Shown: positions 1 through 64,000 of the stretch, in pieces | How positions within the stretch are numbered: the stretch's first letter is position 1 | How the letters are laid out: every line of letters begins with the position of its first letter | Origin: Cetorhinus maximus | Taxonomy: Eukaryota | Length of the DNA stretch: 64,000 nt | Assembly: GCF_964194155.1 (NCBI RefSeq) | Contig: NC_135915.1 | Span: 1,612,001-1,676,000, forward strand | Direction: 5' to 3' | Translations under genes and position numbers: made by a program | The notes under the pieces: generated by a model | Seen by the model: the letters and a program-made list of their open reading frames with translations, nothing else | Told to the model about the DNA's origin: nothing | Database searches by the model: none

Positions 1-1426
1 AGCCAGTACCGTCCAGGGCTATAGACATCGAACTAGGAGGCAGCCGAATGTCGATGAACAGCATTGGATGCTCCCAGATTGGCTTCATCCATATCCATAT
101 CCCACAACACCCCCAAACCCGGCCTCCCACCAGCATCAACAAAAACGGTCGAATCTGGCCTTACCTGTGCCACACATTCCGCCCTCTTGACACTTCAGTA
201 CCACGCCAGGATGTGCCCAGGCCTTCGGGTACATCACTGCCTCATCTGTTATATCTCACAGGCATTGACAAACCTGCGCTGTCACCTGGAAAGCAGCGTG
301 TGTATGAGAGTGCCGTGGGTGATTGGGATTCCCCACATTTCTCTTGGGCTGGGGAAATTATGTTCAGTGGAGAGTCACTCTCCATTGTGACAATACATGT
401 GTTAAAGTAGTGTTGATGCAATATTTTGTCTCTGTGTCCAAAGGAGGGGGTGTTCGACTTCTATCAATTTCAGCATTTCCGCCACTTTTCCTTTAGGAAT
501 TTTTTTTCACGGGTTCCAGTTGGGAACTCACTCTGTGCCGTGGGTGCCTCCGTGTTGCTGAGCAGTGAGTCGTCTTCCTCCATTTGACCTGCATTTCAGT
601 CGGTGGAATGGACGAGACCACACCCGCAGGAAGCGCTAACTCACTAACACCGTCACACGGAGCCGTTTCCTCTGCCTGATATGGGACAGTCACGATGGTG
701 TCAGACACATGCAGACCTCCAACAGGAGACTCCACAACCCCCTAAACCAACAGTGCTTGAGAAACCTTTTTGCTGTGGATTAGCCTGGCCCACCTAACAA
801 AGCTACTCTACCGCACACCAGCCCACTTCTCCAGAGGTGGAGATGTCACGAGTCTCCACAGCAAGTCCCAGTCATCTATCGGAGGACGTTCTTCTTCCAA
901 AGCATCTGAATTTTGATGCCTGTCTTTAACTGCTCTCAGCTTGAATGCAGCCTCCATCCCATTAGCACGAAGCAATCGGCCGCACCTCTTTCAACGTGTG
1001 TGACGCAACCTGGGGAAGCATTTCTGTGTTCCTTCAGTCCAGCACCAGGATGTGCCCCGATCGTTGGGCACGTCTCAGTATCTGACAGAGACATTGAAAA
1101 ACTCCCGAGGCCACCTGGATGGCAGCTTGCCTATTAGCATGTTGTCGGTGAATGGAATCTGTTAAAATCCTATCTATGGTGGGACTATGTGGCACTTGCT
1201 GCCAACGGGTTCCCGTTCAGCTAGGACAACTATAGCAGTGCTGATGAGTTTCCTTCTCGCTGTTACCGAGCAATGGCTGTTGTGGGGCGGCAGTGTGAGG
1301 GTGGGGCTGCGTGGGGGTAGAAGGGGCGGAAGTGTCCCCGCTTCTATTTTCAGTTGTGAATTTATTGTTTTCCTTTAGTGCCTCAGTGTCAGTCACCAGT
1401 GTATACTCTTCCTTCATTTCCCTGGT

Positions 1427-3110
1427 CTTGACCACATAACAACGGAGCAGATAAAGTATTTTGGACAGCAAGTAAAGAAATGGCTCCTCCAATTATTCAA
1501 CCACTGCCTGTCAACACACATGTTACCTAATATTTGGCAAAAGGAACAGGTAATAGCACTATTAAAGCCCAGCAAATATCCCTCAGATCCTAAGAGTTTT
1601 CGGCCAATTTCGCTGCTTTGCCACAACAATAAGCTGTTTGAATGCCTGATACTCAATAGGATAGCACCAACTGTAGATGAGAAGATCATTCCTGAGCAAG
1701 CAGGTTTCCCCCCTGGCAAATCAATAACAAGCCAACTGCTCAACCTCACACAGCATATCGAAAATGGTTTTGAGCAAGGGATGGTAACTTGTGTTGTTTT
1801 TGTAGACCTGTAATCAGCATCCGATACAGTGAACCATAGGCGTCTCCTCTGCAAGTTCCTAGAGATGACAAAAGATATTCACTTAACAGAGCTGTTAGAA
1901 AGCATGCTTCAGAATCGCTGGTTCTATGTTGAACTAGGTGGGTAGAGCAGCAGGTGACGTATTCAGAAGTATGGTCTTCCTCAGGGAAGCGTGCTTGCAC
2001 CGCTGCTGTACAACACCTACACGAATGACCAACATATAGACGGTGTCATACGCCGTCTTGTATTTGCTGATGACTTATGTGCAATTGCCAAAGGCACTGA
2101 TTTTAACACCGTGGAGAAAACACTTTCTGATGACTTGGAGTGACTAAGATCGTAATATGAAGAAAACCACCTTCGCTCAACAAACCCAACAAAGACACAA
2201 GTTTGTGCATTCCACCTCAGAAACCAAGAAGCCTAACGCCAGATTAAAGTAACCTGGTGTGGAGCAACACTGACGCATTCCGAGCACCCTATCTACTTAG
2301 GTGTCACTCTTTATAGATGCCTCACCTTCAAGAACCACATTGAAAAGTCAAGGGCAAAAGTGAGCGCATGAAACAACATCCTGAATAAGCTCACTAACAC
2401 AAAATGGGGAGCAATCTCGAAATCATTGCGAAACAGTGCACTTACTCTTTGTTATTCCCCTGCCAAATACGCCTGCACTGCATAGGAAAGATCGACTCAA
2501 GCTAAGTAGATGGATTCGGTTCTGAATACAAGCTGCCAAGTTATCACATGTTGTTTAAAACCAGCAAACACCAACAGCCTGTATATCCTGGCGTGTATCG
2601 CTCCCCCTGATATAAGAAGAACGGTAGCCAGCAAGAAAGAGCCACTCCGTCAAACATCAGATGGTCATAAACATACACCCAGCTGCTAGAAGTCACGAAG
2701 AGCTTCATTAAAAGTGTTGTTCCATTACAATCAACCCCATCTGAAGCCCGCATTGTATTGTGGAAATACCGGCTCGCCAGTCTCGAAGAAAAACCCAGGG
2801 ATGGAAATTCTCCCGGATGAAAGCCTTCCCCAGGGGCTAATTGCAACTGGGCAACATGGAAGTGCCTTAACAGACTTAGGACTGGAGTAGGTCTTTCAAA
2901 GGTGTCACTAAGCAAATGGAGACATATAACCAGCCCGACAACTTGTGAATGTGGAACTGAGCCACAGGCTACGCAACATCTCCTGCAATGCCTATCTCTA
3001 GAGTAAACCTGCACTGTTGCAGATCTTGCCGATTTCAACAACAAGGCACAAAAATGTGTCCAGTTCTGGCTGGGCCATGTATAGTCTGTCCGTGGACACG
3101 ATTACAAGAA
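1427..3110 (+). mobile_element. 5'-truncated, degenerate Vingi/Ingi-like (I-group) non-LTR retrotransposon: RT plus C-terminal CCHC finger
   Basis: Translation gives RT motifs SFRPISLL, EQAGF, VFVDL*SASDTVNH, GLPQGSVLAPLLYNTYTND and FADD. It ends with WKCLNRLRTGVG and CECGTEPQATQHLLQC, with no RNase H seen. Flanked by TCATTTCCCTGGT (1414-1426) and TCATATCCCTGGT (3111-3123), a 13-bp TSD with 1 mismatch. Confidence 0.75.
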
Positions 3111-3284
3111 TCATATCCCTGGTTTGTTTTTGCAGAGCATGGAGGAGGCCTCGTCTAGAATTGTTTCAAACTCACTGTAGTTTCCTTCTAGAATCAGGTG
3201 GCACCCAGACATTTGGAGAGATTTCTATCGTGTCTCCTGTGTCAGAAAGTCGTTGAGAAACTATTGAGCCCATCCAGCTGGCCG

Positions 3285-4168
3285 CTTGCGGTTGACATGA
3301 AAATTGGGGTGTTGGTAAATATTGAGGAGGACAGCATTAGATCACAAGAGGATATAGAGGGGCTGGTCAGATGGGCTGATAAGTGAAATATTGAATTTAA
3401 TCTGGATAAGTATAAGGTGATGCACTTGGGCAGGACAAACAATGCACGGGAATGCACGATGAATGCAAGGACCCTGGGATGAACCAAGGATCAGAGGGAG
3501 CTTAGTGTGCATGTCCGCGGGGCAGGTAGATAAGTTGGTTAAGGGGGCATATGGGATTCTTGCCTTTATTAGCCAAGCAATATAATATAAGAGCAGGGAG
3601 GTTATGCTGGAACTGTATAAAACACTGGTTAGGCCACAGCTTGAGTATTGCATGCAGTTCTGGAGTTCGCATTGTAGGAAGGATGTGGTTGTAGTGGAGA
3701 AAGTACAGAGAAGATTTAACAGGGTGTGCCTGGGGTTTAGACATTTAGTAATGAAGAGAGATTGGATAGACTGACATTTATTTCCCTGCAGCAGAGGCGA
3801 TTGAGGGGGGCATGACTGATTTGTATAGGATTATGAGGAGCATAGATAGGGTAGACAGGAAGGGACTTTTCAACTTGGTGGAGGGATCAATTACAAGCGG
3901 GCACAGATTTAATGTAAGGGGCTGGAGGTTTATAGCGGATGTGGGCGGTGGGAATCTGGAATTCAGTGCCTGAAAGGGTTCTAGAGACAGAAACCCTCAT
4001 AATATCTTTGAAGTGTTTGGATGTGCACTTGTGATGCCCTGGCATATAAGGCTATGTGCCTAGTGCTGGAAAATGGAATTAGAATTCTCATGTACTTGTT
4101 TGACCGGTGCAGACTCGATGGTTCGAACGTCACTTTCATGTTCTGTAGGCCTCTATGATTTTATGACT
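3285..4168 (+). mobile_element. CR1 LINE 3' fragment (RT C-terminus + 3' UTR)
   Basis: Translation AVDMKIGVLVNIEEDSIRSQEDIEGLVRWADK and LYKTLVRPQLEYCMQFW; CR1-type tail ending CTCTATGATTTTATGA. Confidence 0.85.
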
Positions 4169-4649
4169 TGCATATCCGAAGGTATCGCCATCCCACAGGA
4201 CCATAACACACCTCTTGAAAAGTCACAATGACCTGTTTAACTTGTCAATTGAACCGTGACTATGTCCCTCGGCTCCAGTCCCACAATCCGGCTCCGTGGA
4301 GCGTTTTGTTTCATCTTCTCTCCAACTCCAACTTCAGATCCAGTTACAATAACATGTTTCCTGCACCTGCTGGTAGGAACTTCCATCTTACCAAACTCAA
4401 AGGCTACATGCTGAGCCACCACGGCAATTGAGGCTTTTGCATTGTTGTCATATTGGAACATATTCCACCTTTTCCCTCTTCATTGAGCACCAGTTTTGCC
4501 AACCCATAAACCGTCGGGGAAGTGTGGATGGAAATTATTGTTTCCCAGAACCTTCCATGTCACCAAATGTAAATGACCAATGTCGTCATGATCATGACTG
4601 ACAGTGCGGGGATACAATGTTGACCCACAGTAGTACCTGCCTGCAGAAA

Positions 4650-5885
4650 CAGGCGGCAAACAGAGCCCACAGACACTTGGAGGCAGAGCTTGTGGGCAAC
4701 ACAATCACTGGGAACTGATGCACGGGGGCAAAGAAAGAACACGGTCAACAAATTATCAGAGGCAGGGGAACATGGCGAATGTGGAAGAGAAGAAATCAAC
4801 AACTCCATTCCCTAGGAAATGTCGTTGAGGTTGAAGATACATACGAGAAAGGAACTAGACAACTGAATGACATTTAAAGACGTGACTTTTCCTGGACAGA
4901 AGTAATTTACACAACTACTCAGACCAGGATGTGATGGGAAATACGCTCACAAACATTAATCCAAAGCTTAATGCCAGAGCACAAAGACATGTTAAAACGT
5001 TCAGGCTAAAACCAGGAAATATTTGCTGAAATTTTGAAAGGGAATACTTCCCCGAAGAAAGATGCAATGAAATCCAGGAAACTTACTTTGACGTTCTAAG
5101 GTGGGTCTGATATTTCATAGCTGGGGATGAGCAAAGTGAATGGGCCCAAAAGGAAGTGACGTTAATTGAATTTTATATGCCACTGAAACAGATGGACCTG
5201 CTAACCTGGGGTTGAGCAGTTGTGAAAAGCTGTATCTGATCGCAGCAAATGAAGAAACGAATGAGGCATCACTGTGGATTGAAAATAATACATTCATTGA
5301 AAAAGCGTCCTCCAAGCAGATGAAAGAAAGTTCTGGTCCAATTGGACCCAGAGTGTTCAGATCAGATATGTGAACGCACTGAATATTTTGGGTATCGCAT
5401 GATGATTGACCCAGAGAATATCACAGTTTCATACCCCATGTAAATTACCAATAGAGCTGAAAGGAAGCTTGAAAGTGAGCTCCAAGTGATAGAGAGAAGA
5501 AAATAATTACCCATGTCACCGAGACTAGAGATTGGTAAATTGAAATGCCTTGACAGAGAAGGCAAATGGGCGAGTAAGTATTTGCCTGGATCCCAAACAC
5601 CTAATTCAAAGAATAAAGAGCACTGACTATGTTATTCCAACAGTGCAAGGGACCATGCCAGAACTGGCAGGTGCCAAAGCTTTCAGCAGCTTGATACCAG
5701 ATATGGCGACTAGAACATGAAGCTTGATGAGGAATCTTCACTCCTGAGATCATTCAACACACCCTTTGGGCTGTTCCAATTCCGACATCAATCATTTGCC
5801 CTTAAAGTGAGCACGGATGTGTTGGAGCAGAAATCAGATTCAAACAGGGAATGCAACGGAGCAGTCACCATACCTGATACCCAGC
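4650..5885 (+). mobile_element. Degenerate Ty3/Gypsy (Mag-like) LTR retrotransposon internal remnant: gag knuckle, protease and RT start
   Basis: Broken frames read PCKLPIELK..LESELQVIE, IITHVTE and MPELAGAKAFSS ... MKLDEESSLLRSFNTPFGLFQFRHQSFALKVSTDVLEQK, matching the Gypsy RT pattern TFNTPFGRY.F.RMPFG. KLNARAQ sits at the protease DTGAQ position (~4965). Confidence 0.7.
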
Positions 5886-5896
5886 TCTATGTGTGA

Positions 5897-6350
5897 ATCA
5901 TAGAACGGTTTCATTACATAAGGAGGGCATTCAGCACATCCAGACAGTGAATGTACGCTGCAGGAGCAATCTCACTACTGCCACTTGTCCACCTTTTCCC
6001 CGAAACCCAGCAAATATTTCCCTTCAGCTTCCCGTCCAATTTCCTCTCAGAAACCATGATTAAACTTTGCTCCACCTCTTTCTCGGACAGAACATTCGAG
6101 GCCCCATCTCCTCCCGGAGTTAAAGGGTTTTTTCCCATGTCATTTTTGCTTCTTTGGGAAACAGATTAACCTAATGCCATCTGATTTTCGTCCCTTCTGC
6201 CAACGTGAGGAATAAGTATCTACTCTGTCTCGATCAATCATGATTCAGGTCACATGTACGTGGTCTTGCAAGCTTTTCTTCTCCATGAACAACGCCAGCT
6301 CCTCCAATCCATTCACTTAACGGAGGTACCTCATCGCTGGATCCATTTTC
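5897..6350 (-). mobile_element. Old CR1 LINE 3' fragment (minus)
   Basis: Reverse complement resembles the CR1 3' end (ATCATAGAA tail, gaggccattcagccc-like hairpin, ccttttcccc). Confidence 0.55.
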
Positions 6351-6384
6351 GCCTAATCATCTCTAATCAGTTTGGCCTCCTGAC

Positions 6385-6885
6385 ATAACGAGGGTAATGC
6401 TTGCACTGCAGGCAGTTTAGAGATGCTGATTTCTGTGATGAAGGTGTTGTCTCGGGAACAAATTTTCAGCCCTTTTAACTGGTGCATATTGGAGTTCAGA
6501 GTCGCCTTGGAACAGGTATAATTCTGAGAGACCTTGAACGGGTGGCTGCTGAGAGGATGTTTCCCTTTGTGCCGTAATCAGAACTAGTGGCACAATTTAA
6601 GAATATGAGTCAGGCATTTAAGACGGAGATGATGAGGAATGCCTTGTTTCCCAGATTTATTAATTTCCTTCCCCAGTGAGCATTGGAATCCACGTCATTT
6701 TTTATATAAAATGTTGATTTTTCATTGACAAGGGAAGGGGGGGCAATGGGGGGAGGGTTATGGAAATGGAGCAAACGTTTTTTAGATAAGGGCACAATCT
6801 GATCAGCGAAGACCTTATTGATTGGCGGAGTTGGCTCGAGAGCCCGCGTATTCTTCTACTGCTCCTATTCCTAAAGCCCTTAATC
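6385..6885 (+). mobile_element. Old CR1 LINE 3' fragment
   Basis: Similar to the CR1 tails at 24900-25320 and 37850-38230 (gatgtttccc...tttaagacggagatgatgaggaat...ttgattggcggag). Confidence 0.65.
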
Positions 6886-7214
6886 GCTTTTGATATCTGA
6901 AATCTTTCAACAGGATACGACTAAAACTATCTCACACCACAATTTGTGAGATAAGGGCGGATATAGTGTGGGGAATGGTGAGTAAATCTGTTGTGCAGCA
7001 AGAATGGTTCTTCATGTTGTTGAGTTTAGAAGCTGAAGTTCATGTTTGAAGACATTTCCTCCTGCCTCTGCCATTTACTCCTGCCTCTGCCAACTGAACT
7101 GGGCTTTGGGAAGAGGGAGACTGTGCTTGATGTCATTTCACCTCCTAACTGCGATGTGCCGCTCTAAACTTCCCCTGGCCCTCCTGTGTCTCGCTGGTCC
7201 TCCCAGTGTTAACT

Positions 7215-7937
7215 CTTGACCTGCCGCTTCACCGCCCGCAAACTGGGCGACCGCTTTGCAGAACACCTGCGGTCTGTCCGCAAGAAAGTCCCAAACCTCC
7301 GTGTCACATGCCATTTTAACACTCCACCCTGCTCTCTTGCCCTCATGTCTGTCCTCGGCTTGCTGCATTGTTCCAGTAAAGCCCAACGCAAACTGGAGGA
7401 ACTGCACCTCATCTTACGACTAGACACTTTACAGCCTTCCGGACTGAATATTGAATTAAACAACTTTCGGTCTCCTCCATCCCCACCCTCTTTCCGTTTC
7501 TTCCCCCTCCCTTTTGTTTTTTCCAGTAATTTATATAGATTTTTCTTCTCCCACCTATTTCCATTATTTTAAATCTATAACTGTAATACCCTGTCAGTCT
7601 TTACACCCCTTCCCCACTAGAGCTGTACCTTGAATGTCCTGCCATCCATTCTTAATTAGCACATTCTCTTAGATAATATCACCACATTCAACACCTCTTT
7701 GTTCCTTTTGTCTGTGACATCTTTTGATTATCTGCTCCTAAAGCTGCTTGCTTGTCCCTACAACCACCATCCCCCCAACCTCTCTCCTCCCCACACCCTT
7801 TAACCAGCTTATATTTCACCCCTCTCCTAACTTTACTCAGTTCTGCTGAAGGGTCATGTGAACTCGAAACGTCAACTCTTTTCTTCTCCGCCGATGCTGC
7901 CAGACCTGCTGAGTTTTTCCAGGTAATTCTGTTTTTG
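7215..7937 (+). mobile_element. Penelope-like element 3' portion (GIY-YIG endonuclease C-terminus + pseudo-LTR)
   Basis: ORF 7216-7572 reads LGDRFAEHLRSV...HFNTPPC...RKLEELHLILRLDTLQPSGLNIE. Closely matches 46750-47500 in this window. Confidence 0.85.
7839..7877 (+). ncRNA. Degenerate minimal type I hammerhead ribozyme in Penelope pLTR
   Basis: AGTT-CTGCTGA-A-GGGTC(ATGTG)AACTC-GAAAC-GTC-AACT. Stem I is AGTT/AACT, stem II is present, GAAA is followed by palindromic ACGT. Core position 6 is C rather than A. Confidence 0.55.
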
Positions 7938-8180
7938 TCACCCGCTTCACCGACCGGTGCTCTTTGTCGAACCCCGGACACAGGTCGGCAGCAATGGCCT
8001 CCTGGCTTCAGTGTTTTCTTTAATGCATTTATTTTAAATCGACAAAGAGAAAGGAAGAATCGGCTCTACAGAATGGAGAATGAACTAGAACTCTGACCCG
8101 TCGAGGATGTAAATAATAATAATATTGATAACAATTAAATGAAAAATGAGATCAGCTTCCTGTTAAGCAGGCAATATTGT

Positions 8181-8327
8181 TGCGCATGTGCAGTCGGTTC
8201 ACTCTCCCAGAGTGCAGTGCGGCCCTGCTGACTGATAAAGGGCTTTCTCATCCGCGGGGGATTGTGGGAACAGCGCTCGCCATTGCACTATCACCAATTA
8301 GGACAAGTAGAAATTCTTAAGGTGAGT
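8181..8327 (+). promoter_or_regulatory. Candidate housekeeping-type promoter / first exon
   Basis: NRF1-like TGCGCATGTGCA (8181-8192), ZNF143-like site (reverse complement TTCCCACAATCCCC, 8257-8270), CCAAT (8294-8298), local CpG enrichment and a consensus donor AAG|GTGAGT at 8322. Confidence 0.35.
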
Positions 8328-8489
8328 AATGAGTTAAGTAATTGGGTCAATGAGGAGGCCATTCCGGCATTGGAGTCTGTGCGGCATCCAATAAGATCAT
8401 GGTTGAATTTCTGCATGTAAACACTCACCCTCACTCTCACACGCAGACAAAAATAGACTCATTCCCGCACGCTCGGGATATTAACGTGC

Positions 8490-9427
8490 ATAAAACACAA
8501 ACACAAACAAAAAATACATCCACATAAAACACACAAACTCACACACACATAGACAAACACAGGGTAAGATTGAACAAGTGTGTAACTTTCTGTGTGTGTA
8601 TTAGTGCAATGCAAATATATTACTTTGTATCTGAGAGCCTGTGAGTGTGTGTGTGTGTGTGATGGAGAGAATGCGAGGGGGAGCTTGTGAGACAGTATGA
8701 CTATGACTTTGTCTATTTGTGATTCAGGAAGTATGTGTTTATGTGTGTGTATGAGTGCATTAATAGTGTTTGCGTAGGAGTGTGTCATTTTGAGATTGCG
8801 AAAGTGACTTTGTAATTGTGCGAAAGAGTGCATGATTGTGCGAATGCGTGCCTGTGTATGGTGGGACAGCAGGGTGTGTGATATTTAGAGTGCTTGAGAG
8901 AATGTGTGAATGTGCGTGTGAGTGAGAGTATTAGAGAGTGACAGTGTTTCTGAATGTCTGTTTGCTATTGCCTGTTTATGCACATGAGTGATCTCTGCAA
9001 GAGTTTGTGAGTGAGTGTGATATTTGAATGCGTACAAGTCTGAGAGCTGAGAGGTTTTTGTGAGGCTGTATGAGTAAGTATGTGAATCTGTCTGTGTGCC
9101 TGCTTGTGAGAGATAGAGAGTGAGAGCGTCAATGTGTGTGAGACATTGAGTGTATGATATTCTGACTGCGTGACAGAATGTATGTGTGCATGTTTATGTG
9201 TGTCTGCGTGCATGTGAGTCTGAGTCTGTGTGAGTGAAAGTGTGTGAGTGTGAAAGAGAATGTGTGGCATTGTGACTGTGTGATATTTTATGAGACAGAG
9301 TGAGTGTGTGCTTGAGATTAATGTGTGAGTGCTTCTGTGAATGTGTGTGAGGGAGTCTGTGTCTGTGAGAGAAAAAATGTGGAATACAGAGTGTCCGCCT
9401 GTGTGAGTGTGTGCATGCTATGTGTCT

Positions 9428-9463
<36 letters not shown>

Positions 9464-9920
9464 TGTGGACAGAGTGGGATTCTGTGAGAATGAGATTTCG
9501 TGAAAATGTGTGAGAGAGAATGTGTGTGTGAGTGTGATTGTGGGGAAAATTGTGATTGTACGTCAGTCTATGATATTGTGTGTGTGTGTGTGTGTGCTTT
9601 TGTGAGACAGAGAATGCGTAACATTTTCACAGTGTCAAATTGAGTGAGCTAGGCATTTGAGTGCGTGAGTGAAAACGTGTTTGTGAGTGGGTGTCTGTGA
9701 GTGTGAATGTATGAGGGCCAGTGAGAGTATGATACTGTAACTGATTGCAGGCGAGATACTGCATATGTTTGAGAAAGTGTGTTTGACAATTTAATGGTGT
9801 GAGATCGAATGAATATATATGGCTGCGTGTTATTGTGTGCATGTTTGTGTATGTGCGTGTGTGTGTGTGTGTTTGTGTGTGTAATTGAGTGAGTGTGTGT
9901 TTGTGTATCTGTGTGTGTGT
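8490..9920. repeat. Degenerate (CA)/(TG)/(GA) microsatellite-rich tract
   Basis: Runs of TG and GA dinucleotides seen directly. Confidence 0.9.
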
Positions 9921-10204
9921 GTTGGTTTGGAGAGAAGTCGGGATTGTCCACGCCGGGATTAACGTTCTCATTCATTTTCCTATTTCATGAGCACACTCCC
10001 TATATTCAAGGGGAGAGCCCAGGCTGGGTCTATGCCACCCAGAAGCTTGTGCACACAGGGACGAATCAACATTTGCCCGAGTGCTTGTGAGCCTCGTGTG
10101 AGAAGCCTTCCCTGGATGCTTGTCATTTTCCCTTCACACACACCCCGATTGCAAAGCTTTGCTTTAGCCAAGCGACATACTGGGGGTCCCCTTCAGCTGT
10201 ATAT

Positions 10205-10675
10205 CGCTGGACAGTTCACCTCAGCGATGTGACTGCTGCTGGAGAGGTCATCCGAGCAATGTGACTTTTGCTGCAGAGAACACACGAGCGATGTAACTAC
10301 TGCTGGAGAGACAACCCGAGCTATGTAACTACTGCTGGAGAGACCACCCGAGCTATGTAACTGCTGCTGGAGAGACCACCCGAGCTATGTAACTACTGCT
10401 GGAGAGACCACCCGAGCCATGTAACTACTGCTGGAGAGACCACCCGAGCTATGTAAATTCTGCTGGAGAGAACACCCAAGCGATCTTACTAATGCTGGAG
10501 AGATCACCCGAGCCATGTAACTACTGCTTCAGAGACCACCGAGCTATGTAAATTCTGCTGGAGAGAACACCCAAGTGATGTAACTACTGCTGGCGAGACC
10601 ACGTGAGTGATGTGACTGCTGCTGGGGAGACCAAACGATGAATGCAACAACTGCTGGAGGGTACATTTGAGCGAT
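10205..10675. repeat. 32-bp minisatellite, ~14 copies (ACCCGAGCTATGTAACTACTGCTGGAGAGACC)
   Basis: CTATGTAAC recurs at 10321, 10353 and 10385 (period 32). Central copies are near-identical and edge copies are diverged. Confidence 0.9.
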
Positions 10676-11405
10676 GGCTGATATAATCAGCAGCAGATGG
10701 TGCTCAGGAAAACACCATCCCCAAAGTTCTCAATCGTTCCCAATGTCCATGAGTTCTTCCAGTCCTCCATCCTGTTTAGTCCTGAAAAGTTGGTCCGTGC
10801 ATGTTCTGGACCAGCGAGATTTCACGCTTTCAAGCGCATGGGGGAGGCGTTTGAATCGTCAAAAGTTTAAATTTTGCCAATTAACAAATCGTAAACGGAT
10901 TTAAATTTGAAATTATTATCTAATGCAAACAGTTATTTGGTAAGACGTATTTTATTTCCAAAGTAATGTGATATATGTGCCTTTACTGTTGCAAATTTGT
11001 GAAGATAACATTTGCAGTCCACTTTCTGTGAGCATTAGAATGGAAACCTTTTACGGAATGGGCCGTTTTAAGCTTGACATACCTCAGCGTCTCAGAATGT
11101 CTTAATCCAGTCCTGTAACTGACATTCATAAGACACGTCTTTAACTACTGAAGACCTGGCTATTTCCTTGTATATCTATTCAAAACTTACTGAATTTATA
11201 TTTCATGTCATTGAGCTTATTTCAGAGATGGAAACCGTTAAGCAATTAAGAGGTTTAAGACAGGGCGAAGACGGGATGAAATGGACACAATGAATGTCTG
11301 TGATAAAATGTAGAAAGGAGAATGGAAACTGTAAAACTTTAGTTTTCGAAAAGATGATACACTTTATTCATCAAACATGTTAAGGTGCAGTACATGACTG
11401 TTCCA

Positions 11406-11747
11406 TAATGGCAAAATAATGCGGATGCTGAAAGCCTGTAGCAAAAAAAAGTATGCTTGGAAACTCAGCAGGTCTGACAGCATCTGTGGAGAGAAAGACA
11501 ATATTAGTGCATCGACTCCGCATGACTACTTTTGGGAGCTCTGAAGAAGCTGTGTGAGTTTGAGCCTGCTGTTTGGGAAATGGCTGGAATGACAAACAAC
11601 CACGCTGAGTATACTAAATACTGACGCTCCTACAAAGCTGTGAAGAAGAAAAAGTATGATACATACGGACTCCAACCTTTAACTCAGTCTTTCTCTCCAC
11701 ACATTCTGTCAGACCTGTTGAGTTTTTCCAGCTTTTTTTTGTTTTTT
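11406..11747. mobile_element. Short Penelope-derived insertion made of two inverted pLTR segments, with a 16-bp TSD
   Basis: AAACTCAGCAGGTCTGACAGCATCTGTGGAGAGAAAGAC (~11461) is the reverse complement of GTCTTTCTCTCCACACATTCTGTCAGACCTGTTGAGTTT (~11687). GTACATGACTGTTCCA is duplicated at 11390-11405 and 11748-11763. Confidence 0.7.
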
Positions 11748-11979
11748 GTACATGACTGTTCCACTTTGACTAATAGTGTATTAACGTTCAATCTCTTTTG
11801 ATTGAGAATGCGTTACTTTGATTGTTTTAAACACACTTACAAACTGGTTAGGCTTATAATTATCATTTCACAACAAGCACTGCCTTGTAATGTTTTTACA
11901 CAGAGATCAAATTGATGGAAGAACATTAACAACGTTTTTGCTAAATAAATAAAAAATACAATGTGTACTGGAACAACAA

Positions 11980-12122
11980 TCTCTCTCTCTCACACACACA
12001 CACACAGGAAGACGAACAGGCTGACAGAGACAGGCACCTACAGAAAACAGATTCACCTTCAGCGATCTCCCATTGTAGGATGCTGTCATGTTCACATGGC
12101 ACAGAAATACATTGCGTACATG

Positions 12123-12154
<32 letters not shown>

Positions 12155-12646
12155 ATTCGACAGGCAGAGATGTACGCTCTCTCACACACACGCATACATA
12201 TAAAGAGACAAACACGGACAGGCGGACAGATACATAAATAGATGCGTGCACTCCGATAGGCACGCACAAACATACACAAACACATACACACACGCACACA
12301 AAAACCATACATGCAGACAGCCACACACACAGGCGGACATATACTCAAATATGCACCTACGCACATATATGCACGCACGTACACATAGACGGACAGGCAC
12401 TCAGACAGACACAGACGCACACAACCACAGATATACGCACAAACACACAAACACACATACACACATACACATTGTCACACACATTCGCACACACAGACGG
12501 ACAGAAACTTAAATAGACATATTTACTCACACACTCAAATACACACACGCACACACAACCTCACCTTCAGCAATCTCCATCGGCTGGGGTTTATCGTAAC
12601 CGTGGGCGCACAAACACAGACACAAACACACAAACACAAACACACA

Positions 12647-12684
<38 letters not shown>

Positions 12685-12720
12685 AACACACACACACACA
12701 CAGACACAAACAAATAGATG
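11980..12720. repeat. (CA)n-rich low-complexity tract
   Basis: Direct inspection. Confidence 0.9.
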
Positions 12721-13019
12721 CTAAATAATTAAGATAAATTATACACTCTAGCATAAATTGACATGTGTTGTTAAGTTGGGCTTCAGAGCCTATGGAGAGG
12801 AATACAATTGTACTTGTTTCTTTTATTGGGCATAATAACTGATCCACAGGTTATAATGTTCGATCTGACTTGTAAAAGTTAACTTGATATCCAACACAAG
12901 GACGGGTAAATTTAGTGCAAATCGTGAATTGGTCATGATAACTAATACTAAGGATATAAAGTAAAGCTAATTGTTGTATTGGTCTTGAAAAGATTGCAAG
13001 GGGAGAAAAGGAATATACA

Positions 13020-14580
13020 TCGGTATTTCAGCGGATAAGCAACTAAATCAGAAGATTTCTGAACTGTGAGGAGGATAGATTAGCATTTCAAAAGGGCATG
13101 AACAAGTTAGTGGAATGGATAGGCAGGTGGTAGATGAAGTTCAATACAATTAGATGCAAAATGATTAATTTTAGTAGCGAGAACATGAGGAGAGACAGCA
13201 CAAAATGGAGGATACATCTCTGAAGGGGGTATGAGCAGAGGGACAAGCCATTGAAGGTGGCAGTATATTTTGAGAAATCAGTAACTAAAGCAAGTCTGTA
13301 TTTATCGTAAAATAGAGTATAAGTGCAAGGAATTTAGTTCGACTTGTATAAATCACTGGTTTGGACTCTAGTTGAAGTATTACGTCGAGCTCTGGGCAAG
13401 GAATGTGAAGTTACTGCATAGAGGACCGATAAGCTTCAAAGAATGTTTCCAGGTTTGAGCTTGGAGAAGTTACAGGAATTGGTGTTGGGTCCTTTGCTGT
13501 TTGTGGTATATATAAACGATTTGGCATTGAATGTAGGATGATTGATCATTAAGTTCGCGAATGACACGAATATTGGAGGGGTGGTAAATAGTGCATAGGA
13601 TAGCCCCAGATTAAAGGAGGATATAGACACGCTGGTCAGATTGGCTGAACATTGGCAAATGGAATTTAATCCAGATAAGTTTGAGGTGATTCACTTGTGC
13701 AGGACAAGCAAGGCACCGGAGTACTCCATCGATTGTACCTGGGAAGATCTGAGGATCAGAGGGACCTGGGTGTGCATATTCACCGGTCCGTTAAGGTAGC
13801 GGAACATGTAGATAAGCTGGTTAAGAAGACATATGGGATACTTGCCGATATTTTATGAGGCATAGAGAATAAGAGCAGTGAGGTTATGCTTCAACTATAT
13901 AAAACGCTGGTCAGGCCACAGCTAGAGTATTGCGTGCAGTTCTGGAATCTGCATTATGGGAAGGATGTGATTCCACTAGAGAGAGTACAGAGGAGATTTA
14001 CCAGGATGTTGCCTGGACTGGAGAGCTTTAGTTATGAGCGAGATTATATAGACTGGGTTTTGTTTCCCTGGAGGAGAGCAGATTGAAGGGGGACATGATT
14101 GAGTGTATAGAATTATGAGGTGAATAGATGGGCGAGTTAGGAAGGAGCTCATCCCCTTGGTGGGAATAGATTTAAGGTAAGGGGCAGGAGGTTTAGTGGG
14201 GATATGAGGAAGAATTTATTCACAGATTCGATGGGCTGAAAGGGCCATTTTCTGTGCTGTTAACCCCTATGACTCTCTGAATCTAAGTAATGATTGTTTT
14301 CCTTGAAGTAGAGAAGGCTGAGAGGAGATTTGATGTGGTTATATTGAATCATGAGTGATCCTTATTAAACAAGGGGAAGGGGTTAATTTTCTTGAAAGCA
14401 CTCAGGGTGAGGAAGCTCAGTAGTAAGGTTATCAGGAAAAGACGCACTGATAACATTAACTTTTATGTTTTCACACAGCGAGTGTTTTGGATCTGTAAGA
14501 CAGTGACTGAGAGCTGGTGGAGGCAGGTTGAAATGAAGCATTCGTTCGGGAATTCGCCTTCGGGACTCTCCATTTGTTTG
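13020..14580 (+). mobile_element. CR1 LINE fragments; a younger copy (~13480-14280) nested in an older copy
   Basis: VLGPLLFVVYINDL, FANDTNIGG and ORF 13886-14086 LYKTLVRPQLEYCVQFW...LERVQRRFTRMLPGL. The tail CCCTATGACTCT at ~14270 is followed by resumption of older CR1 sequence. Confidence 0.8.
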
Positions 14581-14585
14581 AGGAG

Positions 14586-15297
14586 CTATCAGTCAAATAT
14601 TGAACGGTATGATTGAACGAAACTCCGCGCTAGATGGTGGAAATTGGTTTGTGGTGTCTGATTAATTGAAATGCTGACCGCAGCGGTCGGAGCTTACTGA
14701 TTGGCTGATGCGGCTGTCCGTGATGGTGTTCAGCTCTCTGATGGGCTGATACGTATGTTGTCAATGGTGAAGATCGCTGATTGGCTGAACTATCTGAGCG
14801 TCACTGTTTGCAGCAACATTGGATTGGATGAAGCTGATGCCAGTCAGCTGTTGGAATGAACTGTTTGGCTGAACTGTCTATCAGTCAGCAGTTGTCGCTC
14901 TCTGATTGGTTGAGATGAATGTCGGCGCACAGGAAGAATACCCTGACTGGCCCACGTGACTCTGTGCCAAAAGACTGCAGCTCCCTGATTGGATGAAGCG
15001 ACTGTCAGTTCGCTGGTAGGTCACATTGATTGGCTGAGCTAGCTTTCATTCAGCGAGCGGTTCTCCCTGAATGGCTGAGGTGGCTGTGGATGAAAATCTG
15101 ATGCTGCTCCATTGCCTTCCGCGCCTGTCAGTTATGTGGCTGATTTCCCTGATTTGCACAAGCAGCTGTCAGTTAGCGGCGGCGATCCCTGATTGAGTGA
15201 GGCGACTGTCAGTCAGCATGTGGGTCTCCCTCATTGGCGGAAGAGTCTGTCCGTCAGCAGCGGGGACTCTCTGATTGGCTGAAGCATCTGACAGTCA
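14586..15297. repeat. 41-bp tandem array (~16 units), consensus CTGATTGGCTGA-N5-CTGTCAGTCA-N14: CCAAT box + PBX/PREP-type decamer
   Basis: Unit starts at 14658, 14697, 14738, 14777, 14820, 14861, 14902, 14943, 14985, 15026, 15067, 15108, 15149, 15189, 15230 and 15271. The two boxes are conserved and the linkers are variable. Confidence 0.85.
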
Positions 15298-16197
15298 GGT
15301 TTTTATTCTTCATGAATTGAATAATTGATGTAACCGGATAATTCACCGTTTCCTTGATCTGCTCTCGGAACTTGGACTGAGTCATAGCGTAAATAAATGT
15401 GTTTGTGCAGCAACTTAAACTCTGCAGCATATATCCGACTTGTTGGAATATATATTCAGGATAGGTGAGGTAAATTAACCCTCTCACGTCCATATAGAAG
15501 AATTTTATAACGTACACCGACCACAGGAGGATGAAGGTGACGGATATGGTGAACAGTAAAATCATAGATTTGCTCCTGCTCTCCATCTCTGGGTCACTGC
15601 GATTCTCTCCCTTACTCTGAGCCCTCAGTCCCTTCCGGACTCGACTGGTCACTAAAATGTGTCTGATTGTCAGAGCGTTAATCAGCAGAACTAAACCGAA
15701 TGGGAGCAATGGGTTTAAAACTGTATCAAACCAGGAAAATCCAACCCATCCGGGATCAGTAAAAACGCTTGGCTTTGCCACACAGCCCCAGGGTACATTG
15801 TCGTTTATCTGTCCAGGTACCAGTGTAAAGTAATGGGGGATGTTTTTTAAACTGAGCAGGATGCCGGTTGTCGCTAGAACCACAGCCGCAGTTTTCCCGG
15901 TGCAATATTCTGTTTTCAGCTTCTGGCAACGAATGGCCACAAATCGATCAAAGGCGAAAGTTACGGTGAACCAGACAGAACAGTCCGTGGCAGCAGTAAC
16001 CAGGACAGCGAGAACACGACACACAGGAGTGAGGTTCAGGAAACTCAGTGGGAAATAATAATAATTGATCTTGTTCAGTATGACATTTGTGATAATGTGC
16101 AGTAGATCCGCCGTTGCCATGGCCACCAGGTAGCGAGTGGTGTAGGTGGAGAGGCCGCACTTTCCCCGGGACAGGATCACAATCCTCAGTAAATTAA
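15254..16197 (-). CDS. Exon 2 of a class A (rhodopsin-like) GPCR, GPR139/GPR142-like shark-expanded family; end of TM1 to C-terminus
   Basis: Intact ORF with hydrophobic TM segments and motifs NLL.IVILSRGKCGLS, YLVAMATADLL, DCSVWFTVTFAFDRFVAI, PF.L.L..NALTIRHI, DPEMESR and CCTNTFIYAMTQSKFR. Acceptor CCCTTCTCTCTGACAG|TT with AG at 16199-16198. Confidence 0.9.
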
Positions 16198-16489
16198 CTG
16201 TCAGAGAGAAGGGAGAAGGGACTGGAAATTAATGATTAAACATTCTCCATGTCTGACCCTCACAGGGAGGACAGGGTTTCAGCACCAAAACAGAGTTTGC
16301 ACGCAGGAGGACAGGCAGGCGACTGGCTGGCGATTATTTCAGATTCTAGCTTTGTTTTTAGATTAAAGTTAGCAGCTGAGTTACAATTACTTGTTGATTA
16401 TTATTATATTTAGTAATTTAAAGGTAGGGGGAAATTAAACAAACAATAAAGGAGAAACAACAAAAAAGAGCCAGACGTGAGTTGGTGTT

Positions 16490-16905
16490 TAAAGAGCAGG
16501 AGTTTACCTGTGAAGGAATGGAGTGGATGTATAAAGAGCGATAGTGGAGCAGATGCATATAGAGCAGGAGCTAACCTGTGAGGGAGTGGAGCGGCTGTAG
16601 AAAGAGCGAGAGTGGAGCGGGTGCATATAGAGCAGTTTACCTGTGAGGGAATGGAGCGGCTATATAAAGTGCATAGCGGAGGGCCCCTCTGAGGGAGCAG
16701 GGCGGCTGTATAAAGAGCGAGAGTGGAGCGGGTGCATATAGAAAAGGAGTTACTTGTGAGGGGGCGGAGCGGCTGTATAAAGTGCAAACCGGAGTTTACC
16801 TGTGAGGGAGCGGAGCAGCTGTAAAAAGACTGATAACGGATTTTACCTGTGACGGAGCGGTGCGGCTATATAAAGAGCGCTGCAGAGTTTACCTGTCAGG
16901 GGGCC
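16490..16905 (+). repeat. Tandem monomers (GGAGTTTACCTGTGAGGGAGCGGAGCGGCTGTATAAAGAGC) forming the 5' UTR of a CR1
   Basis: About 8 copies of TTACCTGTGAGGG...GGCTGTATAAAG lying directly upstream of CR1 ORF1. Confidence 0.7.
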
Positions 16906-19490
16906 TGTTCTCACACAGGCACTGGGCGGTGGGGGAATTCGAAAGGAGTGATGTCAGGACAAGGGAGAGAGCTGGTTTGTAGTTAGTGAGTAAGGTGCAT
17001 TCTTTTTTCTCCACTTTAAAACTACATTACAGCAGGTAACAGTCACCGCATTTGACTTTATTTTGCCAGAAAAATGCTAAATCGTTTTTTACTTGGGTTA
17101 AATTTAGGGAAACAGTTTTTTTAAAATAAAAATCAAACAAAACGTATGGCAAAGGGACTTAGTCACGTGATTTGCATGGGTATTCTTCGACACGGATTGC
17201 AATGTGAATGACCACATGTGCAGGAAGTGCCACTGGATTCACCAGCTTGAGCAATTGGTTTCAGAGCGTTAGCGTCAGCCCGAGACACAGCGTTGCATCC
17301 GCGAAGCTGAGAGTTACGTGGACAGAACATTTTTAGATGTGGTCACTCAGCAGCATGAGGAAGTGCGGGAATGGGTGACCAACAGTCAGAAGAAGGGAGG
17401 CAGGAATGTAATGAGGAAAGCCACAGGTATGTAATGTTGAAAGCACCAGGCAGGTAATGAGGAAATCCTATTTTTTTGTGTTGGAAAAGGGTAAGGGTGA
17501 ATGTTCCTCTGGAGAGTGCAACCAGAGTCACATTCCAGGCACTGTGGGTGTTTTGGTTGCACAAGTGGGTAGGGGTAAGTGTGCAAGAGCAATAGTGGAA
17601 GGAGACTAAATAGTAGGGATGCAGACAGGAGCTTCTGCAGCTATAGGCATGACTCCAGAATGGTGTGTTGCCTCCCTGGTAGCAGGGTCAAGGATATCAC
17701 AGAACAGTTGCAGGGCATTCTGAAGAGGGACGGAAAACTCAGAGATCGTAGTTCACATTGGTACAAACGACTTATGTAGAAAGAGTGATGAGGTCCTGCA
17801 AAATGAACGTAGGGAACTTAACAGCAGATTAAAAAGCAGGACCTCAAAGTTTGCAACCTCTGGATGGCCCGCTTGTCACATGAAAGTGAGTATAGGAATA
17901 TGGGGATAGAGAAGATGAATGCGTGGCTCAAGAAATGTTGCTGTGGGGAGGCCTTCTGGTTCCTTGATCAGGGTATGTTTCTGGCGAAGTTGGCACCTGT
18001 ACACGTCGGACAGGTTGCACGTTAACTGGCACAGGAGCAACATCTTTGTGGGGAGGTTTGCTAGTGATGTTGGGGTGAGGTTGTGGGGGGAGGGTAAAAC
18101 TAATTCAGTATTTTTATATAATAATGAGTGAAGATGGAGTACAGGGTGGTGCACAGCCTAATATTGCAGAGGAACTAAGTGAGTCTGGAAGGTAGAGCAA
18201 ACGTAGACCTGTTAAGGCACAGGGGAATAATGCACGGCTGGTTCGCTGCTATTGTAATGAAAGGAGTTTTAAAAGGAGGGCAGATGAATTGAGCATGCTG
18301 ATTAACACATGGGAATATGATATTGTTGCTATCACAGAGACATGGTTGATGGCAGGGCAGGACTGGCAGCTCAATGTTCCAGGGTATAGACTGTTCAGGC
18401 ATGACAGGGGGTGGATGGCGACTTGGTGGTGGGGGGTTAGAAGGGATGCCGGCATTGCACACTTGATAAAGAAGTAAATTAAAGCCTTAAGGAGTGATGA
18501 TATTTTAGAAGGTTCCTCAAATGAGGCCATCTGTAGAGAACTTAATTAGAGGAGGCAATCGCTTTACTGGGGATGCACTAAATACCTCCAAAGAGTCAGG
18601 GGGGCTTGAGGAGCGGATATGTAGGAAAATCTCAGAGATGTGTACAAGGGTATTAAGAGTAGGAAATTTAAATTCACCAATGTAAACTTGGATAGTCTTA
18701 GTGTGAGAGGCTTCGATGTGGTTGAATTCTTAAAGTGCATGAAAGAGAGGTTTTTGAGCCAACGCTAAAGCCCTACGAGAGAAGGGGCGGCACTGGACCT
18801 AATATTAGGGACTGAAGCCAGGAAAGTGGTATAAGTGTCAGTGGGGGAAAGCATTTCGGGGAGAGACACCATAGTTCTTGCCGTTTTAATGTAGTTATTG
18901 AAAATGACAAAGATGGCTTGTAAATAAAGGTGCTGAAATTGGGGAAGGCCGACTTCAATATTTTATGACAGAATGTGGCCAAAGTGGACTGGGAGCAGCT
19001 AATTGTAGGAAAGTCTACAACAGGCCTGCGGGAGTCATTCAGAAAGGAAATAGTGAGAGTTCAGGGTCAACTTGTTTCCTTAGAGGTGAGGGGTAGGACA
19101 AACAATTCCAGGGGATACTGGTTGTCAAGGGATATGGAGGATTGAATAAGGAAAATGAAAAGTGACTGATGGTAGATTCAAGGGGGTTAAAACAGCGGGG
19201 AATCCCTGGAGAAGCATAAAAAGTGCGTGTGATAGTTATCAAGTAGTTAGAAGAGCGAACAGGAGACATTACCAAACACTGGAGGGAAAGGTAATGGAAA
19301 ACCCCAAGGTATTTTATAATTATATTCAGGGCATGAGGATAACCAGGGAAAGAGTAGGACCCATCAGGGAACAAACTGGCAGATTGCGCAGCAACCGAAG
19401 GACATAGGTGACGTTATAAACGCTTACTTTTCATCTGTGATGACTGTGGAGAAGGACGATGTAGCTGCAGAAATCAGGGGGGATCTGGGC
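16490..19490 (+). mobile_element. CR1 LINE 5' half: 5' UTR, ORF1 (zinc finger/leucine zipper + SGNH esterase) and ORF2 AP endonuclease; degenerate, in the intron antisense to the GPCR
   Basis: CRKCHWIHQLEQLVSE, DSRMVCCLPGSRVKDI, VHIGTND, EYDIVAITETWL...WQLNVPGYRLFRHDR and ENPKVFYNYI. Confidence 0.85.
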
Positions 19491-19499
19491 ATTCGAGGG

Positions 19500-22400
19500 G
19501 TGCCAGTGTACTGGAGAAGAGTGAGATAGGTGAAGCGGGGCCGTTAGCAGTGAGCGAGTAGTAGCGGAGCCAATAACAGTGAGAGAGTGAGAGAGGAGCA
19601 AGGCGGCCATTAGCACTGAGAGAGTCAGAGAGCAGTGGGCCATTAGGAGCGAGATAGTGTGAGAGAAACTGCGAGAGAAGCAGCGAGGCTGTTAGCAGAA
19701 TTTGAGATGCGGGTGAGAAATCACCCAGAATGATGTAGGAAACTGCAACACATCTGCCTGAGTGGGTGTTAGATGCAGGAACCCTCAGAACATTTAAGAA
19801 GTATTTAGATGAGCACTTAAAACGGCATTGCATACAGGGTTTGCGGCCAAGAGCTGGTAAATGGGATTAGAATAGGTAGGTACTTGACTCCTGGCACGGT
19901 CACGATGGGCCTTAGGACCTGTTTCTATGCTGTATAACTCGGATAGTCCGTGACCCTCTGACTCTATGAGTGAGAGAGGAACAGAGCAGGCATTGAGAGT
20001 GGGAGAGTGGGAGCAACAGCGGTGCCAATAACAGTGAGAGAGCAAAAGGAACAGCGGGAACATTAACAGTGATACAGTGTGAGTTGAGTGAGCGACCATT
20101 GGACCACACGGAGGAGTGGCCACAGAGCATTACTGAGCAGGGGGAGAGTAGAGAGCATAAAACCAAGAGATCATTAAACCTATTAGCTGAAGTAGGCTAT
20201 ACGGACAACAAAACTGTTCGCCATTTAATGAGGTCATTGCTGACCTGATAATCTTCAACTAGAATTTCCTTACATTTCCCAGAACCTTGTGTTGCCTTTT
20301 TGATTAAAAATCTGCCTTGAATATTACTAATGACCCAGCCTTCAACGCCATCAGCGGTAAATAATCCAACGATTCACTACGATCTGATTGAGGAAATTCC
20401 TCCTCGTCTCTGTGTTAAATAGGTGACACTCTGTGAAAATGCCCTCTCTTCCCCGACCCTCCGCAAGTGGAATCAACTTCTCAGCATCTAGCCTGCCAAG
20501 CTCCCCAAGAATCTTATTTGTTTCAATAAAGCTGCATCTCATTCTTCCAGACTCCAGTGTGTACAGGTCTAACCTACTCAACCTCTCCACAGAAGAAAAT
20601 CCCTACATACCCGGGCTCACTCTAGTGATACTTCTCTGGGCTTCCTCTAATGTCAGTATATGCCTCCTTAGATAAGCGGCCAAAACTGTTTTCAGTATTC
20701 TGGGCATAGCCTAACCTATGTTGTGTAAAGTATTGGAACAGCCTCCCAATTTTTCCCTCCATTCCCTTTGAATAAATGCCAACATTCCTGTCGCCTTCCC
20801 TATCACCTGCTGAAATTATATGTTTGTTTTTTTGGGGGGATTCATGCAGGCGGACTCCCAAATCCCTCTGTGCTGCTGCTTTCTGCAGTCTTTCCCCATT
20901 TAAATAATATTCAGCTCCTCTATTCTTCGTGCCACAGTGCATAACCTCACATTTTCCCACGTTCTTTTCCAGCTGCCAAGTGCGTGCCCACTCACTTAAA
21001 TTATCTCTACCCCTCTGTGGAAACTTTGTGTCATCTTCACCACTTGCCTTCCCGCCTACTTTTGTATCGCCCATTAAAAGGAGATCATTAAAGATTTCAG
21101 AAAGAGGCGATAGACCTTGAAAGAGCAGAGCGGGAAAAGAGCCCGAGAACAGCTATTTGATGGGTATGTGTAGTCGGTAAAATAAAAGTGAAGTCTTTAG
21201 TTTGCTTTGTACTCTGTCGGGTGTTTTTCCTCTGAAATTAGATTCTTCAGTATACATTCGGTCCTGTTGTGCAAAAAAAATAATAACAATCAAGTGCTTC
21301 TAGGGGGAGATTCTTTAAGTGCTAATGTATTTGGTTAATTAATTAATTAAAATACATTAGCGACGGCAGCACAGCTAATGTGTTGCTGCAGCAGCATGTT
21401 GACCTGTTGGACACCAAGTTGATCCAGTGTGAGCACATCAGTAGCAAGAGTTTGCAGCTCGAGAACATTTGGATTCAAGTAACGGAGCTGGTGTCCGAGC
21501 TGCAGACATTGCGCCACATCAGGGAGGGGAAAGTTACCTGGACAGTTTGCTCCAGGAGGTGGTCTCACCCCTTAGATCAGGAAATTAAAATTTGTTCTGG
21601 GTTCAGGGACAGGAGGGTCTGACCACAGGTGATGTAGGTATGGGGACCAAGGGGGTCGCGTTAAAGGGGCCTTGGCCCCTGCAACTGTTCAACAGTGGCT
21701 AGTTTCTTGGAAGATGTGTGGACGAGAGAGGGGACTGCAGGGAGGATGAGCAAACTGTCCACAGCACCGTGGTACAGGCAGCCATTCAAGCTTGGGGTGG
21801 AATTAAGATATTCAGTAGTGGTAGGGGATAGTATAATGGGCGAAGGGTATTGTTCATTGCATGAGTTCCGAAGGGTCTCTTGCCTGCCCGGTGCCAGGAC
21901 ATCTCCTCAGGGTTGGAGAGGAACTGGGAGTGGAGGGGATAAATCAACTTGTCACCATTCACGTTGATGCCAGCGACATTGACAGAACTAGAAACCAAAT
22001 TCTGCTGAATGAACTCGAACAGTTCGTAGCTAAATTAAAAAAGCAAAACATCTGAGATAAATATCTTGGGATTACTACCTGAACAACGGGCAAACTGCCA
22101 TAGGAGAAATAAAGTCACGGATTTAAATTTGTGCTCAAAGTTTGGTGTGGGAAAAATGGGTTTCAGTTTAAGGGGCACCGGCGCCAGTGCTGGGATAGGA
22201 GGGAGCTATTCCGGTGGGAAGGGCTTCACTTTAAAAATGCAGATTCCAGCGTCGTGGGGAATTGAATAACTGGGGCTTTAGCGAGTGTTTTATGATAAAT
22301 AGGTGAGCGGGAGTTCTGGAGAGGGGATTTGTAGGTTTAAGAAGCAAAACGATGTGGGAACTTTGCAGGGCAGCTATTTAGGTAATGATATCCAGAATGT

Positions 22401-25330
22401 GACAGAAAGGGACAGAGTGTAGAAACATAAAAAAACACAACATCAAATTGAGTCAAATGGGGAAGTGGTAATAAAGTGAAAATTGATGCTCATTACTTAA
22501 TTGCTGGCCGTATTCAGAACCAAATAAATAAATTAAAGGCATGAATAGAGGTTAATGGGAATGATCTTATAGCCATTACGGAGTCGTGGTTACCAAGAGA
22601 TCCAAGCTGATAACTAATTATTCAGGGACATGTGATTTTCGAAAGGACAGGCAGGATGAAAATGGTGGTGGGATAGCTATTCTCGACGAGAATGAATACG
22701 TTGGATAGCAAGAAATTATTTTGGATCTGCAGATGTAGAATTCACATGAGTAGAGGTAAGAAATAACAAGGGGGTGAAGACGGTGCTGGGAGTAGTCTAC
22801 AGGGTGCCTAACAGTAACTATACCGTAGGAAAGATAATAAGTCAGGAGATAGTTATGACATGAAACCATGGCAGTATATTAATCATGGGTGACTTGAAAC
22901 TCCATGTTGTTTGGGAAAATCACATCATAGAGTGTATCCGAGAGAGTTTCCTAGAACAATTTGCTGTGGATCCAATCAGGGATTAGTCTACTTTGGATCT
23001 GTTAATGTGGAATGATGCCGGTTAATAAATGTAAAAGGTAAAGTGTAAAAGGTCCCCTAGGAAAAAAATGACCATAACATGGCATAATTTAGCATTCAGT
23101 TTGAGAGTGAATATGGGACCGAAACAACTGTGCTAAACTTACAAACGGAAAATTACAAAGGAATGAAGGTAGAGTTGGCTGGAGTAGACTGGGAAAGGAG
23201 TTCAACAGAAAAGACGGTTGATGAACAATGGCAGACGTTTAAGAAAATTGTTCATGACTCATATCAGCAATGTATCCCTTTGAGGAACTAGGATTGTAGG
23301 ATGGACATAATCAACCATAGTTTGCCAAAGAAGTTGAGGATAGAGTCAAGTTGAAATAAAAATACATACAATGTGGCAAAGGTTTGTGGTAAGCCATAGG
23401 ATTAGGATTTTTTTTTTAAACCAAGAAAAGATGACCAAAATACATTAAAGATTGGGAAAATAAACATTGAGCGATAACTAACAGGCCCTATAAAAACGTT
23501 ACGTAGCAGCTGCTTTAAATATTTAAAAAAATGAAGAGAGAGCCTTAAGTGAACTAATGCCTCTTAGAGAATGAGTCTGTAAAAATGAGAATGGGGAACC
23601 AGGAAATGGCAGAGGAGTGGAATTAATGCTTTGCATCAGTCTTCATGGTACACAACACTAATCCCATTCCTAAAATACTAAATAATCAGGGGGAAAACGG
23701 GGGAAGGGAATAAAGAAATAACAATCACTAGAGAAAAATTGATCAAGAAACTAATGGAGCGAAAAGCCGATAAATCCCTGATGGGTTGCATCCTAGGATA
23801 TTAAAGGAAGTATCTGCAGAAATAATGGATGCTCTGACAGTCATCTTCCAAGAATCGTTTGGTTATGGAAAAGACTCTGAAGATTGGAAATCTGCCAAAG
23901 TTACAAACATATTCAAAAAGGGAGGGAGAAAAAAGCTCATGCAACTATAGGTCAAATAGCTTAACATGAGCAATTGGGGAAAGTTTAAAGTCTATTACAA
24001 GGACTGTGAGAGCAGAGCATTTAAAATACATAATATAATCCAGCAGAGGTAGCATGGCGTGCTGACGGGGAAATCGTGCCTGGTAAATTTATTAGAATTA
24101 TTTGAGGAAGTAAAAAGCAGAATGGGTGAAGGGGGACCAGGATATGCAATATTCTTGTATTTCCAAAAAGGCGTTCAATAAGGTACCAGACACACTGCTG
24201 CTTAATAAGATAAGAGTTCATGATCTTGGGGGTAGTACACTAGCATCGATAGAGGATTTGATAACTAATAGAAGACAGAGAGCTGAGATAAGGGGGGCAT
24301 TTTCAGAATAATATACAGTAAGTAGTGGAGAGCCAAAGGGATCAGTGCTGGGACGACAGTTATTTGCAATATATATTAATGGGTGATATGATGGAAGTGA
24401 ATGTACTATCGCCAAATTTCCAGTTATTAGAGACATTGGTGCGAAGGCAAGTGGTGAGGAAGACTCAAAGGTCCTAAAGTGGAAATAGAAATGTTAAGTG
24501 AGTTGGCAAAACTTGGCAGATGGCATATATTATCAGAAACTGTGGGTCTATGCACGTTGGCAGGAAGAATAGAGGAGCTCAATATTACTTAAATGGAGAA
24601 AGACTACAGAAAGCTGGAGCAGAGAAGGATTTGGAAGCCCGCGTGAATTAATATTAAAATGTTAATTTCAGCAGGTGATAGGGAAAGGAAATAAAATGAT
24701 GGCTTTAATTTCAAAGGGAATGCATTATAAAAATGGGGAAGTCATGCTAGAACTGTACAAGGCACTCAATTAGAATAATGACAACAATTTTGGTCTCCTT
24801 ATTTGGCGAAAGATATGCTGGAAGTGGAGGCAGCCCACAGAAGTTTCAATAGGTTGATGCCGGATGTGGAGGGACGATTTCCTGTGGGCAGATTGATTAG
24901 ATTGGGACTGTACTCATTGGAGCTTAATAGAATGAGAGGAGACCTTATTGAAACATATTGGATTCCTCGGGGCCTTGAGATGGTAGATGCTGAGAAGTTG
25001 GTTCCCTTTGTGGGAGGGTTTAGTCCGAGCCGGCATCATTTCAGAGAAAGGGTTCACCAATTTAATACAGAGATGAGGAGGAATTTATTCTCTCAGAGAG
25101 TCGTGTATGTGTGGAATTAGTTCCCGTAAAGGGATGTAGTTGATCGGTCGTTAAGTATATTTAAGGCTGAGCTCGACTGATTTTTGTCAGTCAGAGAATC
25201 AAAGGTTCTGGGGAAAAGGCAAAATTGTGGAGTTGATGATTATCAGATCAGCAATGATCTCACTGAATGGCGGAGGAGTCTCTATGGGCGGAATGACATT
25301 CTTCTGCTCCGATGTCTCATGGAATTATAA
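19500..25330 (+). mobile_element. Near full-length degenerate CR1 LINE (repeat-rich 5' UTR, ORF1 ~21360, ORF2 ~22480-25200), interrupted by two younger CR1 3' pieces
   Basis: ORF1: CCCSSM, LQLENIWIQVTELVSELQTLRHIRE, VVVGDSI, CLPGAR. ORF2: YDLIAITESWL, MGDLKL, KAFNKVP, GSVLG, RMRGDLIETY. CR1 tail at ~25320. Confidence 0.85.
20165..21072 (-). mobile_element. CR1 LINE 3' fragment inserted antisense into the 5' UTR of another CR1
   Basis: ORF 20622-21074 GDTKVGG...LSEWARTWQLEKNVGKCEVMH and ORF 20351-20590 LDLYTLESGRMR. Confidence 0.85.
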
Positions 25331-25599
25331 AACAATCGACAAGAATATTGGAACACTGTAAGAGTGCTGGCGGATTGCTTCAATATCAGGAACAGGTTGA
25401 CATCTATTTCTGCTGGACCAGCTCCATAGAAACTGGAGCTATATCCAGACATGTAACTTCACACACTCAATATCAAATATCTTCAACCAACAACAAATCG
25501 CTTCCTGTTGTGAAATTATTCACATGGCAAAAGAGAGAGACAGCTCCATGGAATGGAAAGATCACTAATCAAAAAAATCATGATTTCCAAATCGAACCG

Positions 25600-26575
25600 A
25601 TTTCTTTCATTCCAGTTACTGACCCGCACTCAGTTCAATTCTACACCGACAAAAGCTCCCAGTTATACATTATCACTTGAAGCAGGTATTCCACTCTGGA
25701 CACTGACCTACGCTCAATGCAGTTCTGCACTGCCAGATATAACCAATAATAAATGTTGACTGAGGTCAGCTATTCCACTCTGGTAACTTAACAACACTTA
25801 GTACATTTTGAAACCATCAGATACAGTCAGTGAAAGAGTGGTGACTGGGGCCAGGTATTCCACTCTGATTAATGACCCAGACACAGTACAATTCTACACT
25901 GAGAAATAGACCCAATAATAAATGTTGACTGGGGTCAGCTGTTGCACTCTGGTTACTAAAGAACACTTAGTACAATTTGACACCATCAGATAAAATCAGT
26001 GAAAGAGTGGTGACTGGGGCCAGGTATTCCACTCTGATTAATGACCCAGACACAGTACAATTCTACACTGACAGATAGACCCAATAATACATGATCACTG
26101 AGGCCAGGTATTCCACTTTGGTTACTCATCCACACTTAGTAAAATTTGAAATTAACAGTTAGACCCAGAAATATATGGTCACGGGAGCCAAGTATTCCTC
26201 TCTGGATACTAATGCACACTCGGGACAATTTGACACTAACAAATAATGTCAGTGAAAGAGTGGTGACTGGAGTCATATATTCCACTCTGGTTATTAACCC
26301 AAACTTAGGACAGTTTGACACTAACAGATGCAGTCAGTGAATGAGTGTTGACTGGGGCCAGATATTCCACTCTGATTAATGACCCAAACTCAGTGCAATT
26401 CTACATTGACAGAAAGACCCTGTAATACATGGTCACTGGTGCCATGTATTCCAATTTGGTTACTGATGCACACTCAGTACAATTCTACACTGGCAGATAG
26501 ACCCAATAATACATGGTCACTGGGGCCAGGTATTCCACTCTGTTTACTGACCCACACTCTTGGAGATTTTCCTCT
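25600..26575. repeat. 84/85-bp intronic tandem repeat, ~11-12 copies, two unit subtypes
   Basis: TATTCC-type anchor at 25687, 25771, 25856, 25940, 26025, 26109, 26193, 26278, 26363, 26447 and 26531. Confidence 0.9.
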
Positions 26576-26883
26576 GACTACCACTAAACCTTCCTTCAGA
26601 GACTTTCCCTTCACTGAGGTCTAATTTAACGTTTCCAAAGAATATTAAGACTTAATTAATCAGAGAGCCTGTGAGTTACAAACAAAGGCTTATTTTGATT
26701 TGACAAAATTAAATAAAGCCGCAGAGACATTTCCAGACATTTGTATTCAGCAAATTATATCGCTGATTTGGAGTATCTTAACAGTGACCACCAGATCAGC
26801 ATGTAATATTTTCAGTCACAGTTTAAAATGAGAGAGAAGCTCACATAAAGATTTACACAAGTTCAATGGTTATTTTCACTCAC

Positions 26884-26947
26884 CAGGAACACCTATTACG
26901 GCATGGATTGTTTAGAATATTTTCTCAGCCACAAAAATTGGTTCCAT
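26884..26947 (-). pseudogene. Exon 1 of GPCR gene 1 (N-terminus and most of TM1) with an in-frame stop
   Basis: ATG GAA CCA ATT TTT GTG GCT GAG AAA ATA TTC TAA ACA ATC CAT GCC GTA ATA GGT GTT CCT G|GTGAGT. The phase matches the exon-2 acceptor. Confidence 0.8.
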
Positions 26948-27035
26948 CGATTCAGTGCGAAGTGATGTGCCCCGTTGTGCTGCTGGTAATCTATGTGTCT
27001 TAAACGCTGAGGTGACACATTCCCAAAGCCTTTAA

Positions 27036-27041
27036 TTTATA
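27036..27041 (-). promoter_or_regulatory. Candidate TATA box of GPCR gene 1
   Basis: TATAAA on the minus strand ~90 bp upstream of the exon-1 ATG. Confidence 0.45.
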
Positions 27042-29687
27042 TCCTGTGGGATCACCTCAGGGACGTTGAAATTGCAACATCGTTCAAATCATGTTTTAAA
27101 AATTGAACAAAGAGATTATGACATTGAGCTGAGTGAAACAATATATTTGTATGTAAATGGAGCTGCGAGGTTCCAAAGACTGGACTTTACTTATCAAATT
27201 AATTAACTATTAAACAAACAGGAGCTGTATTCACCCGGATAATATGCTGTCTACTCAAACACCATCAGTCCCATTTCTAGATTCCCTATTGTTTCAGTGA
27301 TATCCGTCACTTGACTGTTACCATTTATGGTTTAAATAAAAAAATGTTAGAGCTCCTCTTTTCACACTGTTCTATTACACCCTGGGATTTAGCTGTCCTG
27401 TTTTAGAATTGACATTCAGTTGTGCGATTACAGCGGGTTTAGGGTGTCAATTTACGACTAAATTCAAACAATTAAGTTATCAGGAAATATTTAAAATCTC
27501 CCAAAAATTCAGTCCACACCTCAATCAAATGCGTATCTATCTCACGATCTCTCTCTCTCTTCCCATCTATTTGTGTCTCTTTTTCTCTGCACGTTTCTCT
27601 CTCTCACTCCTTCTGTGTTTCTCTCTTTTCCCCTTTGTCACTCTTGCACTCTTTATCTCTCTCTCTCTCTGCTTTTTTTTCGCTCACTGTCTCCCCCATT
27701 CTCTTGTTCTTCCACTCTGTTTATCTCTCTCTGGCTCTCGCTCTCCCTTTGTCTGCTTCTCTCCCTCTCACTTCCCCACTCTCGCTTTCTCTCCCATTCA
27801 CTCTCTCTCTCTCCCTTTCTCTCTCAATCCATCTGTTTCCCTCTCTCACTATCTCTGCCTCTTTCCTTCTCTCTCTGACTCTCTTTGCTTCTCTCTCCAT
27901 ATTTCTCGGTCTTACTCTCTGATTTTTTTCATCTTTCTCTTCCCTCTCGCTCTCTTTGTGTGAATGTGTGTGTGTCCGTTCGTGTGCATATGTATGTGTG
28001 TGTGTTGGTGGGTGTCTCTCTCTCTCTCGCGTTTCTCATGCTCTTTCAATCTGTGTATGTGTATCTATGTCTGTATTTCTGCCTCTCTCGATCTCCTTCT
28101 CTGAAACTCTCCTATCTGCCTATCTGTCAGTCTGTCTATATATCTATCTTTCTTTCTTTCTATGTATGTATCTATCTATGTATCTATTTATCTATCTATC
28201 TCCGTGTTTTTGTCGCTCTCTGACACTCTATCACACTCTGCCTCCCTCCACCTCTCTCTCGCATATTTTCTCGGTTTTTCTAACTCTTTCTCTCTATGCT
28301 TCTCTCGCTCTGGCTCTATCTCTCACACTTCCCTTCTCGTTGTATCGCTCCTGCTGGCTCTTCCTCTTCCTCTTTCTTCTATCTGTCTCTCTATCCCCAT
28401 CTTTCTCTCCATCTCTCCCTCTGCGTGCCAATCTCTCTTCGCCTCCCTCCCTCGGCCTCCTTCTCAGTCTCTCTCCCTTTGTCTCTCTGTTCTCTTTGTT
28501 ACTTTCACTTTCTGTTTCTCTCTCTTTCTCGCTTGCTAAACTTCCCTTTGTCTGTTTCATTGCCTGTCTCTATCTCTCTGCCTCTCCTTCTCTGCCTCTG
28601 CTTATCTGTCCCTCTCTATTTCCCTTTCTTTCTCTCTCTCACTTTCTCTCTCACTTTCGCTCCCTCTCTCCCTCTCTCTATCTCTCTGTCTCTCTCTAAC
28701 ACTGTGTGGCTCACTCTGCCACTCTTTTTGCTTCTCTCTGTCTTTTCTCTCCCCTTCTCCTTTTCAGTGCCTATCTGTCTCTCTCCTTCGCTCTCTCCCT
28801 GTGTCACTCTCGCTGTTTATCTAATTCTCACTCTCTCTCTTCCTGCCTATGACCCCCACCCTTTCTCTTTCTCTCTCGACCTATGCAAGACACCTCTCAT
28901 TCTCTTCTCTCTCTGTGAATATCTCTCACTATGTCCCTCTGTCTCATTCTCTCTCTCTCTGTCTCACTCTCACACTTTATTTCTAACTCCGTTTCTCTTT
29001 TTGCCTCTCTCTCTCTCTTTTCTCTCCTCCTCTCTCTCTTTCAATGTTTCTCCTCTCTCTCGCTCTCTCTCTCTCTATCCCTCACTCTCTCCCCCTTCCC
29101 TCTCTCTTTCTCTCTGGCTGTGTCTCTAAATCTCACTCCCCCCGTCTCCCTCTGTCCCCCTTACACGGTTCATTCCCGCCTGTCTCTCAATTCGCTTTCT
29201 CTCACTATCTCTATTCCCCGCTTTCTCTATCTCTCTCTCTCTCCCTCTCTCTTTCTCTCTCGCCCTATGACACACAATCTGCTTCCCTCCTTTTCCCTCT
29301 TTCAATGACTCATTCATTCTGTCTCTCTGTCTGCCTCTCTCTCTCTCTGTCTCTGCCACACCCTCTCTTTCGCTCCAAGCAATTCTCTTTTTTTCTCCCC
29401 TTTCATCGCCCTCTCTCTCTCAATCCTCTCCCTCTCTATTTCTGTGTGGTTACCTACGATTATATGTGTACGGGCTTTTCTATCTGTATCCTCTCCAGCT
29501 CACAATTGAAAATTATATATTTTTCCCTTTCTATCCATTTCTTTCTCCCTCTCTTTCACCCTCTCTCGCTCTGAGTGTGTGTATGTGTGTCCTTGGATAT
29601 CAATCTCTCTTCCACACGTTTCTCTGTCTCTTTCAACCTGTGCATGTATCTCTGTCTGTCTTTCTGCCTCTCTTGCTATCCTTGCCA

Positions 29688-29913
29688 NNNNNNNNNNNNN
29701 NNNNNNNNNNNNNNNNNNNNNNNNNNNNNNNNNNNNNNNNNNNNNNNNNNNNNNNNNNNNNNNNNNNNNNNNNNNNNNNNNNNNNNNNNNNNNNNNNNNN
29801 NNNNNNNNNNNNNNNNNNNNNNNNNNNNNNNNNNNNNNNNNNNNNNNNNNNNNNNNNNNNNNNNNNNNNNNNNNNNNNNNNNNNNNNNNNNNNNNNNNNN
29901 NNNNNNNNNNNNN
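29688..29913. other. Assembly gap (N run)
   Basis: Ns in the sequence. Confidence 1.
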
Positions 29914-32509
29914 ATTTGTTTGTCTGTCTATCTACTTATCTACCCATCTCTGTCCATTTGTATCTCTGCCTTCTCCCTCTCTCACTCTCTCCCTCTCTCT
30001 TTCTACCACTCTATCATTCTCTGTCTCTCTCCCCCTCTAGCACACTCTCTCAGTTTGCCTGACTCTCCCCCCTCTCTCTCTCTGTTCCCCTCTCAGTTTC
30101 ACTGTGTTTCTCTCTCACTCTTTCCCTCTACATTCTATGGCTCTTGCTGTCTCTTCCTGTTCCTCTTTTCTCTCTCTATGTATCTCTCTCTCCTGCTCTT
30201 CCTCTCTGTGCTTATATCTTTCTGTCTCTATCTGCCTCACTCACTCGTGCTCCTTCTGAGTCTATCTCAATCTTTGCCTCTCTCTTCCCATTCCCTCTTC
30301 CACTTTTGCATCCTTGCTCTTTCTCTATTGCTACACTTTCCTTTGTCTAATTCAATGTCTCTCTCTATCTGTCTACCTCTTCTTCTCTGCCTCTGCCTGT
30401 TTGTCTCTCGCTCTCTCATTCCCTTTCTTTCTCTCTCTCATCTCTCACTTTCTTTCTCACTTTCTCTCTCAATCTCTCTCTCTCTCTCTCACTCCAACTT
30501 TCTCTCTGCAGCTAGCGCTCATGTTGCCTCTCTGTCTCATTCTTCCTCAGGTTCTCTGTCTGACCGCTATATCTGCCTCTCTCTCTATCTCTCTCTCTCT
30601 CTATCTATCTCTCTCTCCCTCTCTCTCTCTCCATCTCTCGGCCTCTCTTGCTGTGTCTCCAACTTTCAATCTATCATACTCCCTCTGTCCCCCTCTCTCA
30701 GTGCGCTTCTTCCTCTCTCTTTATTCTCTCTCTCTCACTCACTTTCTCTCTTTTTCACTTTCTCGCCCTATATCATGCACTCTGCTTCTCTCCTTCTCCA
30801 TCTTTCACTCTCTCATTCTCTCTGCTTCTCTCTCTCTCTCTGCCTTACCCTTTCTCTCCGAGCAACTCCCTGTTTTGCACCCTTTCGATTGCCCTTTCTC
30901 TCTCTGCCCTCTCCCACTTTTTTGGTGTGTGTGCCGACATGTTTATTTGTACGTGCCTCTCTCATTCTGTTCTCTACCTCTCACAATATACTTTCCTTTA
31001 TCTCTTTCTCCCCATCTCTCCACCTATTCTGTGTGTGCGTATATGTGTGTGTCTGTGTGTGCATGTGTCTGTATGTGTGTGTGGTGTGTTTGTGTGTGTG
31101 TGTGTGTGTGTGTCGGTGGGTCTCTATCACTCTCCCTCACGTTTTTCTGTCTCTCAATCTGTGTGTATCTCTGTGTGTTATTCGGCTTCTCTTGCTTCCC
31201 TTATCGGTCCCTCTCCCTCCTTCTGCCTTTATGTCTGCCTGTCTGTCTGTATATCTATCTATCAATCTGTCTATCTAACTTGCTTTCTGTCTATCTGTCT
31301 ATCTATCCATCCATCCATCTGTCTATCTATCTATCTGTCTATCGATCTATCTGTCATTCTCTATCCATTTTGCTATCTAGCTATCTGTCTGTCTGCCTGC
31401 CTATCTGTCTTTCTATGTCTTTTTGTATTTCTGTCTCACCCTCTCTCCCTCTCTATTTCTCTCCACCTCTCACACACTCTCTGTTTTTGTCTGCCTGTCT
31501 CTCTCTCTCTCTCTCTCTCGCTCTCCCTCTTTGTTACGCTCTCTGTGTCTCTATCTTTCACTCTTCCCTTGTCACTCTCTGGCGCTCGCTGTCGCTTTCT
31601 CTTCCACTTTACTCTCTTACCTTCTCTACCTCCCTCTCTTTCTCTCTATCTCTCCCTCTGCATGCGTTTTTCTGCATCACTCTCCTGCCCTCCTCAGTCT
31701 CTCTCTCTGTGTCTTTCTTTTCTCCTTCCCTCCTTCATTCTCACTTTCTCTCTCTTTCTCGCTTGCTAAACTCCCCTCTGTCTATTTCATGGTCTCACGG
31801 TCTCTTTCTCTCCCTCTCTATCTGCCACTTCTTCTCTGCCTCTGCCTGTCTGCGTGCCGCTCCCTCTCTGCTTCCCTTTATTTCTCTCTCACTTCCTCTG
31901 TCAAATGGTACATCGCTCTGTCTCTATCTCTCTCTCTGCGTCTATCTCTCCCTCTGTCTCTTTTTCTCATTTTCGCTCTGTCTCTCTCTGTCTGCCTCGC
32001 TCTCTTGCTTTATCTCGAACTGAACTTCGCTCTTTGCAATCCCCCTCCCTCTTTTTAAATCTCTCTCTCTCTTTCTCTCTCTCTCTTTCTCACTCTTTCT
32101 CTCTCTCTGTGTCCCCCTCACTGTGTCTCTACATCGCACTCCCTCCTTCTCCCTCACTCTGGCGTTTCCCCCTCTCTATCTATTCTCTTTCTCACACTCT
32201 CTCTCTCTCTCCCTCTCTCCAGCTCTTTCTCTCTCGGCCTATGTCACACACTCTGTCTCTCTCCTTCTGCCTCTCTCCTTCTGCCTCTTTTAATCTCTCA
32301 TTCTCTCTGCCTGTCTGTCTCTCTCGCTCTATCTATCTGCCTCACCCTTTATTTCTCTCCCAGCAATTCTCTCCTTTTCTCCATTTTGATCGCACTATCT
32401 CTCTCTCTCTCTCTTTCTGTGTCGGTGTCTACGTTTGTGTGTGTACATGTTTCTCTCTCTGCGCCCCTGCCTCTCACCATCTAAAATTTCCTTTGTCTAT
32501 ATTTCTACA

Positions 32510-32544
<35 letters not shown>

Positions 32545-32665
32545 GTGAGTGTGTGTTTGTGTGTCTGTGGGTCTCTCTCTCTCTCTCTCAAGTTCCTCTC
32601 TTTCTTTCAATCCGTGTTTTTGTATCTCTGTCTGCCTTTCCGCGTCTCTTGCTCTCCTTCTCCGT

Positions 32666-32816
32666 NNNNNNNNNNNNNNNNNNNNNNNNNNNNNNNNNNN
32701 NNNNNNNNNNNNNNNNNNNNNNNNNNNNNNNNNNNNNNNNNNNNNNNNNNNNNNNNNNNNNNNNNNNNNNNNNNNNNNNNNNNNNNNNNNNNNNNNNNNN
32801 NNNNNNNNNNNNNNNN
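32666..32816. other. Assembly gap (N run)
   Basis: Ns in the sequence. Confidence 1.
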
Positions 32817-34968
32817 TTTCTATCTATCCATCTACCTATGTATCCATCTATCTATCTATCCATCTGTCTATCTATCCATCTGTCTGTCTCTCCGCCTATC
32901 TACCGACTTATGTAACGATCTCTGTGTTTTTCTACCTCTGCCATCTCCCTCTCTCCCTCTTTCTCTGTGGCACTCCGTCTCTCTGTGTCTCTCCCTTATT
33001 CTCGCACACTCTCTCTGTTTGTAAGTCTGCCTGGCTCTCTCTCTATCTCTCTATGCCTCTCTCTGTGTCTCTAGCTCTCATTCGTTCTTTCTCGCTCTAT
33101 TGCTCTAACTATCTCTTTCTCTTCCTCGTTTCTATCTCTATGCCTCCCTCTCCCTTTCTTTCTCTCTACATCTCCCTCTGCGTATCTAAGCCCTGTCTCT
33201 TTCTGCATTACTCTCTCACCCTCCTTCTCAGTATATCTCTCTCTTTGTCCCTCTATTCTGTTTTCCTCTTTCACTCTCGTTTTCTTTCTCTTTTGGTTTG
33301 ATAAACTTCCATTTGTCTATTTCAGTCTATCTCTCTCTCTTTTTGTGCGTGTTCTTCTCTGCCTATCCCTGTCGAATTTTATTTCGTTCTCTCCTTCCCT
33401 TTCTTTCTCTCTCTCACTATTTCTCACTATTCTCTATCTCTCTCACTCTCCAAATCTCTCTCTGCGCCTATCTCTCACATTGTCTCTCTGTCTCATTCTC
33501 TCCCAGCCTCTGTCTCGCACTGTGTGCCTAACTTTGTCTCTGTCTCTTTGCCTTTCTCTCTTTTTTCTCTCTCTCTGTCCCTTCTTCTTTGCAACTCCCT
33601 GTGTGTTGTCTCTCAATATCTCCTTCCCTTTCTTTCCCTCTCTCACTCTCTCCCTCATTTTCTCTCAACCTCTTCACTCTCCAACTCTCTCTCTCTGCGT
33701 CGACCTCTCACTTTTCCTCTGTATCTTTCTCTCTCGGCCTCTGTTTCACACTGTGTGCCTAACTCTGTCTCTATCTTTGCCCCTCTCTCTTTTTTATCTT
33801 TCTCTCTTTCTTTCTCCCTCTCTCTCTCTCTCTCCCGATGTCATACACTCAGTTTCCCTTCTTCTCCCTCTTTCACTTTCCCATTCTCTCTGCCTGTCCC
33901 TCTGTCACTCTCTCTCTCTTTCCCTCTCTTTCTCTCTCTGCCTCACCCTCTCTTTCCTTCCCAGCAATTCACTCTTTTTCTCCCTTTCGACCGTTCTCTC
34001 ACTTCATTCCTCTCTCGTTCTTTGTGTGGTTATCCCTTTGTTTACGTGTTTCTCTCTCCCTGACTCTGCCTCTCACAATCTAAAATTCCCTTTGTATCTT
34101 TCTCTCTGTTTATCTCTGTCCCTCTCTGTTTCTCTTCCTCTCTCTCTCTCCTTTTATGTCTCAATCTGTCTCTCTGTTATTCTGCCTCATTCTCTCTCTC
34201 TCTCTCTTTCCCCGTCTCTCTCTCGCTCTTTGTGTCAAACTCTCTCTCCTCCTGTCTCTCTCTCTTTTCTCCCCCTTCTCTTTATCAATATCTCTTACTC
34301 TCTCTATTTATTTCTCTTTGTCACACCCACATTCTCTACCTTCTTCTCCCTCTTTCGCTATTTCATTCTCTCTGCCTGCCTTTCTTTTTCTCTCTGCCTT
34401 TCTCTATCTCTTGCTCCCTCTCTGCGTGTCCCTCTCGCTGTGTCTCTTAGTCTAAGTTACTCTTTATCACTCTGCATCCCTCTCTCAGTCCCTTTCCACC
34501 TCCTTATTCTCTGCCTCGCTCCACAACCCTGTATCTCTCCTTCTCCCTCTTTCTCGCAATCTCCTTCTCTCTGCTTATTTTCCCTCTGCCTATTCCTCTG
34601 TCTGCATTTCTGCCCATCTCTCCCTCACTCTCTACATTTATCTATCATTCTATATCTGTCTCTCTCTTTCTCCCCTCTCCCTCTGTGCCAATGCCTCTGC
34701 CCACCCTCTAACTCTCTGTCCCTTTCTGTCGTTGCCCATCACACCATCCCCCCACCCTCTCCCTCATTTTCTCTCATTCTCTCTTTGTGTGATCGTTTCT
34801 CCCTCAATCTGTCTCTCTCTGCCTCTCTTGGTTTCTCTCTCCCTCCCATTCTCAATCTTTCTGTATGTTTGTGTGTGTGTATGTGTTTCTCCCTCCCTCT
34901 CTCTCTGTCTTTCTGCCTCTCTGTCTCCACATCTCACTTTCGCTCTTTCTCTCTGGCTCTCTTTCTAC

Positions 34969-35004
<36 letters not shown>

Positions 35005-35509
35005 CCAGATTTCTCTGCTTCTGCACCACTATCGGTTTCTCTGTTTCTCTCCCTGTCTCTCCCCGTCTCACTGTCGCCTTCCTCTGCCTCTCACTCTCTG
35101 TCTCCCTCTTTCAGTCTTTCTGTTTGTGTCTCTCTTTCTCCCCGCCTCATTCACAATCTACCTCTATGTCTGCCTCTCCCTTTCTTTGTCTCATTCTCTC
35201 CCCTCTCTTTCTCTGCTTGTGTATGTGTGTTTGTGTGTGTGTGTGTGTGTGTGTCGACGTCTCGCACTTTCTCTACGTATCTCCCTCTCTCTCACTCTTT
35301 TTGCAATCTCTCTATTCCTCTCCTTTCTCTCCACCTCCCTCTCTGTTTCACGCTTTACTCGCCTTCTGTCTCTCCCTGTCTCTCCCCCTCTCTGCCATGC
35401 TATCACTATCTCTGGCTCTCTCTAACCCTCCCACTGTATTTTTTTCTCTCTCTATTATTGACTTTCTCCCGCCATCTCTTTTGCTATCTGCCCTTCTCTT
35501 TCTCTCTAT

Positions 35510-38232
35510 CTTAAATTTGGAAAGGGCTAGGAATCGAAATTCAAGCGCATCAGATAAAGGGATGACTAGGAGAAGGGGGACGGAAAATACAGGACTGGAG
35601 GTGTTGTATCTGAATGTGCTGTATCTGAATGCACGCAGTATATGAAATAAGGTAAATGAGCTTTTGGCGCAGATTGTAATTGGCAGGTATGATGTGGTGG
35701 GCATCACGGAGACATGGCTGCAAGGGGATCATAACTGGGAGCTAAATATCCAAGGATATACATCCTATTCAAAAGATAGGCAGGTTGGCAGAGGAGGAGG
35801 GGTTGCTTTGTGACTAAGAAATGAAATTAAATCGATAGCAAGAAACGACGTAGGGTCAGAGGATGCAGAATCTGTGTGGGTAGAGTTGAGGAACCGGAAA
35901 GGTAAAAAAATCATAATGAGAGTTATGCACAGGCCTCCAAACAGTAGTGTGGATGTGGGGCAAAAGATACACAAGGAGATAGAAAAGGCATGAAAGAAAG
36001 GCAAGGTTACAGTGTTCTTGGAGGATTTCAATATGCAGGTAGACTGTGAAAATGAGGTTCTTAGAGGATCCGAAGAAAAGAAAGTGTGGAATGTTTACGA
36101 GATGGCTTTTTGGTGCAGCTTGTGGTGGGGCCCAGAATTGACTGGGACATGAGCCTAGCAGGAAAGGCAGTGGAACAGCAATGGCAGGAGTTTCTGGGAT
36201 TAATTTTGGAGACACAGCAAAAATTCATCCCTAGGAAGAAGAAGCATACTAAAGGGAGGACGAGGCAACCACAGCTGACAAGGGAAGTCAGGGACAGCAT
36301 AAAAGCTAAAGAGAAAGCATTCAATGCGGCGAAGAGCATTGGGAAGCCAGTGCATTGAGAAGCCTACAAAGATCAAAAGAGGACAACTAAAAAATAAATA
36401 ACGAGAGATAAGATTTAACATGATCGTAAACTAGCCAGTAATATAAAAGAAGATTGCAAGAGTATTTTTTAGATATATAAAGGGTAAGAGAGAGGAAAAA
36501 GTGGTCATAGGGCCACTGGAAAATGAGGCTGGAGAAGTAGTAATGGGTAACAAAGAAATGGCGGAGGAACTGAATAAATACTTTATGTCAGTCTTCACGG
36601 TGGAAGACACGAATAACATCCCCAAAATGTAATAGAGTCGGAGGGCAGAGGTGAGTATGGTGAAAATTACCAAGGAGAAGGAGCTAGGAAAACTGAAAGG
36701 TCTGAAGTTGGATAAATCAACTGGACCTGATAGATTACAACCTGAGTTCAAAGGAGACAGCAGAAGAGATAGTGGAGGCGTTACTGGTGATCTTTCAGGA
36801 ATCACTGGAGTCTGGGAGGGTCCCAGAGGACTGGAAAATCGTTAATGTAAACTCCCTCCCACCCCTGTTTAAGAAGGGATTGAGGCAATAAAACGGGAAT
36901 TTACAGGCCTATTAGCCTGACCTCGGTAAGTGCATGGAAGTGCTTGGTAAAAAGGGCAAAGTCAACATGGTTTCATCAAGGAGAGTTCATGCCTGACAAA
37001 TCTGTTAGAAATCGTTGAGGAGGTAACGAGCAGGTTAGACAAAGGAGAGCCAATAGATGTTATCTACTAGGACTTCCAGAAGGCCTTTGACAAAGTGCAC
37101 ACAGGAGGCTGCTCAGTAAGATAAGAGCCCATGGTGCTAGAGGCAAGGTACTAGCATGGAAAGAAGATTGGCTGTCCAGCAGGAGGCAGAGAATGGGGGT
37201 CCTTTTCAAGATGGCGGACGGTAACTAATGGAGTTCCGCAAGGGTCAGTGATGGGACCACAACATTTCAGGTAATACATTAATGATCTAGATGAAGGAAC
37301 TGAGGGCATTCTGGCTAATTTTACAGATGATACAAAGATAGGTGGAGGGACAGGTAGTATTGAGGAGGCGAGAAGGCTGCAGATGGATTTGGCCAGGTTA
37401 GGAGAATGGGCAACGAAGTAGCAGATGGAATACAACGTGGGGAAGTGTGAGGGCATGCATTTTGGTAGGAATAATAGAGGCATAGACTATTTTCTAAATG
37501 GGTAGAGAATTCAGAAATCTGGAGTGCAAAGGAACCTGGGAGCACTAGTCATGATTCTCTTAAGGGTAACTTGCAGGTTGAGTAGGTAGATAGGAAGGTA
37601 AATACAATGTTGGCACTTATTTCGAGAGGATTAGAATATAAAAGCAGGGATGTGCTGCTGAGGATTTATAAGACTCTGGTCAGACCACATTTAGAATATT
37701 GTGAGCAATTTTGGGCCCCGTTTCTCAGGAAGGGTATTCTGGCCCTGGAGAGGGTCCAGAGGATGTTCACATGAATCATCCCAGGAATGAAAGGCTTAAC
37801 ATATGAGGAACGTTTGAGGACTCAGGGTGTATACTCGATGGAGTTTGGAAGGATGAGGGGGGATCTGATTGAAATTTACAGATTACTGAAAGGCCTGGAT
37901 AGAGTGGACGTGGGGAAGATGTTTCCATTAGTAGTAGAGGCTCGGACCCGATGGCACAGCCTCAGAGTAAAGGGAAGACCTTTTAGAACAGAGATGAGGA
38001 TAAACTTCTTTAGCCAGAAAGTGGTGAATCTATGGAATTCATTGCCACAGAAGGCTGTGAAGGCCAGGAATGTATTTAAGACCGAAATAGATAAGTTCTT
38101 GATTGGTAAGGGGATCAAACGTTACGGGGAGAAGGCGGGAGAATGGGGTTGAGAAACTTATCAGCCATGATTGAATGGCGGAGCAGACTCGATTGTCTGA
38201 ATGGTCTAATTTCTGCTCCCGTTTCTTCTGGT
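35510..38232 (+). mobile_element. CR1 LINE ORF2 (EN + RT, internally deleted) with 3' tail
   Basis: VLYLNARSI, YDVVGITETWLQG, KSTGPDRLQP, DFQKAFDKV, GVPQGSVMGP, FTDDTKIGG, and ORF 37787-38152 RMRGDLIEIY...FFSQKVVNLWNSLP. Confidence 0.9.
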
Positions 38233-38559
38233 CTCTCTCTCACTTCCTTTGTGTATGTGTTTGCATCAGTGGATATGTGTGCATGTGTGTGTGGCGGCTT
38301 CTCTCATTCTCTATTTCCCGCAATATTCGGCCCTCCGTCTGCCTAAATCTCTCTTTGCAACTTCCTTAGTCTGACTCTTATCCCAGCCTGTCTCTCTCAA
38401 TATCGCTCTGTTTCTTTTTTTCACTTTCAATCTGTCTCTCTCTATCTCTCTCTGTTTCGATCTCCCTCTCTCGTTTGCTCTCACGCTCTCCCCCTATGTC
38501 TGTCTCTCTCTCTGTGTCGCTACCAACTTCGCTCTCCCGCTTTGCTTCTGTGAGCAAAA

Positions 38560-39836
38560 TCAGCACAGGATTGCGCTAAGTGCAGTACTGTGTGGGAAGA
38601 AAGAAGCTTTATCCACCCCCCATCCGCCCGCGGCCGCAGTGGCAGCTTTTCACGCCATATGGTCCTCAGAGAGAGGGATCACGCCCTCTTGCTTCTGTGT
38701 GGCCTCTGAATGTTCCGTCGTGCTGTTGGCACACCGCTTGCTCCCTCCGGGTGCCATACATAAAATGCAGCTGCGCATCCTGTTCTCAGTGCTTGCAGAC
38801 CAGGATCCCACCACTGAAGACATGGTCCTGAAAGCCAAGAAGAGTTCAGTGGGCCGTTACTGGAATGCCTTTCGCTGGCCCAACCTGATGCCCTCCAACC
38901 CACTATGACCTCAGGAGGAGCAGCAATCGAACAACTCCAGCATGTGAGGGGTGATGCTGGTGGTCAGTGCCAATGATCCACAGAAACCTTTGGCCACCCT
39001 GTGCAGAAGGAGGGCGCGCAATCTCCTCCGTGCCGCTAGAGTAAGGTAGCCATCTTATCATTTTATCTTTAAACGCTCGCAAGGCCATCACACATTCACT
39101 GGCACCTCACTCATAGCCATTCAGTTGACATCACCACTCACAATGATCTACAGACGCTCACATCTCCATCAGGCCTCAACTAATCTGGAGAATGGCTCCT
39201 CAGCCCTGACAATCTTAAGTCCACATACAAGCACCAACATTTTCCCTCATACATCACTTTTGATAGCCCCCTCCCCCAGCACTGACCTCGCCCTGCAGCC
39301 TCTTCCCTTGCCTGAGGTCACTTCTCTCCCTTCCCCAAGCAAGCCCTAGCCCTGCTGCCGTTGCAAAGACACCTCTTCTTTACACTTGTATTATAGGCAG
39401 TGACCAGCCTGTGTGCCTCCCCCCCTCCCCCCACCCCGGCTAAAAGCGACATGGTGCTGCCTGCGAAGTCTGGCGCTGATGACCGCGAGTTCTACTCCAA
39501 ATAACGTAGACAAGCAAAACTCAAATTCTCCAGCACAGATCAGATCTCAGGTGCTCGTCCCTTATGTTCAGTTGAGAAACACGTCGGTGCGATTGCCTGG
39601 ATGGTCGTACGTTCTGGGATGAATCTGACGAGCATGGCCTATAATGATTTGCAGGGACATTAAAATGAATTTCCAGGAACCTGGCAGTGGGAAAGACGGC
39701 CTGGCATTGACTGGCGCAGCGGGTGATTGCAACTTGTTTTCATAGCGGCGTGAAAGTGAGTTTTGATCTTCCTGCCATTTTGTCACCTCAGGCCTAATGT
39801 CACACCCGACAGCAACGGGCATGGAAAACTCTGACC
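38560..39836 (+). mobile_element. PIF/Harbinger DNA transposon remnant (Myb/SANT-like accessory protein exon + terminal inverted repeat)
   Basis: 38940-39045 reads ACEGDAGG/VVSANDPQKPLATLCRRRARNLLRAAR|GTAAGG, like the trihelix pattern W..VA..VSA....R...QCRKR.NDL. End motif GGAAAACTCTGACC (39823-39836) matches the reverse complement of 58850-58863 at 12/14. Confidence 0.55.
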
Positions 39837-39837
39837 T

Positions 39838-40620
39838 GTGTCTATTTGTATCTCTCTCTCCCTCTCTCTCTCGCTGTCTCTCTCTCTTTCTCTCTCTACA
39901 TCTCTCCTCCCCTCTATGCTCTATCTCTATTTCGGTGCCTCGCTCCTTTGTGTCTCTGTTCCCTTCTCACTCTGTATCTCTCCCTTTCTCTCTGTTTTTC
40001 TCCCTCCCATCTCTCTCTCACTCCATATCATTATGTCTCTTTATTCACTCTCTCCCTTTCTCTCTCCCTACAATGTTTTCTCTCTCTCTCTCTCTCACTC
40101 TCTACCTCTCTCTCTCTCTCTCGCTCTCTCTCTCCGTCTAACTCTCTCTTTCTATTTTACCTCTGCCTCTTTACATCTCTGTCTGTCGGAGTCCCTCTCT
40201 CTCAATCTCTCCATCTTTATAGCTTTCTTGGCAACTCTTTATCTCTCTTTCCTTGCCTCTCCCTCTCTCTGACAATCACTCTCTCTTTGTATCTCTCTCT
40301 CTCTCTTTCTCTCTCTCTCTCCCTTTATCCCTGTCTCTCTCTCCCTCTCTCTCTCTCTCTTGCTCTGTGTTTCTCTGCCTGTGTCTATCACCATTCCAAT
40401 TCGTCATCTCTCCTTTCCCCTATTCCTCTCTCTATTTCATTCCCTTCTTTATTTCAGTCTCTCTACCTCTACTCGGCTCTCTTTATCACTGTGCATCTAT
40501 ACCTGCCTCTCTCCCACTGTCTCTCGTTCTCGCCGACTCTCTCTCCGCCTGTGTTTCTGTCTCTCCTTGTCAGCCTCTTCCCTCTGTCTCTCTCCATCTT
40601 TTCCTGTGTGTTTTTTTTCA
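39838..40620. repeat. (CT)n-rich low-complexity tract
   Basis: Direct inspection. Confidence 0.9.
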
Positions 40621-40877
40621 CGGTGAACAAGGTTGATGCTGTCATAATGTAACATAGTGGTCGTCAGATTGAACCAGCCAACTGGACGGGAAAGGTGTCG
40701 GTGGTGGCATTCTTTCCCTCCACACCTACCCGTTAATCCCGCTGGAAATTTGAAATCAAATGAGAATTGTCAGGAAATTCTGACTGATTCAGTTCCCCAA
40801 GTGAAAGTCTGTACGCCCGCTGCAAATATCAGTTAAAACGAGAGAAGCCTGGGAAGTCTGTAATTAAGTTCTTCGCT

Positions 40878-41745
40878 TTACTTAATGAATTGAAGAATTA
40901 TAGTAAACGGATATTTCAGCACATTTTTGGTCTCTGATCTTAGTAGGGGGTCATGGCATACACCGCAGTGCCTGTGCAGGAACGCAGCAGGTTCTGCATG
41001 AAGGCCATATCCTGAACAAAAGAATGCAGAAGCACAGAATAATACCCCAAAATTTTCATCCTGCCCCACTTAGAATAAATAATTAACATTGCCCATAACA
41101 GGAAGAAATTTGCCAACATAAGAAACAGTAAAATTGATTGATTTCCTTAGACTCCCCATCTCTGCAACTCTCGCCACTGCTGTGAGCCTACAGTCTCATG
41201 TGGGCTGTCTTGGTCACTAAAATGTGTATGACAGTGAAAACGTTGAGCAGCAGTATCAGGTCAACGGCACACCCGGGGTTAGAATGTTGTGGAGGCATTC
41301 GACTGTGGTCCAACGCGGAGATTCCAGAACTTAAATTTTTAACCCAACAAACCAAGGGGTGTTCAAATGCTGATACCCACCCGTTAAAATAATAGACCAG
41401 AATATGTTATTTATACAGTTCATCACAGCCACAGTTCCCAGCATCACAGCTGCTGTTTTCTAATTGGCATATTTATCTTTCAGCTTCTGGCAACAAATTG
41501 GTGAAAGGTGAAGGTTAAGGCAGAACAGTCAGCGGCTGTAGAAAACAGGATGGAACGGGTGTTACACAGGGGGATGGACTTCAGGAAATAAAACTGTTCC
41601 CAATAAACAGTCGGAATGTCTCTCAATATCAGGCCGAATATAACGACCAGTAGATCCGCCACTGACATGACCATTAGTAAACAAGTGAGACATTTGGAGA
41701 GACCACAACTTTTGCACTTGTGGATCACAATCGTGAACGTGTTAA
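40878..41745 (-). pseudogene. Exon 2 of a second GPR139/GPR142-like GPCR, decayed
   Basis: NTFTIVIHKCKSCGLSKCLTCLLMVMSVADLLVVIF...AADCS..TFTFHQFVA, KTAAVMLGTV and NVLKYPFTIILQFIK*. Several frameshifts. The acceptor is mutated to CTGACCG|TT. Confidence 0.85.
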
Positions 41746-42399
41746 CGGTCAGGAATGGAAATACACAATGGCATTTTACATCAGGCTGGGGCCAACGTTA
41801 CCAGCTTGATCAAAAGTTATTGATAGGTGCTCCAGAACCCTGTGATGTATTGTGATAAATGGACATGAAAGAACTAATGAGATGTTTCTTTGATACAATG
41901 GGATGAAGCAAAGAGTAAATAACAAGAACTGGTCGCAGACAGGCGACGCAGAAATGACAGGGGCAACATATGTGATGGTGCTAACCAGCAGTGACAGGGT
42001 ATCGGGGTTAACCGTGGTGATGGGTGAAGTGAGTAGTGATGGGGGAACATGGGTGGACAGGAGCCAGGCGTGATAGATGTGTTACAGATAGAGGAGAAAT
42101 TGGGAATAATTTCTCCTTAGATCCTGTTCTCTATTGAAGTTTCCTGAGCAGGAATGCTTTAACCACTTCAGTGCTGTATTTATTTAATGAAAAACAGTCG
42201 GGCGATGTTACCCGAAGCAGAAATAGGCCATCTTAGTGATAGTGTGAATGTATGACACCAATTTTGGAATAGTCTGGTTCAGCCTGAAACAGTTACCGGG
42301 AGAGGGATGGAATTGGGGGACAGGGTTTGGGGTGGGGATTTAAAACAAATATCCAACCTACCCAATATTTTATTTGAATGAAAGAGGTTTCAGATATGT

Positions 42400-43150
42400 C
42401 ATGTTGGGAGGATGAACATGGAGATACAAAACAAGTTAAATTGTGAATATCAATGTAGGGTGCAAGAACAGAGAGACCTGCGGTAATAGTGAACAAAACT
42501 CTGAAGTTGACAGGGCTGGATAATAAAGGTGCTAGTGAAATATGTGGAATTCTGGGCTTTATAATTGAGACACAGAGTACAAAATACAGGAGGTGATGGA
42601 GAACCAGAATCAAGGCCCAATTTGATTCCGCCTGGCGTTTTGTGTGCAATGTTGGGTTACACATTTCAGGAAGGATGTGAAAATCTTGAGGGAGCACAGA
42701 TGAGGTTTACTAGAATTACCCGCAATATGAGGGATTTTATCGGTACGTGGATAATGTGGAGAAGCTGGGATTGTTCTCCATAGATCACAGGATATTAAGA
42801 GGAAATTGGACGGAGCTAATTAGAATTATGAGTGGTGAAATAATTTAAATGTAGATATTAAGTTTCAGTCGCTGAGTGCCCGATTACCAAAGGGCACAGA
42901 TTCAAGCTGATTGATATAAAAAGTTAATGGGAGGGAAATCGTTTTACCTTAGTGAGTACGGTTGATTTGGAATCCACTGGCTGATAGGATTGTGGATATT
43001 GATTCTGAACCAATTTAAAGTAAAATCAAAACTATGAAGGGAGAAAAATACAGGGATCGGGAGGGAGCCAGAGAATGGGCCGATTGTGGACCTTCAAGAG
43101 AACCAATACAGACTGTGTAGGCTGAATTAAATCATTAAGTTTGGTTAAAT
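42400..43150 (+). mobile_element. Old CR1 LINE 3' fragment
   Basis: GILGFI, VQ.WV.HFRKDVKILEGAQMRFTR and KLGLFS remnants. Confidence 0.65.
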
Positions 43151-44069
43151 TTGATGATGCAAGCTTACACCTGACAGACATTGCCAATTTTCCTGGCCTT
43201 GCAAAATCCGCCACAGAACAGACTTGTAACCAAAAATGAAACACATGGGATTAAAGGCTGATAACAGCCAGGCATTGAAATTGGTTTTGCGACAGAAAGC
43301 AGAGAGCAGTGGAGAATGGTTGCTTTTTTTTCAGGTTATGAATAAGTGTCCAAGAGGGATCCAAGGCTCGGTGTTGGCCCCACTGATCTTATTATATGTT
43401 TTACTGCCTTGGGCTTAATCAAACACGAGTACTTGCAAATATTTCAAATGTTTAGAAAGTGAGAAATTATTATTAACAATGAGAAGGACAGTAAAATCAT
43501 TCAGGAAGACCGAGTGTCACTGGAGAAATGAATAGACACCTGAAAGATGCAGAGAAGAGTGAAATGAAACATGTTGATATAAAAAGGATAAAATGCAATA
43601 TACACCAAAATAATGCATTTAAAATCAGGAACTGGGACAGACAGGCATGCCGGGAGGTTGGGGTGTGTGCGATGGTTGCCAGACGGGGGAGGGGGTATGT
43701 TCTTGTGTTCGGTTTGTAAAACACGAGTCCGAACAATTCCTGACTTCAGAAACCTGCACCATCCTGCAAACTAGAAGGCTGCAATATTTCCATCTTAGAG
43801 AGACCACCCCACCCCTACTAGGGCTATCTGTACCTTGTTTGTCCTGCTATCTACCCTTAATTAGCACATTCCTTTAGATAATATCACCACCTTCAACACC
43901 TCTTGTCCTTTTGTCTGTGACATCTTTTGGTTATTCCAACTATCACCGGCTTCTTGTCCCAACAACCACCCTAACTCCGCCGCCCCCCAATCCCCCCCCC
44001 ACCCCCCACCCCACTCCCCCCCAACCCACCAAAACCAGCTTATATTTCACCCCTTTCCTATTTTTACTT

Positions 44070-44108
44070 AGTTCTGTTGAAGGGTCATGAGGACTCTAAA
44101 CGTCAACT
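44070..44108 (+). ncRNA. Degenerate hammerhead ribozyme, 5' pLTR
   Basis: AGTT-CTGTTGA-A-GGGTC(ATGAG)GACTC-TAAAC-GTC-AACT; GAAA mutated to TAAA. Confidence 0.5.
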
Positions 44109-47100
44109 GTGCTCTTCTCCACCGATGCTGCCAGACCTGCTGAGTTTTGCCAGGTATTTCTGTTTCTCTTTTTGTTTTGGATTTCCAGCATCCAGCTTTT
44201 TGTTTTTATCTCTGTGTTTAATTGACTGCCAACTCTCTTCAAGAAATGCCTACCTTGAAGAGGTTTTGCCCAACCCTCCGTCAGGATTTTTCGTATCTCT
44301 CTTTTGCCTTGTTCACCTTCATTGCTTTCCATTTCTCTCCTGGTGTTTCGCAAGGTGTTTACTAAAACCCGCTTTCACAGCCACATTTCCTTTCTCATTG
44401 ACTGTCTCCATCTCCAGCTTAACCCATGTGGATTTCAACTGAAATTCCATCCTTTATATTTGAACCCCCCCAGGATTACAGGTATCTCCGGGACATACAA
44501 CGTTCCTCGGATTGCTGTTCCCGTCGCATTCTGAGATCCACACTCAGTGCCATGCGCTGCCATATGAACACACTAGACCTCTCCCTCCAGCAGCACAACC
44601 GCACCATTTTTCAAAGCTGCGTGTGCCCCCAGTTTCATTTTATTCTTCGTCTCATCCAACGCCTCAACAAGAAACCTTTTCTCTTTCTCTCAAGTGCTAA
44701 GGAACGCAAGCTCCAACAACTCATCGACACCAACACCCATCCAGGACCCTCCACCCCTGGCTGTCCCTCTGTCCCCATCCCATCTTCCAATCCCAGCCCA
44801 GGCCATGTAATCACCATACCCCCTGACCTTCCCCTCTCCGACGCTGAACGTTCAGTGCTCAGCAAAGGACATGGTTTCATACCTTACGCCCTCATCTCAA
44901 TGAATTTTGGGCTTGGCACGATGCTGAACTCATCTTCCGCCGCCTTCATCTCCGTGCTCATTTCTTTGGGCAGGAGTCCTCTCCCCGTTCAATGGATCCT
45001 TTTACCCACCTCAAATATTCTCCCTCCACCTGGACCCCTCCCTCTGGATTCTTACCTTCTCTTGATCTTTTCATTGAGAACTGTCGGTGTGACATTAGTC
45101 ATCTCAATTTCTCTGCTTCTATCACCCACTCTAACCTGTCTCTCTCTGAACTTACTGCACTCTGTTCTCTCAGGTCCAACCCTAACATTGTCATCAAACT
45201 CGCTAACAAGGGTGGTGCTGTTGTTGCCTGGTGCACTGACCTCTACCTTGCAGAGGCTGAGCGTCAACTTGCAGACACTTCCTCCTACCTCTCCTTGGAC
45301 CATGACCCCACCACTGAACATCAAGCCATTGTTTCCAGGACTGTCACTGACCTCATCTCCTCTGGAGATCTTCCTTCCACAGCTTCCAACCTGATAGTCG
45401 CCCAACAATGGACGGCCCGCTTCTACTTCCTACCCAAAATCTACAAACAGGACTGTCCTCGCAGACCGATCGTGTCAGCCTGTTCCTGCCCCACGGTACT
45501 CATTTCTCGTTATCTTGACTCCCTCCTCTCTCCCCTTGTCCAGCCCCTTCCCACCTACATCCGTGATTCCTCTGACACCTTACGTCACATCAACAATTTC
45601 AGTTCCCTGGCCCCAACCACCTCCTCTTCACCATGGACGTCCAATCCCTCTACACCTCCATCCCCCACCGGGATGGTTTGGTGGCTTTCCGCTTCTTCCT
45701 CGAACAGAGGCCCGAACAATCCCCATCCACCAGTACTCTCCTCCATCTGGCTGAACTTGTTCTCACACTGAACAATTTCTCCTTTAACTCCTCTCACTTC
45801 CTCCAAATAAAAGGTGCAGCTATGGGTACCCGCATGGGCCCCAGCTATACCTGTCTCATTATGGGGCATGTGGAACATTCCTTGTTCCAGTCCTTCTCCA
45901 CCCTTCCAACAACTCTTTCTCCACTACATCGATGATAATTTCTTTGCAGCTTAATGCTCTCGTCGGGACCTGGAAACATTTATTAATTTTGCTTCCAATT
46001 TCCACCCCTCCATCATTTTCATGTGGTCCATCTCTGACAATTCCCTTCCCTTCCTTGAGCTCTCTGTCTCAATTTCTGGTGATAGACTGTACACCAATAT
46101 CTATTACAAGCCGACTGACTACCACAACTACCTCGGCTTCAGCTCCTCACACCCCGCTTCCTGTAAGGACTCCATCCTATTCTCTCAGTTCCTTCTCCTC
46201 TGTCACATCTGTTCTGATGATGCTTTTTCAAAAACAGTTCCTCTGACATGTCCTCCTTCTTTCTTAACCTAGGTTTTCCACCCACGGTAGTTGACAGGGC
46301 CCTCAACCGTGTCCGGCCCATCTCCGGCGCATCTGCCCTCATGCCTTCTCCTCCCTCCCAGAAACATGATGGAGTCCCCCTTGTCATCACTTAAAACCCC
46401 ACCAGCCTCCGCATTCAAAGGATCATCCACCACCATTTCAGCCAAATCCAGCATGATGCCACCACCAAACACATCTTCCCTTCACACCCCCGACAGCATT
46501 CCGTAAGGGTCGTTCCCTCCGTGACACCCTGGTCCACTCCTCCATCACCCCCTACTCCTCAACCCCCTCCCACGGCACCTTCCCATGCAGCCGCAGAAGA
46601 TGCAACACCTGCCCCTTGTCTTGCCCTTTCCTAACCGTCCAAGGGCCCAAACAGTCCTTTCAAGTGAAGCAGCATTTCATTTGCACTTCCCTTAACTTAG
46701 TCTACTGCATTCGTTGCTCCCAATGCGGCTTCCTCTACATTGGAGAGATCAAACGCAGACTGGGTGACCGCATCGCAGAACACCTTTGGTCCGTCCACAA
46801 CCATTGCCCAGACCTCCCTGTCGCTTGCTATTTCAGCACTCCACCCTGCCCACATGTCTGTCCTTGGTTGCTGCATTGTTCCAGTGAAACTCAACGCAAA
46901 CTGGAGGAACAGCACCTTATGTTCCGACTAGGCACTTTACAGCCTTCCGGACAGAATATTGAGTTCAACAATTTTAGATCATGAAATCCCTCCTCCATCC
47001 CCACCCCCTTTCCGTTTTTTCCCCCTCCTTTTTGTTTTTTCCAATAATTTATATAGATTTTTCTTTTCCCACCTATTTCCATTATTTTTAAATGTATTTC

Positions 47101-47403
47101 CACCCATTGTTTTCTCTCTACCTTTTAGCCTTTTTAGTATTCCTTCACCCCACCCCACCCCCACTAGGGCTATCTATACCTTGTTTGTCCTGCTTCCTAC
47201 CCTTAATTAGCACATTCCTTTAGATAATATCAGCACCATCAACACCACTTTGTCCTTTTGTCTGTGACATGTTTCGGTTATCTCCAGCTATCACTGACTT
47301 CTTGTCCCAGCACGCCCCCCCCCCCCCCCCGCCCCCCCCCCCCCCGCCCCCATCCACCACCTCTGAAACCAGCCTATATTTCACCCCTTTCCTATTTTTA
47401 CTT

Positions 47404-47442
47404 AGTTCTGTTGAAGGGTCATGAGGACTCGAAACATCAACT
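47404..47442 (+). ncRNA. Degenerate hammerhead ribozyme, 3' pLTR
   Basis: AGTT-CTGTTGA-A-GGGTC(ATGAG)GACTC-GAAAC-ATC-AACT; the ACGT palindrome is changed to ACAT. Confidence 0.5.
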
Positions 47443-48489
47443 TTGCTCTTCTCCACCGATGCTGCCAGACCTGCTGAGTTTTTCCAGGTATTTCTGTTTT
47501 TGTCAAGGAGTTGGCTGATTTGCTCTCCATTGCTGATATCTTTCAAAAAAGCGCAATATATCAATTTGCATTTTGCTTCGTATCTGGAACATTTCGTGCA
47601 TCCAATTTCAGCAGAGCCTGGAGATGTGCGTCATTGCTACAGCGGCGGACATTTTATTCGAATGCTTAACAGTTTGTCTGGGTGCCACTTCAGGCTGATT
47701 TTCCATAACCAGTTCACCATTTATGTCATCCATAAGCAGTGAGTCCTACTTAAGACATTTGTTGAAACCATGTTGAGTTCATGTTCCCGGCGTTTCAAAA
47801 TAAATCTCACTTTTGACACGCATTCTGTAGATTGCAGAAATAATAAGTTCTGACATTGCCTTATGTGCAGCGGAGTGATGCACCAAGCGTTTGATACACA
47901 GTTTATATTGCATTAGTGTTTGATGTAGCAATATAGATACACAGTGCATGCTCATTCAGAAATATAGATTCCATATTGCAATCTATTTGGGATGATATAA
48001 TAACCTCCACTTTCATAAGGATGAGTCCGATATTCAGTTGGAGAATTTTAAGAGTGCCTTGTTTCTCTGCTTTGATTAACTGACAATCAATGTTCCAGCA
48101 GTCCTTGTTTTATCCCAAATGGAGATCGACGTTCTACAAATTTTAAGTTTCCAAAGTGGACAGATCCTAAAGGAAAGAAATCCAGTAAATGACTGTGGTA
48201 CGGTGCCCACTAAACTGTGTAACTCATGGACAGAGCTGAGCTGTCCAGTGATCGGACGCTGCCTTTGAATTTTATCAGGAGCGCGAATTATTGGTGCACA
48301 TGCAGCAAACTTTCGAGACTGGGACAATAGAGCAGCTGCACACGTCCATCCCACTGCGAGCAATGGATTGCTTGTCAGCATCCTGCCCAAATGATGAAGC
48401 TGACAATTGCAGTTCATCGACAGTTGCCCGAGGTGTATGTTCAGCTTGCTTTCTGTGGAGCCCAGCCGGCACGAGCCCAGGACACCTGT

Positions 48490-48690
48490 CAGCCGGAAAG
48501 GAGAAAAAAAAAACCCTTTACAGTGAAAGCATGGACGGGTCCTACTCTTTCACTGTTTATCCTCTTCCCATTGATATGCTGATAGAATACCATGGGATTT
48601 TCCCTACCTTTACCAGCCATATCTTTCTCATGTCCCCTCTTTGCTCTCCTAATTATTTTCTTAAGCTCCACCCTGCACTTTCTGTACGTG
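48490..48690 (-). mobile_element. CR1 ORF2 internal fragment
   Basis: ORF 48489-48671 ELKKIIRRAKRGHEKDMAGKGRENPMVFYQHINGKRINSERVGP. Confidence 0.75.
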
Positions 48691-49676
48691 GACTTGCACG
48701 GACCAAGTTTCAGCAGTTCAAAGGCGCTGAATGCCGTTCCAAATGTGTTTCATCATATTCTGGCCAACGGCAATGGCGATCAGTGGCACTTCAAGGTTTC
48801 TGATCTTTAGAGCGACGGCACCCATCACTCTATGATGCCCAAATAATAGCCGGAGAATGGCACAGGAGTAAAGAAATTAACATTAGAAAAAGGGCTGCGC
48901 GAACAAAGAAAGGGAAATAATTTTCTGAGATACAGACGAATTGGCTCAAATTTAGGATCGACTTCATGGAAGAATTTTAATACATGAATGAAGACGTAAA
49001 GATTCAGTTGCTGCAAGACCAGGAAATAATGTGGATCAGTTTTTATATGATTAGGGGGCGAATGGTGGTTGGTGTCTGTTAGGGTATGGGCAGCTTTGAT
49101 TTTGTCGCACTGTGGCTCATATGTGTTGTGGCAAGGAGGTTATCTAGCATCGCTTTGGAATACCTGAATCTGGATATAACCATGGCCAGTTAATGCAGCA
49201 GGCGGGCTGAGATAGAGGGCAATGTTACTGAGGTGATAGCAGAGAGGATTGGTAACAGAGATGATGTGGTTTTGGAATCCATCTCAGCGTTAAATCGTTC
49301 ACTGAGGTTGCAAAGAAGCGTAGTTCACCCTGAGGTAATGGCCAGGGATGTAAGTGAGTCCAATTATAGAGAATAGACTTTGTGACCTGGACAGGAAACA
49401 ATGACATCCATTGTCGCGATAGATAAATAAAAATGGGTAACGCCACAGATCGTGGTTTACCGATCTAATAATTGGTAACACAGTTTAAAATGAGCACCAG
49501 CAGATTTGAAGATGAGGAAGTAAATTGAATGAATTTTAATGCAGTTAGCAATGGTTTTCAAAGTTAATAACTCGAGACAGAGATCAGCAGGAGCAACAAC
49601 AGCAATAAGGAGTGAAGAGTAATTGAGAGGATCAGTAAGCATTGCTTAGAGAATTAAGAGCCTGTTAGAAATTTAC

Positions 49677-49869
49677 CAGGGACGTTAACAATTGCGAAGA
49701 TGGAACAGTAAAAGTGTTGAGTCAACTTAAGTCCATAAAAGTTCCGAGATTCCAATGTAATACAAGGAGAATCATAAGACACATTTATAAACCAATAGGA
49801 TAGATCTCTATTCTTATTAGCAAAAAAGAAATGTATTGTCCTTAGATTCGGATCTCTCCTCATCCTCAT
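49677..49869 (-). pseudogene. Exon 1 of GPCR gene 2 (longer N-terminus + TM1)
   Basis: MRMRRDPNLRT...LKLTQHFYCSIFAIVNVP G|GTAAAT. Same TM1 ending (A.xGVP/NVP + G|GT, phase 1) as gene 1, and it joins exon 2 in frame. The start codon is uncertain. Confidence 0.7.
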
Positions 49870-51204
49870 CTCTTGACCCGCTGATTCCTGTGACGGAGAT
49901 GATGTTCCCGTTGCCACTATGGTATAACACAATGTAATGAGTTCAGCATTAGTAGCTGAGCGGAAGCCTCCAGTCACACAATTATTCTCCATGGAGACTG
50001 CCATTAATTAAGTCACTGAACAAACAGCTTCAGTTCACCGCTTTCAAACCTGTTTTTTCACAAAGAAGCCGACCATTTGCCAGGCCTGTGCGTTATGTAA
50101 TGATGTTGCTGAGGCAAGGTAGGTAAATATAATCGAGACACTGACTACTGTCTTTTCTTCACACAAGAATATCACAGTAGTGCCAGAGGACTGAAGGGTT
50201 GTAAATCGTACATGCTATTATTTAAAGATAGAGACGGAGAGAGAGAAAGAAAGAGAGAAGTAATTCATGTAACTACAAGTGGGTCAATAAAATAGTGCTG
50301 ATGGGTCAATTTCTTGATGCTATCGTCTGGTTTTAAAAAATCATTATATGGGAGAAAAATCGATTAATATATGAAATGCAGGACACATATTTTGATGAAA
50401 CATCATATCCACTAAAATTGATTGAGGCCGCTGATGAAAAAATATAAACATTGATGAGGATAGTGTTGGTAATGTTAACTGTCTCGACTTCCAAAATCTA
50501 TTTGATCGTGTGCCGTTTAATTGTCTTGTTCTGCAATCTGAAAAGAGCGTATATGAACAATGCCAATGTGGATGTGACACAGGTCAAGTTTTAAAGATGC
50601 TTCAGAAAAATAGGGGGTGTACCTATGCAAGTATTGGAGATTGCAGATCGATTGATAAGATGGTTTATAAAATATATTTATTTTTATAAATGGGTGTATT
50701 AGACTGGGGTTTTCCTTTTGCCTCAGACAGGTCGATTCCAGCTGTTTCCCAAGGGTCCTCCTCGACTCTGAAAGTCAGCCCATTCCCGATTCAGGCTAGC
50801 TGTGATTCCTAACGTAGTTCAATAGAAACAGTCAGTCCATACCCGTAAAGGAATTAACATTGTAATCTTGATTCCAGTGTGAGACCAATTATCCTGTAAT
50901 GTCCAGATAGAGTTTCGCAAAAACAGGCCTGACAAAGCATAAACTGTTCTGGTATTAACGCTTTGGAATTCAAGATATTGGGGAGAGCAAACATTCTTGT
51001 TTTGCTCTCCCAAGACATTACAGCATGGGGACACTCTTTCCCATCAAACACATGCAGGGATATTGCAGCACAGGTTCGACACAGGTACGGATTCAGAGGT
51101 GGAAATGGATATTCTTAGTGATCGCCGTGATATGTGTGCTTCTCCTCAGATGCAATGGCAGTCCATGCCTAAATGCAACAAGGCCTGGGTCCTGTCAATG
51201 CCAG

Positions 51205-51995
51205 GGCTGAGAAGTGGCAAGTATCATTCGGGCCACACAATTGCCAGGCAATGAGCATCTCCATCAAGAGAGAATCCAACCATAACCCCTTGATGTTAAA
51301 TTTACTGTATAAATTCAGGGGTTACCATTTACCAGAAACTGAGCTGGACGAGCCGCATAAATAAAAGGGCTACTAGACCAGATGAGTGATTAAATTCTGC
51401 GGAGATTAACTCACCTCCTGCCACCACCCCCCACGCCACCTCCCCAAACCACCCCCCCCCCACCCCCCAAAATTCCTTTCCATTATTTATAAAGCAAATG
51501 TCAGGAGCGTGATGGAATACTCTCCACTTACCTAGAGAAGCGAACCTCCAACAATGCTGAAGAAGATTAACAAAGTCCAGCCAAAGCAGTCCACTTGATT
51601 GGGACCACATACATAAAACATCACTCTCCCCACCGCCAACGATCACTGGTAGCAGAGTGTACCATCTACAAGCTGCACAGCAGGAAATTAACAAAAGTCT
51701 GTAGGCTGCACTTTCCAAACCCAGGATCTCTACTGCCTAGAAGGAAAAGGGCAGCAGGCACATGTGAACACCAATAACTGGAAGTTCCGCTCCGAGCCAC
51801 TCACCATTCTGATTTGGAGCAATATCGCCACTTCTTCAGTGCTGCTGAGTCAAAGTCCTGCAATTTCCTCACTTACAGCACTCTGGGTGTAACTACACCA
51901 CAAGAAGGCAGCTCACCACCACCATCTCAAGGGCAATTAGGGATGGAAAATAAATGCTCGCCACCGACGCTCATATACTGAACATGAATAATAAT
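51205..51995 (+). mobile_element. CR1-group LINE 3' fragment (different subfamily)
   Basis: AEKWQVSFGPHNCQAMSIS, IYKANVRSVMEYSPL and HHSPHRQRSLVAECTIYKLH; tail ending CATGAATAATAATAAA. Confidence 0.75.
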
Positions 51996-52569
51996 AAATT
52001 ATAAACTTCTGTCAAACTTGATTATGAAAAGAAAGTTGGATACGGTCTAGTTGAAAAACATACAGTTGCCAGTTGGACGGATGGATTCAGAATGCCAAGT
52101 ATGGGGTCAGTGGTGAGCACAGAGGACAATGACTTCGATTTTCACAGTTCGGAGGTTATTAAAAATTCATTGTGATGATTCAATGTCTATGATTGAAAAT
52201 ATAGGAAAGGAATAGTTCATCTCACTCGCAGTTACCGCACGTCATCCAACTGGCCCCGCCCAACCACAACCCCCACCCAATTCTCCATGCTCCCATATCC
52301 TGGATTAATCAGCTCCAGACTCTCATTCAGAACAGTGTGGGGATATTAACGCTTGCTCTTATTGATCAAGCCTATGTAATTTGACTTACTTCTCATTACA
52401 AATTACATCTTCTAGTGCCTTATTTTTAGCGATTAGCTGCTCACTTCAGTGACATTGTTGGCGATATGAAGAAAAATCTGAGATCTCATCCAAATTGAAA
52501 CACTTTTGGTCAATGGACATTTAATTAGCCCAAGGAGGCACAACGTGGAATGCTTCCTTAACTACTCAC

Positions 52570-53720
52570 CAATATCGGAGCGGCAATGTCAATGAAAACA
52601 AAACTCTCCAAGGAGGTAGATACGAATGGATACCTAATGTGCAGGATGACCTGCGAAACTGAGGACCTGAAAACCAAGATTCATTCAATACTAACGCATC
52701 CGGATTTTCCAGAGATCCACTGGGGACACGTTTGGGATTTTCCCAGGCAACACGACATCGGTATTTCAAGGCACTTGCTAATGCCACCATTAAAAGTTCT
52801 GGAGACTGTGTATGCAAACCCTAACAGACAGTCTGAGAAGTTAATGCACTTTTTCTAGTTATCACTGAAGGACTGGCTAACATCTCCACTCAGAAAGTGC
52901 CTGATATTCTGTCTCCTCAGGGAATCATTCACATTTAGAGCAGCTTCTCCAGCTATTGTTGATAAAGTCTCATGCACTGACGTCTGTTGGGCCTTCATCC
53001 GCCATATTCTCTCTGCCATCGCTCGGAATACTAAACCGTTCATTGCGATCAACTGGATTCTGGTTAAAACATGAGACACAAATCTTATCCAAGGATTTAC
53101 CTCAAACGTTGATCAACAATTCCATAACTGCATCCATCATGGACATTTTAATATTTTCTATAAATTACCCCGCTTCAGTTTTTCTTTCCGATAATAACTA
53201 TAATATATGCTGCGTTCGGCCACTGTCATTCAGTAATGTAATTATTTTCTCTTGGAACTCAGAGACAAGCAGGTATACACCAGAGCCAAATTTAGGAAGT
53301 AATTCACCCATTATGCTTTGCGAGAGTGGGTCTGATACATCAAAAAACAATTTCCTTTCCAAGGTCTAAATTTCGTGGTTTCCTATATTCTGTTTGCACC
53401 ACAAGAGGTGGATCTATAGAAAATGTAGATTGCGTAACATGGCGTCAGACCTGATTTGCATAACTGGAAGATTTTGCAGTTGCGGACATGCACTGCTCTC
53501 CATCTCCTCTACAAACCTAAGGAACAATTCAATATCTCCCTGGTGTGGATTGGATGGCGAGAATCCATATCCTGATCCTTCATGGATATTTAAACTGTAA
53601 GGACATATTACTGTATCTCTTACTTGCTGACATCGCACCAGGGTTGTAGATGAGGTCTTAGTTATCCATGACACTCGCAGAGATGTTCAAAGCTACATTA
53701 CAAGCTTTGCCTCAAATACC
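52570..53720 (-). other. Unidentified degenerate coding-like exon
   Basis: Non-repetitive, protein-like minus-strand frames with scattered stops, ending at a consensus donor ATTG|GTGAGT (GT at 52569-52568). Family not recognised. Confidence 0.3.
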
Positions 53721-54514
53721 TGACACTATTTACGGCCTTTGTAGCACGTGTCTAATGCTTTTTGCGGTAATCAGGAGATACGCCTGATGATTTGGAGCTT
53801 GAAGAGTGAATTTCAACATTATTCCTAACACTGTATCGTTAACAGTACTTTTACATCTGTGATAAACTATATGTGAATTAATCAACCTTCTTATTCTACA
53901 TATATTCAAATAAGGTGAAATTTAGTTCTTTGTCAATTGAGTTACGTGGTCACTGTTAATCCAATTAGTTACAGATAGATCCTCTAATTTCTCTAAATCA
54001 TGGTTGGTCTGTACTTTCCTGTGAATCACACACAGATCTTTCTGTTCTGTTTCTGTGCTAGAATTTAGTTCTTCTTTGGGATGCTAACTAGAGTCAAAGA
54101 AATGTTATTAAATTGACAGTAATTATTAGATCCTCATATAGCTGATCTTTTGTGACATTATTGATTTGCTGTAAGAAACCCTTGATTTGTTCCTGAGCGT
54201 TCCTTAACTCGCCATTCAATGATCTTAAACGGTATCTATTTTCACCGTTCCGACCATACTGACTTCCATAATTATATCAATGCTCAAACTCCTTTTCTTC
54301 ATCATTTCTTCTGAGCTGCAGGCTTTAAGGATTGTGCAAGGTAGAGGGCGCCACTTCTCCCACTTCTTTCTCAAGGGTTTCATTTTCCTTTTACATTCCC
54401 AGTGATCAACATTTGACCCCACCCCGGCCGCCAAAAAAATGTCCACTTGTTGTTACATGGTACACACTGTCCCTTTACCACCATTTCCACCTTGCTACAG
54501 TAGAATTCAGAATA

Positions 54515-54865
54515 ACAGAGAATTAGAGGAGCTTGACTGAATGGATTCTGAGAGGCTGTTGCCTCACGTGGGGGATTCTAGAAAAAGGGGGCAGTTTCAA
54601 ATGAAGTGGTCTCCCAATTAGGACAAAGATGAGGTAAATTTATTTCCGGAATGCTTGATAGCCTATGCATTTCAATTTCCCAAAGAGTTGTGGAGGCTAG
54701 GTTATTAAATATATTCAATGCACATTCAGGCAGACTTTGATCGTCAAGGGTCTCAAGAATTAAAGTGGACAAGCAAGGAAGTGGAGTTACGATTACAACC
54801 AGAACTTATTCACGCCATAATAGACTCGATGGAATGACTGGCATCTCTGCTCATATTTCTTGTGA
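54515..54865 (+). mobile_element. Old CR1 LINE 3' fragment
   Basis: TAGAATTCAGAA...GAGAATTAGAGGAG and AGAGTTGTGGAGGCTAGGTTATTAAATATATTCAA, matching the other CR1 tails in the window. Confidence 0.65.
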
Positions 54866-55714
54866 TCGAGTTATTGAACTTGCTTTCGCTGGCTCATTGA
54901 ATGATACAATAAGCGGCAATCTGCCTCCCTTCATTTTTCTACCTTATCAAATCTAATCCACTGCTGCATCATATTTCCCCTTGATCCAAAAAGTTTATCC
55001 TCTTAAAAGGACATGTAAAATGCAGTTCCTTCACATAGAATTCAGGTTTGGCCTTGTTCATCCAGGTAGGTGATCGTTCATGGGCGCAAACCTAGTTCAG
55101 AGCCCACACTTTTACACCACACGACTCCAAAGAGGGTGCAGAGCACAGTCTTCTTCATTTATTTTTCTACCTGTTCAATAAAATGTCAATTTCGCTCGAC
55201 TACAATATCCAGGATAAGTATTTCACAATTGAATCATTACCCCTGGCATTTATAAAACCTCAACTTACATTTCAGAACTCTGAATGCTATTGTCCTCTAG
55301 GTTCCGCATCTCATTGTTGGCATCTATTTCCCAATTTTTGAGGGAGTGGGGTTAATATCAGTGATCTGTGTGACTGTCTCTGTTGCATAATTACCATTGG
55401 CATATCCTGTTCTTCCATGGTACACCATTTCCTCATACTCACAACAATCCCGTCTGGAACACACTGGCAGAAAGGATGGTCCAGGCAGAAAGCCTCCTAA
55501 CATTTGCAGAACAAAAAAAAAGAAATGTTTTGGCGTTCACTTGAATTGCTGTTAAATCAGGACAACGAACAGAAAATTGAGATTAGGATGGACAACGTTA
55601 TCATTCAACAGAAACACTATGGGCCATATGTCACTCATCTGTGAATTCAAGTTTCTAACTCTCTATGTCTGTTGTAACGTTCCACTGACTGAACTGGACC
55701 TATCAGATTCAGCG

Positions 55715-58700
55715 TCACTGGGGAGTGTGTCAGTATTTAGAAAGAACACCTGGAGAATGTGTTAATATTTATAACTAAGACATGTTGATGTGCCAGTCAT
55801 TATAATGAAACCCTGTGGAGGATTACAACAGTTCTAATGAATCCCTCGGGTTTTGCAGGTGCGGGTTGGGGGAGAAAGCGGGCGGTGAGTGTTGGGCGGT
55901 GTGGAAGGGAGTTGGTGGCGGGGTGGTGATGTCAGTATAGATTATGCGTCCATGGGGAGTGTTTCAGTGTTTATGCTGGATCACTGCCTTGTGGGTCAGA
56001 ACCTTTACTGAATCCCTGGCTAGTGTTTTAATATTTACAGTGACCCATACATCGTGTTTCAGTATTTATATAACGAATCAATGGCGAGTGTGTTAGATTT
56101 TATTAATGGATCCCTGGCGAGCTTGTCAGTATTTAACATGAATCGCGGGGAGTGTGTCAGTGATTTTAATTTTTCCCTGAAGAGTGTGTCAGTATTAATA
56201 ATGAGTAATTGAGTAGTCCATCAGGTTATACAATGAATGTGTTTGGACATAACCTGTATTTATAATGAATCCTAGGTTAGTGTGTCAGCATTTATATTGA
56301 CTCCACGAATAATGTGTCAGTATTGGTAATTAATCCGTGGGGAGTGTGCCAGTAATTATAATGAATCCCTGGGGTGACTGACATAATTATAATGACTCAG
56401 TGTTTAGTTTATCAGTATTTATAATTGAACATTGGGATTTGATTCAGTATTCATAATGCATCTCTGGGGATTGTGGCATTGTTTACAATTAATCCTTGGC
56501 GAATGTGCTCGTATTGATAATGAATAGCTGGATATTGTGTCAGTGTTTATTGTTAATCCCTGGGGACTTTGTCAGTGTTGTTAAAGAATCGCTGGGAATT
56601 GTGTCTGTATTCATAATTAATAAATGGGGAAGGTGTCGCTATTGATAGTTATTCCCCGGGGATTGTGTCAGTAAATCTAACGAATTTATGGGGAGGTTCT
56701 CAGTATTTAACATGAAACCCTGAGGAGAATTTGTTATGAAAACTTGGGGATTGTGTAAGTATCCAGATTGAATCACTGCAGAGTTTTTCAGCATCCACAC
56801 GGAATTCCACCGGAACTCGTCAGTATTGATAATGATTCTGTGGGGAGTGTGTCAGTATTTAGTATGGATCCTTGGAGAGTGTGTCAGCATTTATAAAGGA
56901 TCCAAGGTTTGTATGGGGGCGTGACAGTATTTAAAATTAATTCGTAGACAGTGTGTCAGTATTGTTAATGAATCTGTGAAGAGTATTTTATTATTCAAAA
57001 CATATCTTTGGGGAGTGCATTAGAATTTATAATAAAACCCTGGGGAGTGTGTCAGTATTCAGACTGAATCACTGCAGACTTCATCAGCATTCACACGGAA
57101 TTCCCCGGAGCCCGTCCGTATTTATAATGAATCGGTGGGGAGTGTGTCAGTATCTATTATGGACGCCAGGGGAATGTGTCAGTATTGATAATGAAGCCAT
57201 GGGGAGTGCGTCAGTATTCATAATGGATCCTTGTGGAATCTGACAGGATTTGTAATGGATCCCTGGGAAGTGTGTCAGTATTTGCAATGAATCCACAGGG
57301 AGATTGCTATTTAGTCTTTACATCGGATCCCCGCAAAGTTTTTAAATATTGATAGTGAAACCAAGGTAACCGTGGCAGTAATTGTAATGAATCCCTGTTG
57401 AGTGTGTCAGTATTCATCAGGATTCTCTGGGACGTCTGTCAGTGTTTATAATGAATCCAGTGATGATTGTTAGTATTTCTGTTCAATCCCTGGCTATTGT
57501 TACTCTATTTATCACGAATTCCTGAGGATTGTGTCATTGTTTATACTGAATCCCTTGGGAGTGCGTGAGTGATTGTAAAAAATACCAGAGGTGTTTATCA
57601 TTATAAAGAACCCCCAGGGTCGTGTGCAAGTGTTTATAATAAAGACGAGGGAGTGTAGAGGGACGTGAGTATTACCAGAGAAACCTCGGACGGTGTGTCA
57701 GTGTTTCAACAGCATTCCTGTGGGTAGGGGGTGTGTTGGTGAAAGTGTTTAAAATGAATCCCTCTGGAAAGTGTCAGTATATTTAATGAATCCCTGGGTA
57801 GTGTGTCAATATTTATAATGAACCCCTGGAGAGTATGTTAATATTTACCATGAATCCCTGGGGAGTGTGTCATTTTTTAAAAGTATCCCCGGGAAGTGTC
57901 TGAGTATTTATAATGAAGCCTTCGGGTGCGTGTCAGCGAATATCATGAATCCCTGGGCTGTGTGTCAATATTTATAATGAACCCTGGGGGCTGCGTCATT
58001 ATGTCTAATGAATTCCTGAGGAATGTGCCAGTGTTTATAAAGAACCTCTGGAGAATGTGTCGTTATTTAACATTGATCCCTTGGGAGTATGCCAGGGTGC
58101 ATAATGAATCTCTAGGGAATGTGTCGCTATTTGTCATAAATCCCTGGGGAGTTTGCCAGTATGCATAATGAATCTCTGGGGAATGTGTTGCTATTTATCA
58201 TAAATCCCTGGGGAGTTTGCCAGTGTGCATAATGAATCTCTGGGGAATGTGTCGCTATTTATCATAAATCCCTGGGGAGTTTGCCAGTATGCATAATGAA
58301 TCTCTGGGGAACGTGAAGCTATTTATCAGTAATCCCTGGGGAGTTTGCCAGTGTGCATAATGAATCTCTGGGGAATGTGTCGATATTTATCATTAATCCC
58401 TGCCTACGTCAGTATTTGCACGATGCCGACACGAGTTTTGCCAGTATTTAGACGGGGCCACTGGAATTTATGTCACTGTTTACAGAGCATTTGTGATTTT
58501 GTGTGGCATTATAAACAGAATTTTACTTGGGAATATATCAGTATTAAGAGAGGGCCTTGTGTCAGAATCTATGGGGAACCCCCGGGGAATGTATGGGTGA
58601 TTGCAAATACTTATTGGGGAGTGTGTCAGTATTTGCAATCAATCTCTGGGGACTCGGCCACATTTGAAATGAATCCCTGAGCTGTGAGTAAGTAGTTGTG

Positions 58701-58760
58701 ACGAATACCTGGGGCGGTAGCCACTATCTGGCAGGTGTTCTTCTGGACGTTGTCAGCATT
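55715..58760. repeat. ~3-kb 32-bp tandem array (~90 units), consensus GTGTCAGTATTTATAATGAATCCCTGGGGAGT
   Basis: Recurrent TGTCAGTA, TAATGA and TCCCTGGGGA blocks. A 64-bp dimer sub-array has anchors at 58152, 58216, 58280 and 58344. Confidence 0.9.
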
Positions 58761-58849
58761 CAAAATGCTTCCCATGCAGTGTGGAACTACCCATTTAGCC
58801 GGCAAGCATTTTACAGGGGAACCACGTGGACTGCATCACTATTTACAGT

Positions 58850-61800
58850 GGACAGAATTTTCCACCACACTTGTCATCGGTTGTCATGGTGGCAGGGGCT
58901 CGTCAAACTAGCAACAAAGCGAAAACTTGGTTTTATGGTGAAATCAATTTGCGATCGTCCACTCTACCCGTCAATGGCTTTCCCTGGGTCCAATATCAGG
59001 AATCTAATTTCAATTTATGAGCATCTCATCATCTTTCCTGCTCGCCGGATTCTTCCAGACACACTGGGTTTGTTACCCACGTCAGCAGGAACAATGCCGG
59101 CCCCCAATATGTATTGACAGGTGTGATGTACAGAGGTCGGGACTTACTGTTAAAAGTCTGAACTGAGCATGAGGGCCTTGTTCATAACACGCACACCTGA
59201 GGAGAAGAAAATGCTCCAGCTCTACAGATACTGGACCCTGGAGGAGCACTTGCATTGTAGCAGGGAATGATTCTGATGGACATGGCTCTGCCACGCAGCC
59301 ACACAGGGAATGTGGGAGGTGTTCATTGATGCCTGCCTGCTGCTTTTGGATATCAAGTACCTGGAAAGGGGCTGCTTTGGATGATCGCCACGGGGTGTTT
59401 GGGGAAAGAGAGGAAGGTACAGCAGTGAGTTGGAAATGTTGGGATAATGGGCGAGTGGGTGGTGGGATGGAAGGTCTAGGTTTGTCTGGGAGAGGGAGGT
59501 GTTCAGGCGAGGAAAGGTTGGGATGGTGGGAACAAAGGTATCAGGGGGTGAGGTTGGGAGTGGGCAATCGATGTTGTCAGGGGGCGGGCGAGGTGCAGGT
59601 TATGAGGCGGGGAGGAAGTAAATGGTGAGGGGAGTTTAGTGGGGAAAATGTGGCAACTAACCAAGTAGGTACAAGGGGGTTGGAATGTATAAGCGAAATA
59701 GTTCACAGGGGGGAAGAATGTCTGATTGGAGAACGAATCTCGGGGGGAGGGCTTCGCAGGCGGGTAGGAATTCGTGAGGTGAATGCAGATCACAGGGGCG
59801 AAGTAGCCCGGGGGAGGAATGAGTCAGGGGGGAGGCGGGAGTATGGGTGGAGTAGGGAGTAAAGATCAAAAGGAAGTAAGAGAAGGAGATGGGGTGATTT
59901 CCAGGTGAACGTGCAAGGTAGCTGCCTGTGGAATCAATGACTCCCTCCTCTAGAGACAACAGAGTGTGGGTGGGCATGGCAAAAGGAATTGTGAGTAATG
60001 GGGTGGAAGGGGGGCGCGACGGGGGGCAGAGTGAGCCAGAAAGTTTGTAGACTGAGGATGAGATGGTAGAGGTAAAATTGATAGCGAGAGTGCATGGTTA
60101 CGGACTCAGAGTCAGACAAAGACCCTGGAGGTGGAAAGAAAGCGATTGGGGAGATCAATGTGGATCGGGGTGGGATTATCGGGGATGTAAGGAAAGTGCA
60201 TGTTAACCAGGAGATCCCGGAAAACAATGGTTTCTGTTTGGTCGGCGATGCTGATGATTTGGAAGGTGAAGCCAAGGACCTCAACAGTGATGGTGGAAAG
60301 GACATGGGTGTCTGGGGCAGGAATAACAACAGGGGAGCTGAAAGTAAGCCTTAGTCAGTCTATCGTTTTGAAATCAAATGTTTTAGGAACCTCTTGCTGG
60401 GCGGACACAGGTGCTGCACGGGAGTACGATCATTGGGTGGACGGAGATACAGTTCAGCTCAGATGGAAAACTGAAACCGCACCTGAACACGCAGCATTGA
60501 ACATTCTTGCGACATTGAGATGAGTGTGATAGAGGAAAGTTCTATTTGCGCGGGAGAAAGCTTGCACCAGGCTTCGAAATCCACTGCCAAACGCACACAC
60601 TTCTACCTCCAGTATCACTTGTGGTCTGGCTCTGTGCAGCTGAAATGCCAGTGGTTGGGGGAGGGGGTGTGTGGGCGGTGTTGGTGACGAGAGGGTGGTG
60701 CAATATGCATGAGGAAGACTCGAGAAGCCTGGAAATGCAGCTGAAAAAGTCTAGTGCAAATTACTCAGTGAAAGTGAATGTGTTTTTAGGTTATAATGGG
60801 TCAAAATGCGTCCAGCCATACAACCACGTGTGATGAAAAGTTATCCGTTTTTGTAGGCCTACCTCTTCTTCCAGGTGCTGCCCTGACATCCGCAGCAGAG
60901 TTCCAGGCAGCCAGTGTAAAGTTTGGCTCTGTTGCCTCTAGTGGATTCAGTGTGCATTACGCGTCCTCTAGAAAGGCGAGGTTATTAGGGCAAAGGCTTG
61001 CTTTGGTCATCATCATGCAGGCCAGCTGCTCCCGCTGCGCTGATTGGGAACAAAGCAGAGGAGCTTCACAGGCAAAGGAGACTCGAAGGGACAGGGCCAC
61101 TTCTGAGATTCCCGAGTGGCTGATGCTACCGTGTTCGCCTTGTTGCTCCTCCTCTTTTCAGAGGCCAAGGATCTCATATTGACTCCTTTAGGGTTATTAG
61201 AAACTGCGAGCACTTCGAAGAGCCCTGGTTCCTTCTCGTGTCACCACTGCAGGGTCTCACTCATGGCAACACCGATGGAGCACAGGTCTGCACAGATCTC
61301 TGCGTTCCGCAGGACCAGGGTCTCCATGTTCCTCCCTCCCTCCCATGGTCAGTATCAGGCACACACACGTGGGCACCATTTCATCAGAGAGATTGTGGAC
61401 GCACTCTTGTGACTTGTGTTCCAATCCGGTGAGGGCTTTGAACAGCTCTGTGCGATGTTCCCCAGCCTTCTGCTGGACTGCCACGATGAGTTGGAAGGCA
61501 AAATCCAGAGGGTCATACTCTGACTCTGAGCTCCAAAATGTCTCTTCCCCAGCCATCCTGCAAGTGCCGTGAGCTCGGCTGAACCATCCTCCTCCTGCTG
61601 CGGACATGTGTCCGTGTGGTGACGACTAGAAAGTGATCTGAGCCCGCCTAGACCTATATCTCACCGGGACCTGTGACTCTGCACTGATGGAGGGTGTGAG
61701 TACACGCTGTGATGGATCTTCCAGACTGCTTATTTCCAGCTCTTCAATGGAGGAGTTATCCTCTTCGCCGGAGGGGAGGAAATGGATGGAGCTGAGCGAC

Positions 61801-62230
61801 CAGCTGGCTGAAAGACTCAGTTGCTTGGCAGAGATCCCAGGGAAGCATAATAGAGATAATTAGCGCATCTGACGGGAGTCAAAACCAGGAGATAATGCAC
61901 TCATATTTGTGCTGGGAGATGGATGGTGTGGTGCAGGATCGTCAAGTGGTGCCCATAGCCAACGTCACCATTACTGCAAGCACGGCCCAGGATCTCAGCA
62001 GTTAGTTTGATGAGAGGCTGCTGAATGTGTGAGAGGTGTCTAACTTTTGCCAGTCCACCATAGGCCCTGGGACCTCACCTTGTAGTTATTACTCCGCTTC
62101 TCCTGCATGAAACAGATCCAGAGAGTGTGAGCAGGGCGCATGGCAATGCATCGAATGTTTGTGTTGTGAGCAGAGTCATCGGCTGGATGAGGACCTGAGC
62201 TCCAGAGGATGCGAGCCAGAGGAGGATGTG
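58850..62230 (-). mobile_element. PIF/Harbinger transposon remnant (TIR + Myb/SANT accessory-protein exons, minus)
   Basis: TIR-like GGACAGAATTTTCC at 58850-58863. Minus exon CAG|GAGAAGCGGAGTAATAAC gives EKRSNNYKVRSQG, like the EKLAHN.RE...TGGG segment of Harbinger Myb proteins. Confidence 0.5.
59500..60330 (-). mobile_element. Highly degenerate Penelope-like RT fragment
   Basis: Minus frames give IISIADQTETIVF, PDNPTP, ILPLPPHP and SAFTSRIP, in the same order as IKPADKGGAVV, DPT, FYLLPKIH and SLYTSIP. Confidence 0.35.
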
Positions 62231-62240
62231 AGGCCGTGTG

Positions 62241-62562
62241 TACAAAAGTACAGCACAGCAACAGGCCCTTCGGCCCTCCAAGCCTGCGCTGATCAAATTG
62301 CCCGTCAACTAAAACGTTTTTCACTTCTGTGGTCCGTATCCCTCTATTCCCATCCTATTCATGTATTTGTCAAGCTGCCTCTTAAACACCAGTATCGTAC
62401 GTGCTTCCACCACCTCCTCTGGCATCGAATTCCAGACACTCACTACCCTCTGCGTAACAAACGTGCCCCGCACATCTCCTCTATAGTTTTCTCCTCTCAC
62501 CTTAAATCTATGTCCCATACTAATTGACTCTTCCACCCTGGGAAAAAGCTTCTAACTATCTA
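62241..62562 (-). mobile_element. CR1 LINE 3' end
   Basis: ORF 62321-62536 GHRFKVRGENYRGDVRGTFVTQRVVSVWNSMPEEVVEA; tail hairpin GGGCCGAAGGGCC. Confidence 0.85.
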
Positions 62563-62921
62563 AGAGATAGAGAGAGAGAGAGAAACACAGAGACATTGAG
62601 AGAGACAGTGAGAGAGATAAAGAAAGGCAAACAGACAGGAGAGGCAGAGGAGAAGAGGCAGAGAGAGAGAGAGAGACCATGATATAGACAAAGGCTATTT
62701 TAGCAGGTGAGAAAGAGTGCTAAAGCGAGAGGGGAAGAGGGAAATAGAGCAAAGATGAAATGAGAGATAGTGTGAGAAAGAGAGTGAGAGAGTGAGGCTT
62801 AGAGAGAGCAAGATAAAAAGAGGGAGAGAGAGAGACATAAAGAGAGTAAAGAGGAAGATACAATAAGAGCCATTGAGCGAGAAGGAAATAATGAGAGCTA
62901 GAGACATAGTGAGAGAGAGTC

Positions 62922-62958
<37 letters not shown>

Positions 62959-64000
62959 TAGACAGACAAACGGATAGTGTGCGAGAGGGGGAGAGTGACA
63001 CAGAGAGAATTAGAGAGGCAGAGAGAGAGGGCGATCGAAAGCGATAAATAAAGAGGGTTGCTGGGCGAGAAGCAGAAAGTGAGGCAGAGAGAGAAATAGA
63101 GAGAGACAGGCAGAGAGAATGAGTGATTGAAAGAGTGAGAAGTTGAGAGGCAGAGTGTCTGACAGGGCGAGAGAGAAAGGGAGAGAGAGAGAGAGAGACA
63201 GTTAGTGAGAGGAGGAGAATGAAGTCAGAGGGGCTTAAATGCCCCGATTGAGGGAGGCAGAGGGAGATGGAGAGAGTGAGATTTAGAGACACAGTGAGAG
63301 CGACACAGAGAGAGAGGAAGAAAGAGGGAGAGTGAGGTAGAGTAAATTTGGAAATGAGAGAGAGGGAGAGAAAAGAGAGAGAGAGAGACCAAAGAGAGAG
63401 ATATATTTAGACAAACAGCGCGAGAGCAAGACAGAGAGAGACAGAGACAGAGAGTGAATGAGGCAGAGAGACAAAGTGAGAGATGGATGCAGAGGGAGAG
63501 TTAGGATGGGAGGGAGAAACTGAGAAAGAGAAAGAAAGGGAAACAGGGGGGGAGGGACACACAGACAGGCTGAGGCAGAGAAGAAGTGGCAGAGGGAGAG
63601 AAAGGGAGACCTCGAAATAGACAAAGGGAAGATTAGCAAATGAGAAAGAGAGAGAGAACGAAAGAGGGAAAAATAAAAAAGAGACAAGGAAAGAGAGAAA
63701 CTATTTGATACGCAGGGGGAGAGAGAGAGAAAGAGAGAGAGGGAGAGAGACAGAATGAGGGAATAAACCGGTAGAGAAAGAGGCAGCGAGAGCCATAGAG
63801 CAACAAGAAAAGACTGAGAGATAGAGTCACAGAGAGAGAGGCATAGAGAGAGAGAGAGAGACAGGCAGACAGACAAAGAGAGAGAGTGCTTGGGAGGGGG
63901 ATAGAGATAGAGAGAGATAGAGAGAGGCAGATATATAAAAATACAGAGTTAAATAATCAGATAGATAGATCGATAGATAGATAGATTGATTGATAGATAT
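62563..64000. repeat. GA-rich composite microsatellite; inverted copy of the 27540-35510 unit
   Basis: Reverse-complement anchors GACAAAGGGAAGATTAGCAA (~63620) and GAGTGTCTGACAGGGCGAGAG (~63152); ends in (GATA)n. Confidence 0.8.

What the first reader, a model, noticed from the sequence alone, without database searches (positions are those of the whole stretch)
14586..15297. Helically phased 41-bp array of NF-Y + PBX/PREP composite elements abutting the GPCR stop codon
Seen: 16 units in which two boxes stay conserved while the linkers vary freely. On the minus strand they read TGACTGACAG-N5-TCAGCCAATCAG. The period of ~41 bp is about 4 helical turns, which places all sites on one DNA face. 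The ORF's last ~14 codons run into the array. Known: TGANTGACAG next to CCAAT is the PBX-PREP/NF-Y 'extended decamer' promoter motif, and ERV9/LTR12 U3 enhancers use ~40-bp CCAAT repeats. Inference: conserved boxes with variable linkers suggest selection for protein binding. It could be a 3' enhancer, a chromatin-opening or boundary element, a promoter for a downstream or antisense transcript, or a captured LTR enhancer.
Basis: partly seen in the sequence, partly recalled or inferred. Interest (0 to 1): 0.75.

Follow-up and report, generated by a model that had tools for sequence, protein, structure and literature searches.

The report
Tandem TALE/NF-Y array behind shark receptor
Directly after the end of a shark receptor gene lie sixteen worn copies of a known two-part docking site for gene-activating proteins, shared with related genes in other sharks and probably a built-in enhancer, although this particular copy seems to be decaying.

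Summary
The array is real: 16 units, period about 41 bp, plus two faint ones. Two boxes are far better conserved than spacer and linker (pairwise identity 0.73 and 0.59 against 0.37 and 0.36). Simulated uniform or CpG-driven decay never gave this (0 of 150 each), nor did 4 control arrays in the window. The unit has the published GAnnGAC-11bp-CCAAT geometry of PBX/PREP + NF-Y + Sp2. It starts at the ancestral stop codon of a GPR139-like GPCR. Read-through tails of five basking-shark paralogues translate the same array, and contigs of four organisms cover it in register at about 85%. It is a frozen, co-duplicated feature of one receptor subfamily. Corrections: sites are not on one helix face at 10.5 bp/turn; the read-through comes from a one-base insertion in this copy; this gene has a stop in exon 1; box-specific constraint between paralogues was not seen. 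Best reading: a TALE/NF-Y enhancer or chromatin-opening array for a tandem receptor cluster (0.45). Main rival: a passive relic of a captured LTR-like enhancer (0.3). No binding or expression data.

The parts
14645..15298 (-). Array of 16 units of about 41 bp, each DECA (PBX/PREP-type) - 11 bp from GAC to CCAAT - NF-Y box - 14-bp linker; first unit begins at the gene's ancestral stop codon (15297-15295)
   Evidence: geometry
14556..14644 (-). Two further, heavily worn units; homologous sequence in other organisms reaches at least to 14567
   Evidence: 4-5 mismatches in the DECA core; table 8 (X5 record 10, X8 record 24)
15254..16197 (-). Exon 2 of a GPR139-like rhodopsin-family GPCR; a one-base insertion just before the ancestral stop makes it read 14 codons into the array
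   Evidence: 7tm_1 E 5e-18; 1557 homologues; splice acceptor; one base left out at 15298/15305 in other copies
26884..26947 (-). Exon 1 of the same GPCR (64 bp, GT donor); in-frame stop at codon 12, so this copy is probably a pseudogene; TATA-like word about 95 bp upstream
   Evidence: tblastn with P0005; sequence and translation
13311..14554 (+). Dispersed-repeat (LINE-like) 3' fragment abutting the distal end of the array; hides whatever lay beyond the array
   Evidence: 73% match to 3293-3943; loose ends at 14554 in X6 and X8; CR1/L2 label is recalled, not from a call
16493..18474 (+). Probable LINE 5' end inside the GPCR intron, antisense to it: 46-bp tandem array, broken ORF1-like frame, weak endonuclease match; separate from the finding
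   Evidence: Exo_endo_phos E 0.0067, below cut-off; LINE label partly recalled

Best explanation
A homotypic enhancer / chromatin-opening array. Each 41-bp unit is a docking site for a PBX-PREP dimer and an NF-Y trimer at the 11-bp spacing that lets Sp2 bridge them (sequence match shown; binding inferred from mammals and zebrafish). One such site was amplified to 16-18 copies long ago, and selection for protein binding kept the boxes while spacer and linker eroded (contrast shown; cause inferred). The array then froze, came to lie at the stop codon of one subfamily of shark GPR139-like receptors and was duplicated with the genes into a tandem cluster (linkage and sharing shown). There it most likely keeps chromatin open and acts at a distance on the gene's own promoter 11.7 kb upstream or on neighbours in the cluster (inferred). 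The period is best read as close packing of one complex per unit (NF-Y alone covers some 30 bp and bends DNA about 80 degrees), not as one-face phasing (inferred). The copy in this window sits on a probable pseudogene and is wearing out.
For: Box/linker contrast survives two null simulations and four control arrays. Shared: tails of P0003, P0004 (P0123 has the same tail) and P0005 match the array's translation at 19 of 35, 35 of 43 and 13 of 24 positions, P0121 at 15 of 27 in another frame; these proteins and the window's fall in one clade of 8 rows (SH-aLRT 97, quick tree, 95 of 124 rows); four of the five share a 5.7-Mb longest contig and accessions XP_078390300-303. Contigs of 4 of 4 laid runs, four organisms, cover the array, some in register over 237-322 bases at 82-85%; two records bridge array and ORF. 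With the letters that the other copies show at 19 listed places, exact CCAAT rises from 8 to 11 and full composites from 1 to 4 of 16. In zebrafish 5 of 8 NF-Y/TALE elements drove tissue-restricted expression, and two tested with mutated sites lost it (10.1101/720102 section 9).
Against: No binding, accessibility or RNA data. Between paralogues the boxes are not visibly spared: 11 of 22 box codons and 9 of 17 linker codons vary among the four aligned tails (p=1), and 11 of 19 listed differences from other copies fall in boxes, as expected by chance (54%, p 0.8; only 40 of 692 rows were shown, and two of the four tails may come from broken genes). Only 1 of 16 units is a perfect composite here. 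Unit-to-unit linker divergence (JC 1.42) is about eight times the copy-to-copy divergence (0.17), so the contrast may have been set before the array served this gene. DECA/NF-Y elements alone were weak enhancers in HEK293 cells (1 of 7; PMC6023610), and PREP is mainly promoter-associated.
Confidence: 0.45

Rival explanations
1. Passive relic: the array is the U3-type enhancer or promoter of an old LTR element or other mobile element. The boxes were selected inside that element; a piece landed at the receptor's stop codon and has since been copied with the gene without serving it.
For: Same architecture as LTR12/ERV9 U3 (5-17 tandem units of about 41 nt with conserved CCAAT; PMC11853044). Sharp start at the stop codon, where other subfamilies have a different 3' sequence (8 of 20 long tails are of another type). 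Unit divergence far exceeds copy divergence. No box-specific constraint between paralogues.
Against: Depth runs on across the array-ORF junction and contigs bridge it, and no loose end at the junction is among the 24 shown of 943, so the copies seen look receptor-linked rather than dispersed. No TATA-like word within or at the distal end of the array. In human LTRs co-bound by TALE and NF-Y (MER57) the sites are not in the canonical geometry (PMC12065363). Register is kept over hundreds of bases in four organisms.
Confidence: 0.3
2. Promoter of a downstream (same-strand) or antisense transcript: DECA-then-CCAAT points away from the receptor gene, as the motif points towards the start site in the mouse Sp2 promoter; the start would lie left of 14556.
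For: DECA-CCAAT with several CCAAT boxes is typical of promoters (Sp2 promoter: five CCAAT, three with DECA); co-occupied sites associate with promoters.
Against: No Pfam-recognised host gene among the 93 longer frames scanned that start left of 14600, only reverse-transcriptase pieces and one sub-threshold hit; 16 units over 650 bp is far more than such promoters hold; CpG o/e 0.58 is not unusual for the window (22 of 95 bins are as high). The distal end is cut by a repeat here, so a lost start site cannot be excluded.
Confidence: 0.15
3. Ordinary old minisatellite; the motif likeness is chance and linkers decayed faster through CpG loss.
For: The window holds other degenerate arrays with equally constant unit length; boxes are not spared between paralogues. 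The CpG simulation started from the observed consensus (2 CpG); a CpG-richer ancestor was not simulated.
Against: Block-wise conservation absent from 4 of 4 control arrays; 0 of 150 CpG simulations reach it; no neighbour effect (identity 0.52-0.54 at lags 1-7); exact published two-factor geometry.
Confidence: 0.06
4. A 3'-UTR RNA element: the two boxes are partly complementary and could form repeated hairpins or protein-binding sites in the mRNA.
For: The next minus-strand AATAAA beyond the stop is at 14220, so a transcript could include the array.
Against: Folding z-scores +0.79 (minus) and -0.69 (plus); no consensus pairs among the 16 units; no Rfam match in 12000-28000.
Confidence: 0.04

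Closest known systems
DECA-CCAAT composite element bound by PBX/PREP (TALE), NF-Y and Sp2 (10.64898/2026.02.16.706105; PMC6023610; 10.1101/720102; PMC7793273)
   Same: GAnnGAC core, same orientation, 11-bp spacer, CCAAT; variable 'nn' and spacer positions.
   Different: In the passages read the element occurs in a few copies in promoters and enhancers (three in the Sp2 promoter); here 16-18 in regular tandem at a gene's 3' end, with most units imperfect.
ERV9/LTR12 U3 enhancer array (PMC11853044)
   Same: 5-17 tandem units of about 41 nt, each with a conserved CCAAT; long-range, chromatin-opening action at the beta-globin locus.
   Different: Partner sites there are GATA, MZF1, MARE or E-box, not DECA (here 0 TGGGGA and 3 GATA words in the array); primate retroviral origin; no U3-R-U5 layout seen here. 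An analogy, probably convergent.
MER57 LTRs co-bound by NF-Y and PKNOX1/PBX (PMC12065363)
   Same: Repeat-borne NF-Y plus TALE sites.
   Different: TALE site lies 3' of CCAAT, about 50 bp away; not the 11-bp geometry, and not described as tandem in the passages read.
Elasmobranch 'probable GPR139' receptor expansion (automatic NCBI names)
   Same: Host gene is a member, 65-81% identical to the best 120 of 1557 hits except one at 58%; best PDB match is GPR139 at only E 1e-8.
   Different: The array is seen only for one subfamily; orthology to GPR139 itself was not tested.

Membership tests
DECA-CCAAT (TALE/NF-Y/Sp2) composite element | GAnnGAC core 5' of CCAAT on the same strand | tested here: met
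   Consensus has it; at most one mismatch in 10 of 16 units, exact in 2 of 16
DECA-CCAAT (TALE/NF-Y/Sp2) composite element | 11-bp spacer | tested here: met
   13 of 22 DECA-CCAAT pairs within 30 bp are at 11 bp, none at 10 or 12; rule
DECA-CCAAT (TALE/NF-Y/Sp2) composite element | CCAAT box | tested here: met
   Exact in 8 of 16, at most one mismatch in 15 of 16
DECA-CCAAT (TALE/NF-Y/Sp2) composite element | Occupancy by PBX/PREP, NF-Y and Sp2; activity lost on mutation | not testable with these tools
   No ChIP, ATAC or reporter data
DECA-CCAAT (TALE/NF-Y/Sp2) composite element | Ongoing conservation of the sites between orthologues or paralogues | tested here: inconclusive
   Array kept in register at about 85% but boxes not spared in small samples
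ERV9/LTR12 U3 enhancer | 5-17 tandem units of about 41 nt with CCAAT | tested here: met
ERV9/LTR12 U3 enhancer | GATA and MZF1 sites within the units | tested here: not met
   0 MZF1-type and 3 GATA words in 16-18 units
LTR of any family | U3-R-U5 layout, termini, target-site duplication, dispersed solo copies | tested here: inconclusive
   No TATA-like word at the distal end, which is cut by a repeat; copies look receptor-linked; genome not held
LTR of any family | Sequence match to a catalogued LTR | not testable with these tools
   No repeat library; exact motif pattern had 0 hits in viral and metagenome contigs
Active minisatellite (VNTR) | Neighbouring units more alike; uniform column divergence | tested here: not met
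   Flat identity by lag; block-wise conservation
Structured RNA element | Stable fold and covarying pairs | tested here: not met

The most novel reading that the evidence does not exclude
Each gene of a tandem subfamily within a very large, apparently undescribed shark GPCR expansion carries its own 16-fold TALE/NF-Y/Sp2 array as a 3' locus-control element: a natural multimer of a pioneer-factor module that opens or selects receptor genes in the cluster, with the same unit length and copy number that primate LTR12 enhancers reached independently.
Probability: 0.2. Interest if true: 0.75.

Novelty: new variant of a known kind. Interest (0 to 1): 0.5.

Why it matters
It shows the DECA-11bp-CCAAT grammar, known from mammals and zebrafish, written into a cartilaginous-fish genome as a long regular multimer. 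That gives a natural substrate to test how many TALE/NF-Y/Sp2 complexes pack on DNA and why NF-Y arrays settle near 41 bp (LTR12 units about 41 nt; a 43-bp peak of double CCAAT boxes with unknown partners). If functional it is a first handle on the regulation of a receptor family with well over a thousand database members for which my searches found no paper. If it is a relic, it marks an uncatalogued element and dates a subfamily.

Tried and rejected
Own genome not held, so no genome-wide count of arrays. Exact motif pattern: 0 hits in viral contigs and metagenome contigs. Receptor alignment against metagenome contigs: 139 pattern matches, none confirmed. A search for further proteins with array-derived tails could not be made in the large protein database; a 41-residue array translation found 0 hits among the 50%-identity representatives, which says little because such clusters collapse the family. 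Sequencing runs: no RNA holder listed; this is no evidence on expression. Summed contig depths are not copy numbers; I use only cover, bridging and the fact that some array contigs (depth 238-338) are several times deeper than many others (20-90). One-face helical phasing: rejected at 10.4-10.6 bp/turn. Length constraint: looked significant with an indel rate from dispersed repeats (P 0.0007-0.15 by assumed ratio) but failed the 32-bp control array; dropped. Coding role of the tail: rejected, three frames and a stop are used among paralogues. RNA structure: rejected. CpG island: not distinctive. Absolute dating with the epaulette-shark rate (7e-10 per generation, PMC10587355): rejected, since even the copy-to-copy divergence would need about 1e8 generations. 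Earlier scan notes: 4 answered look-ups, nothing. Literature searches for the shark receptor expansion or a tandem DECA-CCAAT array: 0 papers; 3, none relevant by listing; 0; word searches in three papers found no mention. The careful tree did not finish; the quick tree was used, 29 of 124 proteins left out by my trimming rule. I grouped P0122 with the array-tail set in that tree although it stops before the array and shows no tail.

Full report
Setting. The window is shark DNA, rich in simple repeats and broken retrotransposons. The minus-strand frame next to the finding is a rhodopsin-family receptor (7tm_1, E 5e-18) with 1557 database relatives; the named ones among the best 120 are elasmobranch proteins, mostly auto-named 'probable GPR139'. 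The gene has two exons: 26947-26884 and 16197-15254, with a 10.7-kb intron. Exon 1 has an in-frame stop at codon 12, so this copy is probably a pseudogene; an assembly error or allele cannot be excluded. No whole genome was held.

The observation. Sixteen units lie between 14645 and 15298, 10 of 15 steps being 41 bp, with two faint units down to about 14556. Units are 52% alike on average and neighbours are no more alike than distant ones (0.52-0.54 at lags 1-7), so the array formed once and froze. Pairwise identity is 0.73 in the CCAAT box, 0.59 in the DECA box, 0.37 in the 5-bp spacer and 0.36 in the linker. Neither uniform decay nor tenfold CpG decay from the consensus reached this (0 of 150 each; a CpG-richer ancestor was not tried). 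Conserved columns form blocks (0 of 5000 permutations), unlike 4 of 4 control arrays in the window. Two parts of the first description fail. The sites are not on one face of B-DNA: coherence is R=0.11 at 10.5 bp/turn and high only near 10.25. Constancy of unit length is matched by a control array (35 of 46 steps).

What the unit is. The published rule for the TALE/NF-Y/Sp2 element is GAnnGAC-11bp-CCAAT, with 11 bp optimal and 8 or 13 bp predicted to break the complex (10.64898/2026.02.16.706105; abstract and sections 3, 16, 18, 22, 24 read); an 11-bp upstream position is also stated in PMC7793273 (passages). The array has this orientation and spacing: 13 of 22 DECA-CCAAT pairs within 30 bp are at 11 bp, none at 10 or 12. 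The boxes are worn: CCAAT exact in 8 of 16, GAnnGAC in 2, both in 1. The match of a two-factor geometry together with the conservation pattern makes it very likely (my estimate 0.9) that selection for TALE and NF-Y binding shaped the array at some time. That is inference; no binding was measured.

Relation to the gene. The array starts at the family's usual stop position: 77 of the 116 proteins with the TM7 motif end exactly 31 residues after it, and here the first three bases of the first DECA box are that TGA. This copy has one extra base before it; contigs from all four laid runs lack a base at 15305, and two also show one at 15298. Of 20 proteins with longer tails, five basking-shark ones translate the array (P0003 19 of 35, P0004 35 of 43, P0005 13 of 24 positions in one frame, P0123 with the same tail as P0004; P0121 15 of 27 in another frame), eight have a different 3' sequence and seven are unrelated. 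P0122 stops before the array. So the 14-codon overlap is not a coding feature. The window's protein, those six and one unnamed protein form a clade (SH-aLRT 97; quick tree of 95 of 124 rows). P0003, P0004, P0005, P0122 and P0123 share a 5.7-Mb longest contig and consecutive accessions, which suggests a tandem cluster. Whether other subfamilies carry the array further downstream is unknown.

Sharing. Contigs of four runs from four coded organisms cover all 30 bins of 14350-16350. Single contigs align in register across 237-322 bases of the array at 82-85%, one at 1 difference in 151 bases, and two records bridge array and coding sequence (32 of 4411 pieces were shown). Each unit thus keeps its identity between copies (JC about 0.17) while linkers differ between units by about 1.4. 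The array is much older than the duplications that spread it, which fits either long host selection or capture of a ready-made element.

Evidence against present function. Among four aligned tails, 11 of 22 box codons and 9 of 17 linker codons vary (p=1). Of 19 differences shown by all four runs, 11 are in boxes, the chance share; 8 of these 11 have the unit consensus in the other copies, and counting with their letters raises full composites from 1 to 4 of 16. This says that the window's copy decays without regard to boxes, as a pseudogene's would. It does not show that intact copies are constrained; samples are small and only 40 of 692 rows were shown. No RNA structure was found and no host gene downstream (115 of the 168 longer frames in 1-27500 were scanned). 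A LINE-like fragment abuts the distal end at 14554 and hides any start site or LTR terminus.

Mechanism. Most likely (0.45) the array is a homotypic TALE/NF-Y(/Sp2) platform that keeps chromatin open and enhances the receptor's promoter 11.7 kb upstream or cluster neighbours. Support by analogy: 5 of 8 zebrafish NF-Y/TALE elements were tissue-restricted enhancers (10.1101/720102, passages and section 9), while only 1 of 7 worked in HEK293 cells and the authors favour a role in access (PMC6023610, passages). NF-Y covers some 30 bp and bends DNA about 80 degrees, so one complex per 41 bp is near close packing, and a loaded array would coil rather than present one face (inference). Rivals: passive relic of an LTR-like enhancer (0.3), promoter of a downstream or antisense RNA (0.15), ordinary minisatellite (0.06), RNA element (0.04).

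Comparison with known systems. It works like the DECA-CCAAT element and meets its sequence criteria; occupancy is untested. It resembles LTR12 U3 in unit length and number (5-17 units of about 41 nt; PMC11853044, passages) but lacks its partner sites and is not filed there. Human LTRs with TALE and NF-Y do not show the 11-bp geometry (PMC12065363, abstract and passages). Double CCAAT boxes in human cells peak at 19, 26, 36 and 43 bp (PMC4889920, passages). My searches found no paper on a tandem DECA-CCAAT array or on this shark receptor expansion (word searches in PMC12208981, PMC11979771 and PMC8455134); the library lacks most subscription papers, I read no supplements, and motif logos in figures could not be seen. 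The labels CR1/L2 and the olfactory-type 'receptor choice' idea are recalled or inferred, not from calls.

Verdict. A real, non-chance, shared feature: a new arrangement (16-fold tandem, 3' of a receptor subfamily) of a known regulatory element, with present function open. New variant of a known kind; interest 0.5.

Noticed in passing
window 40880-41760 (-): A second, much more divergent GPR139-like copy (about 40% identity to the family) with frameshifts and stops; no 41-bp array behind it.
   Followed up: partly
protein database: The GPR139-like family has at least 1557 clusters at 90% identity, the named best hits all from sharks and rays; no paper on it was found, and PMC8455134 speaks of a relative paucity of GPCRs in cartilaginous fishes. 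The family itself may deserve study.
   Followed up: partly
window 15302-15307 (-): An AATAAA word lies in the last codons before the ancestral stop; 68 of 116 homologues have Asn-Lys at this place, which could be a poly(A) signal inside the coding end. If used, the array would lie outside the mRNA.
   Followed up: partly
window 15140-15148: A 9-bp stretch that looks like a local duplication is missing in one contig each of X1, X5 and X8, so that unit is 32 bp (about three turns) in some copies.
   Followed up: no
window 16493-18474 (+): Probable LINE 5' end in the receptor's intron, 300 bp from the splice acceptor, with a 46-bp tandem array.
   Followed up: partly
window 25615-26559: 84/169-bp degenerate tandem array in the intron just downstream of exon 1, with CCAAT words at 25743, 25912 and 26081; column clustering p 0.06.
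   Followed up: partly
window 56054-58400 and 10223-10659: Three 32-bp tandem arrays (47, 20 and 13 units) with near-constant unit length, used only as controls.
   Followed up: partly
table 5, X6 and X8: Contigs that match only isolated array units (near 14742 and 14986-15009) and then the coding region hint at more distant paralogues with their own arrays.
   Followed up: no

Follow-up and report, generated by a model that had tools for sequence, protein, structure and literature searches.

In mouse, the olfactory receptor (OR) enhancers known as Greek Islands are elements of approximately 0.4 kb each that contain 0–4 strong composite sites, and Lipsi, the strongest of these islands, carries four (PMC5608512, supplement 2). 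The composite EMSA probe for the island Sfaktiria is given as TAATTG-A-TCTCCAAGGA (PMC5608512, supplement 7), and in the Ebf half of the composite, pyrimidine and purine stretches are described as tolerated if their spacing is fixed (PMC5608512). Multimerised homeodomain sites have been reported to increase both receptor choice and the expression of linked genes (10.1101/2022.05.05.489571). In catshark, olfactory sensory neurons (OSNs) are reported not to express ORs, and ciliated OSNs are reported to be absent (PMC10116579). Simple tandem repeats are reported to be enriched on small shark chromosomes and at chromosome ends (10.1101/2022.10.17.512540). A search of titles and the opening parts of abstracts outside subscription journals found neither a published description of the 32-bp repeat family considered below nor one of an expansion of GPR139-like receptors in sharks.

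The window analyzed here is a 64,000-nucleotide stretch of the Cetorhinus maximus genome (contig NC_135915.1, hereafter C38; C38:1,612,001–1,676,000), and coordinates without a contig name refer to this window. A first-pass annotation had proposed that a 32-bp tandem array in it, said to carry homeodomain and EBF motifs about 90 times, is a satellite-built enhancer of the Greek Island type for a neighboring receptor cluster. The array itself was confirmed by TRF (rows at 56,054–58,402) and by an iterated profile, which delimited a 32-bp-period tandem repeat at 55,709–58,850 on the plus strand, with 81 recognized units in approximately 95 unit lengths. The consensus unit is TAATGAATCCCTGGGGAGTGTGTCAGTATTTA, and the mean identity of the units to this consensus is 0.75, so that the array is a degenerate minisatellite, which we call the TAATGA subtype. 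The orientation and 1-bp spacer of the Lhx2/Ebf-like composite in the consensus are those of the Sfaktiria probe (PMC5608512). The copy number of the motifs did not hold up. Between 55,715 and 58,760, TAATGA occurred 23 times, TCCCNNGGGA nine times and TGTCAG 25 times, while the exact composite TAATGAATCCCTGGGGA was not found in this interval. The strict composite, TAATGA-N-TCYCNNGGGA, occurred five times in the same interval (58,102, 58,166, 58,230, 58,294 and 58,358), always inside a young, recently re-amplified 64-bp dimer block (58,071–58,400, plus strand), the copy number of which differs between paralogs. The earlier claim described the consensus rather than individual units. Composites were scored by pattern; the permissive pattern TAAT-N3-Y4-N2-R4 occurred 10 times on the plus strand of the array versus 0.18 in 500 base shuffles. 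Random DNA would yield far fewer such sites, but their number is what decay of the array consensus gives. The 3′ tail of the array (58,405–58,850, plus strand) looks oldest, and an old paralog at C38:3.98 Mb can be aligned with it.

The array lies approximately 6 kb 5′ of exon 1 of gene 2 on the minus strand, as the first-pass annotation had stated, with the donor GT at 49,676–49,675. In gene 2 (49,677–50,060, minus strand), a conserved upstream block with TAATTA and a palindrome-like CTCCATGGA is followed by the exon 1 remnant, which ends at this donor; the identity of exon 1 was confirmed by homology with paralogous first exons. The GPR139-like exon 2 of gene 2 (40,881–41,758, minus strand) is interrupted by frameshifts and stops. 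Gene 1 is also on the minus strand. Its exon 1 (26,884–26,947) is interrupted at codon 12 by an in-frame TAA, and its exon 2 (15,254–16,197) has an open frame of the 7tm_1 type that belongs to the family annotated in sharks as "probable GPR139". The core promoter of gene 1 (27,036–27,081) combines GATGTTGCAA with two O/E-like elements of the pyrimidine/purine type, and its TATA box stands 94 bp before the ATG. Both of the nearest genes within the window are broken: gene 2 is a frameshifted pseudogene, and the first exon of gene 1 carries a stop. The closest gene that appears intact is on the plus strand outside the window, its promoter lying approximately 12.5 kb 3′ of the array.

These receptors belong to class A (7tm_1), their shark and ray relatives are annotated as "probable GPR139", and their best PDB match is GPR139 (7VUG, 9M42; E = 3e-9). 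A search for receptor exons, in which 123 of 5,344 candidates were scored, placed approximately 76 of the 123 on C38, and further GPR139-like clusters are present on C20–C24, C29, C34, C36, C37 and other contigs. The flanking receptors are members of a large, clustered birth-and-death family with pseudogenes. Relatives of exon 2 were detected in contigs of three presumed RNA runs, from other organisms and without tissue labels, and GPR139 was mentioned zero times in the main text of a catshark organ-transcriptome paper.

Different satellites recur alongside GPR139-like genes. Intron 1 of gene 1 opens with an 84-bp tandem repeat (25,615–26,559), which is found also after exon 1 of gene 3 and of other paralogs, and which contains no composite or EBF sites. 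A distinct 32-bp tandem repeat of approximately 14 copies with 82% matches is located 3′ of gene 1 (10,206–10,676), and the promoters of genes 1 and 3 are directly preceded by kilobases of TC/GA microsatellite-like DNA (27,700–35,300 and 62,560–64,000). On C118 (209.5–211.1 kb), an unrelated 18-bp array of approximately 90 copies is located just upstream of a GPR139-like promoter. The window also contains decayed, reverse-transcriptase-like retroelement fragments (44,423–46,984, 7,209–7,572 and 1,379–1,813, the last with an RVT_1 match).

The first-pass annotation had proposed to test, in an alignment of units, whether the motif positions are more conserved than the rest. In each of four tests they decayed as fast as the background or faster, an outcome that the annotation itself had named as speaking against its enhancer. 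Among the 81 units of the window, column identity was 0.714 for TAATGA and 0.727 for the EBF-informative positions versus 0.765 for the rest (paired p = 0.051, in the direction opposite to constraint), and the corresponding values for 41 units of a second array, on C36, were 0.724, 0.686 and 0.745. Permissive composites were present in 10 of the 81 units, compared with 12.2 expected in a simulation of neutral decay (P(≥10) = 0.82), and the transition bias of the EBF columns was that of the other columns (p = 0.77). When 13 paralogous copies, which are not independent of each other, were compared over the array part 55,709–57,870, leaving out the dimer block, variants per site amounted to 0.110 (199/1807) in the array, and to 0.108 (227/2100) and 0.088 (97/1100) in the flanks of the same copies. 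At intact sites the values were 0.095 for TAATGA (8/84) and 0.113 for EBF (9/80), and 11 composite-disrupting changes were observed among the paralogs versus 8.1 expected; these site-level tests are limited in power because each copy contains 5–12 redundant sites. The old paralog at C38:3.98 Mb, which retains just seven units, matched the array tail at 74.9% identity and the adjoining flank at 74.6%.

Through recent segmental duplications, the C38 array has come to be present in 13 assembled copies, which may include redundant unplaced scaffolds. Their flanks are 92–96% identical and collinear, and the C38 copies were accordingly counted as one origin. Among 22 close paralogs of the gene 2 promoter, the array was present in 13, and the remaining nine carried no array within 10 kb. 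The nine stop matching the window at a breakpoint at 50,648, and they include the closest paralog (97%), which is without any unit within 10 kb. In the manner of a VNTR, the array has gained and lost units and has been truncated internally; in three copies, a truncation at 57,791 has removed the composite-rich dimer block. The 32-bp unit was detected at none of 38 promoter loci of GPR139-like genes, and in none of four intergenic stretches (72.6 kb in total) of the C22, C24, C29 and C118 clusters. Most receptor genes are without such an array. Another candidate, a conserved element with a composite that lies between the divergent genes of pairs on C22 and C118, was rejected because it belongs to a common interspersed repeat that is present at non-receptor loci as well. 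This interspersed repeat carries a composite-shaped site, TAAT-N3-Y4-N2-R4, in many copies.

The parent 32-bp minisatellite is dispersed genome-wide, with 4,363 exact matches to a common 20-mer versus 0 for a control. Its usual unit is CAGGGGG-TCCCCGGGGA, in which the EBF-like palindrome is already present, and EBF sites per unit reach 0.90 in common-type arrays versus 0.11 in the window array, which is surpassed in such sites by most arrays of the parent satellite. Units starting with TAAT numbered four of 3,025 in 21 stretches of common-type arrays. No receptor exon was found in 16 common-type stretches of 10 kb, a weak test of short reach. The TAATGA subtype has a different distribution. 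Searches of this one genome, which scored the best 40 candidates and may miss weak arrays on unplaced contigs, placed 28 of 30 exact composite matches on C38 or linked scaffolds, and 34 of 40 matches to a subtype 20-mer in C38-type arrays or in a single array at C36:6.33 Mb. A looser pattern on C1–C37 gave 31 isolated matches and four in the C36 array, among the 100 of 187 matches listed. Nine pattern matches outside the subtype arrays were checked: six were without an array, two lay in common-type arrays and one was a C38 remnant. Among the matches listed, the subtype thus occurs only in GPR139-like clusters, namely in the C38 duplication family and in one C36 array. The association with GPR139-like clusters that the first-pass annotation had suggested therefore survives for the TAATGA subtype, among these matches, and fails for the dispersed parent satellite.

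The C36 array (C36:6,329,500–6,333,200) is also located among GPR139-like genes and grades through common, GAGGGTG-type and TAATGA-type units, which indicates that the subtype was derived by ordinary unit turnover. Both TAATGA lineages have the same layout, with an opposite-strand gene 5′ and a same-strand gene 3′ of the array. The flanks of the C36 and C38 arrays have only LINE-like repeats in common, no unique flank homology between them was found, and a comparison of C36 and window units revealed no outstanding diagonal (mean shared variants 0.85, best 1.15–1.36). Common descent of the two arrays is accordingly a supposition. The receptor coding DNA of the C36 and C38 clusters is 72% identical, a divergence at which neutral flanks may no longer align.

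The enhancer reading of the array is thus divided. The array and its motif geometry are real, and the subtype occurs only in GPR139-like clusters among the matches listed; constraint is absent from the tests described above, most genes are without an array, and enhancer function is unsupported. Because the motif letters decay no more slowly than the neighboring DNA, we consider that the array is probably a neutral passenger, an old, decaying minisatellite copied along with receptor cluster DNA. Under this interpretation, the seven bases before the palindrome would have drifted to TAATGAA in an ancestral array within a GPR139-like cluster, and slippage or unequal crossover would have amplified this variant, the composite geometry being an accidental product of drift and amplification. 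An old duplication of cluster DNA, suggested by the shared six-base variant and the layout, may have given rise to the C36 and C38 arrays. Recent duplications on C38 have since multiplied the array, which has accumulated substitutions at the flank rate and changed in length, and its association with the receptors would be one of inheritance with duplicated cluster DNA. Three observations count against the passenger reading: the location of both lineages in GPR139-like clusters with a common layout, the exact agreement with the geometry of a validated composite, and the fact that the sole recently amplified block is the one with the best composites. An origin of the unit from a receptor promoter, suggested by a 12-base match (GGGAGTGTGTCA) in gene 3, was rejected because most paralogs have GAATGTATC at that position.

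Regulatory sequence of a more conventional kind was found at the promoters of the family. A set of 32 gene-1-type promoters, from C16, C20, C22, C23, C36, C38 and unplaced contigs, shares GATGTTGCAA, TCCC..(T/G)GGAG, TCCCACAGGG and TATAAA approximately 95 bp before the ATG, and this core promoter is conserved across at least six chromosomes. A Y3-4-N2-R4 element is kept in 21 of the 32. GATGTTGCAA may resemble a C/EBP site, and other promoter elements of the family are presumptive EBF or homeodomain sites. Over the 26 bases that precede TATA, mean column identity was 0.80, compared with 0.81 for the 5′ UTR and 0.68 for sequence further upstream. The O/E-like sites are thus not distinct from the UTR, and all of these values are inflated because the promoters were picked by similarity. 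Gene-2-type promoters have in common a block with TAATTA and CTCCATGGA that is 74–78% identical across contigs. In the window (49,830–50,060, minus strand), the promoter of this clade contains TAATTAATG, CTCCATGGA and an inverted CAGTGAC/GTCACTG pair, and it occurs also on C24, C29 and unplaced contigs. An in-frame tandem repeat of 42 bp, present in up to 10 copies, lies in gene-2-type exon 1 on C24 (29.60 Mb), C29 and C321, where it would encode a variable N-terminal repeat of 14 residues. The conserved TATA promoters are a better regulatory lead than the array, and gene-specific control most likely resides in these TATA-proximal sequences.

An alternative to the passenger reading that we regard as unlikely is that the repeat is neutral and yet regulates incidentally: neuronal factors of the Lhx2/Ebf type would bind its approximately 10 surviving composite-shaped sites and, without selection on the array, bias expression of the nearby plus-strand receptor subfamily. 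In favor of this alternative are the 10 permissive sites, compared with 0.18 by chance; the strongest mouse island, Lipsi, has four strong composites (PMC5608512, supplement 2), and homeodomain multimers raise receptor choice and linked-gene expression (10.1101/2022.05.05.489571). Each of the seven C38 arrays is located 25.6–29.4 kb from a same-strand receptor exon 2, which is consistent with such an influence. The candidate sites are, however, scattered over 3 kb of G-rich satellite, and satellites of this kind are often silenced; the ordinary interspersed repeat mentioned above supplies composite-shaped sites as well.

A selected, satellite-built enhancer of the Greek Island type, serving a chondrichthyan chemoreceptor repertoire as originally proposed, appears very unlikely. 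The exact geometry of the composite, the confinement of the subtype to GPR139-like clusters on two chromosomes among the matches listed, the presence of composites in the youngest amplification, and family promoters with O/E-like and, in part, TAATTA elements are in line with this proposal. Against it, constraint was seen in no test, the sampled stretches of the C22, C24, C29 and C118 clusters are without the array, the neighboring gene 2 is dead, and three copies have lost the composite-rich block. Moreover, the extended H-type site AACTTTTTAATGA is absent from the unit, real islands are single elements of approximately 0.4 kb (PMC5608512), and catshark is reported to be without ciliated OSNs and OR expression (PMC10116579). 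The same low probability is assigned to a narrower version, in which a dispersed minisatellite bearing an EBF palindrome gained a homeodomain site at the exact Greek Island spacing, was amplified into a multimer of composites and was co-opted as a redundant enhancer that raises the choice of a single receptor clade; redundancy among its sites would hide constraint on any one of them. The least probable reading, a structural role in which unequal exchange promoted by the array, or heterochromatin nucleated on it, would help to remodel or silence the cluster, can draw on the indels and truncations inside the array in several paralogs (55,870, 56,727, 57,791, 58,274 and 58,405), but other breakpoints lie outside it (50,648, 60,869 and 61,009), C38 has only seven arrays and one remnant for approximately 76 receptor exons (hand count), and internal instability is normal for any VNTR.

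If the array is a passenger, it calls for caution, because a consensus can mimic a famous enhancer geometry within receptor clusters without a sign of selection; the array also marks the duplication history of the cluster. If it were active, this naturally occurring multimer of motifs would illustrate a route from tandem repeats to receptor-choice enhancers, and co-option would mean that an OR-type choice logic had been assembled from junk repeats in a lineage without OR expression in the nose. The family-wide conserved promoters offer a cheaper entry to where GPR139-like receptors are expressed.

Like the Greek Islands, the shark array is intergenic within a receptor gene cluster and combines a TAAT-type site, across a 1-bp spacer, with an EBF-like site of pyrimidines and purines, in the orientation of the Sfaktiria probe. 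The islands, however, are elements of approximately 0.4 kb defined by ATAC and ChIP (PMC5608512), whereas the array is a 3-kb tandem repeat known from its sequence; conservation is seen at the functional sites of H, P and J, whereas the motif positions of the array are at background. The islands are located in OR clusters and are common to most of them, while the array stands beside a minority of GPR139-like genes. They were also defined in ciliated, OR-expressing neurons, which catshark noses are reported to be without (PMC10116579). The array resembles the H-element homeodomain multimers in its tandem copies of a TAATGA-containing unit (10.1101/2022.05.05.489571; PMC7804114). Those multimers are x21 transgenes of engineered, identical copies of the extended AACTTTTTAATGA (10.1101/2022.05.05.489571; PMC7804114), whereas the array keeps TAATGA at 23 places, without the 5′ extension of that site. 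Among solved structures, GPR139 is the nearest relative of the flanking receptors and is likewise of class A (7tm_1), but the match is distant, and the shark family comprises clustered genes and pseudogenes of two exons that number in the hundreds. The closest likeness is to the dispersed vertebrate minisatellites or VNTRs, with which the array has in common a 32-bp unit in head-to-tail order, kilobase-scale arrays at many loci on many chromosomes, array-specific unit variants, a higher-order dimer, changes in copy number, decay at the background rate and carriage in segmental duplications. It differs from them in that the AT-rich 7-base segment of the subtype creates a putative homeodomain site, and in that the subtype occurs in clusters of one gene family only, among the matches listed. 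As a whole, the array is a dispersed minisatellite carried in segmental duplications, which is a known kind of element.
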